This document shows positions 1 through 64,000 of a stretch of DNA of 64,000 bases, one piece after another (the stretch's first letter is position 1; every line of letters starts with the position of its first letter). A program made the position numbers and the translations under genes. The notes under the pieces are model-generated. The model saw only the letters and a list, made by a program, of their open reading frames with translations. It had not been told where the DNA came from and searched no databases. The DNA is from Nitrospirota bacterium. GTDB taxonomy: Bacteria > Nitrospirota > UBA9217. Where the stretch lies: NCBI GenBank assembly GCA_963751455.1, contig CAVVUN010000015.1:672001-736000 (forward strand), in the 5' to 3' direction.

Positions 1-131
1 ATGAATAAAGTCTTTCCTGATAGGAGCGCAGCGTAGTTGCATTGAAAGCTCATCATATAAACCGGCGTGAGAATCTGTCGTTCGTTGATGACTTATTCTC
101 TCGGTAACATCGGCATAGGAACTTTTCAGTC

Positions 132-1301
132 ATGACCTCAAGAAAAAAGGTATTGGTTACTCTGCCCGTACTGCTTCAAGGTGGTACGGAAATGCAGACT
201 CTCAACTTGATTCGGACGCTTGTGGGAGCAGGTTACAATGTTGTTGTCTGCTGTTTTTATGAGTATGACGGTCAGATGGTCGTTCGCACGGAAGAAGCGG
301 GTGCGCGGGTTGAGTTCTTGCATCAGTCTTGGGGAGCCGGTTTATTAAGATTATTTTTGAGATTGAGCGCCTATTTTAGAGAACAACGTCCAGATGTCGT
401 TCATGTGCAATACGTTGCGCCGGGTCTTATCCCTGTACTGGCAGCGCGCGCCGCTCGAGTTCCAGTGATCTTTGCCACGGTTCACCAGCCAGGACGGACA
501 TACGGCTGGAAGGCAAAGTTCTATCTGCGAGTTGCGTCCAGGCTTTGCACAACTTTCTTCTGTGTTTCACGGGCAGTAGAAGAGTCATGGTTCGGCACTA
601 GCACCCTCTTCGATGGAATAGGGAAAGGTAAACATCGTCACTGCACATTATATAATGCAGTGGACGTGGATCGGATCCGCTCTGCTGCGGTTAGTGCGGA
701 CGGTGCTGCCTTGCGGTCATCCTTGGGTATCGGTGACCGGCCGGCAATCGGGGCCGTAGGTCGGCTCCGTTGGGAAAAAGGACACGCAATTCTGATTGAC
801 GCCATGTTTCACGTGGTGAAAAGGGCGCCTACAGCGATATTATTGCTTGTGGGTGACGGGCCTGACCGAAAGCTACTCGAAGAGCAAGTGCAACGACTGG
901 GGCTCATTGAGAATGTTATTTTCTTGGGGCATCGTCATTCGTTGCTGGTTTACCAAATGTACGGCATCATGGATGTTGTTGTTGTGCCGTCACGTTTTGA
1001 AGGATTCGGGCTTGTTGCTGCGGAGGCAATGGCAGCAAGCGTGCCGGTTGTGGCTGCTCACGTGGATGCATTATGTGAAGTTGTTGAAGCCGGAGTGACC
1101 GGCTCGCTGGTCGCTCCTGACGATAGTAGTGCATTTGCGTCCTCAATTATCGATTTTCTTCTCGATTCTCAAAAAGCGAAAAAATATGGAGAAAACGGAT
1201 ATTTACGAGTGAAGGAGAAATTTTCGATTGAGCAATTCAGAAAACTCACTACATCATCGTATTCTTATTTTACACACTTAGAGCCTCTTCACGGAAAATA
1301 G
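132..1301 (+). CDS. GT4 family glycosyltransferase
   Basis: N-terminal GGTE motif, VGRLRWEKG, and SRFEGFGLVAAEAMAA (ExFG..E motif of GT4). Confidence 0.9.
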   Translation: MTSRKKVLVTLPVLLQGGTEMQTLNLIRTLVGAGYNVVVCCFYEYDGQMVVRTEEAGARVEFLHQSWGAGLLRLFLRLSAYFREQRPDVVHVQYVAPGLIPVLAARAARVPVIFATVHQPGRTYGWKAKFYLRVASRLCTTFFCVSRAVEESWFGTSTLFDGIGKGKHRHCTLYNAVDVDRIRSAAVSADGAALRSSLGIGDRPAIGAVGRLRWEKGHAILIDAMFHVVKRAPTAILLLVGDGPDRKLLEEQVQRLGLIENVIFLGHRHSLLVYQMYGIMDVVVVPSRFEGFGLVAAEAMAASVPVVAAHVDALCEVVEAGVTGSLVAPDDSSAFASSIIDFLLDSQKAKKYGENGYLRVKEKFSIEQFRKLTTSSYSYFTHLEPLHGK

Positions 1302-1333
1302 GCAATTTTCGCTGACCATTTGTAAGAAAAATC

Positions 1334-2575
1334 ATGGAATCAAATTATTCTGAAATAAATATAACCGCGCTTCAAAAGCAGCAGCCGCTAGTTCAAATCA
1401 TACATCAGGTGCCGGGACTGATATTGTGTGTGGCGTTTTGTACCATCTTATCTTTTTTCGGCGGCAAATTATTTGGGTTCAATTTCACCGGTTTAGCATG
1501 GGTAGTGCCGCTTATCGCAGCTCTTTTCGTTATCGCAAAGAACATCAGCAGCGTGTCTTTTCCTGTCCTGATATGGCTACCATGGATCCTGTTTGTTTTT
1601 ACTCAGTTGCTGTTCGTGGACTATTCCAACCTTGATCCAAGAGTGATTCCAGTACAGCGGACATTCCAGATGTTATGTCCTGTTTTCGTCGGAATGGCTG
1701 TCTCAACGATTCGTCCGACGCATATAATGCTGGAAAGCATTATGAAACTTACCCGCTATTTTGCTTTCCTTCTTATTGGCATCGTTGCACTGAAAACCGG
1801 GATTTTGTTTACAGGTGTACTGCCAGGCGCTACAGGCCTTGCTGCTGAATCCATGACAGTTATGCTTTTATGTTCATTGTACATAAACAGGTATCTTGTG
1901 TTCAAAGAGAAAAAGGACTTCCAAATATGGGTACTACTTGCGTTTATTCCTTTTGTGGCCTTAACCAGGGCTGCCATGGCTGTGACTCTGTTAACATTCC
2001 CTCTTGCAATTGCACCTATGAAACTATCAAGACGACTTGGAGCACTTGTTTTGATTGCTTTCCTGGCAATTGTCGCATTTTATTCACCGAGGGTACAGAG
2101 CAAAATGTTTTACTCGCAGCAAGGCGAAATATTGGACATCATGGGCCCGGATTTTAATACAACCGGACGCTCATCTATGTGGGCCAATATGTATTCGGAC
2201 ATCGGCGACAATATATTCCAGGGCTACGGTACTGGTGCTGGCGAAACATTTGCGTATAAATTTTCTGGACATCTTGCATATCCACATAATGACTGGCTTT
2301 TGACGCTTTATGATTATGGAGTACTAGGCGTATCGCTGTTTGCTCTGTGTCTAATTTTAGCACTGGCGCACGCAAAAAAACGGGCGGAATACTGCGCATT
2401 GCCCGAAAATAAACTCTTATTTCTCACTGGAGCTTCAGCAATAATACCATTCTCCTTGTTGATGTTTACGGATAATATCATGGTTTATAGTTCTTACTTC
2501 GGCAACCTTCATTTTGTTATTCTCGGCTTAGCGTATGGCGCATTCCAGAAACAATATGACGATGAGATATTTTAA
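1334..2575 (+). CDS. O-antigen ligase/Wzy polymerase-like membrane protein
   Basis: About 10-11 hydrophobic segments, TGR..MW loop, GYGTG and PHNDWL motif typical of Wzy_C. Confidence 0.8.
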   Translation: MESNYSEINITALQKQQPLVQIIHQVPGLILCVAFCTILSFFGGKLFGFNFTGLAWVVPLIAALFVIAKNISSVSFPVLIWLPWILFVFTQLLFVDYSNLDPRVIPVQRTFQMLCPVFVGMAVSTIRPTHIMLESIMKLTRYFAFLLIGIVALKTGILFTGVLPGATGLAAESMTVMLLCSLYINRYLVFKEKKDFQIWVLLAFIPFVALTRAAMAVTLLTFPLAIAPMKLSRRLGALVLIAFLAIVAFYSPRVQSKMFYSQQGEILDIMGPDFNTTGRSSMWANMYSDIGDNIFQGYGTGAGETFAYKFSGHLAYPHNDWLLTLYDYGVLGVSLFALCLILALAHAKKRAEYCALPENKLLFLTGASAIIPFSLLMFTDNIMVYSSYFGNLHFVILGLAYGAFQKQYDDEIF

Positions 2576-3555
2576 TGATTACTTTCGCGCCTGTTTCGGT
2601 CATTATACCGCTTTATAATAAAGAGAACGAAGTTGAACGGGCAATCAAATCCGTGCTGGCTCAGACCGTGCAGGATTTTGAGTTAATTGTAATCAATGAC
2701 GGCTCAACTGATAAGGGACCTGATAAAGTAAGAGCCAACCAAGACAGACGCATCAAAATAATCGATCAATCGAACAGCGGTGTGTCTGCCGCCAGGAACC
2801 GCGGAATCGAGGCCGCTTCCGGAGACTTTATTGCTTTTCTCGATGCTGACGATGAATGGGAAATAGATCATTTAGAGACAATATTTTCCTTGCGAGCAAA
2901 ATATCCGTCATGTAGCGCGTTCGCGACCAGATACTATGTTTGTGGTCCTGATTTCAGAAGAGGAGCAATTATAAGGGGACTTGAGGCTGGCTACGAAGAC
3001 GGAATCCTGATGAACTACTTTAATATCGCGGCGCAATCCGATCCTCCGCTTTGGTCATCGGCAGTTGCTGTTACGAAGCGGTCAATATTGGCTATTAAAG
3101 CGTTTCCTACCGGGATTACATCGGGTGAAGATCTGCTTACTTGGGCGCGGCTTGCTGCTAGGTATAATATAGCGTACAGCTCGAAGCTGACGGCAAATTT
3201 CTGGGAACCACGTGCGCCATGGGATCGTCCCGGTCGAAGGCCTCAAATGCCTGATATCGTCGGACAGGAATTATTACGCCTGAAAAAACAAGGTAACCCC
3301 GACAGAGTGAAGAGCTTGGATGAATATTTGTCTCTGTGGCATCGTATGAGAGCGAGCATATATATGCAGCTTGGAGAAAATATCAATGCACGAAGAGAAT
3401 TGATAAAAGCGATGAAATACTCAAACAACATGACAGCCCTATTATTCTTCTTTGTTCTTTCGCTTCTGCCGGCTCGGTACGGATTGTCGATCTATGAAAG
3501 AGTCAAGAGATTGTATCAAAAAGCGAATAAAGCTGGTGAAAATGCAACGGAGTGA
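2575..3555 (+). CDS. GT2 family glycosyltransferase
   Basis: SVIIPLYN, INDGSTD, NSGVSAARNRG, FLDADD motifs. Confidence 0.92.
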   Translation: MITFAPVSVIIPLYNKENEVERAIKSVLAQTVQDFELIVINDGSTDKGPDKVRANQDRRIKIIDQSNSGVSAARNRGIEAASGDFIAFLDADDEWEIDHLETIFSLRAKYPSCSAFATRYYVCGPDFRRGAIIRGLEAGYEDGILMNYFNIAAQSDPPLWSSAVAVTKRSILAIKAFPTGITSGEDLLTWARLAARYNIAYSSKLTANFWEPRAPWDRPGRRPQMPDIVGQELLRLKKQGNPDRVKSLDEYLSLWHRMRASIYMQLGENINARRELIKAMKYSNNMTALLFFFVLSLLPARYGLSIYERVKRLYQKANKAGENATE

Positions 3556-3564
3556 TACAAGGCT

Positions 3565-4248
3565 ATGATTATAGAGCGACGCAAAGTCAATAGAACCGAT
3601 CGTATACGTGTTACTGAAAATCTTATTTTGCCGCAATCCCCAGAGTCAGTGCTTGAGATAGGGGCAGGTGATTACTCATTCGATTATTTAAAAAAGCCGA
3701 GCATAATTACCTGGACAAAGGCCGATTTTGCGCAGCCTTGCGATGTTGTTTGTAATTTCAATTCGGATAATCTCGTTCTCCCTTTTGCGGACCGCGAATT
3801 CGAGATGATTATTTGTACAGAAGTACTTGAACATATTTTATGGCCACATAGACTCCTAATGGAACTGAACAGAGTATTAAGCGAAGACGGAATGCTCCTG
3901 GTCAGCGTACCGAATATTGCAAGTTTAAGTTATCGGTTTGCCTGGCTGTTTGGGCATATCCCCTCATGTGCCGCGTCGGGAAATCTTCCCACTGACCTAG
4001 GCAGCACTGCTTACATTAACGACGTCGGGGAAATTATCGGTGGACATGTTATTGATTTTAACAAAAAGAGGCTGGTCAGCCTTCTAAATTATGTTGGTTT
4101 TTCCGTAGAGAAGATGAAGGGATCAGGTGTTATCTGGCATAGACAAATTTTACCGTACTGGCTCGTTTCTTCAGCTCTTTCATCAAATCTTATCTGTCTT
4201 GCAAAGAAAAAGATATCCAATCAGCAGCATATATCTTCGGATCGATAG
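3565..4248 (+). CDS. Class I SAM-dependent methyltransferase
   Basis: VLEIGAG motif I, LPFAD..F, EVLEH, RVL..DG motifs. Confidence 0.85.
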   Translation: MIIERRKVNRTDRIRVTENLILPQSPESVLEIGAGDYSFDYLKKPSIITWTKADFAQPCDVVCNFNSDNLVLPFADREFEMIICTEVLEHILWPHRLLMELNRVLSEDGMLLVSVPNIASLSYRFAWLFGHIPSCAASGNLPTDLGSTAYINDVGEIIGGHVIDFNKKRLVSLLNYVGFSVEKMKGSGVIWHRQILPYWLVSSALSSNLICLAKKKISNQQHISSDR

Positions 4249-4249
4249 C

Positions 4250-5452
4250 ATGCATATTGTTGTTATTTGGCAGCGATTGCTGCCCTACCATATAGCAAGG
4301 TTAAGCCATGCCAAGAAGAGACTGAGCCAATGTGGCCACCGATTGACTGCCGTAGAAGTCGCGGCCAGTGACCAATCGTACTCCTTTATTCCTGTTATGA
4401 CAAACGGCGAGTTTGATAGAGTTTGCTGTTTTCCCTGCATGTCATATCATAAGCAAAATGCAGGCGCCGTGCATCGAAAGGTCCTGCAGATACTTGAATC
4501 GCTTCAGCCGGATGTAGTTTTTGCTCCTGCTACAGCCTTTCCAGAAGGTATGGCATCTCTAGTCTACCGGCTTAAGAGCAGAGCAACGGCAATAGTCATG
4601 GACGATGCCTGGCAGCATACCGACCAGAAAGGAGCACTTACGCGGGCGGTCAAGAAGTTGATACACGGTAATGCGGATGCTGCTTTTGTTCCGGCAATCT
4701 CACATCGAGATTATTATATGCAGCTTGGCTTTCCTGCCGATCGCATATTATTCGGCGTTGACGTTGTAGATAATGATTATTTTTCTGTTCGTGTGGACAA
4801 AGCCCGCCGGGATGATCCAAGGATACGACTGAAGAGAAAACTGCCGGTGAATTATTTTCTTTTTGTCGGCAGATTTTTGCCCCGTAAAGGTTTGGAAACC
4901 TTACTTACTGCCTATAAATTATATCGTGAAAGAATGGCGCTCGGTTATTGGGACCTAGTACTGATCGGCGAAGGCGACTATCTGGAGACACTTAGTCCAG
5001 ACATTAAAGCCCAAGCGGCTGTGCATTATGCAGGCGGACAATTTGGAGATGATCTCTGTGAGTATTATGGTTTAGCGAGAGCACTGGTAGTCCCTAGCGA
5101 AACAGACCCGTGGGCTTTGGTGGTAAACGAAGCGCTGGCCTCCGCTTTGCCGGTCATTGTCAGCAAAGGCTGCGGGGCAGCGATGACTCTTGTGAAAGAG
5201 TCACAAAATGGATGGACTTTTGAACCGGGGAACGCGGAAGAATTGAGTTTACTGCTCCATCGGCTGACACAGTTAAGCACCGCGGCACTGTTAACGATGA
5301 GTAACAAGTCACGTGAGATCATATCAGCCTGGTCTCTGGACCGATTTGCGGACGGCATCGAAGAAGGAGTGAGGATAAGTCGGCGATCTTCGGCCGGTCT
5401 TCTTGCCGATGTGACGACCAAGCTTTGGAAGGGAAGAGTACGAATAGTATAG
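4250..5452 (+). CDS. GT4 family glycosyltransferase
   Basis: FLFVGRFLPRKG and PWALVVNEALAS; ATG 4250 follows the upstream stop directly. Confidence 0.88.
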   Translation: MHIVVIWQRLLPYHIARLSHAKKRLSQCGHRLTAVEVAASDQSYSFIPVMTNGEFDRVCCFPCMSYHKQNAGAVHRKVLQILESLQPDVVFAPATAFPEGMASLVYRLKSRATAIVMDDAWQHTDQKGALTRAVKKLIHGNADAAFVPAISHRDYYMQLGFPADRILFGVDVVDNDYFSVRVDKARRDDPRIRLKRKLPVNYFLFVGRFLPRKGLETLLTAYKLYRERMALGYWDLVLIGEGDYLETLSPDIKAQAAVHYAGGQFGDDLCEYYGLARALVVPSETDPWALVVNEALASALPVIVSKGCGAAMTLVKESQNGWTFEPGNAEELSLLLHRLTQLSTAALLTMSNKSREIISAWSLDRFADGIEEGVRISRRSSAGLLADVTTKLWKGRVRIV

Positions 5453-5469
5453 AGACCAGTTTACAGCGC

Positions 5470-6687
5470 ATGAATATAGAGCAGCCCATGAAGTTACTCC
5501 TTATCCACAATTTTTACGGCTCTTCGGCTCCGAGCGGCGAAAACATGGTTTTTGCGGCGGAAGCAGAACTACTGAGGCAGCACGGCCATACGGTAATGGA
5601 TCTCACAAGGCATAGCGATGAGATACGAAGTAAAGGGCTGCCGGGCGCGATACACGGGGCATTGACGACGCCCTGGAACCATTTCGTCAAAAGAGATGTC
5701 CTTCGGATTGTAGAGAAAGAACGGCCGGACATAATGCACGTGCATAATACCTTTCCTCTCATCTCGCCGTCTCTTTTTTATGCTGCAAGAAATAGGGTTG
5801 CCACGGTAATGACACTCCACAATTATCGGCTTTTTTGTCCGGCTGCTATCCTCATGAGGCACGGGACGGCGTGTACCGAATGCATCGATAAAAAAAGCGT
5901 TCTTCCTGCCCTCAAATACGGATGCTATAGGAACAGCAGGCTTGCAACCGTTCCCCTGGCGATAAACGTCGCAGTCCACAGACTGCTCAAGACATGGAGA
6001 GACAAAGTCGATGCTTTCATCGCACTGACCGAATTCCAGCGACAAATGCTTGTGCAGGCCGGACTTTCTCCGGATCTGATTCATGTGAAGCCTCATTTCT
6101 ACCCTGATCCTCCTTTGCCTTTGCCCTGGTCCGAGAGAGAGCAGAAGGCCGTATTCATCGGCCGGCTTGGACCGGAGAAGGGAATAAACTTGTTGATTAA
6201 TGCTTGGAAGAAGTGGGGATCTGATGCGCCTGATCTTGAAATTATCGGCGATGGATCCGAAAGAGGCGCTTTAGTAAAGCTAGCAGGAGAATCCTCAAAT
6301 AAAAATAAGATAGTGTTCCGTGGCCAGATCTCCTTTGAAGAAACGCAGATCCAGCTGGCAAAATCACGGATTCTATTGCTCCCCTCCATCTGCTTCGAAG
6401 GATTTCCCATGGTGATCAGGGAGGCATTTGCCCTTGGAGTTCCGGTTGCGGCATCACGGATAGGGGCTCTTCCCGACATAGTGGATGAGGGAAAGAACGG
6501 GGTGCTATTCGCACCTGGCAGCTCGGATGATTTGTTAAACGTAGTGAAACGCGAATGGCAAGAGAGCAAATTACAAGCAATGGCCAAAGGTGCAAGGGAA
6601 AAATTCGATCATGAGTATTCTGCCACGACCAATTACGAAATGCTCATGAACATTTACAGAAAAGCAATGGCACAACGGAGAAGATGA
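5470..6687 (+). CDS. GT4 family glycosyltransferase
   Basis: HNFY..SGE, FIGRLGPEKG, EGFPMVIREAFA; start is 5470 or 5488. Confidence 0.88.
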   Translation: MNIEQPMKLLLIHNFYGSSAPSGENMVFAAEAELLRQHGHTVMDLTRHSDEIRSKGLPGAIHGALTTPWNHFVKRDVLRIVEKERPDIMHVHNTFPLISPSLFYAARNRVATVMTLHNYRLFCPAAILMRHGTACTECIDKKSVLPALKYGCYRNSRLATVPLAINVAVHRLLKTWRDKVDAFIALTEFQRQMLVQAGLSPDLIHVKPHFYPDPPLPLPWSEREQKAVFIGRLGPEKGINLLINAWKKWGSDAPDLEIIGDGSERGALVKLAGESSNKNKIVFRGQISFEETQIQLAKSRILLLPSICFEGFPMVIREAFALGVPVAASRIGALPDIVDEGKNGVLFAPGSSDDLLNVVKREWQESKLQAMAKGAREKFDHEYSATTNYEMLMNIYRKAMAQRRR

Positions 6688-7472
6688 TGCATTACCTCGA
6701 CAAGGAAGACATATTCGGATATAATATTACGACTTGCCCCGTCAGCGTTTGCGTAGCACAGATAATGCAGTGGTTAAGTAGAAACGATTCTGCCCGGTAT
6801 CTGGTATGCGCAAATCCCCATTCGTTCGAGGTGGCTCGAAGAGATAATTTGTTTGATGCATCACTGAAAAATGCCGATATCTTGATTCCCGATGGAACCG
6901 GCATTGTTATAGCTTCCAAAGTGCTCGGCGGAACAATTAAACAACGTGTTACGGGGAGCGATATTTTCGGGGAGCTAAATAAAGCGTTAAACTCTGACAA
7001 TAGATACCGCTGTTTTTTTCTTGGTTCTACAACAGAGAACTTGCAAAAGATTGTGGAACGAATGAAAAGAGAATTCCCTGGGGTTGAAGTCGCTGGTGTT
7101 TATTCCCCTCCTTTTAAAAAAGAACTCGACGAATGGGATAATGAGAAAATTATTAAAATAGTAAATCGTTCTCATGCAGATATCCTTTGGGTCGGAATGT
7201 CCGCTCCTAAGCAAGAAAAATGGATTTACAAAAACAGGGATAAATTAGACGTACGGTTCATTGGAGCGATTGGTGCGGTATTTGACTTTTTCACGGAAAG
7301 AATCAGACGATCTCGTCCCTTTTTTCAGCGTCTCGGTCTAGAATGGCTTCCGAGACTGTTACAGGAGCCGCGAAGATTATGGAGAAGAAATTTAATTTCT
7401 ACACCTCTGTTTATCATGAGAATAATATCTGCAAAACTCGGCACTGAGAAGCAAACAAGCAGCGACCGCTAA
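6684..7472 (+). CDS. WecB/TagA/CpsF family glycosyltransferase
   Basis: ANPH, PDGTG, RVTGSD, VGMSAPKQEKW, GLEWLPRLLQEPRRLWRR motifs. Confidence 0.93.
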   Translation: MMHYLDKEDIFGYNITTCPVSVCVAQIMQWLSRNDSARYLVCANPHSFEVARRDNLFDASLKNADILIPDGTGIVIASKVLGGTIKQRVTGSDIFGELNKALNSDNRYRCFFLGSTTENLQKIVERMKREFPGVEVAGVYSPPFKKELDEWDNEKIIKIVNRSHADILWVGMSAPKQEKWIYKNRDKLDVRFIGAIGAVFDFFTERIRRSRPFFQRLGLEWLPRLLQEPRRLWRRNLISTPLFIMRIISAKLGTEKQTSSDR

Positions 7473-7498
7473 CATTAATGCATTGACAAACAGCGATT

Positions 7499-8908
7499 AT
7501 GTTCTTCCAAAACACCGAAAAATCTATCTTAATTCTCCTCTTCGATCTCATAGCCATGGTTATCGCTATGATTTTCGCCTTTCTCTTAGGATATAAAACC
7601 CCCGTAAGTCTTCTTCTTTATCCGCAATACGCAGGAAGCATTCATACCGTCTTCATTTTTACCGTGATTATATTTTATATTCTTGATCTCTATTCTTTGC
7701 ACAGGTTGCCTGAAATATTTCTTCACCACGTTCCAATAATTGGTCTTGGTCTCTTATTCAGTTCAATACTGGTTACCTTTATATTCTTCTTCTTCCGAAA
7801 CCCCATCCCCCGTGCTGTCTTTATCCTGTTTTACGGTTTTTCATTTCTTTTTATCGTTATCGGCCGCCTTATATTTAACAGGCTGACCATGTCGTCGATC
7901 TTCTGGAATGTTCTGCTTGTTGGTGAGAAGGAACCCAGTGAAAAAATCGCTCAGTTCATAAACGAGAGACAGTATCTAAGACAGCGAGTTATCGGATATA
8001 TATCCTCCGAAAAAATCTCTGGAGACGCGAATACATCAAACCATGATCGTTCTGTTAGCCAGCATGATTATGCAGAAGATTTGAAGTATCTGGGGAGCCT
8101 GAAAGACCTTATGTCTGTTCTTCGGAAAAACAGCGTGAGCCAGGTGATCGTTACGACGTTGAATGTTGATCGGGATATGAGCATTCTCCTGAGAGAATGC
8201 ATGCGGAGAAAGATCCGGATCTCAGACCACAGGCGGGTGATGGAGTATATAGAAGGTATGGTGCCCCTCGACTTGTTGGACGACTACTGGTTCATCTTGT
8301 CGTTGAGTCACACTGATAAAACATATTTCTGGTATATAAAGCGGTCCTTTGACGTTCTGGCCAGCCTTGTCGGCCTCTGCCTTGCCATTCCCTTATTTCC
8401 TCTTGCCGTCATCCTGATAAAACTTGATTCACGCGGGCCCGTCTTTTATTCACAGGAGCGGACAGGCAGGGATGACAAGCCGTTCAGGGTCTGGAAGCTC
8501 CGCACCATGGTTGAGGGCGCGGACAAAAATAACGTTCACTGGACAACCGACAATGATGTCCGTATTACCCGGATCGGAAGGCTGATACGGAAAACCAGGC
8601 TCGATGAGCTGCCCCAGCTGCTCAATATCCTGAAAGGTGAGATGAGCCTGATAGGACCGCGTCCCGAAGCGGTAAGCCTCGCGGATATGTATGCCAGGGA
8701 AATACCCTATTACCGTGAACGTCATAGAGTGACGCCGGGCATTACCGGCTGGGCGCAGATCAATTATCCTTACGGCAATTCGCTTGACGATACTCGGGAA
8801 AAACTGAAGTACGATTTTTATTACGTAAAGAACAGAAGCTTTGTGCTGGATATGGTTATTTTTCTCAAAACGATCCGCATTGTGCTTACAGGAAAAGGGG
8901 CTATATGA
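7499..8908 (+). CDS. Priming polyprenyl-phosphate glycosylphosphotransferase (WcaJ/CpsE-like)
   Basis: N-terminal TM helices; KRSFD, KLRTM, DVRITRIG, RLDELPQLLNILKGEMSLIGPRPE, PGITGWAQ. Confidence 0.93.
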   Translation: MFFQNTEKSILILLFDLIAMVIAMIFAFLLGYKTPVSLLLYPQYAGSIHTVFIFTVIIFYILDLYSLHRLPEIFLHHVPIIGLGLLFSSILVTFIFFFFRNPIPRAVFILFYGFSFLFIVIGRLIFNRLTMSSIFWNVLLVGEKEPSEKIAQFINERQYLRQRVIGYISSEKISGDANTSNHDRSVSQHDYAEDLKYLGSLKDLMSVLRKNSVSQVIVTTLNVDRDMSILLRECMRRKIRISDHRRVMEYIEGMVPLDLLDDYWFILSLSHTDKTYFWYIKRSFDVLASLVGLCLAIPLFPLAVILIKLDSRGPVFYSQERTGRDDKPFRVWKLRTMVEGADKNNVHWTTDNDVRITRIGRLIRKTRLDELPQLLNILKGEMSLIGPRPEAVSLADMYAREIPYYRERHRVTPGITGWAQINYPYGNSLDDTREKLKYDFYYVKNRSFVLDMVIFLKTIRIVLTGKGAI

Positions 8909-8920
8909 AAGGTAGGGAGG

Positions 8921-9195
8921 AATTGTAAAATGCAAAGTGCAAAGTGCAAATTGAAAATTTGATTGAAAACTTTCTAACAAACGGAAATATGCGATAATTC
9001 CACAACCCCCTTTGAATTCTGTCTTCCAGCTTTTATCCGCGCTCATCCGATTCTTCCGCGTCCAAATTGGTTTTGCATTTTCACTTTGCACTTTTTAATT
9101 TGCATTTTTCAATTTTTATAAAATCTACTCTTCTGCGGTTGCTTAACGATCAAAATGACCCATTTAACTTTGCAATTTGAAATCTGCAATTTAAT
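8921..9195. repeat. Inverted pair of imperfect heptamer tandem repeats (TGCAAAG/TGAAAAT type)
   Basis: tgcaaag tgcaaag tgcaaat tgaaaat near 8931-8958, mirrored by tttgcat...tttgcac...tttgcat tttcaat near 9072-9115. Confidence 0.75.
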
Positions 9196-9204
9196 TAGAA
9201 CCTA

Positions 9205-9789
9205 CTACTCTCCCAGGTACCTGTCCACATACTGCGCCAGGATTTCCTGGGTCTTTACGGGTGGGGGGAACGCGAAGTACGAGCAGATAACAGCATGCGC
9301 GATTTCGTGGGCAAGGACCCGGTCAGTGACGCTGTCAAGGGAGACGGCTATCGTGCGGGAAGCATGATCGTAATAGGCGGCAGGGGGCTGCCTGTTGTTG
9401 ATGAGATATGTATATGCGCGGTCGATCTCGGCCCTGGTACGGTAGACGTCTATCGAGAAGCGAAGGACCGCAGGCCGCATGCCCAGTATTTTCATTACGT
9501 CGTTCACAAGCCTGTCTACGCGTTTCGCGGCCAGCAGTGGGTCTTTTTCCGGACTTTCGAGCAGGTAGTTGAGCCCGCTTCCGATCTGGCGCGCAAACGT
9601 GAACAGGTCTTCCTGTTTCTCATAGAATACGGTCGCATACCTTGTCCTGTACGCCCTGCTCTTGTTGCCTGAATCGACTTGAGAGGGAACGAAAAGCAGG
9701 CCGATCAGGACAAAAGCAGCGAGATATCCCACCGGGCCAATAATGATATTACCGCTTCTCCAGTCTTGATGTAAATTCATGATGATCAC
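9205..9789 (-). CDS. Exported zinc metallopeptidase-like protein (HExxH)
   Basis: N-terminal hydrophobic anchor; VLAHEIAHA with a downstream E (QEILA). Confidence 0.65.
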   Translation of the reverse strand: MIIMNLHQDWRSGNIIIGPVGYLAAFVLIGLLFVPSQVDSGNKSRAYRTRYATVFYEKQEDLFTFARQIGSGLNYLLESPEKDPLLAAKRVDRLVNDVMKILGMRPAVLRFSIDVYRTRAEIDRAYTYLINNRQPPAAYYDHASRTIAVSLDSVTDRVLAHEIAHAVICSYFAFPPPVKTQEILAQYVDRYLGE

Positions 9790-10068
9790 AGCCCAATGAC
9801 CGGTAAACTGGATATCAGGTCAGCCGACAAAGCTCAGGCTGATTGCGGTCACAGGTGTAAATATTTCCGACATATGTTCGTTTTGTTGTATTCTCCTGGT
9901 AATTATTATATCGAGCAAAGCAATTGTTGGTGTGTTATTACGCATTGAGCTTGTGCCTCTTTCCTCCTTGAATCCATCCGAACACCACTGTATTATGTAA
10001 TACAATAGAGAAGATATCTTTGCTGTTTATTCCGGACCGAGCGGATCCAAGCGCGATGGAGTTTCAAC

Positions 10069-10704
10069 ATGAACCATCTGAATTTTATCTTCGTGTTTAT
10101 GGTTGCTTTAACGGGAGAAGCCGCTAGTGACGCAGGCGCGGCCATTGAAGTCAGAATGGACAATGCCGGTATCACCGGAAAAAACAAAGTTCTCGCTCCC
10201 AGGCTTATAGAAAAAATAGAATTCTACGAGGTATGCGGAAGCTGCGAAAAAGACCTGCAGTGCGACTTGACGAAAAAAGCCATCAAGTGCAGCGACGGGA
10301 AAAAATACGATTCGGTTACCGACTGGAAGTTGACGTGGGAATATGGCTATACCAGGACGCGCAGGACATGTCTCGTGGACTCATTCAGGGTTACCGCAGA
10401 GATTACCACCCGTCTTCCGAAATGGGCGGCTCCAAATGATGCTCCGGTGAGCCTGATTGAAAAATGGAACAGCTATTTGACCAGTCTGATGCTTCACGAA
10501 AAAGGGCACCGCGACAGGACTGTTGAGGCCGCACATGATCTTACCAAGGCCGTGGCGGTCCTGCCTGCTGCAGCGATTTGCGCGGACGTGGACCGGGATG
10601 TGGGCGGGCTTATCCGGTTTCATAAAGAAAAGCTTATTCTGGAGCAGAAGGAGTATGACGCGGTAACGCTCCACGGCCACACCGAAGGCGTTAGTTTTCC
10701 ATAA
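10069..10704 (+). CDS. DUF922-type secreted Zn-dependent protease-like protein
   Basis: Signal-like N-terminus; T.W...W.Y, LPKW, LHEKGH and QKEYDAVT.HG..EG pattern. Confidence 0.7.
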   Translation: MNHLNFIFVFMVALTGEAASDAGAAIEVRMDNAGITGKNKVLAPRLIEKIEFYEVCGSCEKDLQCDLTKKAIKCSDGKKYDSVTDWKLTWEYGYTRTRRTCLVDSFRVTAEITTRLPKWAAPNDAPVSLIEKWNSYLTSLMLHEKGHRDRTVEAAHDLTKAVAVLPAAAICADVDRDVGGLIRFHKEKLILEQKEYDAVTLHGHTEGVSFP

Positions 10705-10740
10705 AAAACAGGCTGCGATTGCAGCCTGGACTAATGCCCG

Positions 10741-10772
10741 CTCTCTATCCCCCGTTGAAGGGGAATAGAGAG
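10741..10772. terminator. Hairpin between convergent genes
   Basis: ctctctat-cccc/gggg-atagagag stem. Confidence 0.55.
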
Positions 10773-10805
10773 GGTTTATATTGTTAGATTAACCTGAGTG
10801 AATTC

Positions 10806-11189
10806 CTACGAGCCAATATCGAACGTGTCATATGATCTTCCTGCGAAATCCGTGATGCCGTTATACGGCTGGGCTGCCGATTCGTCTCTCCGGAGACCTC
10901 CCGCGCTTGTTCCTTCCACGGAGGAGATATCCGCTCCTGAGATATCAAATGTGTCATATGACCTGCCCGTAAAATCCGTAACGCCGTTAGAAAGCTCCAT
11001 CATGGAGGCGTCTTCCCGTAACCCCCCTGCGCTGGCTCCCTCTACCGACGAACCTCCGTTCCCAATGTCAAACGTGTCGTACGACTTGCCGGAAAAATCA
11101 GTAACGCCGTTATTCAGTTCAGCAGCATAGGCGGTCCCGAGAGTAAGAGTGAACGCTATTGCGATCATCAGAATATTTATCTTCTTCAT
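10806..11189 (-). CDS. Small secreted protein with three NG(V/I)TDFxG(K/R)SYDTFDI repeats
   Basis: Sec signal peptide MKK...AYA, AAAGGGG RBS, three visible repeats. Confidence 0.75.
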   Translation of the reverse strand: MKKINILMIAIAFTLTLGTAYAAELNNGVTDFSGKSYDTFDIGNGGSSVEGASAGGLREDASMMELSNGVTDFTGRSYDTFDISGADISSVEGTSAGGLRRDESAAQPYNGITDFAGRSYDTFDIGS

Positions 11190-11344
11190 TGTATGCCCCT
11201 TTCTTTGTGATTCTCCGTATCCTTACTACAGTATACCATATCAGGATAAAAACTGTCCTGATTGGTAATGGATGAAAATTCTGCCTTGTCCCTTCAGGGG
11301 CATGCGCTAACGCAGGAATGAAGAAGGCCTTGTTTGGTGTTATC

Positions 11345-11472
11345 CTAAGTGTAGGATATCCTACACTTAGTCAAGCAGACAGTTCAGAGTTTCGCCTAAT
11401 TCCATATTGTCTGTATCTAAGTTATTGTTATTTAATGAGATTAGTGCAGCAATTTATGGCCTAGCCATTGCA
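11345..11472 (+). promoter_or_regulatory. sigma54 promoter with palindromic enhancer and IHF-like site upstream of cusC
   Basis: TGGC-ctagcca-TTGCA at 11457-11472 (GG-N10-GC); perfect 26-bp palindrome 11345-11370 containing TGT-N10-ACA; IHF-like taagttattgtta at 11418-11430. Confidence 0.75.
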
Positions 11473-11495
11473 ATACTTTCCTATAGGAGGTTACC

Positions 11496-12749
11496 ATGCG
11501 TGTTCTGTTTATTGCAATGCTGCTCGCTTTTGCAGCGTCGCCGCTTCCTGCTGAAGAGGCCATGATTACTCTGCAAGACCTGGAGAAGGAGGCGCTCGCC
11601 AACAATCCGGAAATTCTCATGGCGGCAAAGAATGTTGAAGCGGCGGAAAAGCGCGTGACAGTGGCTTCGGCGTTGCCTGACCCTATGATCGGCTACGAGG
11701 TGCAGAACGTCGGCAAACTAAACGATCTGACCATCGGCCAGGAAGAGATGAGCATGAGGGGCATTGTCGTTACGCAGGAAATCCCTTTTCCGGGGAAGCG
11801 TTCGACCATGGGACGGGCAGCAGAAAAGGCGGCCGGGAGGGAACAGCAGAACCTGCGCGAGATGAGGCTAAAGGTCCTGAACAACCTTCGCGCCTCGTAC
11901 TATGGATACTACCTCGCATACCGCTCTGCCGAGATCCTGGAGCAGAACAAGGAGGTCATGAAAAATTTTCAGCGTATCGCGGAGACGCGATACGCCACGG
12001 GCCAGGGTATCCAGCAGGATGTGCTGCGGGCGCAGCTCGAAGTATCGATGCTGCTCGAAAAACTGGCCATGGAAGCGCAGAAGAAAGAAGCGCAGCGCGC
12101 AATGATCAACAATTTCCTTGGCAGAAATCCGCTGGCGCCACTCGGCAAGCCATCGGATAGGCTCAAGACCGCATATGCGGCCAATCTTGACGATCTTGCC
12201 TCACGGGCGGTTTCCCATGCACCGTCCGTGCTTGCGGGACAGAGAATGGTAGAGATGAACGAAGCGGAGCTGTCGCTCAGCAGGTTGGAGTTTCTGCCTG
12301 ACTTTACCGTGTCCGCGGGACGGTTCAGCCGGGGCGACATGACCGACTTCTGGCAGGCGAGCGTGATGGTGAAGGTCCCTCTCTGGTTCTGGAACAAGTC
12401 AGCGGCTGTGAAGGAATCGGCGGCAGAGTTGAGCGCCAGCCGGCATGAGTATGAAGCGCGGAAGCTCATGCTCCTCTCGAAGGTAAAGGACCAGTATACC
12501 ATGGCAAAGACGTCGGAGCAGCTCTTGGGTCTTTACGAGGCGGGCATCATCCCCCAGGCGCAGATGGCGCTCAGGTCGGCCACTTCGAATTATCAAGTCG
12601 GTAAGATCGATTTCCTGATGCTCCTGGACAGCCAGGCGCTTCTGTTCAAATACCAGCTAGCGTACGAGCAGGAACTGGTGAACCTGAATAAGACGATATC
12701 CATGATTTCCGAAATTACCGGAGAAGGAGACCCACTTGATGCAAAATGA
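11496..12749 (+). CDS. cusC: TolC/CusC family outer-membrane efflux protein
   Basis: Signal peptide, NNPEI, LPDP, QEIPFPGK, YQVGKIDF; first gene of an RND triad; GGAGG RBS. Confidence 0.8.
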   Translation: MRVLFIAMLLAFAASPLPAEEAMITLQDLEKEALANNPEILMAAKNVEAAEKRVTVASALPDPMIGYEVQNVGKLNDLTIGQEEMSMRGIVVTQEIPFPGKRSTMGRAAEKAAGREQQNLREMRLKVLNNLRASYYGYYLAYRSAEILEQNKEVMKNFQRIAETRYATGQGIQQDVLRAQLEVSMLLEKLAMEAQKKEAQRAMINNFLGRNPLAPLGKPSDRLKTAYAANLDDLASRAVSHAPSVLAGQRMVEMNEAELSLSRLEFLPDFTVSAGRFSRGDMTDFWQASVMVKVPLWFWNKSAAVKESAAELSASRHEYEARKLMLLSKVKDQYTMAKTSEQLLGLYEAGIIPQAQMALRSATSNYQVGKIDFLMLLDSQALLFKYQLAYEQELVNLNKTISMISEITGEGDPLDAK

Positions 12750-14124
12750 AAATTGCAAAATGAAAAATGCAAAATTGAGTTCGCGGTTCAGTTTGCAGTT
12801 TGCAATTTGCACAGCCTGCACTCACCCTGTACTCGCGCATGCACTCGTAAACACCGGGCGCAGGCTCGTTATCGCTGGGTGCAAGTCTTTGCAATTTGCA
12901 ATGGCCGCGCTGCTTTTTTTTGCTGCTGCGGCCTTCGCCCAGGATCATGCAGGCCATGCGGGCCCTTCTTCGGTACAGGACGCGCCCGCGATAACCGAGC
13001 ATCCCGCGGGGCATGAGCCGTCTCCCGCACCCAAAAAAGAACCGAAGCAGCAGAAAAAGAGCAAAGACAAGACAGCGGTGAAGAAGGAGGCCCCGGCAAG
13101 CCAGGCCCCGGTCACCATAACCGTTAGCGAAGAAAAGCGCCAGCTCATCGGCGTGCGCACAGCCGTGGCCGCTGTCCGCCAGATCGGGAGCCGGATCCGG
13201 ACCGTGGGCAAGGTTGACGTGGATGAGACAAGGCTCGCCTTCGTGAACACGAAGATCGCGGGTTGGGTACGCAAACTCCATGTAGATTACACCGGAAAAG
13301 AGGTAAAAAAAGGAGAGCCGCTCCTGTCCATTTACAGCCCCGACCTTCTCTCCGCCCAGGAAGAATATCTCCTGGCCCTGAAAACGGTTAAGCGTTCCTC
13401 CGTTACTTCCGATTTTCCTGAGTTGGCCGAGTCCCAGGACACTCTTCTCGAATCCGCGAAGCGGCGGCTCCTGCTGTGGGACATAACTTCCGAGCAGATA
13501 GCCGAGCTTGAGAAGACCGGCAAGCCCCGGACCGAGATGACGATCCAGGCGCCTATCGACGGCATCGTGCTCGAGAAGATGGTCCTTGATGGCGCCTATA
13601 TCATGCCCGGGATGAACCTTTACAAGATCGCCGATCTTTCAACCGTCTGGATCCTCGCGGACGTGTATGAATACGAAGTGCCCCTCGTTCGTGTCGGACA
13701 GACGGCGCAGGTGGACCTGTCGTACAATCCGGGCAGGCCGTTCACAGCGAGGGTCAGTTACATCTATCCGACAGTGGACCCCATGACGAGAACCGTGAAG
13801 GTGCGGCTCGAAGTGGGCAATGCCGGCATGATGCTCAAGCCGGACATGTTCGCGAATGTGGAAATTGCATCGGGCGCAGGAGCCAGGTTGGCAATCCCGA
13901 CAGAGGCCGTTCTGGACGCCGGTCCACGGAAGATCGTGTATGTCGAGAAGGACCCCGGCGTGTATGAAATGCGGGATGTGACGCTCGGTGTCCGCGGCGA
14001 AGGGTATGTGGAAGTAGTCAAGGGCGTTAAAAAAGGCGAGCGTGTCGTGACATCCGGGAATTTCCTGCTCGATTCCGAAAGCCAGCTGAGGGCAGGACCG
14101 TCGGGGGGAGGACACCAGCATTAA
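12739..14124 (+). CDS. cusB: CusB-type RND periplasmic adaptor
   Basis: GWVRKLHVDYTG..VKKGEPLLSIYSPDL..AQEEY, APIDG, LKPDMFA, SGNFLLDSES, His-rich ends; ATG 12739 follows AAGGAGA, true start uncertain. Confidence 0.85.
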   Translation: MQNENCKMKNAKLSSRFSLQFAICTACTHPVLAHALVNTGRRLVIAGCKSLQFAMAALLFFAAAAFAQDHAGHAGPSSVQDAPAITEHPAGHEPSPAPKKEPKQQKKSKDKTAVKKEAPASQAPVTITVSEEKRQLIGVRTAVAAVRQIGSRIRTVGKVDVDETRLAFVNTKIAGWVRKLHVDYTGKEVKKGEPLLSIYSPDLLSAQEEYLLALKTVKRSSVTSDFPELAESQDTLLESAKRRLLLWDITSEQIAELEKTGKPRTEMTIQAPIDGIVLEKMVLDGAYIMPGMNLYKIADLSTVWILADVYEYEVPLVRVGQTAQVDLSYNPGRPFTARVSYIYPTVDPMTRTVKVRLEVGNAGMMLKPDMFANVEIASGAGARLAIPTEAVLDAGPRKIVYVEKDPGVYEMRDVTLGVRGEGYVEVVKGVKKGERVVTSGNFLLDSESQLRAGPSGGGHQH

Positions 14125-14134
14125 GTAGCATTAA

Positions 14135-14228
14135 GTTTATCGGTTTTTCTGGTTTGTCTCGTTCATCTTGTTAACGCCGAAACCAAATAAACCATACAAA
14201 CCAAAACAAACCCAACAAACAGATTTAT
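14135..14228. repeat. Inverted pair of 9-mer tandem repeats (AAACCAnAn type)
   Basis: tttatcggt ttttctggt ttgtctcgt mirrored by aaaccaaat aaaccatac aaaccaaaa; same type recurs at 17380-17467. Confidence 0.7.
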
Positions 14229-14239
14229 CCGGAGTAATC

Positions 14240-17200
14240 ATGTTAGCTAAAATCATAGATCTCTCGGCACGAAACAAATTCCTCGTGTTTATCGCGGTAG
14301 TCTTTCTGATCGCATGGGGTGTCTGGGCGGTCTACAACACGCCGCTGGACGCGATCCCTGACCTCTCCGATGTACAGGTGATCGTCTATACCGAATGGAC
14401 CGGCAGGAGCCCGGACCTGGTTGAGGACCAGATCACCTATCCGATCGTGTCCACGCTGCTGGCAGCGCCGAAAGTAAAGGTGGTGCGCGGCAAGTCCTTT
14501 CTCGGGGTCTCTTTTGTCTATGCGATCTTTCAGGACGGCACCGATATCTATTGGGCCCGAAGCCGCGTGCTGGAGTACCTCCAAGGCGTTACCGGGAGGC
14601 TGCCCTCGGGCGTGATCCCGGTGCTCGGCCCCGACGCCACCGGCGTGGGCTGGGGGTTCCAGTACGCGCTCGTGGATGAAACCGGCAAGCACGATCTCGC
14701 GCAGCTTCGCTCGCTTCAGGATTGGACGCTCAAATACGCCCTTGCATCGGTGCCGGGCGTATCCGAAGTGGCGAGCGTAGGAGGTTTCGTAAAGCAGTAC
14801 CAGATCACTGTGGAACCGAATAAGACCCACGCCTACAACCTGTCCCTGATGAAGATCATGGAAGCTGTCCGCAGAAGCAACAGCGATGTCGAGGGCCGCG
14901 TAATCGAATGGTCCGGCAGGGAGTACATGATCAGGGGCCGCGGCTACATCAAAGACAAGACCGATGTCGAAAAGATCGTCGTCGGCAGCAATAAAGGCAC
15001 TCCCATTCTCCTCCGTGATGTCGCCGCGGTTCAACTAGGGCCTGAGATGCGGCGGGGCGCAGGCGAGCTCGACGGCAAAGGAGAGACCGTCGGCGGCATT
15101 GTAGTCGTCAGATTCGGTGAAAATGTGCTCGGCGTGATCGAGCGGGCGAAGGAAAAGATTAAAGAGATCGAGCAGACCCTGCCTGAGGGAGTAAAGATCG
15201 TTACGACGTATGACCGGTCCGAACTCATTCACCGTTCAGTGGACACGCTTCGTGAAGAAGTGATCAAGCTGGGAGTCGCCGTTAGTGTCGTGTGCATTAT
15301 TTTTCTCTTCCATCTTCCAAGCGCTCTTGTCGTTATTCTGACCCTTCCGATCGCAATTCTTATCTCATTCATCTGTATGTACTATTTGGGGATCAGTTCG
15401 AACATCATGAGTCTCTCCGGCATCGCGATAGCGATCGGCGCCATGGTAGATGCGTCGATCATCATGGTGGAGAACGCTCATAAAAAACTTGAGGATTGGG
15501 ACATGGGCAAGAGTCACGGGTCGAGGGTAGACGTGATTATCGATGCGGCTAAGGAAGTGGGGCCTTCGCTGTTCTTCTCTCTTTTGGTCATTACCGTCGG
15601 GTTTCTGCCCGTGTTTACGCTGGAGGAGCAGGCGGGGAGATTGTTCAAGCCTCTCGCGTATACAAAGACGTTTTCAATGTTGTTTGCCAGCTTTCTGGCG
15701 ATCACACTCACGCCGGTGCTGATGACGCTTCTCATCAGGGGCAAAATCACGCACGAGGATCATAATCCGATCAGCCGTTTCCTCATCAGGATCTATCATC
15801 CCGTTGCGGAATTTTCATTGAAATACAGAAAACTGGTCATCATTGCCGCTATTGTGATCGTAATTGTCACAGTTTTTCCGTTCTCGAAGCTCGGTTCTGA
15901 ATTCATGCCGCCACTCTACGAGGGGACCCTCCTGTTCATGCCGTCGGCGCTTCCGGGCGCTTCGATAACGACCGTAACCGACGTGCTCCAGGCGCAGGAC
16001 CGTATTTTGAAAGAGTTCCCCGAGGTGGAACGGGTCTTCGGTAAAGCAGGTCGCGCCGAAACGCCCACGGACCCGGCGCCGCTTGAGATGTTCGAGACCA
16101 ATGTAACGATGAAACCCATGAACGAGTGGCGGCCCCAGTTCAAAAAAATGGAGGACCTGCGCGACGAGATGGACAACGCGCTTACAATGCCCGGCATTGC
16201 CAATACGTGGACCATGCCGATCATCGGCAGGATCGACATGCTTTCCACGGGGATCAGAACTCCCTTAGGCATCAAGATCTTCGGTCCCCGTCTTGACGAG
16301 ATAGAGCGGATCGGCCTGGACGTGGAGCAGACCATCCGGAACGTGCCGGGCACGCGGGGCGTCTATGCGGAACGGGCCAATACCGGTTACTTCCTCGACT
16401 TTACGATAAAACGGGATGAGATCGCCCGCTATGGCCTTACGATCGATGATGTTCAGGGCATCATTCAATCATCCATAGGCGGCATGAATCTTACCACTAC
16501 CGTGGAGGGAAGGGAGCGGTATCCCGTAAATATCCGCTACCCGCGTGAACTTCGGGATGATGTCGAGAAACTGCAACGGGTCCTCGTGCCGCTCATGGAC
16601 GGCAATCATATTCCCCTGGTGCAGCTTGCCGATATCAAGGTAACACGGGGCCCCGGCCTGATCCAGAGTGAAGGCGGAAGGCTTACGGCGAATGTCACGC
16701 TCCACATCGCAGGCAGCGATTTCGGCGGGTACGTGAAAACCGCGCAAAAGGCCATTGCCGATAACGTAAAACTGCCTGCAGGGTACTCGTTGAAATGGTC
16801 TGGCCAATACGAGTACATGGAGAACGTAAAACAGAAGCTTTTTTATGTTATCCCTCTTACGCTCCTCATTATCATCGTACTTATATACATCAATACCGGT
16901 TCATGGACGAAGACCTCAATCGTGCTGCTAGCTGTTCCGTTCTCGCTGGTCGGCACGGTCTGGCTGCTGTACTTGCTTGGGTACCACATAAGCACAGCGG
17001 TCTGGGTTGGCGTTATCGCGCTGGCCGGCTTGGATGCCGAGACCGGGATCGTGATGCTCCTCTACCTCGATCTGTCATATAACCGTGGCGTCAGGAAGGA
17101 CGGATCAGCACACTCAGGGACATCGAAGACGCAGTCATGGAGGGCGCGGTCAAGCGGATCCGGCCCAAAATCATGACCGTCTCGGTGATCCTGGCCGGGC

Positions 17201-17367
17201 TCGTCCCGATCATGTTCTCGACGGGGACCGGCGCGGACGTGATGAAGCGGATCGCCGCACCCATGGTCGGCGGCGTGGTGACATCCACAATCCTCGAACT
17301 TATCATTTATCCTGCGATTTATGTGATCTGGAAGGAACGGGAGCTGAGAAAAGTGCGTGAGGCGTAA
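14240..17367 (+). pseudogene. cusA: CusA/CzcA heavy-metal RND permease with a 1-nt frameshift near 17085
   Basis: LDAIPDLSDVQVI, GPDATGVGW; the frame breaks at aac-cg|tgg, and the second frame continues WRQEGR...EGAVKRIRPKIMT...MKRIAAPMVGG. Confidence 0.85.
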
Positions 17368-17470
17368 AGAAGTATACAGTCATCTGGTTTGTTTGGTTAA
17401 TTTAGTTTATTTGGTTAGTGGTTCCTATATTCCAAACCAGATAAACCAGTTAAACGACACAAACCATTAA

Positions 17471-18145
17471 TTACTTCGTTTTCGGTGCGCGCGCCGCGTC
17501 GAAGCGTTTGAGGTAATCGCTGCACATCCGGTCCGCGTCGCAGCCGAGCGCTTTTGCATACAACGTCAGGAACCCGCGCGTGTAGGGCCGGACCGGAAGC
17601 TTCTCAAAATTTTCTTCCTCGATCAATTCCAGATACCGGATCCCGACCTTCGTTATGTCCGCAATGTTCCGCAGGGTCATCCCGCGTTGTTCCCGCAGCA
17701 TCTTTATGGCGCTGCCCGAAAATTCCGCTATAAATTGAGAGACGACCGATTCTCCGGATTTCGACCTGTCCGTGCCGGCCGGCTCGCAGGCATTTGTGCC
17801 GACAAAGCGATTTTCCGAGGGAAGAGAGAATGAAGACTGCACGACCTGCGGCTGGTATTTGGGGGCCGGCGCCGGCGTCTCTTCAGGAAGCTCTTCTCGG
17901 CGAGACTGCAGCTTAGCGTCGTACCTTCTCCGGTTATCCTCATACAACAGCGTGCGGTATGCCTCCTCGATGCGCTGATGTATGGCTGTCGTTTCTTCCG
18001 CATTGAAGAGCGAATAAAGGGCGATCGAGTTCGGATCATACACCCGCCGGATCCGCTCGTACGCCTTGTGAATTTCCTGGGGGGATGATGCGGGACTCAC
18101 TTCCAGCAGTTCGTAATAATTCAGGTCTTCAATTTTTTTAACCAT
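17471..18145 (-). CDS. DnaJ-like N-terminal domain fused to RodZ-type HTH
   Basis: NYYELLEVSP.SS.QEI.KAY...IEEAYRTL...RRRYD (HPD replaced by YDP) plus LREQRGMTL..IADITKV..RYL..IEEE.F..LP...Y.RGFL..YAK.LG. Confidence 0.8.
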   Translation of the reverse strand: MVKKIEDLNYYELLEVSPASSPQEIHKAYERIRRVYDPNSIALYSLFNAEETTAIHQRIEEAYRTLLYEDNRRRYDAKLQSRREELPEETPAPAPKYQPQVVQSSFSLPSENRFVGTNACEPAGTDRSKSGESVVSQFIAEFSGSAIKMLREQRGMTLRNIADITKVGIRYLELIEEENFEKLPVRPYTRGFLTLYAKALGCDADRMCSDYLKRFDAARAPKTK

Positions 18146-18161
18146 GGACCGGCTTCCTCTT

Positions 18162-19106
18162 TCAGTACAGCATGCTTACGGTAAGCTGCTCTTTTTTGAG
18201 CAGGTTGTGAACGATCCGTTCCAGGCAGCGTGAAGGCCTCGAATAGGGGTATTCGACCGCGAGCGGCCGTTTGCTCCGAATCGACTGCCACACGCAATCG
18301 TCGTATTCCACATATCCCAGGTACTCCAGATGAATGCCGAAGTATTTCTGGCAGGCGCTTTTCATTGAAAATCCGATCTGGATGTCGGTTTTGGACCTTA
18401 CCTGGTTTACCACCAGCTTCGGCTTGAATTTCATGACTTCCAGCTCCAGGATTTCGCCGACCTCCCGTTCCATTGTTTTTACCCGTTCTATCAGATCGTA
18501 CGGCGTGCGAATGCCCATGGCGTTCTTCTGGTCCATGGCCGCGTCGATCAGGTCCTTTATCCCCTGGTGGGTCACGACTTTCTTGAAGCGGCGGTAGAAG
18601 GCGCTCTTGATGAACCGGTATGCGTTTTCGATGGCGGTCGGTTCCGGCAGCACAACAAGAATGCCGTGGTCGGAGAAGAGAAAAAAATCGAGGATATTGA
18701 ACGACGTTCCTGCGCCGAGGTCCAGCAGGATATAGTCCGCGTCGAGTGTCTCGAGGTGTCTGAGCAGCCGCGCTTTCTGCGCAAAATTGGGATTGGCGGC
18801 ATCCAGGAAGTCCTGGGCGCCGCTGATGAGACTCAGGTTCGGGATGCCTGTCTTGATGATGATGTCCTGGATGTTTTCGACGCGCCGGTTCAGAAAATCG
18901 GAAAGTGTTATGTCGGGCACACCGATCCCGAGGGTGGTATGCAGGTTCGCGCCGCCGAGATCGGCATCCACGAGCAGAACCTTTTTCTTCAGGCGGGCAA
19001 GCAAAATGCCGATGTTTCCGGTGATCAGGCTTTTGCCGATCCCGCCTTTTCCGCCGCCGATAGCCCAGATTTCTTTTTTGCGCAGGACATCCTGGATGTC
19101 GATCAT
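18162..19106 (-). CDS. MinD/FlhG/ParA family ATPase
   Basis: Deviant Walker A GGKGGIGKS, DADLGGANL, LLDLGAG, PEPTAIENAY. Confidence 0.88.
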   Translation of the reverse strand: MIDIQDVLRKKEIWAIGGGKGGIGKSLITGNIGILLARLKKKVLLVDADLGGANLHTTLGIGVPDITLSDFLNRRVENIQDIIIKTGIPNLSLISGAQDFLDAANPNFAQKARLLRHLETLDADYILLDLGAGTSFNILDFFLFSDHGILVVLPEPTAIENAYRFIKSAFYRRFKKVVTHQGIKDLIDAAMDQKNAMGIRTPYDLIERVKTMEREVGEILELEVMKFKPKLVVNQVRSKTDIQIGFSMKSACQKYFGIHLEYLGYVEYDDCVWQSIRSKRPLAVEYPYSRPSRCLERIVHNLLKKEQLTVSMLY

Positions 19107-19756
19107 CCCGTGGTACTCTCCTCTGTTGCCGCGGCGACAGCGCTGCCGTCTTCAGCCGCCGAGGCCCCTTCGGGGGCCGGTTCCGGGTTCGCGTCTTCAA
19201 CAGGAATTTCCTCCATGACCTCCTCGCCGGCCTCCAACTCCTGAAATTCCTTTAACGTCGGCAGCGCGGACAGGTCCTTCATGCCGAAGTACTGAAGGAA
19301 GTCCGGAGTGGTCCCGTACAGCATCGGTTTGCCCGGTACGTCCTTCTTGCCGACGATCTTGACGAGGCGGCGTTCCATCAGGTTGCGCATGATGCCGCCG
19401 ATATTCACCCCCCGGACGGCCTCCACTTCAGTGCGTGTGATCGGCTGCTTATACGCCACGATCGCCAGCGTCTCGAGCGCCGGTCTCGAGAGCCTGGCGG
19501 ATACCTTTACTGATTTGAATTTCCGTATCCAGCCGGCTGTCTCCGGTCTTGTGGCGAATTGATAGCCTCCCGCCACTTCCGCGAGCATGATCCCGGCATT
19601 TCGGGCGTCGTATTCCCGGACGAGTTCCTGGAGCTGCGCTTCGATCTGTCCGGCAGCCGTCTCTTCAAAGATTCCGGTCAGCCTGTCCACGGACACGGGA
19701 TTGCCGGCCACGAACAGCAGCGCCTCGATTGCAGATTTCAGTTCATGATCTTCCAA
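19103..19756 (-). CDS. scpB: SMC-Scp complex subunit ScpB
   Basis: IEALLFVA, EVAGGYQF.TRP, LSRPALETLAIVAYKQPITRTEVEAVRGV, GKPMLYGTT..FL..FG; TTG start after AAGGAG. Confidence 0.95.
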   Translation of the reverse strand: MEDHELKSAIEALLFVAGNPVSVDRLTGIFEETAAGQIEAQLQELVREYDARNAGIMLAEVAGGYQFATRPETAGWIRKFKSVKVSARLSRPALETLAIVAYKQPITRTEVEAVRGVNIGGIMRNLMERRLVKIVGKKDVPGKPMLYGTTPDFLQYFGMKDLSALPTLKEFQELEAGEEVMEEIPVEDANPEPAPEGASAAEDGSAVAAATEESTTG

Positions 19757-19906
19757 GTCAAACTCCTTTGACACCGCATAGCGCACACCCTGCACTCGCG
19801 CGATCGCACTCATAAACGCTGGGTGCAAGGGGGCATGGCGCAAAGCGAAAATTCCGTCGGTTGTGCTCTTTGCGCTCTGCGCTCTGCTCTCTGCGCATTG
19901 CATCTG

Positions 19907-20755
19907 TTACATTCCCGCCGGATCGCCCATCCTGCCAAGGGCAACCTTGGCGTTCATTTTGACATCGAGGTCCGTCGACAGCTCCATGATCTTCCGGATC
20001 TTCGGCAGAGCCTCTTTTACGATTTGCGGGTTGGAACTGCCGATATTGTCGAGCGCGGCGACCGCGTTCTTTACGGCATTCGGATGGCCGCTGTCGAGAT
20101 AGGCCATGAGACGGGGCACGAGGCCCGCCACTTCTGCCGGGTAATGGAGGCCGATGGCGCCGAGCGCAAACAGGACCCCGCCGCAGGTGGCTTCTTTGGA
20201 GAACTCGAGCACTTCGATGAGCTTCGGCAGAATACCGCGGATCAATTCAGGGGCATTGATGCCGATCTTGCCGAGGGCATGGGAGACTGCTTCACGTTCG
20301 TCGTCATCGCCCCGTTCCAGCATCTCAATCAGATGCGGGACCGTGTCCCTGACAATGTCCGTATGGGCGAAGCCGATATTTCCGAGAGCATAGGCCGCTT
20401 CCTGCCGCACGAGGCTCTGCTCGTGGCGCAGCATTGCTTTCAGCTTCGGAGCGGCACTTGCGGCTGAATCCTTAAAATTAAACCCCAGGTTCCCGACTGC
20501 GTTTGCCGCGTCGATCTTGATGAACATGTCCGGTTCGTCGAGAAGCGCGATCAATACCGGGAGATGCGGCCGCGTGTCCTGCGGATAATCAAAGCCGACC
20601 CGGGACAGCAGGTTCAATGCCCCTGAACGAATATCGCCGTTCTTTTCCCGAAGCAGGCCGACCAGCTCGCCTATCAGGGACCGGTCCTCGTAGACAGCGG
20701 TCTCTATCGCTCCGAATTTTTTTTGAAGGGCTAGCGCTTTTATGTCGGGTTTCAT
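19907..20755 (-). CDS. HEAT-repeat protein
   Basis: About 6 repeats of the form P.L..LL....VR..AA.ALG.IG. Confidence 0.85.
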   Translation of the reverse strand: MKPDIKALALQKKFGAIETAVYEDRSLIGELVGLLREKNGDIRSGALNLLSRVGFDYPQDTRPHLPVLIALLDEPDMFIKIDAANAVGNLGFNFKDSAASAAPKLKAMLRHEQSLVRQEAAYALGNIGFAHTDIVRDTVPHLIEMLERGDDDEREAVSHALGKIGINAPELIRGILPKLIEVLEFSKEATCGGVLFALGAIGLHYPAEVAGLVPRLMAYLDSGHPNAVKNAVAALDNIGSSNPQIVKEALPKIRKIMELSTDLDVKMNAKVALGRMGDPAGM

Positions 20756-20769
20756 AAGATTAAATCTCG

Positions 20770-20938
20770 TAGCCACAGAGAGCATAGAGACTGCAGAGAA
20801 ATGCCCTTAAATCACTGAATGTTCCACTATCGGAACAGTGTTTTTTTTCATGAAGCTCAGGAGTAATTATAAGCGTTTCAAATATAAAAAATCTTTCAAT
20901 AAGGAGATCTCTCTGTGAACTCGGTGTCCTCTGTGGCA
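20770..20938. repeat. Inverted 9-mer repeat element (CACAGAG type)
   Basis: gccacagag agcatagag actgcagag mirrored by ctctgtgaactcggtgtcctctgtggc; near-identical arm at 32657-32683. Confidence 0.75.
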
Positions 20939-20954
20939 AAATGCTTTTAAGGAT

Positions 20955-21713
20955 TTACCCGAACAGGTTCCCGGTTGCGGTGTCCTTGTCCCGCTTTTCC
21001 GTCACTGCCTTCATGATCCGGATTGCGCCGAATTGTTCAACCTGTACGGCTTTCACGACCCGGGTTTTGACCAGTTCGAGAAGCGCCAGGAAGGTGGCGA
21101 TCACCTGCGCTTTGGTCGTGCTGCCCTCGAACAGGTCGGCAAAAACCAGGCTGTCCGAGAGCTCGAGCCGGGAAAGGATCTGGGAAATCTTCTCGGTGAT
21201 GGAGACCGCCTCGGCCGTAATCTCGAACCCGGCATCCGGCACCCGCGCCATCACGTCCTTGAGCGCGGCGAGAAGGTCGAACAGGTGAAAATCGAAGAGC
21301 AGGGGTTCATCGTCAGCCGGTATGTCGGGCGCAGCCTCGGCCGCGCGTGTATAGATTCTGGACCAGGTCTCTTCCTTGTGCTCCAGGGAGGAAGCTGCCT
21401 CTTTGAAGCTCTTATACTCGAGCAGCCTGCGAATAAGCTCGGCATGAGGATCGACGCCTTCTTCATCGCCTTCAGGGTTTTCCGGCGGAGGAAGGAGCAT
21501 TCTTGACTTGATGTGCGTGAGTGTGGACGCCATCACAAGGAATTCACCTGCGATTTCCATGTCCAGGCTTTTCATGAGTTCGAGGTATTCAAGATACTGT
21601 TGAGTGATGTCTGCGATAGGGATGGAGTAAATATCGAGTTCGTGCTTCTTGATGAGATGCAGCAGAAGGTCCATGGGGCCTTCGAAGATCTCAAGTTTGA
21701 TCTGATAGGACAT
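20955..21713 (-). CDS. scpA: Kleisin ScpA
   Basis: FEGPMDLLLHLIKK.ELDIY.IPIA.IT.QYL, IKSRMLLP, FLALLELVK. Confidence 0.95.
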   Translation of the reverse strand: MSYQIKLEIFEGPMDLLLHLIKKHELDIYSIPIADITQQYLEYLELMKSLDMEIAGEFLVMASTLTHIKSRMLLPPPENPEGDEEGVDPHAELIRRLLEYKSFKEAASSLEHKEETWSRIYTRAAEAAPDIPADDEPLLFDFHLFDLLAALKDVMARVPDAGFEITAEAVSITEKISQILSRLELSDSLVFADLFEGSTTKAQVIATFLALLELVKTRVVKAVQVEQFGAIRIMKAVTEKRDKDTATGNLFG

Positions 21714-21812
21714 CTGTTCTGAAGCCCCTCCCTGGGGCCGAATCGCGCGACTGGCCGTGAAAAAAGTATTATAGAAAATTAGCGTTATTTGCCCGAAAAG
21801 TCAAGAGGAAAG

Positions 21813-21953
21813 GTTGCGGATGAGGTGCGAATGCGGATTTCGGAGTGCGGAGTGCGGAGTGAAAACCAGTACCGCGAGCGCTAGCCTTATAGATTAATTT
21901 GTACAGCTTTTAATGTTTCAGTTCCGAATTCCGAACTCCGCATTCCGCACTCG
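21813..21953. repeat. Inverted heptamer repeat element (TGCGGAG type)
   Basis: tgcggat ttcggag tgcggag tgcggag mirrored by ttccgaa ttccgaa ctccgca ttccgca. Confidence 0.75.
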
Positions 21954-21991
21954 ATTAGTTTGGTATAATGGTTTTACAGGAGGGGAGCTTG

Positions 21992-22993
21992 ATGCTGTCC
22001 GGAAACGGAATGTACACAGAAAAAGAGCTTTTGCGCCTGGTCCGGAAATGGGTACCGCGGGAACGGGTGCCGAAGCGCATTCGGGTAAAGGACACGGGCG
22101 ATTTTTTCCGGGTGGATTACGACGACGTGGTCATGCTCGCCGGAGTCCCGTATTTTGTGCGCAACAACGAACGAGAGGGCCGGTTCGGGCTCGACGACGA
22201 GCAGAAGTTCTGGGTAAAGCGAGCCCGGAACCTGCTGACCGGCGATGTTAAAATCCTGAAGTGGGTGTTCAAGGAGCGTTTCCAGTCCAAAATCGGAAAC
22301 CTGGTTTTCGAATGCGTCCGCAGCCCCCAGAAAGAGGCGCGGATCCTCGAACTGGTCAGGGGCAGGCCGGACTTCATGCAGGGGGAGACGGTATTGGATT
22401 CGGCCGGGAACGAGCTGCGGATCCTGGACTTTATAAAAGGCTTGACCCTGGACCGGGTCACGCTGGAAACCGGCAGGGACCACGAGGATTTCTTTTTTAA
22501 CCACTTTCCCGGCCTGCTTGACGAGTTCGTCAGGGTCGTCGAGGCCATTCGGTTCCTGCACGGGAATGACGAAAAGCACGGGGATATACGCCGGGACCAT
22601 CTGATCAAGGACGCCTCGACCGGCCAATACAGATGGATAGACTTCGACTTCAACTACTGGCACGGCGAGAGCCGTTTTGCATACGATCTCTTTGGCCTCG
22701 GCAACATCCTGCTCTTTATCACGGGGCGGGGCGACATTACAACGCACCGGCTGTACCGGGAAAATCCGGAGATGCTTCAACGGCTCACGGAAAACGATCT
22801 CAATATCGTTTTCCGAAACCGGGTCAATAACCTGAAGAAGATCTATCCGTACATCCCTGAATCGCTGAACCGGGTGCTGATGCATTTTTCTGTCGGCTCG
22901 TATGTTTATTACGAAGAAACGCAGGAGCTGCTGGAAGACCTGGGACGGGCGAGGGAGGACATCATTTCGGATTGCGGAGTGCGGAGTGAATAA
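21992..22993 (+). CDS. Protein kinase-like fold protein
   Basis: VKILK, EARIL, HGDIRRDH catalytic loop, WIDFD, DLFGLG. Confidence 0.7.
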   Translation: MLSGNGMYTEKELLRLVRKWVPRERVPKRIRVKDTGDFFRVDYDDVVMLAGVPYFVRNNEREGRFGLDDEQKFWVKRARNLLTGDVKILKWVFKERFQSKIGNLVFECVRSPQKEARILELVRGRPDFMQGETVLDSAGNELRILDFIKGLTLDRVTLETGRDHEDFFFNHFPGLLDEFVRVVEAIRFLHGNDEKHGDIRRDHLIKDASTGQYRWIDFDFNYWHGESRFAYDLFGLGNILLFITGRGDITTHRLYRENPEMLQRLTENDLNIVFRNRVNNLKKIYPYIPESLNRVLMHFSVGSYVYYEETQELLEDLGRAREDIISDCGVRSE

Positions 22994-23183
22994 ACCTAAA
23001 AACGGCAGTTGAACGCGGATAAACGCAGAAACGGCGGATAAGTCGAAGACTTAGAGTCGAAGCGAAAAGTCCAGGTGGGTGCTGGTTTTTTATTAAGAAG
23101 GTCATTTTTATTATGTTTATCTAATGTTATCCGATTTTTCCGTGTCCGAATGCTCTTTTTACATAACGGAAAGGAGCACCACG

Positions 23184-23660
23184 ATGAAAACAGACAGCAA
23201 TGACACCGTAAAAGACAAGCACCTCCTGATTGCGGTGGACGAGTCAGAAAGTTCGCGCCGGGCGGTGCTGTATGTGGCGGATATTCTCGGCGGTTTTCCG
23301 GGGTTCAAGGCCACGCTTCTGAGAATTGTGCCTGAGCCGGAAGAGGATTTCTTCGATACCGAGGCCGATATGACCGCCTGGATGAAGGAGAAGATTGAGG
23401 CGTCCAACAAAATGCTTGAGAACTACCGCCAGATACTCATACAGTCCGGTTTTGCCCCGGAAAAGGTCCGGTATCGATCCTGCGTTGGAGAAGCACGGTC
23501 ACTGGCCGAAGCGATCCTCGAAACCCGGTGCGATCTTACCTGCTGCACCGTGGTCGTCGGCCGGCATCACAAGTCGAAGACCGAAGAGTTCCTCTTCGGA
23601 AGCACGTCGAGCAAACTGATCCATGAAGCGAAAAACTGCGCGGTCTGGGTAGTGGAATAA
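23184..23660 (+). CDS. Universal stress protein
   Basis: LLIAVDESESS..AV.Y, VVVGR, LFGSTSSKLIH...CAVWVV. Confidence 0.92.
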   Translation: MKTDSNDTVKDKHLLIAVDESESSRRAVLYVADILGGFPGFKATLLRIVPEPEEDFFDTEADMTAWMKEKIEASNKMLENYRQILIQSGFAPEKVRYRSCVGEARSLAEAILETRCDLTCCTVVVGRHHKSKTEEFLFGSTSSKLIHEAKNCAVWVVE

Positions 23661-24166
23661 TGAACGATGTGCGCATTCCAGGGTGAGCAAGATTGCTTCG
23701 CTGCGCGCAACGACGGTGCGCGGCTTGGCAACAGCAGTGTATGTGCGTTTAGGCGCTTACGCCTATAACATCGACAAAAGATTGTCGATCTTTAAAAAGA
23801 ATTTAATGCAAAAACAGGATTATATTGCGCTCGCAAAGGAAGGCCAAAGCGCCGGGTTTAAAACCAGACTTAAAGCTACTTTACGAACCAACATCTTGAG
23901 TTTTTAGTCGAGTCAAAACCAAAACAAAATTTTCACACAAAGCCACGAAGCCACAAAGAAGAAAACTGATTTTTTGTCTTTCGATTTTTGGTCTTTCTCC
24001 GTGTCTTAGTGGCTTCGTGTGAGATCGTTTTAAGGTTTTACTTTTGCTTTATTGGTCTGAGGCGTAACCTCATAAAAGTTTTCTTTGCGTTCTTTGCGGC
24101 TTTGCGAGAGACGCCTTTTAGATTTTGTCTTTTGGTTCCGGCTTGTCCGGGTTAGGAGGTTGAACA

Positions 24167-24721
24167 ATGACAGATCATGTCTGTCCCTGGTGGCTGGCGT
24201 ATACGTTCGATAACCCGTTGCGCCGGTTTCTGCACGATCCGGTAAAACTCCTTTCTCCCCATGTTAGGGAAGGAATGACAGTAGCCGATATCGGGTGCGG
24301 CATGGGTTACTTCTCAATTGCAATGGCGGAGATGGTCGGGGACCGGGGAAAAGTGATTGCCGCTGATCTTCAGCAGGAGATGCTCGATATCATGCAGAAG
24401 CGGGCAGTGAAAAAGGGCATGATATCCCGTATCCGCCCTGTTCTCGCATCAGAGAACCACATCAACATCAACGAACCGGTCGATTTCGTTCTTGCCTTCT
24501 GGATGGTCCACGAGGCCGGCGACATCCCTCGCTTGTTTTCGGAGGTTTCCTCGATCCTGAAAGACCCGGGAAGGTTTCTCATTGCAGAACCGAAAATGCA
24601 CGTTAGCCGCCACGCGTTCGAGCGGACGCTGGAATATGCCAAAATTGCGAACTTCAGAATAGTCGAAGCACCGCGCGTAGGCATCAGCCGGGCGGTTGTG
24701 CTGTCGAAGAAACGAGAATAA
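24167..24721 (+). CDS. Class I SAM-dependent methyltransferase
   Basis: VADIGCGMGYF, DLQQEML, FWMVHE. Confidence 0.88.
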   Translation: MTDHVCPWWLAYTFDNPLRRFLHDPVKLLSPHVREGMTVADIGCGMGYFSIAMAEMVGDRGKVIAADLQQEMLDIMQKRAVKKGMISRIRPVLASENHININEPVDFVLAFWMVHEAGDIPRLFSEVSSILKDPGRFLIAEPKMHVSRHAFERTLEYAKIANFRIVEAPRVGISRAVVLSKKRE

Positions 24722-24925
24722 AAAGCAGGTTGAAAAGTTTTTGAGTCGTTGAAGAGGGGAGTTGTTCTGTCCTTGAGGAGCAGATCGAATACTGAAAACA
24801 TAAGCACCTCTTATCAGCATGCGCCAAAAGAGAGGCCACCGGCGCGGGGTTTTGAAACCCTGTTTTATTTCGCCCTTGTTTAACGCCCTTTTTCGATACA
24901 AAAATTATTCCAACCGCGTCTATCT

Positions 24926-24980
24926 TGACTAAATATGGTATTAGTTTTGTCTTGACAGCACAATATGTTGTGGCTATACT
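24926..24980 (+). promoter_or_regulatory. sigma70 promoter overlapped by tandem NrdR boxes
   Basis: TTGACA 24952-24957, 17-nt spacer, TATACT 24975-24980; gcacaatatgttgtgg (24958-24973) and tgactaaatatggtat (24926-24941) match acaCwAtATaTwGtgt and are 32 bp apart. Confidence 0.85.
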
Positions 24981-25168
24981 CCATACCAGTTTTTGATGAT
25001 TCTTAAGGTTCGATAACCGATTTAATCTGGATCACCTTCTTCTCGCTAATACAAATACAAGATTCCCGACAGGCGGTAAATCGTAATGATGGTCCGTTTG
25101 CTTTTCGACAGCTTCTTACAATCTTGTTCCCGTAATCAGAAGAATCAGCCGTTCAAGGATTAGACATC

Positions 25169-25204
25169 AATCAGGGCGAAATGCTCGCCCTGATTTTATT
25201 TTTC
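25169..25204 (+). terminator. Terminator-like hairpin in the nrdJ 5' leader
   Basis: aatcagggcga-aatgc-tcgccctgatt followed by ttatttttc. Confidence 0.6.
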
Positions 25205-25233
25205 TATTACTCACTATCTATTCGGGAGGCGTT

Positions 25234-27612
25234 ATGAAGAGCGCGGCATCCGTCTCTGCTTCAACAACCGGGAAGGGTCTCAACCTGTCCGAGAATTGCC
25301 TCAAGGTCCTCGAAAAGCGATACCTGAAGCGCAATGAAGACGGGACCGTTATCGAAACAGCAGTAGACATGTTCACCCGCGTGGCACGCACTATTGCCGA
25401 GGCGGACCGGGCCTACGGCAAAACCGCCGAGGACGCTGAGCGGACCGCCACGGAATTCTACCGCCTCATGACCTCCCTCGAGTTTCTCCCGAACAGTCCC
25501 ACGCTCATGAATGCGGGCCGCGAGCTCGGACAGCTTTCGGCCTGCTTCGTGCTGCCGGTGGGCGATTCCATGGACGAGATCTTCGAGTCCGTGAAGAACG
25601 CCGCGCTCATCCACAAATCAGGCGGGGGCACGGGCTTCTCCTTCTCGCGGATCCGTCCCCGGAACGATGTGGTCAAATCCACAAAGGGCGTTTCCTCGGG
25701 CCCGATCTCATTCATGACGGTGTTCGACGCGGCGACCGAGACGGTGAAGCAGGGCGGAACCCGCCGCGGCGCGAATATGGGCATCCTCCAGGTCGACCAC
25801 CCGGACATCCTCGACTTCATCACCTGCAAGCAGCAGAATGACCGGCTGAACAACTTCAATATTTCGGTGGCAATGACCGATACTTTCATGGAAGCCGTGG
25901 AGAACGACGGCGAGTATGAACTGGTTTCCCCCCGCGGCAAAGCCGTGGTCAAGCGGCTGAAAGCGCGGAAAGTCTTCGACACTATCGTGAACATGGCCTG
26001 GAAGAACGGCGATCCGGGCATTATCTTTCTCGACCGCATCAATCAGTACAATCCGACTCCGCACGTCGGCCGGGTAGAGTCTACGAACCCCTGCGGCGAG
26101 CAGCCGCTGCTGCCGTACGAGTCGTGTAACCTCGGCTCGATCAACCTCGCGAAGATGCTCGAGAAGCACGGCAAGACTATCGATTACGGCAAGCTGCGCA
26201 ATACCGTGCGCTCGGCGGTCCATTTCCTGGACAACGTTATCGACGCCAACCGGTACCCGATAGAAAAAATCAGCGAAATGACGCGGGCCAACCGCAAGAT
26301 AGGCCTCGGTGTGATGGGCTTCGCTGATATGCTCCTCGAGATGGGCGTTCCCTACAATTCCGAGGAAGCGGTGCGGACTGCGGAGAAGCTCATGAAATTC
26401 ATTACCGATGAAGGCCGGATCATGAGCCAGGAACTGGCGAAAGAGCGCGGCACGTTCCCCAACTTCAAGGGAAGCATCTACGACAAGCCCGGCATGCCTC
26501 CCGTAAGAAACGCAACGGTGACTACGATCGCCCCCACAGGCACGCTCTCAATCATTGCGGGCTGCTCAAGCGGGATAGAGCCGCTTTTCGGGCTAACCTT
26601 TATCCGGAAAGTGCTTGACGGCGCGGAATTGCTCGAAGTAAACCCGGTGTTCGAGCGGATTGCGAGCGAGCGGGGGTTCTATTCGGGCGACCTGATGAAA
26701 GAGATAGCAGAGCACGGCGGATGCACCGGTATTCCGACGGTCCCGGAGGACGTGCAGCAAATCTTCGTAACAGCTCACGATATAACCCCGGAATGGCATA
26801 TCCGCATGCAGGCGGCCTTCCAGAACCATACCGATAACGCGGTGTCCAAGACCGTGAACTTCCCGCATACCGCAGCGCAGAAGGACGTTGATAAAGTCTA
26901 TCTGCTGGCCTACAAACTCGGCTGCAAAGGCGTTACCATCTACCGTGACGGTTCACGCGACGAGCAAGTGCTTTCGACCGGCGCCACGGAGAAAGCGCGC
27001 AAAGCAGCGGCCGCTGCCCAGATCATGCTCTCGCAGGACGGCGCCTCGGCGGCCATTGAACCGGTTGAGGAGAAGAAGCCCCGGTACCGGCCTCTGCTTA
27101 CTCACGGTGTCACGCAAAAGATCCCTACCGGGTGTGGAAATCTTTACATTACGATCAACGAGGACGAGGAGGGCATCTGCGAGGTGTTCTCGACCATGGG
27201 CAAGTCCGGCGGATGCGCAGCCAGCCAGTCCGAGGCGGTCAGCCGCATGGTATCGCTGGCGCTCCGGTCCGGCATTTCCCTGGAGGCAATCATCAAGCAG
27301 GTAAAAGGTATACGCTGTCCCTCCCCGGCGTGGGGCGAGGGCGGGTCCATCCTGTCCTGCCCGGACGCAATCGGCAGGGCGCTCGAGCGCTATTCCAAGG
27401 ACGGCGTTAATGACCGTCGCCAGAACAAGCCCAGGAGTTCCGTTGGCGTTGCCGATCAGCCGACCGTCCCGTATGGTTCATCGGACTGCGTAAAGGGCGG
27501 CAACAAGAACCATCTGGGACTCTGCCCGGAATGCCCGGACTGTGGCGGCCTTCTTGAGTTCGGCGAAGGCTGCGCTTTCTGCAGGGGCTGCGGGTTCTCG
27601 AAGTGCGGTTAA
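25234..27612 (+). CDS. nrdJ: Class II (AdoCbl-dependent) ribonucleotide reductase with C-terminal TSCPD/Zn-ribbon domain
   Basis: [27 protein letters not shown]...[29 protein letters not shown] and terminal CxxC pairs. Confidence 0.95.
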
Positions 27613-27784
27613 ACGCTTCACTCAAATATTTTCTGATTTAAGGTGAAAGAATCACGAATTTTGTTGTGAGCAAGAGTGTCTTCGGTTTATAATTGGAGCC
27701 GACGTTATGAAAACCGGGGGTTAGGGTGATCCTCTTCTGCACCATTTTCAAAACCAGGCAATATTATAAAACACGTTAACAAAA

Positions 27785-27811
27785 AGAGCCGGAATTTTTC
27801 CGGCTTTTTTA
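27785..27811. terminator. Bidirectional intrinsic terminator
   Basis: A-tract, agccggaa-ttt-ttccggct stem, T-tract. Confidence 0.7.
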
Positions 27812-27863
27812 TTTAAGTCTATAGTATTATCAAAATAAGCCATTGAATTAAAAGGAGAAATGG

Positions 27864-28055
27864 ATGAGGCTTGAAGAGGTTATTTTTGAACTGTACCGTA
27901 TTGCCGAAACGAGAAAGTGGGACGGAAAGAAGACGGATGAAGCGATCTCCTCCGCCATAGAAAGCATGGAGAAGATCTGGGAACTTCAGCAGGCGGATAA
28001 AAGGAAGAGCGCCATGGTCAAAGCGAATAAAAAACAGCCGCGCACCTGGTGCTAG
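27864..28055 (+). CDS. Small hypothetical protein
   Basis: AAAGGAG RBS, 63-aa helical composition. Confidence 0.55.
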   Translation: MRLEEVIFELYRIAETRKWDGKKTDEAISSAIESMEKIWELQQADKRKSAMVKANKKQPRTWC

Positions 28056-28234
28056 CAGAGCGCAAAAAATTGAGTCTGCAGGTAAAAAAACTTGACATTT
28101 GATTAATATGATTCTAAATTAATGCTGTCCTTGTCCTGTATTTTAAAACAATTTCGAACCAGGTTCGCAGTTCACCGTACCATCATCCAAGGCCCGGATA
28201 TCGGGTTATAGCTTAATCAAGGAGGGGGACTCGT

Positions 28235-28600
28235 ATGGGTATTGAAAGGATTGTACAGTACGAATGCAGGGTGTGCGGCAGGAAGATAGATGTGACCAGG
28301 ACCGGCGAGGTATATGAAGAACCGGTATATTGCTGTGGTCTGGAGACGGCAGAGGCCGTAGTACCGACGCCTCCCGCTGAACCGGCACCGGCGGTACGGA
28401 AACCGGCGAGGAAGAAACCCGCCAAAAAGAAGGCTGCGAAAAAGAAGGCCAAAAAAGCGGTCAAGAAAAAAGCTGGAAAGAAAGCGGTAAAAAAGAAAGC
28501 AACCAAGAAGAAAGCCACCAAGAAGAAGGCCACCAAGAAAAAAGCCACTAAAAAGAAGGCATCGAAGAAAAAGGCTGCGAAAAAGAGCAAAAGACGCTAG
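28235..28600 (+). CDS. Histone H1-like Lys/Ala-rich protein with N-terminal desulforedoxin-like Cys motif
   Basis: YECRVCG-x14-CCG, Pro linker, KKA(T/A/V)K pentapeptide repeats; AAGGAGG RBS; TTGACA-17-TAAATT at 28092-28120; terminator 28618-28647. Confidence 0.8.
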   Translation: MGIERIVQYECRVCGRKIDVTRTGEVYEEPVYCCGLETAEAVVPTPPAEPAPAVRKPARKKPAKKKAAKKKAKKAVKKKAGKKAVKKKATKKKATKKKATKKKATKKKASKKKAAKKSKRR

Positions 28601-28720
28601 GATATTGTTATCTTCGAGGCACCTGGAAATTTCCGGGTGCCTTTTTTATTTGCTCCGGTTCCTACAACCGAGTCCATTTTTACTGTTGACTTCCCCAATT
28701 CCAGGCATTAGGATTTTCCC

Positions 28721-29554
28721 ATGAACAATACACCAAATGGAGAGCGCCGCATCCGCAGGCTGGCCGGCCGTGCCATCGGTGACTTCCGGCTTGTCGAGAA
28801 CCATGACCGGATCCTCGTTGCGTTGTCGGGCGGCAAGGACAGTTGGACACTGCTTCATATCCTGCATACTCTGCAAAAACGGGCCCCGGTTGCCTTCTCT
28901 CTTACCGTAGTCACGGTCCACCCCGGCTTTCCCGGTTTTAAGACGGGACTCATCGAAGAATATCTTGAGGCGCATGGGTTCGAGTACCGGGTTGTTCACG
29001 CTCCTATCCACACGCTCATGCTCGAAAAGCTGACGCCGGACGATACGCCTTGTACGCTTTGCGCCAGAATAAAACGCGGCGTGTTGTATACCCAGGCGCG
29101 GGAACTGGACTGCACAAAAGTGGCGCTTGGCCACCACCGGGATGATTTCATCGAGACGCTGCTCCTGAACCAGTTCTATAACGGCAGAATCAAAGCAATG
29201 TCTCCGCTGCTTCGGGCCGATGACGGGCGTACAGTCGTAATCCGGCCTCTTGTGTACGTTCGGGAGGAAGACATTATTCGCTATGCTGCGGACGCGCAAT
29301 TCCCGATTGCGTGCTGCGCCTGCCCGGCCTGCGGCGATCCCGATATGAAACGGATAAAAATAAAAAACCTTCTTGCGGTGCTTGACCGTGAGCAGCCGGG
29401 TATAAAGGCAAGCCTCCTTGCAGCCCTGTCACACATAGACCATCGTCATCTCTTCCCCGAGCGCGGGAACGGGTCCCCTGAGCGTCATGAACACGCGGCA
29501 GAGGGCAGCCGCGCACGGTTTTTTTCTGAAAGTTCAAAGGGGGATTTATCCTGA
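28721..29554 (+). CDS. ttcA: tRNA 2-thiocytidine(32) synthetase
   Basis: PP-loop ALSGGKDS, CTLC.RIKRG.LY, ALGHHRDD..ETLLLN, VIRPL, CxxC. Confidence 0.9.
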   Translation: MNNTPNGERRIRRLAGRAIGDFRLVENHDRILVALSGGKDSWTLLHILHTLQKRAPVAFSLTVVTVHPGFPGFKTGLIEEYLEAHGFEYRVVHAPIHTLMLEKLTPDDTPCTLCARIKRGVLYTQARELDCTKVALGHHRDDFIETLLLNQFYNGRIKAMSPLLRADDGRTVVIRPLVYVREEDIIRYAADAQFPIACCACPACGDPDMKRIKIKNLLAVLDREQPGIKASLLAALSHIDHRHLFPERGNGSPERHEHAAEGSRARFFSESSKGDLS

Positions 29555-29751
29555 AAAAAGCAGTTGGACACGGATAAAATCTGATCAACACGGATTTATA
29601 GGAAGTTACGAACAGTAATGGATTCACCCAAAAGGCGAGATGGCTTTTTGCTCTATCACATTGTTTTGATCCGCTGTTTCCGTGTTCATCCGTGTTCAAA
29701 TGCCGTTTTTAGGTTTATAGAACCACTCTCACCCGCAATCCGAACTTTCCG

Positions 29752-29781
29752 TTGACATCTCCGAGGAATGAAGCATATAAT
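29752..29781 (+). promoter_or_regulatory. sigma70 promoter
   Basis: TTGACA-18-TATAAT upstream of the gene at 29864. Confidence 0.7.
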
Positions 29782-29863
29782 CGCATGACAGAGAGAAATG
29801 GTTCACCGACGCACTGCAATTTGACGCAGTAAGCATTTAAACTGCTTTGACCAGGAGGCCTCT

Positions 29864-30562
29864 ATGGCCGAGACCAAAAAGCTCGGGGAGCTTTTGAAGG
29901 AAGCAGGATTGATCGACGATTACCAACTGCAGTCGGCTCTTGCACACCAGCGCAATTGGGGCGGAAAATTGGGCTCCGTTCTTGTTGAAATGGGTTTCGT
30001 TCGCGAACCGGACGTAGCGCAGGTGCTGGCGGAAAAGTTCAGGATGCCGTACGCTGATCTTTTCGAGCCTGAAATCCCGCTGTCCACGATCAGGCTGATC
30101 AAACCGGATGTGGCCAAAAAATACAACGTTATACCGGTCAAAAAGGAAAGCACCGGACTTATTGTCGCCATGGCCGACCCGCTCGACATTGATGTCGTCG
30201 ACGCAATTCGTTTTGCAACCGGGCTAAAAATTAAACCGGCTCTCGCCCTTGAATCGGAGATCAGGGACGCCATTGCGAAATATTATGAGGGCAAGGCGAT
30301 CTCTCGGAAGCCGTCCGTCCCGGTGCTGGAGATGGCGCAGAACGCGCTGTCAGAACGAGAGCCCCCCGGCGGTGTGGAGCCCTCTCATGCCGGGAATGCG
30401 GATCCGGAAGCTAAGGCGTCAGCCGGCGAAAAATCCGAGGAGCCTGCGTCTCAGGACTATAAGGTCCGGGTGGACGCGCTCGTCAATCTCCTGATTGAGA
30501 AGGGGCTCATAAAACGTGAAGAATTTATGGCACGGATCTCCGGTGAAAAAATCGGACAGTGA
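29864..30562 (+). CDS. Stand-alone MshEN/T2SSE_N domain protein (putative c-di-GMP receptor)
   Basis: KLGELLKEAGLI...QL..AL..Q...KLGSVLVEMGFV, AMADPLD; no ATPase domain. Confidence 0.82.
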   Translation: MAETKKLGELLKEAGLIDDYQLQSALAHQRNWGGKLGSVLVEMGFVREPDVAQVLAEKFRMPYADLFEPEIPLSTIRLIKPDVAKKYNVIPVKKESTGLIVAMADPLDIDVVDAIRFATGLKIKPALALESEIRDAIAKYYEGKAISRKPSVPVLEMAQNALSEREPPGGVEPSHAGNADPEAKASAGEKSEEPASQDYKVRVDALVNLLIEKGLIKREEFMARISGEKIGQ

Positions 30563-30627
30563 AGAGCGCTCATGAAAAATACCGGATGTTATCGCAATAG
30601 GGATTTCGATTCAAAAGGGGTATCGCA

Positions 30628-31023
30628 ATGCTTAAAATAGCGGTTGCAGTTCTGTGTACGGCGCTGCTGGCAGCAGGCGGGTTGTCGGCCGAAGATCTCG
30701 GGGGTGGACCGAAGATCGTTGTAAAAGAAACGCGCTTCGATCTGGGAAATGTCCAGGAGGGCTCGCAGGCGACGCATACCTTCGAGTTCCGGAACGCCGG
30801 CAACCAGACTCTGGTGATCGAGCGGATCCAGCCCTCCTGAGGGTGTACTGCCGCGGTGATTAGTTCTAATCGCCTGGAACCGGGAGCAGCGGGTCAGATC
30901 AAGGCATCCGTCGATACAGCGGGCAGAGCCGGACATCTGGAAAAACATATAGCAGTATATTCCAATGACAGGCAGACGCCCGTGGTTACCCTTTCATTGA
31001 GTATGACTATCCTGCAAAAGTAA
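30628..31023 (+). CDS. DUF1573 exported protein with in-frame TGA, probable selenoprotein (S-U-G-C-T)
   Basis: FEFRNAGNQTLVIERIQPS-TGA(30838)-GCTAAVISSNRLEPG...IAVYSND..TP, ending at TAA 31021-31023; SECIS-like hairpin at 30855-30874. Confidence 0.85.
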
Positions 31024-31465
31024 CCCGGAAAAGCATTGAGCCTGGGAGGAAATGCAGAGCTACGGCATTTCCTGCCTGGCAAGCGATCCGGGCGGAAAAG
31101 ACGATTTCCGTCTTCGAGGCCCCTGCCGCACTATTTCCTTGACAATTTTCTTCGGCTTGTGCTAACCTTTAGCCGTTTTTGGCCTGACTTGTCCCGGCAG
31201 CTATCTGAAGAGGAGTACGCGAAGCGTCTCGGCCAGGAACGGGGTCTTTCGGCGCCTGCCGTGGCCCGACCGAGTTTTAAGAAAAGAGGCAATACATACC
31301 TTGAAACAGCACAGACACCCGCAATACCCCAGCGACACGCCAACCCCGGGCATAGGTCCCGCCCCGGCGGGACTTTAATTTCTTCGCATACACTCAAGCG
31401 TCTTGATCTGTTCAGCTGTTACGTTAGATAATCCGATCGATTTCGTGATTTTGGAGGGAATATTC

Positions 31466-32602
31466 ATGCAAAAAAAATATCTCTTGGCCCCCGGGCCGAC
31501 GCCTGTTCCGCCTGAAGCGCTCCTGGCGATGGCCATGCCGATTATTCATCACCGTGCCCCGGATTTTTTGCCGGTGCTCGAATCGGCAAAAAAGGGCCTT
31601 CAATGGCTTTACCAGACGAAGAACGACGTGCTGATCCTTTGCTCCACCGGCACGGGCGGCATGGTCGGTTCCGTCACCAACTTTTTGAGCCCTGGCGACG
31701 ACGTCCTTGTTATTAACGGCGGAAAGTTCGGCGAACGATGGACAAAGATCTGCCAGGCCTACGGTATGAAGGTTGAGGAACTGCTGGTGGAATGGGGCAA
31801 TGCGGTTAAATCCGAACAGGTGGAGGCCGCCCTCAAGAAGAACCCGAAGATCAAGGCAGTCTTCGTGCAGGCAAACGAAACATCAACCGGTGTGTACCAT
31901 GATGTAAAGTCCGTTGCCGCGGTCGTCAAAAAGACCGACGCTCTGTTTGTCGTTGATGCGATATCGGCGCTTGTGGCCCATGATATAAGGACTGACGAGT
32001 GGGGAATCGACGTGATGGTGGGCGGGTCCCAGAAGGGCGTCATGCTGCCCCCAGGCCTTGCCTTTGTCTCCGTAAGCGACAAGGCATGGAAGGCTGCGGA
32101 TACGGCAAAAACCCCGAAGTTCTATTTCAACTTTAAAAAAGAGCGTGAGAACCTTGCAAAGAACCAGACGAACTTCACGTCCGCAGTTACGTTGATCATC
32201 GGCTTGAACGCTTCGATCAAGATGCTCCAGGCAGAGGGGCTTGACAACGTTTTTGCACGTCACGAAAAGCTGGCAAAAGCGACCCGCGCGGCAGCAGCGG
32301 CGCTTGGTCTCAAGCTCTTTCCGAAGGAAAGCCCGAGCAACGCGCTCACTGCTATCGAAGCGCCGGCAGGCGTGGACGGCCAGGCAATATATAAGAACCT
32401 CAGGGAGAAGTACGGTATAACGGGAGCAGGCGGCCAGGATAAGCTCAAGGGCAAGATATTCCGGATCGCGCACCTCGGATATGCAGACACATTCGATGTG
32501 ATCACCGCGGTTGCAGGCATCGAGATGGTCCTGAAAGGCCTGGGGCACCCCGTCAAGCTCGGAACCGGCGTGGCAGCCGCCGAAGAAATATTGATGAAGT
32601 AA
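31466..32602 (+). CDS. Class V PLP aminotransferase (alanine-glyoxylate/phosphoserine type)
   Basis: PGPTPVP, NETSTGV, VVDAIS, GSQKG..LPPGL, FRIAHLG; directly upstream of serA. Confidence 0.9.
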   Translation: MQKKYLLAPGPTPVPPEALLAMAMPIIHHRAPDFLPVLESAKKGLQWLYQTKNDVLILCSTGTGGMVGSVTNFLSPGDDVLVINGGKFGERWTKICQAYGMKVEELLVEWGNAVKSEQVEAALKKNPKIKAVFVQANETSTGVYHDVKSVAAVVKKTDALFVVDAISALVAHDIRTDEWGIDVMVGGSQKGVMLPPGLAFVSVSDKAWKAADTAKTPKFYFNFKKERENLAKNQTNFTSAVTLIIGLNASIKMLQAEGLDNVFARHEKLAKATRAAAAALGLKLFPKESPSNALTAIEAPAGVDGQAIYKNLREKYGITGAGGQDKLKGKIFRIAHLGYADTFDVITAVAGIEMVLKGLGHPVKLGTGVAAAEEILMK

Positions 32603-32708
32603 TTTTTGCCACAGAGATCACGGAGACCACGGAGAAAAGCAGGTAATGATTTGTTACTCTGTGAACTCGGTGTCCTCTGCGGCTGCAGCTTTTAAATTTG
32701 GAGGATTC

Positions 32709-34286
32709 ATGAAGGTTCTGATCAGCGATAATCTCTCGCCCGTCGGGGTTGAGATCCTAAAAAAGGCCGGACTCGAGGTGGACGCCCGGAGCAAGACCGC
32801 GCAGGAGGAGATCGAGAAGATCATCGGAGAATATGATGCCCTGATCATCCGGTCGGCGACAAAAGTTACGGCAGCGCTGCTCGAAAAGGCGACGAAGCTC
32901 AAGGTCGTTGGCCGTGCAGGAAGCGGTCTTGATAACGTTGACATCCCGGCGGCAACCAAGAAGGGCGTGGTCGTCATGAACACTCCCGGCGGCAACACGG
33001 TCACCACGGCTGAGCATACAGTGGGCATGATCTTCGCATGCGCACGCATGATCCCCCAGGCCTATGCGTCGCTCAAGGCCGGTAAATGGGAAAAGAAAAA
33101 ATTCGAAGGGGTTGAGCTCTATGCCAAGACGCTTGGCATCATAGGCCTGGGCGCAATAGGCGGCGTGGTTGCGAACCGTGCGATCGGCCTGGGCATGAAA
33201 GTGCTCGCATTCGATCCCTTCATCTCGACTGAGAAGGCCACATCGCTTGGCATTGAGCTGGCGGACCTGCCCGCGATCTACAGGCGGTCGGATTTTATCA
33301 CGATCCACACGCCCAAAACGAAGGAGACGGCGAACCTGATCAACCGGAACACGATTGCCCAGATGAAAGACAGCGTCCGGATCATCAATTGCGCGCGGGG
33401 CGGCATCGTGAACGAACAGGACCTCTACGAGGCGCTCAAGAGCGGCAAGGTGGCAGCAGCGGCCTTCGATGTTTTCGAGAAGGAGCCGCCGGACAGCCAT
33501 CCGCTCCTGACACTGGATAATTTCATCGCTACGCCGCATCTGGGCGCTTCCACCCTGGAAGCTCAGGAGAACGTTGCTGTTGCGGTTGCAGAGCAGGTTG
33601 TGGATTATCTCGTGGCCGGGACCGTACGCAACGCCGTAAACGTGCCGTCAGTACCGGCCGACCAGCTGCCGACGCTTTCGCCATACATAAATCTGGCCGA
33701 GCGCATGGGCCTGTTCGTGGGCCAGCTGACTGAAGGCGGGCTGACGCAGGTCACGATCGAATACAGCGGAGAGGTGGCTAATCTCAAGCAGGAGCCTATT
33801 ACGCTCGCGGCCCTCAAGGGGCTGCTCACGCCAACCCTGCAGGAGAACGTGAACTATGTAAATGCGCCGCTCATGGCAAAGGACCGGGGAATCGATGTCA
33901 AGGTTTCTAAATCCAGCGGAACTGCCGAATATACAAGTCTCGTAACGCTCAGGATCAGGGCGGGCGGCAGGGACCTTTCTGCTGCAGGCACACTGAACAG
34001 CAGGAAGGAACCGAGGATCATACAAGTGGACAACTTCCCGATGGAGACCGTTCCGGACGGAGCGATGCTCGTGCTGATGAATAACGATAAGCCGGGCGTC
34101 ATCGGCGGTATCGGCATGATTCTCGGCCAGAACGGCGTCAATATCGCGAGGATGCAGTTCGGCCGGGAGACGCAGGGCGGCCTCGCCATGTCTGTAGTGA
34201 GCGTCGACAGTGTCGTATCTGACGATCTTATGGCGAAGATCAAGCAGCTCCCGAACGTGCTGTCCGTAAAACTGATACGAATCTAG
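32709..34286 (+). CDS. serA: D-3-phosphoglycerate dehydrogenase (long form with ACT domain)
   Basis: IRSATKV, GRAGSGLDNVD, GLGAIG, INCARGG, TPHLGAST.EAQ, NNDKPGVIG. Confidence 0.95.
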   Translation: MKVLISDNLSPVGVEILKKAGLEVDARSKTAQEEIEKIIGEYDALIIRSATKVTAALLEKATKLKVVGRAGSGLDNVDIPAATKKGVVVMNTPGGNTVTTAEHTVGMIFACARMIPQAYASLKAGKWEKKKFEGVELYAKTLGIIGLGAIGGVVANRAIGLGMKVLAFDPFISTEKATSLGIELADLPAIYRRSDFITIHTPKTKETANLINRNTIAQMKDSVRIINCARGGIVNEQDLYEALKSGKVAAAAFDVFEKEPPDSHPLLTLDNFIATPHLGASTLEAQENVAVAVAEQVVDYLVAGTVRNAVNVPSVPADQLPTLSPYINLAERMGLFVGQLTEGGLTQVTIEYSGEVANLKQEPITLAALKGLLTPTLQENVNYVNAPLMAKDRGIDVKVSKSSGTAEYTSLVTLRIRAGGRDLSAAGTLNSRKEPRIIQVDNFPMETVPDGAMLVLMNNDKPGVIGGIGMILGQNGVNIARMQFGRETQGGLAMSVVSVDSVVSDDLMAKIKQLPNVLSVKLIRI

Positions 34287-34341
34287 TTCAATCGATTGAA
34301 GATTGGAAATGTAAATTGAAAATTATTTCTTCAATTTTTAA

Positions 34342-35691
<1,350 letters not shown>

Positions 35692-35850
35692 AACATTAAA
35701 TTCCAAATAACAAGCGCCAAATAACAAATAAGCATCAATAAGCAAGCAAGAAGTTCGGAGTTCAGCAATTTGGATTTAGCAGTGTCCCGTAAATTTTGTT
35801 GCAAAACCGCGGGAACTCTGATAATATACGCGTCTTCGCGTGGAAAACGC

Positions 35851-35926
35851 GGGCCGGTAGCTCAGTTGGTAGAGCACCGCCCTTTTAAGGCGGGTGTCCT
35901 GGGTTCGAGTCCCAGCCGGCTCACCA
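35851..35926 (+). tRNA. tRNA-Lys (TTT)
   Basis: Cloverleaf; anticodon loop CTTTTAA, GGTTCGAGTCC T-arm, CCA end. Confidence 0.96.
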
Positions 35927-35931
35927 CTTCA

Positions 35932-36015
35932 ATTGCGGATTGCAGATTGCGGAATTCGGATTGAAAGAAAAAGTCAGGCAGTTAAATCCGCAATCCGAAA
36001 TCCACAATCCCAAAT
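35932..36015. repeat. Inverted heptamer repeat between the tRNAs
   Basis: ttgcgga ttgcaga ttgcgga attcgga mirrored by aatccgc aatccga aatccac aatccca. Confidence 0.75.
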
Positions 36016-36020
36016 TATAT

Positions 36021-36098
36021 GTCCCCATCGTCTAGCCCGGCCCAGGACACCGCCCTTTCACGGCGATAACGGGGGTTCGAATCCCCCTGGGGACGCCA
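36021..36098 (+). tRNA. tRNA-Glu (TTC), integration target
   Basis: Anticodon loop CTTTCAC, GGTTCGAATCC T-arm, CCA end. Confidence 0.95.
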
Positions 36099-37428
36099 AT
36101 TTACTTCTGTAACCCACGGATTTCTTAATCAGATTTTCCGTGGGTTTTCTTGTTTCTGGCCTGTTGTGAATGTCTTGTGAATGAATTTCTGTAACACTCC
36201 CGCCGTGCATCTTCCGCAGCATCTCTACTGATCGCTGAACATACTTTTTCGACATCCCTGACGTGCTCTGACCGGCCATCATTTCCATGTCCTTCTCACT
36301 GTGCCCGTTGAGTGCGTACTGCGTCATCGTCGTGTGTTTGGTTGCATTGTACACGTTGACATAAGGAACGCCGGCGCGTTTGCAGGCACGCTTCCAGATG
36401 TCATTCACAACCCAGTTGGAATACCGGGTGCCGAGTTCGTTCGGGAAAGCGATCTCTCGACCAAAGCGGCCTTGGAGAATTGAGGTATCAAAGCGAGGAT
36501 GAAGCGGAATCACGTATTCCTTTCGGTTCTTTCTCGTTTTCAGACTTCGATCAAAATCCAGACTATTCTCAATCCAGACGGTCATTGCCTTCAAATCGAA
36601 GTGCCGCACATCCAGGGCGCAGGCCTCGGACGGCCGCACAGGATGCTTAATGAGAAAGTCGATAATCGCATGATGAACCGGGTTCGTGATAGAAGCGAAC
36701 GCCTTGTCCCGGTCCTCGATCGGCATGACGCGAACCAGCTTCTCGCTGAGTACAATCGGGTCGAAGATCGGAACGATGAAATCACGCTTCATTTTGTGGA
36801 GCCAGTTACAGAAGCCGCGGAGCTGATCCATCACGTTCTTGACCGCCTTATCTGAAAGCGGCTGATCTTTATGGCCTCCGAATGGGATCCGGTATACCTC
36901 AACGAGGTGCTTCTGGAAGCGGGCGATGTCCATTGTCTCGATCTCGAGCATGTTCCGTTCGCTGAAGAATGGGATGAAATGATCCTCGCAATACTGCTCG
37001 ATCTTTCGAATATAGGAGAGCGCCCGTTTCGGTTTCCTCGAGCGAATGTCGCTCAGCCAGGTGATTTTATCAGGCCCGGGATCTGCCGTTTGAAAAAGGA
37101 ACTTCCCTTTGTATTCGTCCAGCTCAGAAGCAAGGTATTTTCTGATATCGAACCGCCGATGCTCAGTCTTGCACACGTCAAGATCGGTTCGGATACTCTC
37201 AATGACTCCATAGGCGAGACTATAACTCGAGAACATATGCCCGGTCTTGTAATACCGGCTGATCACGTAGGGCTTGTGGGTGACTTTATCGTAAAAGAAG
37301 ATGTAGACCTTATCGGGTTTTGTTTGGCAGGTAGGACATATTAAAGCAGGTGCTTTTCCGACAAAGAGCTCCTTGAACTTTCCGGCGCAGACAGGACACA
37401 CTTCGCGGGTACGGACTTGTCCGCTCAT
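36058..37428 (-). CDS. Tyrosine integrase with N-terminal CxxC/CxxC zinc ribbon; reads through attL into the tRNA
   Basis: VRPSEACAL (Arg I), K, YNATKH, MAGQS, KKY; GGAGG RBS before ATG 37428. Confidence 0.88.
   Translation of the reverse strand: MSGQVRTREVCPVCAGKFKELFVGKAPALICPTCQTKPDKVYIFFYDKVTHKPYVISRYYKTGHMFSSYSLAYGVIESIRTDLDVCKTEHRRFDIRKYLASELDEYKGKFLFQTADPGPDKITWLSDIRSRKPKRALSYIRKIEQYCEDHFIPFFSERNMLEIETMDIARFQKHLVEVYRIPFGGHKDQPLSDKAVKNVMDQLRGFCNWLHKMKRDFIVPIFDPIVLSEKLVRVMPIEDRDKAFASITNPVHHAIIDFLIKHPVRPSEACALDVRHFDLKAMTVWIENSLDFDRSLKTRKNRKEYVIPLHPRFDTSILQGRFGREIAFPNELGTRYSNWVVNDIWKRACKRAGVPYVNVYNATKHTTMTQYALNGHSEKDMEMMAGQSTSGMSKKYVQRSVEMLRKMHGGSVTEIHSQDIHNRPETRKPTENLIKKSVGYRSKLASPGGFEPPLSP
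36164..36185 (+). repeat. Arm-type integrase-binding repeat (left)
   Basis: TTGTGAATGTCTTGTGAATGAA; copy with one mismatch at 56075-56096. Confidence 0.75.
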
Positions 37429-37666
37429 GTTATGGCCCCCCTCCTCAGTCTTCTGGTGGGGGTGATTGTAGGCTATGTCCACGCCTAAAGTCAAGCTGCC
37501 GTCCTCGATTGTCCTCAACCGCACTGGATTTGGAATCCAGCGGGGGATTTTAGAAATCGCAAATTCAAAGAGTTACGACCCTTATGCCACCTGTATGCTC
37601 GCGACCTTTTTACTGAAACCCGCTGGCCATTCGCCGTAATTACCGTCCATCTTTCAATATTGAGTT

Positions 37667-39223
37667 CTAGACGGTTCTATCCGACCCTATCACCTGTGAA
37701 GTTGCACCCAGCTGTATGAGCGCCTGGTTTGCATTGAGTGCTCCGGCGATCGCGGTAGCCCAGATGTTACCGCCGGCCTTCGCAGTATCAGCTCTGATCT
37801 CCATTGACGCGATAAGCGCCCTCACCGCCAATTGGGCCTGCTGCGCAAGTATCTGCGTCTGGAACTCAGCTGCCCCTTTCGTAAGTCCTGCGACGGCCAC
37901 CCCGACATCCGCACGCGCCTTCTGCAGTCCGACCTCTGCCGAGTACGCCCCGACCTTGGCCCCGAACGCAGAACCTTTCGCGGCTATCACCGAGGCAAGC
38001 CCTTCGGCCTTGGCTTTGAGCGCCTGCATATACGAGTCGAATTGCTTTAAGATAGCCATGTTCTTCTCTGCCGTGGCCTTGAGTTTTTCAACCTGCATCA
38101 TGGCGTCCGTTTTAGCGTATTCAAGGCTGAGTCCGTAATCGGTCTTTTCCTTGTCAAGCTTGGCCGTAAACGCCTTTAAAAGCATCTCGTTCTTGGAAAT
38201 CTGATGCCCTAAAAGGGCAAGCTGCACATCAGCAGCCTTTATGAGCGCCGATACCCGTGCAGCATACTTGGATATCCATGCGTTATAGAAGCCGAGAGAA
38301 AATTCGAAGACCGACCGCATGGCCGTCAGCGCCCGATTCTTCACCTGGTCGTAATGCTGGACCTCGACAGCCAGGACCTGAAGCATGCTCGACGTGGTGA
38401 ACTGCTGGTTCTGCAGGCTCATCTTTGCCTGGTCTTCGGCTACCGACCGGGACTCGTCCATTTTCTTATACCCATACTCGGTTTCGAATGCAGTGACTGT
38501 CTGTTTAAGAGTGCCCTGCGGCAGATCCCACCCAAAACGCGCATGATCATCGGCCATCTTCACGACCGTACGCTGCCGGATAAGTTCGTCACGCTCGGAC
38601 ATCCGATCCCATATCTGTCGCTCAACCGTGGGGTTGATACCCGTTACGCCGGCGGCCATGTCCGCAGTAAGCTTCGCATAGAGTGCGGTTGCGCTTATTG
38701 ACGAAAGGCTCTCGTTCTCTGCCTGGTATAGGCTGTCCTTATACGAGGTGATCGCGTCCTGGATAACGGTCATATCGTCCGACATCTTGATATCATTAAG
38801 GCTATCGGGATCAAAAAGGTCATCCGGGTTCGGTAAATCGATTTCTTTAAAATCCTTCAGGTCTTCCGTTGTCGGCGGCGCGTCGACTGTCTTGATATTA
38901 AGTGAGTCGTACGGATCCAGCGTGCCAGAAGGAGTTGGCGGCGTAGCACCGTTAAAGTCAATAGCTCCGATCTGCGACTCCTGCTGTGCGGTGTCAAGAT
39001 TGGCCCGGACAGTAATCGTCGTTCTGGGGTCGCTGATCAGCGTCTCCGGACTCGGCGGCGTCCATTGAAGCGCCGGAATCTCTACATTCGGCAGGAATAA
39101 TGAGGTTGATATCTGCTGCAGGGCTGACAGAAACTGCGCTGCGTTATCTACGTTTTCCGTTACATTCTGGTTGAGCGTTGCAAGCCGCTCGCTAACCGCC
39201 GCATTGACTTCTTCAACTGACAT
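37667..39223 (-). CDS. ~520-aa Ala-rich coiled-coil protein, possibly virion-associated
   Basis: Long helical ORF with GGAGG RBS, downstream of the terS-like gene; function is inferred only. Confidence 0.55.
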   Translation of the reverse strand: MSVEEVNAAVSERLATLNQNVTENVDNAAQFLSALQQISTSLFLPNVEIPALQWTPPSPETLISDPRTTITVRANLDTAQQESQIGAIDFNGATPPTPSGTLDPYDSLNIKTVDAPPTTEDLKDFKEIDLPNPDDLFDPDSLNDIKMSDDMTVIQDAITSYKDSLYQAENESLSSISATALYAKLTADMAAGVTGINPTVERQIWDRMSERDELIRQRTVVKMADDHARFGWDLPQGTLKQTVTAFETEYGYKKMDESRSVAEDQAKMSLQNQQFTTSSMLQVLAVEVQHYDQVKNRALTAMRSVFEFSLGFYNAWISKYAARVSALIKAADVQLALLGHQISKNEMLLKAFTAKLDKEKTDYGLSLEYAKTDAMMQVEKLKATAEKNMAILKQFDSYMQALKAKAEGLASVIAAKGSAFGAKVGAYSAEVGLQKARADVGVAVAGLTKGAAEFQTQILAQQAQLAVRALIASMEIRADTAKAGGNIWATAIAGALNANQALIQLGATSQVIGSDRTV

Positions 39224-39629
39224 ATACACCTCCATTTAATGTTGCGTTTTGTTAACATCTTCAGCCTTACTCAACGGGTCCGACGCGCTGCCAGGCAACC
39301 CGCTACTGCCCATGTCATCTAGGCAATAAATCTGAGATTTTCACATGAACTATATTTAGCTGCGACCTTAACAAACCTTAACAACCTCACTGCTTCAAGA
39401 GTCGGAACGTTAGCTTTTGTTAACAGGCCATTGGTTTCCGACCATTTCAGACAAAGGCGACTTGATCCCTGGTTGCGAGCCGTACACGATTCCACATCTT
39501 CTCGATAAAAATATCGGTAAATATCGGTTTCAAAGCTCACTAAGTCGAGAATCTTTCACGTTAATTTCGTGGCAACGAGTTTTAAACAATGCGGCCAGTG
39601 ACTCTCCAAAGTGTCGGTTTTTCTCCGGG

Positions 39630-39899
39630 TCAGTCCTCGTTTCCCACCTTGTCCGACTTCCCGATGAAAGCAAGCTCTTCGTCGGTCACATGCATTCCTT
39701 TTCGGAGATAACCTTCGATCAACGCTCTCCGTACCCGCGGTCTGTTCCGGACCAGGCATTGCTTGCTGCGCGCAGTTGATCTCTTGTAGCCGGCATCCAG
39801 CATAGCGCCCGTATAACACTCGCCGTCGAGAAGGGCCTGCACGAGCTTCCGCTCTTTTTCGGAGAGGGTCTCAATTGTCTTGGGTTTGTCATTGACCAT
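39630..39899 (-). CDS. Terminase small subunit-like HTH protein
   Basis: LSEKERKLV..LL.G...T.AM.DAGY...TA resembles the TerS N-terminal LTxKQ..F...AA..AGYS..TA pattern; GAGG RBS. Confidence 0.55.
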   Translation of the reverse strand: MVNDKPKTIETLSEKERKLVQALLDGECYTGAMLDAGYKRSTARSKQCLVRNRPRVRRALIEGYLRKGMHVTDEELAFIGKSDKVGNED

Positions 39900-40071
39900 C
39901 GTTTTTTACCTCTACCAATGCCCTAAATTTCCCCGATTCCTGCCTCTGCCTGTCTCACTACCATCTCACCCTGGGAAAACGTCTCTTTTTCCCTAAACAG
40001 ACACTTTGTCCACTGCATTTTTATCTTTCCCGAATGGCCTGAGATTCGCGAGAGCTGTTTTTTTCTGATCC

Positions 40072-40341
40072 TCAGACCTCAACTTGCTCAAATTCGGATT
40101 CTTGCCGCACCGGAAAGGATACAATGGCATTCGGCCTTGCCGTGCCTGCGAGCTCTGGCCGGCCTTCCAGCCTTGCGACGATCGTTGGGATCTTGTCCAT
40201 GATCGCCTGTACCTCAAGGGCCACGTCTTCGGGCAAACCAAAACTAGACCTGGCTCGAGCAAGGTTCAGTTGGGCCTTTAAAAGACACTGGATCTGAAAA
40301 CGTCTTGCCGCTTCGCCTAAAGTTGTCATTTCTTCCCCCAC
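40072..40341 (-). CDS. Hypothetical protein of the element
   Basis: Co-oriented with and closely packed after the CHC2 gene. Confidence 0.4.
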   Translation of the reverse strand: MGEEMTTLGEAARRFQIQCLLKAQLNLARARSSFGLPEDVALEVQAIMDKIPTIVARLEGRPELAGTARPNAIVSFPVRQESEFEQVEV

Positions 40342-40359
40342 TGGTTTAACGCCTGCCGT

Positions 40360-40944
40360 TTATTGAAGTGCCTGTACCGCTTCTGGAAAGGTTGCCCCGT
40401 ATAATTTCCGGTAAACGTCGATCGTGTCCGCTGTCTTGCCGCAAGAGAAGCAGTAGGCGAAATTATTCTTGATGAACATGCTCGGCCTGTGGTCTTCATG
40501 AAAGAGGCAGAGAGCCATTCCGCGGCGCGCATCAATGAAATTATCTATCGGGTATGCTTTCGCTCGCTCGATCATGTCAGGCGTGACGGTGTCTTGTTTC
40601 GGTTTCTGTCCGAATGCTTCGAGCCCCTTTTCGAGCAGATAATCACGCTCTCGCTTTAATTTATCCTTGTTCTTCATCAGTCTGGCTACGCGGTCCGCTA
40701 TCATGTGGCCGCTCATCAAATTTGTTTTGTGCTTCTCATAGCTTATCGATGCATCGAGCAGATGGTCTTGAATTTCTGCGATCTGTTCCATTAGAGCGAA
40801 AATCCGCAACCATTCCCCCTCGCGGGCCATCTCGTTTTTATGTTCGTGAATCCGCGCGCGGACTCTCGGCATATCTACAGCGTTTCTCCACTTTGTGAGC
40901 GCTGCATCACTTATCACCATTTCCTGATATTCGAGGTCGGTCAT
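40360..40944 (-). CDS. CHC2 zinc-finger protein (primase Zn-binding domain, no TOPRIM)
   Basis: CLFHEDHRPSM...YCFSCG...DTID......TF.EAV..L. Confidence 0.85.
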   Translation of the reverse strand: MTDLEYQEMVISDAALTKWRNAVDMPRVRARIHEHKNEMAREGEWLRIFALMEQIAEIQDHLLDASISYEKHKTNLMSGHMIADRVARLMKNKDKLKRERDYLLEKGLEAFGQKPKQDTVTPDMIERAKAYPIDNFIDARRGMALCLFHEDHRPSMFIKNNFAYCFSCGKTADTIDVYRKLYGATFPEAVQALQ

Positions 40945-40966
40945 GGGCGCCCCTGCTTCCTGGCCT

Positions 40967-41812
40967 TCAGCTTTTCATGGTGCATCTGTCTGTATTCCGG
41001 CTCAATTGTTCTTTCCCTGAGATCCTGAGATAAGGTCCTATCTTCGTGACGTTCACCTTCTTGTTCTTCGCTCCTGTAGCTCGGCACTTCGCAACCTTCA
41101 GAACTGCGTTGTCTCCGCCATCAAGCCGCCATATAAAAACAACCGTGTCCGCTTCCTTGCCGATCATGCCCGAATCCCGGAGACTCCTGATCGTCGGTTC
41201 CTCTGCCGCTTCGCTTCTATTCGTGTGAACGATCAAGACAATGATCAGATTTTCGTTTATCGCCAACAATTTGAGCTTCCGGCATATCCGGCCCAGATCG
41301 TTCGACAGGTTCCCGGTTTCTACCTGGTCGGACAAATAGTGGAGGTGGTCTATAAAAACGGCGTGAATCGTTTTATATTTCAGCTTTGCCTCCCTGATTC
41401 GTTCGCCGATCCAAGTCAACGTGCTCATCTCAAGTTCTGCCGGTAACATAAAATACGGTACTGCCTCGCCGAATTTTGCTAGAAATTCATCCGGCCTTTC
41501 TTCATAACTAAACCACAGGCATCCTGCGTCCTGTTCTGAAAAATTATTTGTCAGTGTACGAGCTAAAAGTGTTTTCCCTTCTCCCTCATCCCCGCTCAGG
41601 ATTACGAGCTGCCCGCCGCGGCAATCCCGGATATGATCGTCAAGGCCCGGGATCTTGGTTCTGAGGACTATTGTCGGTTCGAACTTCTTTTCAGCGTGGA
41701 GCTGATCAACCTTATCCCAGGAGGTAATCACCCGACCGGGTCCGCAATAGCTCTTGAGTTCCGCGTCTGCCTTTCGGCGTTCGTTGTCTTTGATGATCTC
41801 TTCAGGGTTCAT
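40967..41812 (-). CDS. DnaB-like SF4 helicase (C-terminal ATPase domain only)
   Basis: GDEGEGKT, FSYE, FIDHLH, LKLLA, LRDSGMIGKEADTV, KVAKCR. Confidence 0.88.
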   Translation of the reverse strand: MNPEEIIKDNERRKADAELKSYCGPGRVITSWDKVDQLHAEKKFEPTIVLRTKIPGLDDHIRDCRGGQLVILSGDEGEGKTLLARTLTNNFSEQDAGCLWFSYEERPDEFLAKFGEAVPYFMLPAELEMSTLTWIGERIREAKLKYKTIHAVFIDHLHYLSDQVETGNLSNDLGRICRKLKLLAINENLIIVLIVHTNRSEAAEEPTIRSLRDSGMIGKEADTVVFIWRLDGGDNAVLKVAKCRATGAKNKKVNVTKIGPYLRISGKEQLSRNTDRCTMKS

Positions 41813-42987
41813 GCGTATTGCCTCTTGTATCCGGGAACCATGCTGCTCTGTGATTCCTGCCTTTCAGGATTCACATGCTCCTTGTAAATATGAATCTTAT
41901 TCTTCCCGGTACCGCTTACGATAAACCGCACAGCGTCCTTAATTCCGAACCGCGGCTTTGTCGCTGCAAAATTACGAGCCGCCAAAATAGCGTTATCCTG
42001 TTCCTCGATATTTAGGCCGTTGAAAGCCGCTGCTGCTTCCTGCTTAGAACCCTTACGCCCGTCTTCTCTCGCTGGGTACGCCGTCCAGAATAATAGAAAC
42101 TTGTCGCTGTATTGCGGGTCTCCCTGTTCTGTCGGCTTTTTTGGTGTTCGTGTCTTCTGGCGCCTTTGGCGTTCGGGCCCCGTGACCTGGTGAGTTCGGC
42201 CGGCTTTCGTGGGATTCGCGTCTGTCTCTGATCCGGACAAAATAAGACTCTGTGCGTGCGCAGGAGCTAAATTTACAGGCTCTGTTCCATCAAGACGTAA
42301 AGAGATATCAGGTTTGCCCTTTGATTCGGTCTTTTCACGATCGATATCAGGCAGCGTTGAACCGTCTTCCGGTGAAACGCATTCTTTTGTTTGTTGTATA
42401 AGTGTATATTGTGGTCCCGGTTTTCCGTTACTGCTGTCCGGTTTTCCGTTACTACCTACAGCTGAGTAACGCTTTTCCGTTACAGTAACGGTTTTCCGTG
42501 ACTTCCCCTTTTGGGAGATGTTTTTCCACTTCGTATAGTCTTTTTGAAAGCCTACTTTTGCTCCTGATCGTGTCAGGATATTTCTCTCGCAGAGATCCTT
42601 GAAGGCCTCATATACCCGCTGCTTTTTAAGGCCGGTTTTTTCAATAAACTGCTCGTATGCAATCCAATCAAGCTTCTTGTCCCATCCATAAGTTTTCCGG
42701 AAAACGACCATCAGTATTCGCCAGCCATGGCCACTGATTTTCACCCTGGCAAGAGCTTCAAGGATCTCATCGGCGATCTTCGTATAGCCGTTCTGAAGTT
42801 GAGGGCTTGCACCCATCCTCATTTCCGATTCTGGTGCCCCTGCTTTGATTGCCAGCCGTGAAGAATCTATCTCTGGCAGCGGTGGTAGAAGGGCGCCGAT
42901 CTCCGACACTGCCCGTCCTTCTTTCATGGCACTAAGCGCCCAGTGCGGGAGGTGGAATCTATCATGATGTTCATCTCTGGCCAGCAT
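41809..42987 (-). CDS. Lambda O-like phage replication initiator
   Basis: NGYTKIA.EILEAL....S....RI...V.RKTYGW.KK.DWI...QF...TG; C-terminal FW..YP...K..A motif; GGAGGTG RBS. Confidence 0.85.
   Translation of the reverse strand: MLARDEHHDRFHLPHWALSAMKEGRAVSEIGALLPPLPEIDSSRLAIKAGAPESEMRMGASPQLQNGYTKIADEILEALARVKISGHGWRILMVVFRKTYGWDKKLDWIAYEQFIEKTGLKKQRVYEAFKDLCERNILTRSGAKVGFQKDYTKWKNISQKGKSRKTVTVTEKRYSAVGSNGKPDSSNGKPGPQYTLIQQTKECVSPEDGSTLPDIDREKTESKGKPDISLRLDGTEPVNLAPAHAQSLILSGSETDANPTKAGRTHQVTGPERQRRQKTRTPKKPTEQGDPQYSDKFLLFWTAYPAREDGRKGSKQEAAAAFNGLNIEEQDNAILAARNFAATKPRFGIKDAVRFIVSGTGKNKIHIYKEHVNPERQESQSSMVPGYKRQYA
42417..42502. repeat. Iteron array, probable replication origin within the O-like gene
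   Basis: Four TTTTCCGT(T/G)AC units, the first two exact CCGGTTTTCCGTTACT 21 bp apart, next to an AT-rich tract at 42381-42410. Confidence 0.8.
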
Positions 42988-42994
42988 ATCAAGC

Positions 42995-43234
42995 TCACCT
43001 CCTCGCAGCATACATCTTCGCACGCAAGACCTTATAGGCTGCGATAAAATCTTGGATCGGCACGCTTTCGTTCCCGTTGTATTTAGCGATGATAGCATTA
43101 ACTTCGTCAGAGGAGGCGTGAACGAAAACTGACAGATCCCGGTCAACTTCGAGGTTAGGCGCTTTTCGGGTGATTGCGAAGATCGCGGAGGACAGAAAGA
43201 TATCTCTTGTCTTGAACTGTTGGCTGGTAGGCAT
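42995..43234 (-). CDS. DUF5659-like small phage protein
   Basis: F.TRDIFLSSA...F...Y.....V....F...YK.LR pattern; AAGGAG RBS; first gene of the replication operon. Confidence 0.55.
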   Translation of the reverse strand: MPTSQQFKTRDIFLSSAIFAITRKAPNLEVDRDLSVFVHASSDEVNAIIAKYNGNESVPIQDFIAAYKVLRAKMYAARR

Positions 43235-43299
43235 TATCATTCTCCTTTCCTTTTGCATTGTCAAAATTACAAATACACTACATACAACAGACTTTTGAA

Positions 43300-43955
43300 G
43301 CGGGAGCTCGACAACGAGGAATTATCGTGAGTTGTCGATACTCCGAGCGTGGCTGCTACTGCGAGTCGCTGAGCGGCTTCGCCTTATCGGTGCCAAGTAC
43401 TCCGGATCCGATGGCCTGTATTTGCCGAGCGGCGCTCGGATTCGCGTTGCCGTCGACCACTGCGAGACCTGATTCGATCGGCGAAAAATATCATTGTTTC
43501 CCGTGTACCGCAGGAGCACTATTTCGGCGAGCCCTATGGGTCGTCGCCCTCGGTGCGGAGCCAAATTCGGTAGTCCGCACTTTCCAATTCTCTCTGAGCC
43601 CTGAGTGTTTTGGGGAATCATGCCGGAAGGGAGCCCCGCGTCCGGGGGAATCCACTTTCGAGTCAATGAGCCCTGCTCCTGGGAAGTCAAAAAGAACATA
43701 ATCTCTGCGTTCAAAAAAACAGGGTAGCCCACCAAGTAATACGTGTGACAGCACGTAGAGAAGCTTGAGCTTCTGCCTGGTGAACTACCCTGAATTTTTG
43801 ATGAGATCGCTGTCACGACCATAGTCCTCAAGACCCTTTTGCCGTACTATTGGGAGCGGCAAGGCCAAAAAAAAAGCCAGTTCAAAATTCCCTTACGGGA
43901 CTTGAACTGGCTCGTGTGTGCGAGGTGCAGTTAGTAATTTCTATTCAATTGTGAA
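43300..43955 (-). ncRNA. Structured leader RNA of the replication operon
   Basis: Many hairpins, two stem+U-tract terminators, two loop/target complementarities, long-range CAGGAGCA/TGCTCCTG pairing. Confidence 0.55.
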
Positions 43956-43958
43956 GAT

Positions 43959-43987
43959 ATTAAAGCAGAAACTGACCGCCTTGTCAA
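43959..43987 (-). promoter_or_regulatory. sigma70 promoter for the leader and replication operon
   Basis: TTGACA-17-TTTAAT on the minus strand. Confidence 0.65.
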
Positions 43988-44261
43988 TTATTTTTTTTGG
44001 CTTTAAAAGTCCAGGATCCGTTCACGTCCGTCTGTTTCTGAGGAAATTGGCCCTCTTTCTCGAGGCGAACGGCTGCAGAGCGAGATCGTTCACATGCGGG
44101 CACACGGACCATCGGGTCAACCCCGGTCAGGCGGGCCTGCCGCAACAGGAACGCCTTGCGGAGCATGTCCGATGGTCCGTGCTGCAGGGCTGCTACAGCA
44201 AAATCGCCGATGCTCTGATGAAACTCCCGGAGGAGCAATGGCGCCACAGAGGCGATGTGAA

Positions 44262-44423
44262 ATGAGCATGCTTCAACGAAGCACGATATTCACAGTTCTC
44301 TGGACACTCTTCTTGATCTGCCCGGTCGAGCTCGACGCATTCTTTGCTCTCTTCTGGCTGGTTATGCTGATTGTCGGGTTGGCTATGATTGTCATAACAC
44401 CGATAAGGTGGACATTGAAGTAA
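44262..44423 (+). CDS. 53-aa small membrane protein
   Basis: Two hydrophobic segments; GAGG upstream; GC hairpin at 44467-44489 downstream. Confidence 0.45.
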   Translation: MSMLQRSTIFTVLWTLFLICPVELDAFFALFWLVMLIVGLAMIVITPIRWTLK

Positions 44424-44603
44424 CTGCAGGCTGTTTGCTTCACTTGGCTTGTAACTAAAAAGAAGGTGGCCCCCGGTTTCCCGGGGGCCAGATCGTCTCT
44501 CTTCAAAAAGTTTACAATAAAACCCGCTAAAGTTTACAATTCCTCGGACTCAGGCCTACCCCAGACTCGAGATCGTGGCGTACAGGACAAGATTTTTTAT
44601 GGC

Positions 44604-44981
44604 TCATGAGCCAGTCTTCACTATATTCGATATCTGCACAAGAAAATCAAGCTTCCAATGCAGAAACTGCCGTTCATGCTCAGATCGTGAAGGTGATATA
44701 TTCGATGCGAGCTCTGATTGCGTCTTGTCGAATTCGAATGCAACAAATTGAGCAAGGTCGGCTATTGTGGTCGCATCTCGCGCAATCTGTTTCCCGAGAA
44801 GTTCATCGATACGGTGAGCCGTCAAAAGAACGTGGCCGACGGCTTCATCGCTCTTATCTCTCATGTCGGGATGCATTAATTGATATGTATATACGGCATT
44901 TGTTAAAGATGAAACGGAAATCTGCATTAATTGTTGAAGGAGCGCAGCCTCGATCATAGTTTCTCCAATCCGATGAGTCAA
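44604..44981 (-). CDS. Hypothetical protein
   Basis: Abuts the upstream gene, helical composition. Confidence 0.45.
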   Translation of the reverse strand: MTHRIGETMIEAALLQQLMQISVSSLTNAVYTYQLMHPDMRDKSDEAVGHVLLTAHRIDELLGKQIARDATTIADLAQFVAFEFDKTQSELASNISPSRSEHERQFLHWKLDFLVQISNIVKTGS

Positions 44982-45518
44982 TTAATAGCCATAGCAGGAC
45001 ACAGTAACGTCTGCTACAGCGGAGATGGCGGGGGCAAATTTTATCGCTGAAACGGTAATGGTTTCGCTTGGCTGAAGATATTTGGGGCCGCTTTGTGTGG
45101 GTGACACGACATTTCCCTTAGCGGTTTGAACCTTAACATCTCGGAGGTTGAATACTTTTCTTGACGCTGAGTTATTTTTTACGGTGATGGTCAAATATGT
45201 TGCCTGCTTAACCCTAGCCGTGCCGCCGCCTTCCACAGTGCCAGAAGTTGAATTGCCGGCACTTTCGCCATAGAAGGTGCCACGGGTATTAACTAAGACA
45301 GTATCATCATAAGATTGGTAATTGACTACAGCACAGCCAGCTTGATTTTGTGACGCAGAGGAACGCGAAGCGTCAAGTTCGTTCACAGATTCGTGTCTGG
45401 TAGCTGCACTCGCGCCTCTACCATATTGACGATCGAGATCGTCATTGCTTATCATCTGAGCAGAACCAATACAAGGAAACGCGAGGAATACTACGAAAAT
45501 GACAGCCATGAATCGCAT
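44982..45518 (-). CDS. Exported beta-rich protein
   Basis: AAGGAGG RBS, signal peptide MRFMAVIF...SA, Ig-like ITVKN...LQPSET segment. Confidence 0.6.
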   Translation of the reverse strand: MRFMAVIFVVFLAFPCIGSAQMISNDDLDRQYGRGASAATRHESVNELDASRSSASQNQAGCAVVNYQSYDDTVLVNTRGTFYGESAGNSTSGTVEGGGTARVKQATYLTITVKNNSASRKVFNLRDVKVQTAKGNVVSPTQSGPKYLQPSETITVSAIKFAPAISAVADVTVSCYGY

Positions 45519-45898
45519 ATGCCGCACCTCCTTGACGCAAATACCCATGTGTCACCTCCACTTCTGATTTTTAATCTCAAGTGTATTCCTGAACTTGGTG
45601 CATTTCAAGCAAAAAAGCTCCTGGATTCCGCGGTTCATCGCATTATTATCAGATCAGCCTTGATTAAGAATATACGAACCTAATACAAGGAGAATGTAAA
45701 AAAACCCGGTTTCCTGTCCAGACAGCAACCCTTAGAAAACTCACAAATCCGTTGATAATCCGCATCTGTCCAATTGTCCGGCCCCTATATCTGAAAAGAC
45801 GGATAGGTCAAAAAGCCCCCGGCCTGTGAGAGCGCCGGGCTGATCGAAAATCAGCGGCAATTATTCACACAGGTTCGGGCAGTAGCGCTGACCGCACT

Positions 45899-46384
45899 TC
45901 ATCGTGATTCTTCCTTTTGATGTTTGGTATGTTTTTGATATATGTGGACACAAAGGCCGTTGTTGGTGTGAAACGCCTTGTCGCATTGCGTACACTTATG
46001 ATCACGTGTATACCTTTCGGGATGTTCAGCGCGCCATTCCTGCAATTTTTTTTCGTTCTGTTCGCGCCATTCAGCGTGTTGTGTGGTCAGGTGTATATGG
46101 ATGCCCGGACATTTTGTTGTGACAAAATCGCAAAGTGGACATTTATATATATCTAATCGTTTGTCATGAATTATTTGAAGTTCAGAGGAAGACACCGTTT
46201 CGCCTGGACCAGAACGATTGTCTGTTGGAAGTGACAGTAGAATATCTTCTATTGAATGAAACGCAGCACTGTAAATATTAAGTGTCCTTTCCAACCGCTC
46301 TCGAATTAAATCATCTGTTTTTTTACGTTGTTTAATAATTGCAGTTCTTCTTGCAGATCTTTTAAACGGGATCAGCTCGCCCAT
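45899..46384 (-). CDS. Protein with two classical C2H2 zinc fingers
   Basis: YKCPLCDF...IHIHLTTQH and HKCTQCDKAF...LCVHIYQKH. Confidence 0.75.
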   Translation of the reverse strand: MGELIPFKRSARRTAIIKQRKKTDDLIRERLERTLNIYSAAFHSIEDILLSLPTDNRSGPGETVSSSELQIIHDKRLDIYKCPLCDFVTTKCPGIHIHLTTQHAEWREQNEKKLQEWRAEHPERYTRDHKCTQCDKAFHTNNGLCVHIYQKHTKHQKEESR

Positions 46385-46580
46385 AGTTCACCGTCCTTTT
46401 TTAATCGCTCATCTGCGCGAATTTCAGAAATGATTTTTTATTACCCATTTGACCCGGAGGTCGAGCCCCTGTAAGTCGGTGATGTGTCGTATCGGATTTT
46501 TTGCTTTGGGTCATAAAAGATACTCTTATATGACCCATCCACGGTAACACCCGTCGCTCAGGGGCGTCCCGGCACTACTC

Positions 46581-49500
46581 TCATTCCCCTAAGTCTGGCA
46601 AAAAGAAAGTGCGTTCCGATTCTGAGTATTCCCCATACTCCTTCTCGCGGTCCCAAATGCGCAGCCGTATAAAGAAGGCGAGCTTGCGCCCTAACCGTTC
46701 CATTGCGTCGGTGAGCAGCTCCTGATCGATCATGGTCGCCGTGCCGCAGCGCGTCGAACCTCCCTTCGGGTACAGCGGAGTCCAATTGTCGTTCCATATC
46801 CGAGTTCTCGAGGCAATCTTCCCGTCGGATGCGATACAGTCGATACTCTCCCGTGTACATCGGATTTCGGTTTTGGGAACCGTATAAGAGGCGGGAACCT
46901 TCAGCCCTATGGACAAATAGTCGCTTTGCCATGTACCAAACGGTATTGGTATAAGGGAATTGCAGACAGCAACCTCGTCACCCGTTTTACCTCCAGAGCT
47001 TGCTTCCTCGATCGTGATCTCTTCTGGCGGCCCCTTGAGTTCGAAAGTGTCATTAACAAACAGTAATAAATTTTTTTCGTAGAGGTAGGCACTATCAGGT
47101 AGTTCATAATCAGGCGTTATGAGGTGGGCACTGAGGGTAAGGTCGGCATACTTCTGCACCAATGACGTTACTGGCGTATGGAGCGACACGAGCATCATGC
47201 CTTCAGCGCGTGCTGTCTGCACGAGCTCGCGGACGATAGGCGAGAAATTAGCGCCGGGAGCGCAGAATCTTTCAGGGAAGTCCGAGAGCCACACCGGCCT
47301 TGCGACAGGTTCGACATCGAAGAGACCTGCAATCCCGTGAACGATGTCGACGCAAGAGCCTTCCGCGATCCTCTGGGGCATACGCAACTCGCTCACGGCA
47401 TAAGCCAGAGTCCGCAGATAAGCGGAGCGATAGACCTCGCTCATACGCTGCCAGTACTGGCCAATGATTCCCGCACGTGCGTCTGATACGTTGTCGAAAT
47501 AATACGGGTAGCGCGTGTAGTGCGTGCCCAGCTTGTCTCGTAAGGTTTTCCACTCATAGGCCCAGTGCTGGAGAAAGGGGTAGCCGCTCAAGAGTTCCAG
47601 CTTTGTCAGATTGTTCATGAGGATCGGTGGAACATGCGCGGTCTTGTGCTCCTCGAAGTAGCTATCGCTCTCGAAGTCGGCCGGAGCCCGTCCCGAGTGA
47701 GCCTGGCGCCATCCGCCGATGCCGTGCCCCTGTCCATAGGTCCGCTCCAGAATGATGTCGGCGAGAATCGAAGGGCAATGGAGGCGCGATGCGAGCACCG
47801 TGCGCAAGGGTCTACCGTCTGGCGATGTCAGGAAGACGATCGTGAGGATCTGACAGACTTCAGACTCGGTATTACACTGATCGAGATAGTCCAAAAGCGC
47901 GTCCTCCGTTGAGGACCGCGTCCCCGGATCATTGAGAAGGTTGCGGATTTCCTTGGCCGTTCTCCAGCGCGACATTGGCACTGGCCATTTCAGCCGCTCG
48001 AAAAGGAAGGAAAGCGCGAGAGGGGCCGAGGTTGCTAGGAACCATGGTGTCGCCGGGATCGGCTGCTCTCGAACCTCCTCAACCAACGTGTCAACGAAGG
48101 CAGCCGTGATCTTGTCGGCAAGTTCCACCTGCCCGACGAGCATCAGGAAGCGCACCAAGTATTTGTAACCAATGACGAAACTGTAGCGTCGGCGTCGGTA
48201 ATAAGGAAGGGGCACCGACGTGTCCTTGATGTATTGGAGCCAGCGATCCGGATAGTGCTTTGCAGCGAGCCTAATTCGCGTCATTATTTGAGCATCTGAT
48301 TCATAGTAGCTCCAGCCATGGCGATGAATGTGAGCTTTGACGAGCCATGGGTATGCAGCGTCCTTACCTTCGACAGCGAGGCTCACGAGGAAAGCTTCGT
48401 CTAGGACTTCCTCAGCGCTGTAGGTTGTTTCGCTCGTGTCGAAATAGGAGAGGATCGATTGCAGAGCTTTTGATGTTTTGCCCTGGCTCTTCCAGTGATG
48501 GAGCCACTTCGCCATGAATTCCCTGCGGCTCCTGTAATGAAGGGGCACCGCTGCTTTAGCGACGGCGGCGAAATCCTCATAGCTGAATGATGTGGGATCG
48601 ACCTTAGCAGCCTCTTTCTCCTGCTCGGAAAGCTCTTCTTCCTTAGTCTCTTTGATTTCGAGGCCAACTTTGGGCGGTCGGCCTAGAAAGACATTCTGAT
48701 TTTCTAGAAGCTCTTGGGCGGGCTGTTCATTGACCGCTCGGCCCTCGAGAACCCCTAGAGTTCGCTCGTCTAGGAATGTGCGGGCCAGTGCAGCACCTTG
48801 CGGAGATTTGAGATCCATAATCTTCGCGCATTCGTTCAGACACTCGTCGGCATAGGAATATTCGTCCGCCGAAAGGTGATGTCTATAGATGGATGGCAAG
48901 TGGTCGGGTGCAACCTTCGCCACGACTTCGATAAGTTCAGAACGCACGTGATTCGTATCGTCGCCGTCTGTGAATTCCGTGATCATCTCGATAATCGGGA
49001 CGAGCGTTTCGACGTGTGTCCGCGCGACAGCCGGTTTCCTCGCGCTCAACTCGACAACGGCATCGAGCACGTCCATCGCGTGGAGGTCTTTATGCGAGCC
49101 ATATCCGACAAGGCATTCGGCAGCGTGTGCGAGAAACTCGGCCTGTCTTCCATCCTCGTAGAGAAGCGCCATGTTTGCGAGTTCCGTCCAGCGCCCTGAA
49201 CGCTCGCTGAAATCCGTCACCTTCCCTGACAGCGCTTTCGCCTCGTCACCAAGAAGCACCGCCACACCATCTTTATCGAGGAGAGGAATCCTGTTTCCCA
49301 CATTACGTGTCGCCCAGATCGTGTCAGACCAATGGTCGGATTGGCGCGCTATGCTCAGCTCCGAGACAGGCACCCTAGTATTGCTGGGATCGGAAAGTCC
49401 AAGGAAATGAAGATCGACACCGATACGCCGGAGAGCCTCGCTGAAGGCTCGATATTGTGCGGCTTCTTTTTCGGGAGATGGACCCCAATGGACAGGTTCC

Positions 49501-52412
49501 AGATCAGCAGTAGCCGCATACACGGCTGAGAAGGTTGGAACAAGGCGGCCTGCTGCAATGTCCCGTGCAATCTCTTGGAGTTTTGCCGTTCCCTGCGGTA
49601 GCCATCCCAGATCGGCGCTGCCGAGACCCGGATGGATCATTGAATAATCGCCGCCCTTCGCACAAAACCCGATGTACAGAGCGGTCCAAAACACGTCGTA
49701 AAAGAAGGATATGACGTCCGGGTTCTCTCCGAGTGAATAGTGCTCCCGGATGAGGTTGTTGGGCACCGGAGGGATATACACATCTATCTTTGCGTCGCGA
49801 TCGCGCCAGAGGAAGAAGCATGCGGCAAAGGCCGAGAGGGACTCGTTACCGAGAGGAACGAGTTCTCTGACATCCACGCCTTTGAAACTGCCCGCCCGTA
49901 TGAGCGCGTCGTGGATTAACCGCCGCTGATCGTTCCACTTGGCGCCGCCTAGCGTTTTGCGGATAAGCTGAAGCCCCTCGATGTTTTGCGCATCACCAAG
50001 CAGACGGATGAACCTCGAGACATGGGGCTCTGGCTTCTTGAAGCCGCGCGCATAGTTTAGCGTGCGCCGCACTGTCTCCTTATCCATCAGCGCACTAACC
50101 GAGAGGAGGTGATCCGAAAGCTCCGTGAATTCCCGCTCGGGACGGTGCCGCAGCACGATCCATGCATTGACGCGGCGGGCCAGTTCATTGAGGCATGCTG
50201 GCAAGATCTGAAGTGACATTTCTTTTGGCCCGAGTCGGGCGAGTTGTGTTACTTCGCTGTCGGTCAAATTGTGGATGTCGTCTAGAAGATTCAGCGTCTG
50301 CTGACGGTTGTCGGAAACCGCAAGCGCAGTCGCTCGGTAAGCGGCAAAATCACTCGATTGAAACTCGCGGGCGTTTGAAACGCGGGTCTTCAGACTGCGA
50401 AGAAATACTGTTCGCGACAAGTCTGCGTCTTTGAAGGTCTTCTCTTCAGCGACGGCGAGTATATTTTCAATCTGCTGATCGGGCCAGCCCTTCGCGAAGG
50501 ATTCGACGACCCAATCCCGCGTTGCGCCTACGAACAAATCTTCGAAATGGCCTGCTTGCGCCCCTGCAAGCCATAGCCAGCCCCATCGCCAGTATTCAGG
50601 CGCATCATTCGCGAGCCAGTTGATGATCTTGGGCAGGAGTGCTTGATAACTTTCCGCATGGTCATCCCGCTCCCGTACCCATGCGAAGATGCTCGAGTGG
50701 AAAGGGACCATGCCGACATTGCGTGGCTCCAACAGGTGGTCGATCTGGCTGAAGTCCCCTAGCACCTGCCTTATGCCGAGGCTTGGCCAGAAGAAGTCCG
50801 ATCCCGCGAGCATGTGGAGAGCGTTCTTGGCATCCGCGCTGAGGTGAACCCAGAGCCCCCGATAGTAGGTACGGATATCGCCATCCGGACACGGCGGGAG
50901 CAATTGAATTTCCTCCGCAGACGTTGGGCGGCCTGCGCGGATAACACCCTCGTATGCGTAAATCAAATGCAGCGGGTGGCCCTGGCTGATATTAAAAAAC
51001 GCTGTCGCGATCTCGTCGATCATTTCAGAACGCCGCTCGGGAGGCGGATCAAACCGGAAGATGAGTGGACGCGCCTTGAACTGCTGCACCACCCAGCGGT
51101 GGACCGCGACCTCGTCCATACGCGGAATCTCGCTCCAGTCATCGTCATTCGCGATCGTCAGCAGCTTGCCGGGCAGCTGCTCGTCACTGACGCGCTGCGT
51201 TCCGACGATAAGATTGACATTTGGCGGTAGCGGGAGCAGTTCGTTGAAGAGGTGATTGAGTTGGTCGACGCGCTGCGTGTCGCGCCAAACGTGATCGAGT
51301 CCATCGACGATGATATAAAGCCGCTGACCTTTGCCGGCGAGGTTGGTTGCAGCAATCCCGATGGCGGCCCGCAACTCGCTAGGATCACCCTTGACGCCGG
51401 CCATGGCTTCAGGATGGCGCACATAGAGCTGATCCATTAGCGAGGTCGAAATTTCGATAAAAGAGCTGCGGTTGGAACTCGAGTCCTCCGCTGACAAAAA
51501 GTAGTGGTGTCGCGTTATGGCCGCGCCTTCCTTTTGAAGCTCCTGGGTCAGATAGCTGAGGTAGGTGCTCTTCCCGCGCCCTGGCGTTCCCCAAAGGATT
51601 GTGATCGGATTGTCGTCCCTCGCGATGCGTGCACGAAAGGTCTTGTGGAAGGCCTCGCTCGGCGGGCTGTAGCCGTCGAGGACGATAAAATCCTGTCGGA
51701 TAGGTTGCGGGCGGCGCTTCGTAATGAGCTGTACAAGATGCTCCCGCAGAATATGTCCATCGGGTTCAGGCTGGTTTTTGCGGGTCGCCCAACGACGTAC
51801 GCTCTCGCGGAAAAGAAGCCAACCCGCCGAATCAGTGTCTGTAGGTACGAGCTGATCGCGAAGATAGTCTTCGTATCTGTCGAGGTCCGGCATACCTCCT
51901 AAGAAATCGAACGTACTGAAGAATGTTTTAGCCTCGGCGGCGCCTCCGCATGCGCTCTCAACTGACTCGCGAAATTCCTTTGGTAGGAGGTCAAGGTCGA
52001 CCCGCATGCCTTTCAGGCACTTTGCGAACTCCCCAGACGGTATGCGGTTTGTTTTAAGACCAGCACTGTGGATTGGACCCATCGCTGCCACACGGGCAAG
52101 GGACTTCGCCCACTTTTCGAGCATCGCCGTCCCTTTTTCAGTTTTGGCGAGAAGCCAGTCCCAATCCAGCTCGTAGCGGCCGGGGTCGACCGTGAACTTG
52201 ACCTGTACGAGCTCGTAGGAACCATCTTTACGTGCAGCCACAACGTCGTCGAGCGCTCGGTAAGCCGTGTCGTCGGCCTCGAGCAGCACCCACGCGTAGA
52301 GCTCAGGGTCTCGGTACTGGCGAATAAGCACCTCGATACCGACGAGGTCTTGGTACTCGAAAGCTGCTCTTGTTATCGCGGCGGGCTTTATCCGGGATTT
52401 TGCCATTGTCAT
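46581..52412 (-). CDS. PD-(D/E)xK nuclease - STAND/NACHT NTPase - helical sensor protein (Avs-like anti-phage candidate)
   Basis: N-terminal FEYQD...LDDVV...VQVK; Walker A GTPGRGKST; Walker B YIIVDGLD; GHPL; long helical C-terminal region; intact 1943 aa. Confidence 0.8.
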   Translation of the reverse strand: MTMAKSRIKPAAITRAAFEYQDLVGIEVLIRQYRDPELYAWVLLEADDTAYRALDDVVAARKDGSYELVQVKFTVDPGRYELDWDWLLAKTEKGTAMLEKWAKSLARVAAMGPIHSAGLKTNRIPSGEFAKCLKGMRVDLDLLPKEFRESVESACGGAAEAKTFFSTFDFLGGMPDLDRYEDYLRDQLVPTDTDSAGWLLFRESVRRWATRKNQPEPDGHILREHLVQLITKRRPQPIRQDFIVLDGYSPPSEAFHKTFRARIARDDNPITILWGTPGRGKSTYLSYLTQELQKEGAAITRHHYFLSAEDSSSNRSSFIEISTSLMDQLYVRHPEAMAGVKGDPSELRAAIGIAATNLAGKGQRLYIIVDGLDHVWRDTQRVDQLNHLFNELLPLPPNVNLIVGTQRVSDEQLPGKLLTIANDDDWSEIPRMDEVAVHRWVVQQFKARPLIFRFDPPPERRSEMIDEIATAFFNISQGHPLHLIYAYEGVIRAGRPTSAEEIQLLPPCPDGDIRTYYRGLWVHLSADAKNALHMLAGSDFFWPSLGIRQVLGDFSQIDHLLEPRNVGMVPFHSSIFAWVRERDDHAESYQALLPKIINWLANDAPEYWRWGWLWLAGAQAGHFEDLFVGATRDWVVESFAKGWPDQQIENILAVAEEKTFKDADLSRTVFLRSLKTRVSNAREFQSSDFAAYRATALAVSDNRQQTLNLLDDIHNLTDSEVTQLARLGPKEMSLQILPACLNELARRVNAWIVLRHRPEREFTELSDHLLSVSALMDKETVRRTLNYARGFKKPEPHVSRFIRLLGDAQNIEGLQLIRKTLGGAKWNDQRRLIHDALIRAGSFKGVDVRELVPLGNESLSAFAACFFLWRDRDAKIDVYIPPVPNNLIREHYSLGENPDVISFFYDVFWTALYIGFCAKGGDYSMIHPGLGSADLGWLPQGTAKLQEIARDIAAGRLVPTFSAVYAATADLEPVHWGPSPEKEAAQYRAFSEALRRIGVDLHFLGLSDPSNTRVPVSELSIARQSDHWSDTIWATRNVGNRIPLLDKDGVAVLLGDEAKALSGKVTDFSERSGRWTELANMALLYEDGRQAEFLAHAAECLVGYGSHKDLHAMDVLDAVVELSARKPAVARTHVETLVPIIEMITEFTDGDDTNHVRSELIEVVAKVAPDHLPSIYRHHLSADEYSYADECLNECAKIMDLKSPQGAALARTFLDERTLGVLEGRAVNEQPAQELLENQNVFLGRPPKVGLEIKETKEEELSEQEKEAAKVDPTSFSYEDFAAVAKAAVPLHYRSRREFMAKWLHHWKSQGKTSKALQSILSYFDTSETTYSAEEVLDEAFLVSLAVEGKDAAYPWLVKAHIHRHGWSYYESDAQIMTRIRLAAKHYPDRWLQYIKDTSVPLPYYRRRRYSFVIGYKYLVRFLMLVGQVELADKITAAFVDTLVEEVREQPIPATPWFLATSAPLALSFLFERLKWPVPMSRWRTAKEIRNLLNDPGTRSSTEDALLDYLDQCNTESEVCQILTIVFLTSPDGRPLRTVLASRLHCPSILADIILERTYGQGHGIGGWRQAHSGRAPADFESDSYFEEHKTAHVPPILMNNLTKLELLSGYPFLQHWAYEWKTLRDKLGTHYTRYPYYFDNVSDARAGIIGQYWQRMSEVYRSAYLRTLAYAVSELRMPQRIAEGSCVDIVHGIAGLFDVEPVARPVWLSDFPERFCAPGANFSPIVRELVQTARAEGMMLVSLHTPVTSLVQKYADLTLSAHLITPDYELPDSAYLYEKNLLLFVNDTFELKGPPEEITIEEASSGGKTGDEVAVCNSLIPIPFGTWQSDYLSIGLKVPASYTVPKTEIRCTRESIDCIASDGKIASRTRIWNDNWTPLYPKGGSTRCGTATMIDQELLTDAMERLGRKLAFFIRLRIWDREKEYGEYSESERTFFLPDLGE

Positions 52413-52562
52413 TTACTAGTTTTAGCGTCTATTTTGTCAATCGATTGTTATTGCTATTATCTTGCGAATATTATGCTTTCTGTTGCATACTGTCAAGAAT
52501 GTAACATGAAGTGTTTGAGGGTCGCAATTCAACAGCTCCAGGAAGAAATAATTTAATCAGTC

Positions 52563-53198
52563 CTATAACCCAAATTGCAGCCGTGAAACTGCATCGATCT
52601 TCTTTTCATCGGATGTGTGGAGATACTTTTCGGTCGTCCGAATGTGACTGTGGCCTAAAAGTTCTTGAACTGTTCGCAGGTCAACGCCCTTGTCCAAAAG
52701 GGATGTAGCAAAGGTATGTCTCGTCGTGTGCGGCGTGATCCGCTTCGTGATGAGCGCCGCCTTCTTTACCCTCTTCATAAGGCAGTCAACGGCCTTGTGC
52801 GTGAGGGGCACCGGTTCGCAGTTGCCGCGCTCACCCAGGGTGAAGAAGAGCGGCCGGGCCGTGGCCGGTGCGCCGGCTCTGTCCTCGAAAAGATGAGGCA
52901 TACTGCTCTTGAGGGCCTTCTGATAATCGAGGACCGCCTCCACAACGTCGTTGGTGAGAGCAACGCGCCGTTGCTTCTTTCCCTTGCCGATCACGTCTAC
53001 AACCGTCTGATTCCGATATGTGGTCAGGTTCTCGATACTCAGGCTGCATACCTCGGCCTTTCTGAGGCCCGAGGAAAGCATAAGGAGTAGCAGGGCATAA
53101 TCACGCTTGCCCTTGAGGGTCCGCCGATCCGGGACCCGGAGGAGGGCTTTGACTTCATCCGCAGTCAAAAAATCCGATGGTCTCTTTATCTTTTCCAT
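52563..53198 (-). CDS. Minimal tyrosine recombinase (catalytic domain only, resolvase-like)
   Basis: RD.ALL.L...GLRKAE, GKGKK.R, HTTRHTFAT, LLGHSHIRTT.KY. Confidence 0.9.
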   Translation of the reverse strand: MEKIKRPSDFLTADEVKALLRVPDRRTLKGKRDYALLLLMLSSGLRKAEVCSLSIENLTTYRNQTVVDVIGKGKKQRRVALTNDVVEAVLDYQKALKSSMPHLFEDRAGAPATARPLFFTLGERGNCEPVPLTHKAVDCLMKRVKKAALITKRITPHTTRHTFATSLLDKGVDLRTVQELLGHSHIRTTEKYLHTSDEKKIDAVSRLQFGL

Positions 53199-53259
53199 TT
53201 TCTATCACCGCCTTTTTCGTTTTCATTATCGTGAATCGATGGCCGCCGGTGGCCGCGCC

Positions 53260-53637
53260 TTACGCTGCCTGGACCTTTAAAATTTTATCATCGACTTTTT
53301 GAAGTTGTTCAACGATCTCAGTCATGAGCAAATGCAAACCCATACTTTCATTGTCGCCGGTCCCCTCCCGGACCTCATCCGACGTGACGGCAGCGTGGAG
53401 ATAATTCAATTTCCTGATAGCATAGTAAAGTTGGTCATGGGCTTCACTTAATACCGTCTTTCGCTCCTGTGTTCTTTCATCCGGTCGTTTGGCCGCCTCT
53501 TTAGCGGCCAGATGTTTCTTTACCGCTGGCAGCTTCCCTAACTCGCTCACTTCATCAAATGCGGTTCGGGCTTTTTCTACAGACTGCTCATACCGTTTCA
53601 CTTGATCATCTTTGACACTTGCTTTTTTCGTTTTCAT
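53260..53637 (-). CDS. Hypothetical helical protein
   Basis: AGGGGG RBS; lies between the phd-like gene and the recombinase. Confidence 0.6.
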   Translation of the reverse strand: MKTKKASVKDDQVKRYEQSVEKARTAFDEVSELGKLPAVKKHLAAKEAAKRPDERTQERKTVLSEAHDQLYYAIRKLNYLHAAVTSDEVREGTGDNESMGLHLLMTEIVEQLQKVDDKILKVQAA

Positions 53638-53658
53638 TTTTGACCCCCTATGAGTTTT

Positions 53659-53832
53659 TTATTTTTTCTTTGGCTGAAACTCAAAATCTTCCTCCGGTGC
53701 CGGGCCAATAACGGCAATCGGCTTTCCATTGAGTGTAACGACAAGTTTTTTCCCTGTCTTGTTCACTTCTGATAAAATCTTCTTCGCATCGTGTTTAAGT
53801 TCAGAAATCGTGATGAACTTCAGCGGTGACAT
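53659..53832 (-). CDS. Phd/YefM family antitoxin-like protein (57 aa, below ORF-track cutoff)
   Basis: Translated by hand: MSPLKFITISELKHDAKKILSEVNKTGKKLVVTLNGKPIAVIGP...; GGAGGTG RBS. Confidence 0.8.
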   Translation of the reverse strand: MSPLKFITISELKHDAKKILSEVNKTGKKLVVTLNGKPIAVIGPAPEEDFEFQPKKK

Positions 53833-53851
53833 GCGATCACCTCCTTTTTAT

Positions 53852-53887
53852 ATGACCAAATTTAGACCTAATTTAGTCATTTGTCAA
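53852..53887 (-). promoter_or_regulatory. Promoter with inverted-repeat operator
   Basis: TTGACA-17-TAAATT overlapped by ATGACCAAAT...ATTTAGTCAT. Confidence 0.6.
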
Positions 53888-54120
53888 GGGGAATAAAATC
53901 CGAGAATGAGAAGCCATTTTTCAGGGGCATCCTTGGATAAGCTTAAAACAGTGATTGCTGGACCGGCCCCCAGTGGAGCTTGAAATCTAATGGAGGATAA
54001 TAAAAAAGCAGATTGGACAGAGAAGGAAGAAAAAATTTAAAAGATTCTTGCAAAATATGCGGGTATCTATTAATGTGGATCCGAAGATAGCATTTGCGTC
54101 TCTGTAAAGAGCTGACAAAA

Positions 54121-55149
54121 ATGATCACACCTCAAACTCATCGCGCTCGTGAAATTCTCCAAGCTGTTGGTCGCGCATATCCGTCTGCCTGGCAAATGGC
54201 CGATCGTGTTAATGCAAACCGCGATATAGCCCTGCCAGGTTGCCCGCGGTGGTGCTATCTGCCGGTGCATGCAGCGCGTGCTATTACGGAGGATGGCGGA
54301 CAGAATCCAGCGTCGATCGATCGCATGCATCATGTCGCTATTATCGGCGCTCTTGCCGCCTGGCGCATGGGGCAGCAAATCATCCGATATGACGGCTCTC
54401 TCTACAATTCGCTCGTTGAAACGCCGATAACAGGCGATTTGCCCGCAGAGCTCCTGTATCGGTTGCCCGCATGGTGCCTGTACATCGAGACCCCTGGCCT
54501 CTCCTGGATGGGCCGCCAACTGCATGGTTTTTTTGTTCACCTCGACTGGGACAAACGAGGCCATAATGAATTACGCTTTCTTCTTGATACCGTAGAAACA
54601 ACGGATGCACTGTTCGACTTCAGGTACGGTCTGATTCCGAATCCGCTTATACTCGGAAACGGTACTCTTGCGGACGCCCTTGAACGTGTAGTTGCTTTCG
54701 GAAAACTAAATGCGGAAAAAGCAGGAATTGAGCTTGAGCTGAGCAGCACTGTCGATCAAATGGCGGAGTCACTCTCCACGGCACTCTCGCCGCTTATCTC
54801 GCTCACTCTTTATCTGTGCAGCGACTCTCCGGACTGGGATCTGGAGCCGCCCAGGAACCCGACCCCGGTAAAGACCAAGCGAGGACTGCGTACATTTCCC
54901 GTCGCACAGCCAAGGATATGGGACGTAGGCGTCAGAATTGGAGCGGCTCTGAGAAAGGCCGTAGCCTCTCCCCGGATGGAAGAGGTTGCAGAGGCCGAAC
55001 ATGCATCGCCTCGCGCTCATATTCGCCGCGCTCACTGGCACACTTATCTGACCGGTACCGGTCGCAGCAAGCGAGTGCTGAAATGGCTGCATCCTATGCT
55101 TGTTAAGACTGATACCGTGGAAGATTTCCGGCAACGATACGCAGTGTGA
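54121..55149 (+). CDS. AcrVA2/FinQ family protein
   Basis: AAWR...I.RYD, LPAWCLYIE, GFF, LYLCS..PD, G.RIG, PRAHIRRAHWH.Y.TGTG...KW..P, colinear with AcrVA2 as I recall it (RPHIRRGHWHGYWQGTG). Confidence 0.8.
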   Translation: MITPQTHRAREILQAVGRAYPSAWQMADRVNANRDIALPGCPRWCYLPVHAARAITEDGGQNPASIDRMHHVAIIGALAAWRMGQQIIRYDGSLYNSLVETPITGDLPAELLYRLPAWCLYIETPGLSWMGRQLHGFFVHLDWDKRGHNELRFLLDTVETTDALFDFRYGLIPNPLILGNGTLADALERVVAFGKLNAEKAGIELELSSTVDQMAESLSTALSPLISLTLYLCSDSPDWDLEPPRNPTPVKTKRGLRTFPVAQPRIWDVGVRIGAALRKAVASPRMEEVAEAEHASPRAHIRRAHWHTYLTGTGRSKRVLKWLHPMLVKTDTVEDFRQRYAV

Positions 55150-55167
55150 AAGAAAGGGAATCGTCAG

Positions 55168-55527
55168 ATGAAAAGAGATCCTGAACTCATCAGAAATATC
55201 ATGCTTGAAGTTGAAAAAGTGCCCCCGGGAAAGCATGTGACAGCATTGTCTTTTGACGATATCGATAACCAGACTATCATTCAACATGTGGTGCTTTTGA
55301 TAGAAGCAGGACTGTTGAGCGGCAACTTTACGAAAGTGATATCCGGTCCAGCGGGTTTTAGGATTACCGGCTTGACATGGTTTGGACACGACTTTGTCGA
55401 CGCCGTGCGTGAGCATTCCATTTGGAAAGTGATCAAAGATAAAGTTTTGAAACCGGCTGGCTCATGGACATTTGGCTTGGTTACAGAGGTAGCAAAAGAG
55501 GAACTGAAGAATCGTTTGGGTATCTGA
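55168..55527 (+). CDS. DUF2513 domain protein
   Basis: MKRD.ELIR.I.L.VE, H..LL.EAGL, LTW.GHDF.DAVR...IW..IK. Confidence 0.8.
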   Translation: MKRDPELIRNIMLEVEKVPPGKHVTALSFDDIDNQTIIQHVVLLIEAGLLSGNFTKVISGPAGFRITGLTWFGHDFVDAVREHSIWKVIKDKVLKPAGSWTFGLVTEVAKEELKNRLGI

Positions 55528-55677
55528 AACCAGGGTTCGCAGAGGGCACGGAACAGCACGCAGTCAAGGCCTCCGGATGAGAGGGAAACAGCAGCTTCGA
55601 GATCTGATAGGGCCAAGAAAACGGCGGGCTGCCGGGGCAACGAACAACCCGCCAACAGTTCAAATTCTGGCCTTATG

Positions 55678-55923
55678 CTATCTGCTATCCCGTACTTTTT
55701 TCGCCTCTTCGTGATGATGCAAAATAATGGCTGCAATTCTGTGCAAGTGTACGCTTACCTCGTCCATGTTCAGATCTGGGCTCAAGTGAAGAGTAATCGT
55801 CTCCGATTTCAATTCCTCTATTGTCGGTTCAAACCGAAACCTTAAAACCAAGACACCTTGTTCAGACTGCACTGACACTTCTGATAATCGATGCATTTTG
55901 TTAAATTCTGATAGTCGATCCAT
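55678..55923 (-). CDS. Hypothetical protein
   Basis: AGGAGG RBS before ATG 55923. Confidence 0.5.
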   Translation of the reverse strand: MDRLSEFNKMHRLSEVSVQSEQGVLVLRFRFEPTIEELKSETITLHLSPDLNMDEVSVHLHRIAAIILHHHEEAKKVRDSR

Positions 55924-56202
55924 ATTTCCCTCCTGAATTTGATGTTCACATTGAATCGTGATTGCCATGCATTCTAGCAGAGAGAAGCAAACTGTTCGGG
56001 CCAGACGAAAGCGAATCCAGCAGGGATTGCGGTTGGGGAGCTTCGGGCGATGAGGCGGCTCTGATCGAGTCATCTTGTGAACGTCTTGTGAATGAAAAAA
56101 AGGTCTATCCGTATGTTCTTTTTGCTCTTAACTGCTGGAAATATTGACTTTTTCTATTCTTCCTCAGGGGGTTCGAATCCCCCTGGGGACGCCAATCAAT
56201 TC

Positions 56203-56238
56203 AGGAGTTACCGGTTTCCGGTAGCTCCTTTTCTTTTT
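56203..56238 (+). terminator. Terminator after attR
   Basis: aggagttaccgg-ttt-ccggtagctcct followed by a T-tract. Confidence 0.7.
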
Positions 56239-57114
56239 ACTGTGCTGAATTTGTGCTAATTCCCCCGGACTCTTCCCCAAATGTGTTACGTTCAACTCTT
56301 GCCCGTCTGGTCCTTCCTAAAATCGAAATTTTTTTAACTTAGCTTTCCTCGCGTGACTCCCATGAGAGATGAACTGCTGGGGTCCGCTTGTTAATGCAGC
56401 GAGACGCCCGAAGCGAAGGAGGCGGGCTTCCGGGTTACGATCTGTCTTACTGTGGGGGTGCATGCGCTCGTGCAGGTGCCGGAGGCGCTCACAGGCTGGC
56501 AGGATTACAGCGGACGGCTATCCCGCGACTGGACATCTTCGGCTCCCTGCCGGGGTTAGAAAGTGCTTACTCGCGCCTGGCGCTTACGACGAGCGTAGGC
56601 GCGAGCAGCAGTCCCGCCCTACACTCGCGCGGTCGCACTCGTAAACGCGGGGTGCAGGCGCGAGGTCGCGTTATTTAGTCCCGACAAGTCGAGACGGTGA
56701 TCGAGGCTCCTCTGGGATACGTTCTTCTGGTGCAACTGCTTTCAAGCTGGCAGGGGAGAAGCATCTCGTTCCGGAGGAGCAACCTCTAACTTCCTCATTT
56801 TCTAAAGAGGACTACAAATGCGACCTCCCAGCGGTTCACGACGCACTACGACGGCCGGGGCCGGGGTAGTGCAAGTCGCGGGATTCGAAGTGATTTACGA
56901 GACCGACCCGCGCAGACCCGCTCCGCCATGTCATCCTCTGACTCTGCTTCTCGGAATATGAGGGGTTTCACGATCCTGCTGCCGGAAGAATATTAGTCGC
57001 GTTCACTTCCCCGGATTCGGCCGGGGGGACCTCTCCAAAGGGCTTCCATTTCCCTTTGATTTTATGTTATTATCATACAAAGTATAGAAGATGAAGGCTA
57101 GTCAAGAGGTGCAT

Positions 57115-57435
57115 ATGCTGCCGGTGGAAAAAACAATTCTCGATAGATTCAAAGCCCTTCTTGCCGCACGTGTAAACGTGTATAAGCTGATTCTATTCGG
57201 TTCTCGTGCCCGAGGCGATGCGGAATTTTCCTCAGATATGGACGTCCTGGTCATTCTGGAGGGTTCGCCTTCCGAGAAGGATTTCGATGTTGTCAGTGAC
57301 TGTGCATGGGAAGCGGGATTCGTACACGGGATCGTAGTCGTACCGGTCGTTTATTCGAGAAACGAATGGGAAAACACTCCTGAGCGCTATTCCCTGCTGG
57401 CCCGTGCCGTAGAAAAGGATGGAGTTCTCGTTTGA
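57115..57435 (+). CDS. Minimal nucleotidyltransferase (MNT) antitoxin-like protein
   Basis: LFGSRARGD...SDMDVLV. Confidence 0.9.
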   Translation: MLPVEKTILDRFKALLAARVNVYKLILFGSRARGDAEFSSDMDVLVILEGSPSEKDFDVVSDCAWEAGFVHGIVVVPVVYSRNEWENTPERYSLLARAVEKDGVLV

Positions 57436-57836
57436 AAGAACAGGAGATCGAAGACCTCGTACGCCATCGAATGGAGCAGGCTGCAACGGCTCTAGCTGAC
57501 GCAGATTTTCTCTTGCAGGGTAATCGCAGTGCGCAAAGCATCGTCAACCGGGCCTATTATGCCATGTTTTATGCCGCGCTCGCTCTTCTTCAAAAAGCAG
57601 GGAAAGTACCCTCGAAGCATGTTGGTGTGATAAGCCTCTTTGATACGGAATTCGTTCTGAAAGGCATGTTGCCGAAAGAGCTCTCAAAGACTTTTCATAA
57701 AGCCTTTGAGCTGCGACAGGTATCAGACTACAAGAGCGTTACTCACGTATCAAATGACAAAGCTGTAGAAACTCTTCAGAATGCAAAACGATTTGCAGAT
57801 GAAGTGCGTGTTTTTCTGGCTAAGCAGTCGTCTTAA
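57432..57836 (+). CDS. HEPN domain protein
   Basis: NRAYYAMFY, SKH.GVISLF..EF, RQVSDY; overlaps the MNT stop. Confidence 0.9.
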   Translation: MKEQEIEDLVRHRMEQAATALADADFLLQGNRSAQSIVNRAYYAMFYAALALLQKAGKVPSKHVGVISLFDTEFVLKGMLPKELSKTFHKAFELRQVSDYKSVTHVSNDKAVETLQNAKRFADEVRVFLAKQSS

Positions 57837-57986
57837 CAAAACTGTTTGGCTTCCCGTTTTTTATGCTTTTACCGTTTGTAAGGTTAACAAGAGACACTTT
57901 GAGCAGATTGACTCTTATTGATACCCGCCATCCTGTACACCTCAACCTCCATTCGCACACCTGCCGTTCAATGATTCGGAGATTCA

Positions 57987-59903
57987 ATGTCTAACAAGAA
58001 AGCTCTTCTCGAGGCGATTGAAAAAGAAGAAGCATTGCTTTCGAATCTGGACAGCGAACGCGAGAAATCTCTTTTTAGACTCAAAGCATTCAAACAACAA
58101 CTTGCCGAACTGGAAGCAACGTGCGCTGAGTCGGTTATATCCTACGCAGCCAAGACTCCCAAGGAAAAAGTATCGTTATTCCGTTCTCTGTTTCACGGGA
58201 GGGAGGATATCTTTCCGAGACTTTGGACCAGCCGCGCCGGCAAGAAAGGTTATTCTCCGGCCTGTTCGGATGATTGGATCTCCGGCACATGCGGGAAGAC
58301 GCACAAACCGCCTGTAAAGTGCAGCGAATGCACGAATCGAAACTTCCTTCCTGTAACCGATCAAGTCATTATGAATCATCTCCAAGGGCGTCATGTAGTC
58401 GGTGTTTACCCAATGTTGCCTGACGATACTTGCTGGTTCCTTGCCGCTGATTTCGATAAAGAATCATGGAGGGACGATGTCAGTGCATTCCGGGAAACCT
58501 GCAAGATCATGAATATCCCGGTGGCAATAGAACGATCACGCTCAGGAAATGGAGCCCATGCGTGGTTCTTCTTTGCCGAGCCCATCCCAGCGGCGACGGC
58601 GCGAACAATGGGATGCTACCTGATCACGGAAACCATGAGCCGGAGACATCAACTCAGCATGGAATCCTATGACCGGCTGTTCCCCAGCCAGGATACTTTG
58701 ACCAAAGGCGGCTTCGGGAACCTGATCGCGCTGCCGTTTCAGCATGAGCCACGCCAAGAAGGCAATACCGTATTCCTGGATGATAAGTTAAGTCCCTATG
58801 AAAATCAATGAGCGTATCTTGCATCAATAGGACGAATGTCACCGGAAGAAATTCAGCGAATTGCAAACGAGGCGATACGACTTGATAGTGTGATCGGTGT
58901 TCCGCGAGATGCCGGTCAAGATGAAGGCGATCATATTCCATGGACACGGTCGCCGTCCAGAAAAGCAGGGAAAAAGAAAGTCACCGGAACGTTTCCATCA
59001 GAAACACATGTTGTTTTTGCGCAACGTCTTTTTATCGAGAAAAAGACGTTGCCCTCGCCTTTCATAACCCGTATCAAGCGGCGGGCGGCGTTTCAGAATC
59101 CGATGTTTTATGAAAAGCAGAGTTTGCGCTTATCCACGGCAAGAATACCCCGTGTGATCTCCTGCTACGAAGAGCATCCTGAACACATCGCTGTCCCGAG
59201 AGGTTGTCTCGACAGCCTTCGCGAACTGTTCGTGGAGCATGGCGTAAAGCTCATGCTCGATGACAAACGTGTTGCTCCCGCCGGTCCATCATATGCCTTC
59301 CAGGGAACGTTGAGAGACGCGCAGCTGGAGGCCGTCAATGAAATTTTGAAGCACGATCTCGGCGTCCTCTCCGCACCGCCGGGATTCGGCAAGACGGTTA
59401 TCGGTGCTCATCTTATTGCCAACCGGGGTTGCAGCACACTCGTGCTTGTCCACCGGAAAGAGCTTCTCGATCAGTGGATTGCGCGGCTTTCCCTTTTTCT
59501 CGGCATTGATCCTAAGGAAATCGGAAGGATTGGGGCGGGGAAGAACAAGTCGAACGGAATGTTAGACGTTGCCATGATTCAGAGCCTGGTCCGGAAAGAT
59601 GAAGTCAATGATATTGTCGCCGGCTATGGTCAGGTGATTGTGGATGAGTGCCATCACCTCCCGGCAGTTTCCTTTGAGCGCGTCCTGAACGAGGGCAGAG
59701 CTCGTTATGTTGTGGGCCTGACCGCAACGCCCTACCGGCGCGATGGACACCAGCCGATTATCCATATGCAATGCGGTCCCGTCAGGTATTCGGTTCATCC
59801 GAAAAGCCAGGAAGCGAGAACGCAGTTCAAGCACCAGTTGATTTGTACAGCCACGGTGCTGATGGAAAACTCCGTGATCGCGCCTGAACGCTCAGGGGAT
59901 TAG
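57987..59903 (+). pseudogene. Primase-like plus SF2 (DEAD/DEAH-type) helicase, TOTE-like; nonsense codon and truncation
   Basis: LFRSLF.GRED, FLAADFD, ERSRSGNGAH, GFGNLIALP; TGA 58809 at Q[W]AYL, same frame resumes with APPGFGKT, DECHH, GLTAT; second RecA domain missing. Confidence 0.8.
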
Positions 59904-59960
59904 GGTCGCTTCTTTGCCCTTGACGCGCTGGGTAAATAATAACGCCATTATACTGTGACC

Positions 59961-60374
59961 TCATGTCGCCTCACTCCGCTGCCGCTCGATCTCCCGCAAA
60001 AACTCCCGCACATTTACGACTCTGACGGCGTCTTTCGGAAAGTGCTTCTTGTTCTTCGTTACGATGAAGTCCGCATCCCCGCCTAAGGCAGCGGAGAGGA
60101 ACTTTTCGTCATCGGCATCCGCGCAGAGGCCTTGCGCTGCCGCCGGGCGCACCTTGATCGCCTTAGCAAATACCAGTTCAAGCAGCTCTTCACTTTTGTC
60201 CGGGGGTACGTCGTTATCAAAAAGATGAATTACCCGGAGATACTCGTCGAAGACGTCGTGCGTGACGATCAATTCGAATTCTGCATCCTGAAATGCCCGG
60301 ATGATCTTTGCGGCTCCGCCGTCGGCATTAAGCAGACCGGCCAGAAAGATGTTGGTGTCGATGACGGCCCTCAA
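59961..60374 (-). CDS. PIN-domain toxin
   Basis: AVIDTNIF, C.DADDEKFL.AA, IVT.N.KHF. Confidence 0.88.
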   Translation of the reverse strand: MRAVIDTNIFLAGLLNADGGAAKIIRAFQDAEFELIVTHDVFDEYLRVIHLFDNDVPPDKSEELLELVFAKAIKVRPAAAQGLCADADDEKFLSAALGGDADFIVTKNKKHFPKDAVRVVNVREFLREIERQRSEAT

Positions 60375-60646
60375 TTACGCGGACCCCGTCGTGCGGTCTT
60401 TACGGCCTCATCTATGCTTTTCGCGGTGATGCCCGCCCGCTTCGCTGATTTGCGCACGCTCCCCAAGGCCTCATCGAACTTCCGTGCCCAATCCACGTTC
60501 TTGTCAGAAACACGCTTTGGGGTGATGATGATATGATTGTTGTCGTAGGATACTTCGACGACGTCACCCTGCTCAATATGCGCCTTTTTCCGAATATCGG
60601 CGGGGATCGTGACCTGGGCGAATCGTTTTACCTTCACTAGCGACAT
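60371..60646 (-). CDS. AbrB/MazE family antitoxin
   Basis: QVTIPADIRKK..I..GD.V; 4-nt overlap with the PIN gene. Confidence 0.88.
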   Translation of the reverse strand: MSLVKVKRFAQVTIPADIRKKAHIEQGDVVEVSYDNNHIIITPKRVSDKNVDWARKFDEALGSVRKSAKRAGITAKSIDEAVKTARRGPRN

Positions 60647-60721
60647 TGCAGTTCTCCTCTCTTAATCTCTTAATTTAAAATTTTACACCTATTTATGGCG
60701 TCAGTCAACCTCCTTCTTGCC

Positions 60722-61848
60722 CGTTGCTTCATAATAAAATGTTACCGGAAGATAGTATGTAGGTTTAAGGTTTGAAGATCTTTTTAAGCTTCTTTTCCAA
60801 GGCTTTTCTTAAGACAAAGAGGTTCAGCGTTTTGAATTGTTCCATGAGTGCATGCTTTGTTTTTGCGGAGATCTCAGGAGAGTCCAGGCGATCGTAGCCG
60901 AGCCATTGCCTCACGTGAGTCCAGTTTTTTTGCTCCACGTGGGCGTTGTCGTCTTTTTTATAAGCACGGCTCCGGGTAAACTGAACCGGCCGGATTCTGT
61001 TCTCGGTCAGATAGCGAAGCAGGTGGTGATTTAAAAACTCACTACCGTTGTCAGTGTCAAAGCCCAGGATCGGGAACGGAAGCGATTGTTCGATATTCTT
61101 GATCTGGTCGATGACATCCTGATAGTTTTTGCCCCAGACAGCGCGCTGTTCCGTCCAGCCGGTAGCGATGTCCACGCAATCGAGGGTGTTGGCATACATG
61201 CCTTCCGTAGAGCTTCCACAATGGGCAACGGTATCGGCCTCCAGGAAGCCCGGACGGGATTCATCCCATTGATTGGTTTTGATTGGAATATGCTTTTTTA
61301 AGAGCGTCCCTGGCTTGGTTGTCGCCCTGCCGTGTTTGGTATGCAGAGCACGGACCGGCTTTAAGACCCGGTCAATGCTTGATGGAGATATCCGGAGCAA
61401 GGCCGCCGCAGCCTTCTGGGAGATGGGGCCATAGGTCTTGATATAGCCGGGCAGCCACAGCGGGATAATGGCCTTCAATCGCTTTGAGCAGGGCAGATTC
61501 GCTGCCTTCCAAATGCGTTTTAAAGGCACCAGAAGCATCTCAGGATCATACAAGGGCCTTCTTCCTGGCTTTCGCAACGGTTTTGGGGTAAACCGTCGAA
61601 AGGTCCTCAGAAGCCTAAGCGCGTGCTTACGGTGGTACCCGCAGGTTGAACAGAATTCGTTCAGAATCGTTGTTTTTATTTTCCGGGAAGCGGCCCGGTA
61701 CCGTTTAACGATTGCAGCCAGATACTCCCGTTTTGATCGTGGACTCATCAGAACTAACCCTCCTTTGGGGGGTCATGTTCCGGTAACATGAATTATGAGT
61801 CAACGATCAATTTTTAAATTCAATTGGGTAACATTTAATTTGAGTCAA
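60722..61848 (-). mobile_element. IS with rve-type DDE transposase (ORF 60765-61748), probably internally deleted
   Basis: EADTVAHCG, DTDNGSEF, SRAYKKDDNAHVEQKN; imperfect IRs 60722-60750 and 61778-61805, extra end repeat 61827-61848. Confidence 0.82.
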
Positions 61849-61989
61849 TTCGGCCCCCAAAAAGCTTCCATTTGGCATTGATTTTATGCTATTATCACCA
61901 AACGAGCCGCGTAGCGCGAGTTCGCAGTTCCGGGAGGTCGCGTTGTTAGAGGGAGCCTCCGGCTCCTGCCGGAGGGGGCTCCACTGGCG

Positions 61990-62190
61990 GTGCAATGCCT
62001 TGGAGAATTTCTTGTCGAAGATTTCGGTTTTAATGAACTCTCTGTCAAAGAGGGAAATCGCGCCGCTATGTTTTGCGGAGAGCAAGCTGGTAAAGTTCGT
62101 GGTCCCCCTTTTCCATCGCTGCATTGAAGCTCCCGAGAGCGGCACGGAGCTTCCATTCGTAAGGTGAAATAATTGTCGTATTCGCGCGCT
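61990..62190 (-). pseudogene. Fragments of a second MNT-HEPN pair
   Basis: SAKHSGAISLFDREFIK...FSKALH parallels the 57432 protein; IISPYEW...AMEKG resembles an MNT C-terminus. Confidence 0.6.
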
Positions 62191-62249
62191 TGGCTTACTC
62201 CCGAATTCGCTCGCTACGCGAAGTGACGGTTCGTAGAGGAATCTCCAGA

Positions 62250-62280
62250 ATTCGAACCCCCGTTATAGCCGTGAAAGGCG
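62250..62280 (-). other. Inverted tRNA-Glu fragment
   Basis: Reverse complement cctttcacggc(t)ataacgggggttcgaat matches the tRNA-Glu anticodon-to-T-loop with one mismatch. Confidence 0.75.
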
Positions 62281-62388
62281 AAAAAACCTAAATACACCAG
62301 ATCGTTGGAATGCCAAGAAACTCCTAATTTTGAAGGAAAAACGGGAAACCCGGACAACATCAATCCCCCTGGGGACGCCAAAATTTCA

Positions 62389-62422
62389 AGAGGGTTAGCT
62401 GAAAAGCTAGCCTCTTTTTTTT
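62389..62422 (+). terminator. Terminator after the third att copy
   Basis: agagggttagct-gaaa-agctagcctct followed by a T-tract. Confidence 0.7.
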
Positions 62423-62504
62423 GAAAACGTAGCAGAGCGTAGCTGCTCTCTGGCTTCCGGTACATTTACCGCTTCCCTCAAGTTCTCCGGTGGCAAGTAC
62501 TTTG

Positions 62505-62650
62505 CAGCAACGTCATGCGAAGATCCTTGTGCCCCAGCAGTTCCATGATCATCTGTCATCCACTCCTGATTGCCTCATGCCTGAACAAAGTCGTGTCTTA
62601 GATCGCGAACCGGAGGGAAGAACGGTTTGCCTTTGCGCGGTTAAACACAT
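62505..62650 (-). pseudogene. Frameshifted tyrosine integrase relic
   Basis: Minus-strand pieces LRF/RDLRHDF, MRQSGVD, IMELLGHKDLRMT. Confidence 0.7.
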
Positions 62651-62763
62651 CTGATAATCTCCTGCTGAAGGGGTCTCTTACCGAACTCGCGGTGGGGACT
62701 TCCGAAGAATCTGTTCGACGCTCTTGCAGCATGCGACCGGTCAGCTGCCGAAAGCATCCTTTT

Positions 62764-63006
62764 TTAGCCTGTTTTCCTTATGTAGAAAGTGAACGTACCC
62801 GAACCTTCATCTATCTTGACAATCTCGTTCCCGGTGCTTTTTGCCCATGATACCATGTCATTTTTAGATCCCGGATCCGTTGCCTCTACTTTCAAGACCT
62901 GATCTTTAGAAAGCGCCTCGACCGCCTTTTTTGTTTTCAGTATCGGGAGCGGACAAGTCATCCCTTTTGCGTCGAGAACCTGGTCAAACTTTATATCTGG
63001 CGCCAT
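62764..63006 (-). CDS. tusA: TusA/SirA family sulfur carrier
   Basis: LDAKGMTCPLPILK, ATDPGS..D...W. Confidence 0.88.
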   Translation of the reverse strand: MAPDIKFDQVLDAKGMTCPLPILKTKKAVEALSKDQVLKVEATDPGSKNDMVSWAKSTGNEIVKIDEGSGTFTFYIRKTG

Positions 63007-63086
63007 GTTTTACCTCCGATTAACACAAAGAGAAGAGGGCCGGGAGCTCCGGCCCTCTTTTTAGAGGAGGTGCAGACAAAAAACTA

Positions 63087-63503
63087 TCAGAAGCAGAGAG
63101 AACCTTTTGCATGTGACGCAAGATCTATCAAGCTCATTGCGCCTGCAGGCGTTACGCCGGGCATCAGGTCCCCGGGGGTAATCTTCTTATTCGCCATCGT
63201 CTGGGTACAGCACTGGATCTCCACTCCCATATCGACGGCCTCCCGGAGGCGTTGCGCGACAGTGGGGACGCCGGGTTCCGTATGCTCCTGTCGTTCCAAA
63301 ACCCCGTTTACCATGACATCTACTGCGTTTTGAACACAGTACAGAATTGTCCGGTAATCTGCGGCTGCCGCCAAAGACGCGAACATGAGCGCCGAGCGCA
63401 ACCGTGCGGGGGTCTCCAGCCCGGACGCACAGAGGACGATGAACAGGTTGGCAAGGCCCCCGTTCGAACAGTCAATGCCTTTATGCTGCAGCACTTCCTG
63501 CAT
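63087..63503 (-). CDS. DsrE/F family protein
   Basis: ALMFA.LAAA, GVEIQCC.QTM, L.PGV..AG; GGAGG RBS before ATG 63503. Confidence 0.78.
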   Translation of the reverse strand: MQEVLQHKGIDCSNGGLANLFIVLCASGLETPARLRSALMFASLAAAADYRTILYCVQNAVDVMVNGVLERQEHTEPGVPTVAQRLREAVDMGVEIQCCTQTMANKKITPGDLMPGVTPAGAMSLIDLASHAKGSLCF

Positions 63504-64000
63504 GTGAATCCTCCAGTTCGGCCTTGATCGCCACCGGCCGGGCAAGCGTCATTCCCACCGGGGATGTCGATATGACATGTTTATGCAGTTCTTCGAGCGT
63601 CTTCTTGTCTGCGGAAGATTTTATCCTGACCTTCGCGGTGATGTTCTTGAAGCCGGGAAGTTTGTCCATCTTGAGCTTTTCAGGAGCTTCGAGGCCGAGA
63701 AATCCCGGGAGGTCGATCTCTCCTTCCAGGTCGATCTTGATATCGTCGATCTTGATGTTGCGGACCGCAGCATTCATGGCGTAGCCTATCGACAAGCATG
63801 CACCGTAGGCCTGAAGCACCATCTCGACCGGGTTGGCCGCGGTGTTTGTCCCGCACAGCATCTCGGGTTCGTCGGCCAGGAGCTTGAAGTCCCGGGAACA
63901 TGTCTCGACTTTGAATCCGCCTTTCCATGTCGTTGTTGCCTTCCAAGTCGTTCTGCCGACTTCCCAGTTTTTCTTGACCGTGTCCACGACCTGCATCAAC
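63481..64000 (-). CDS. OsmC family protein (5' end outside the window)
   Basis: DEP..L.G.N.A.NPVE..L.A.GACL, EGEIDL.GFLG, SPV. Confidence 0.88.
   Translation of the reverse strand, partial: LMQVVDTVKKNWEVGRTTWKATTTWKGGFKVETCSRDFKLLADEPEMLCGTNTAANPVEMVLQAYGACLSIGYAMNAAVRNIKIDDIKIDLEGEIDLPGFLGLEAPEKLKMDKLPGFKNITAKVRIKSSADKKTLEELHKHVISTSPVGMTLARPVAIKAELEDSHAGSAAA

Follow-up and report, generated by a model that had tools for sequence, protein, structure and literature searches.

An AcrVA2/FinQ-family gene on a phage-derived tRNA-Glu element of a Nitrospirota bacterium: a putative nascent-peptide silencer that may act on a rival mobile element

What would a relative of AcrVA2 and FinQ act upon in a bacterium in which no cas12a gene was found? 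According to a preprint, AcrVA2 binds the nascent N-terminus of Cas12a, leading to loss of the mRNA, and FinQ decreases the mRNA of F transfer genes, which provides a precedent for action on a rival element (bioRxiv 10.1101/2022.11.29.518452). The target of the many AcrVA2 homologues that reside in Cas12a-free hosts is described there by the discoverers as an open question. A gene of this family lies in the stretch of DNA analysed here (the window, 64,000 nucleotides), within an integrated element with the following features.

36021..36098, plus strand: tRNA-Glu gene, the last 28 nt of which are the left att core (36071-36098)
36058..37524, minus strand: phage-type tyrosine integrase (phrog_1, E 3e-20)
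37667..39235, minus strand: 522-aa phage protein, function unknown (phrog_10969, E 3e-21; viral clusters in Atlas)
39630..39899, minus strand: small-terminase-like (TerS-like) gene (phrog_641, E 7e-6)
40360..43146, minus strand: replication module with primase zinc finger, DnaB-like helicase and replication protein O-like gene
46581..52412, minus strand: 1943-aa STAND/NACHT NTPase, predicted Avs-like defence protein
52563..53198, minus strand: short (catalytic-domain) tyrosine recombinase (PF00589, E 9e-37)
53659..53832, minus strand: solo Phd/YefM-family antitoxin-like gene (PF02604, E 3e-9), divergent from the AcrVA2/FinQ-family gene
53852..53880, no strand assigned: 11-bp inverted repeat with 1 mismatch over the predicted phd promoter, ~240 nt from the AcrVA2/FinQ-family start
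54121..55149, plus strand: AcrVA2/FinQ-family ORF as assembled, 342 aa, the final 7 aa out of frame
54361..54393, plus strand: W81 and D91, equivalent in the alignment to AcrVA2 W79 and D89
55018..55041, plus strand: HIRRAHWH box, aa 300-307; H300, R302 and H305 are equivalent to AcrVA2 H286, R288 and H291
55126..55128, plus strand: site where one base shifts the frame away from that of P0121 and of the family tail, probably through an assembly error
55168..55527, plus strand: DUF2513 gene, 119 aa, predicted winged helix (PF10711, E 4.7e-24)
56167..56194, plus strand: right att core, which repeats the last 28 bp of the tRNA-Glu gene without a mismatch

Sequence comparison and a predicted fold together make the window protein a true member of the AcrVA2/FinQ family, and its membership is secure. 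AcrVA2 (7CI1) was the single phmmer match among solved structures, colinear over aa 77-329 with an E-value of 1.9e-13. This bears out an earlier note, made from the letters of the window, that had described motifs colinear with AcrVA2, including an HIRRxHWH box. The same note had suggested a profile or BLAST comparison with FinQ as well, and this is also significant (tblastn, 26% identity over aa 75-333, E 2e-16). The fold agrees. The AlphaFold model (pLDDT 90.4) has AcrVA2 as its sole fold match, with E 4e-15 against 7CI2 in Foldseek and with Z 23.9 and an rmsd of 3.2 over 272 aligned residues in VIA, where the runner-up reached Z 4.9. In the preprint, the substitutions W79A, D89A, H286A, R288A and H291A are each listed as causing AcrVA2 to lose function (Marino et al., bioRxiv 10.1101/2022.11.29.518452). 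All five of these residues are kept in the alignment with the window protein, once the mapping is corrected for a one-residue offset of the PDB chain. The AcrVA2 mutant that corresponds to H300A here stays stably bound to its target.

Plasmid records with a tblastn match numbered 558, and Enterobacterales plasmids made up 35 of the 40 listed, at ~26% identity and with 33 labelled finQ. Nineteen phage records matched, one of which carries an AcrVA2 annotation. The PHROGs match, phrog_6160, is annotated as of unknown function. No family was assigned by the Pfam-A, NCBIfam and PADLOC profiles; the precomputed PF26125 assignment is present on all 120 homologues listed, the window protein among them. 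Single-sequence scans of viral contigs returned no match for this protein or for DUF2513.

With AcrVA2 of Moraxella (7CI1/7CI2) the window protein has in common the fold, the W/D and HxRxxH residues, a similar size and a mobile-element location. It differs in sequence (~22% identity), in having a host with no cas12a found, and in the LPAT(I/V)R C-terminal tail of its family, which is missing from the AcrVA2-like Moraxella protein; a partner resembling AcrVA1 was not noticed. With FinQ of IncI plasmids it shares, besides the matched region, the His box, a similar C-terminal tail and the character of mobile conflict cargo. Unlike FinQ, it has a different N-terminal domain and is carried by an integrated phage-derived element rather than a conjugative plasmid, and no VirB4 was found in the host. 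A quick tree of 90 rows, which omitted short rows, rows without the His box and most viral rows, clusters the window protein with P0002-P0004 (support 100). In this tree very long branches lead to FinQ and to the AcrVA2-like Moraxella phage protein, and the placement of both is unsure; the window protein thus cannot be called closer to one than to the other.

The reading frame of the gene bears on what follows. Its start is supported, since the same Met opens the homologues. An LPAT(I/V)R-type tail closes 100 of the 118 listed homologues with a His box, and past codon 335 of the window ORF this tail sits in another frame. The window protein shares its 90% cluster with a second protein, P0121, which comes from a Logan assembly and is 354 aa long; the two agree residue for residue across aa 1-335, and in P0121 the tail is in frame. 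Read in the same intact frame, the window gene would encode 354 aa, stop at 55182-55184 and overlap the DUF2513 gene by 17 nt. P0121 does not look decayed: of the 68 conserved columns in an alignment of 67 sequences, it differs from the consensus in just 3, which puts it at the well-conserved end of a range of 0-12. One departure is W41C, a Cys where 99% of the aligned homologues carry Trp. Judged from these comparisons, the frameshift in the window copy is probably an assembly error, because P0121 is intact and identical to aa 335 and because the host's type I-E cas1 is likewise split across frames. That cas1 (L002:11690-12614, G000:C2) lies over two frames despite its 167-repeat array, possibly through an assembly indel of its own. 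The earlier note had placed the DUF2513 gene 18 nt downstream; the gap is real as the window reads, but it hinges on the frameshift and is probably an artefact, since the intact frame ends inside the DUF2513 gene.

The gene is on a mobile element, bounded by att repeats and equipped with an integrase. The 28-bp repeats enclose approximately 20 kb and had 0 matches in shuffles, and a terminator-like hairpin (56203-56229) follows the right att core. The AcrVA2/FinQ-family gene was found in 1 of 400 genomes of the phylum and in none of 60 relatives searched; for the left half of the element, a DNA search of 60 relatives gave no meaningful match. The ORFs scanned on the element include no capsid, portal or large terminase, and no Terminase_6N match was obtained in the host genome. 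The element could therefore be satellite-like or a deleted prophage, as its gene content suggests. PICI-like satellites are defined by integrase, replication and packaging-interference genes in the absence of a full virion set. The window element resembles them in its size of ~20 kb, its integration at a tRNA gene, its integrase, replication genes and TerS-like gene, and its STAND defence gene. It is unlike them in its lambda-O/DnaB-type replication, in lacking an AlpA match and in having no identified helper. No toxin match lies beside the solo Phd/YefM-family gene (53659-53832). Just beyond attR, at 57091-59903, the window contains an MNT-HEPN pair and a PrimPol-helicase gene with an in-frame stop near 58811.

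The immune systems of the host narrow the choice of target. Completeness of the host genome is estimated at 100%, and its two CRISPR arrays, of 167 and 86 repeats, adjoin cas operons of types I-E and I-G; there are only two cas1 loci. PADLOC candidate defence genes PDC-S02, S05 and S13 also lie inside both cas loci (L002:9755-10636, L005:2788-4692, L005:12127-12870). A profile search detected no cas12a in the host; as a positive control, the same profile exceeded its cut-off in 2 of 400 phylum genomes. When two Cas12a and three Cas12b proteins served as tblastn queries against the host, no match fell below E 0.03. Cas12b was not found in the host, in a profile search that covered three genomes, and neither was the TnpB/Cas12f zinc finger, for which the control was positive in 8 of 14. 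Within type V, the host negatives thus cover Cas12a, Cas12b and TnpB/Cas12f. The earlier note had entertained a Cas protein as target and had pointed to cas12 and self-targeting spacers as the things to look for. The Cas12 option is weakened by these searches, and among the 251 host spacers even the one closest to the element has 10 mismatches. Against the rest of the genome the spacers gave short or dispersed partial matches and no full-length self-match.

Our preferred reading, with a rough probability of 0.55, is that of an AcrVA2-family gene on a phage-derived tRNA-Glu element, acting by nascent-peptide mRNA silencing and with a rival element favoured as its target. While one particular target is being translated on the ribosome, the window protein would bind its nascent N-terminus and so trigger decay of the corresponding mRNA. 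Work on AcrVA2 from 2026, in the summary given by an editorial, describes ribosome association via the C-terminal part and the use of a cellular nuclease (PMC13728456). We infer that the mechanism is shared with AcrVA2 but that the target is another, because the C-terminal His box and the fold are kept and the rest has diverged; by analogy with AcrVA2, mRNA decay is likely to have carried over. The target of neither AcrVA2 nor FinQ can simply be transferred, because identity is 22-26% and both lie on long branches far from the clade.

That the target is something other than Cas12a is probable, because the host has types I-E and I-G, no Cas12a, Cas12b or TnpB/Cas12f was found, and no spacer is directed against the element. 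It would most plausibly be a gene of a rival mobile element. A rival element is our first choice because of the FinQ precedent, the lack of Cas12 and the lack of self-targeting, even if it takes somewhat less than half of the weight when spread over all options. Two homologues located just upstream of intact cas12b-CRISPR modules, described below, fit a role as co-packaged conflict cargo. No resident rival or helper is evident in the host, because neither VirB4 nor Terminase_6N was matched.

Host type I or other defence genes are inferred to be the second choice of target after a rival element. The same mechanism would then be turned against a Cas protein of the host's type I-E or I-G system, or against a different host defence protein. 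The host does have I-E and I-G loci with long arrays, the carrier is phage-derived, and the family usually occurs in Cas12a-free hosts according to the preprint (bioRxiv 10.1101/2022.11.29.518452). Against it, the spacers include none that matches the element and give no full-length self-match in the rest of the genome, and we regard anti-defence as unlikely, if still worth weighing.

A genuine Cas12a inhibitor, idle here and useful in other hosts that the element visits, is more doubtful. AcrVA2 is stated in the preprint to work on divergent Cas12a orthologues (bioRxiv 10.1101/2022.11.29.518452), and the phylum does have Cas12a in 2 of 400 genomes, with an (L/V)SKT motif at the N-terminus. 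Of 3786 host ORFs scanned for LSKT within their N-terminal 45 aa, one contained it, an ABC-ATPase-like ORF that we judged a chance match. Against such an inhibitor, Cas12a was found in 0 of 63 same-family genomes and 0 of 74 distinct homologue-host genomes (for the latter, completeness is not given), and in the tree a long distance separates the protein from the AcrVA2-like sequence. The result for homologue hosts agrees with the preprint, which places AcrVA2 orthologues typically in hosts without Cas12a (bioRxiv 10.1101/2022.11.29.518452).

The gene that follows raises another possibility. It is a DUF2513 gene, as the earlier note had named it, and that note had further placed it in the position where Aca regulators occur. 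Under this proposal DUF2513 would be a new Aca family that represses an acr-like promoter. As in known acr-aca operons (Aca1-13), a small predicted DNA-binding gene lies directly 3' and is likely co-transcribed, because the intact ORF overlaps it; a purine-rich, ribosome-binding-like stretch precedes its start. The DUF2513 model is winged-helix-like, although its Foldseek matches, to PadR/MarR types, are weak: the best has E 5e-3 and none reaches 1e-3. No match linked DUF2513 to any known Aca family. We surveyed 151 homologue loci, comprising the best 80 of 251 genome stretches and 71 viral loci, of which 140 had at least 400 nt downstream. HTH-type genes come next at 6 of the 103 loci scored. 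The pairing with DUF2513 itself is not conserved, unlike that of acr-aca operons: the domain occurs in 0 of the 151 loci and in 0 of 128 downstream ORFs at the 103 scored loci. The core promoter of Aca operons holds an inverted repeat (PMC9410906). Within 150 nt of the AcrVA2/FinQ-family start, inverted repeats did not exceed the level of shuffled sequence. The sole notable repeat (53852-53880), whose observed count was reached in 3 of 100 shuffles, sits on the divergent phd promoter and is more probably an operator for Phd than a site for an Aca protein. The Aca role of DUF2513 is thus unsupported, an acr-aca operon is improbable, and a literature search on DUF2513 found nothing relevant. The boldest combination would be that of a satellite-like element that silences a new class of target, either a type I-E/I-G Cas subunit or a helper-phage gene, through an AcrVA2-family peptide-guided mRNA silencer, under the control of DUF2513 as a new Aca. 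We consider it a long shot. If true, it would together with the cas12b-adjacent homologues turn the family into a general means by which mobile elements silence specific genes and also tune their own effectors.

The gene might also be a self-regulator that damps a potentially toxic gene of its own element, such as the STAND NTPase. The earlier note had stressed that the two share an element, and they do lie between the same 28-bp att repeats; homologues directly upstream of cas12b in two other genomes point in the same direction. The pairing itself is not conserved. The NTPase and C-terminal parts of the STAND protein had no match in the 151 homologue loci, and its N-terminal part had one marginal match (E 0.003). 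The association therefore looks like co-location of cargo, with the STAND NTPase, and DUF2513 too, probably carried independently of the AcrVA2/FinQ-family gene, and self-regulation has little to recommend it. The N-terminus of the NTPase has a weak match to a Cap4/SAVED-PD-DExK-like nuclease, and its match to Avs1b is weak and far under the cut-off; it is possibly a less studied Avs type, to judge from these profiles. Homologues covering at least 80% of its length are present on 13 plasmids at 26-30% identity, annotated merely as ATP-binding or hypothetical proteins.

Least probable is a decaying, non-functional cargo gene with a real frameshift, for which the assembled frame and W41C speak, but P0121 is intact, the split I-E cas1 fits assembly indel errors, and the AcrVA2-like Moraxella protein is without this tail anyway.

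The preferred reading of a silencer aimed at a rival element places the window gene in a known and very large family, to which it adds one more member. The gene is of a known kind, because about 5,700 clusters exist (5,725 at 50% identity in a profile search) and occurrence without Cas12a has already been published. Gene neighbourhoods at the 151 loci are heterogeneous. Beyond the preprint, the literature on AcrVA2 homologues with FinQ yielded nothing (bioRxiv 10.1101/2022.11.29.518452), and the clade or the cas12b neighbours may already be in its supplements (extended alignment, ortholog tables). Each new specificity in the family would be a protein-sequence-guided mRNA knock-down tool. As a test case the window gene is clean and apparently intact, and the CRISPR systems of its host are only type I; its clue to the target is limited to excluding Cas12 in the host, and thousands of candidates are its equal.

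The cas12b-adjacent homologues are a more unusual observation than the window gene itself. In two genomes a same-strand cas12b is preceded by an AcrVA2-family gene, which is 54 nt upstream in one (L048:7962-16978, G061:C33) and 33 nt upstream in the other (L060:7968-13300, G062:C55). The two Cas12b proteins (1220 and 1227 aa) are 72% identical, match PADLOC profiles at E 1e-118 and 1e-106, and have the RuvC D/E/D motifs. CRISPR arrays of ~54 repeats (L048) and approximately 6 (L060) follow, and no cas1-sized gene was seen adjoining either module. The repeats of the L048 array (L048:12899-16978) are unusually variable over its full length. Tn7-like tnsA-B/tniB genes are nearby, and L043, a sister locus, shares the backbone but lacks cas12b. 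At the cas12b loci the AcrVA2-family gene would either regulate the Cas12b of its own element or be conflict cargo packaged with it. A search for an anti-CRISPR adjacent to cas12b in Planctomycetes found nothing beyond one review. Elsewhere in the family, several genomes have two or three AcrVA2-family genes on different contigs (L040, L062 and L064; L075 and L079; L025 and L076). Four proteins of 505-540 aa (P0217, P0221, P0225 and P0238) carry N-terminal extensions of 160-230 aa without a Pfam match.
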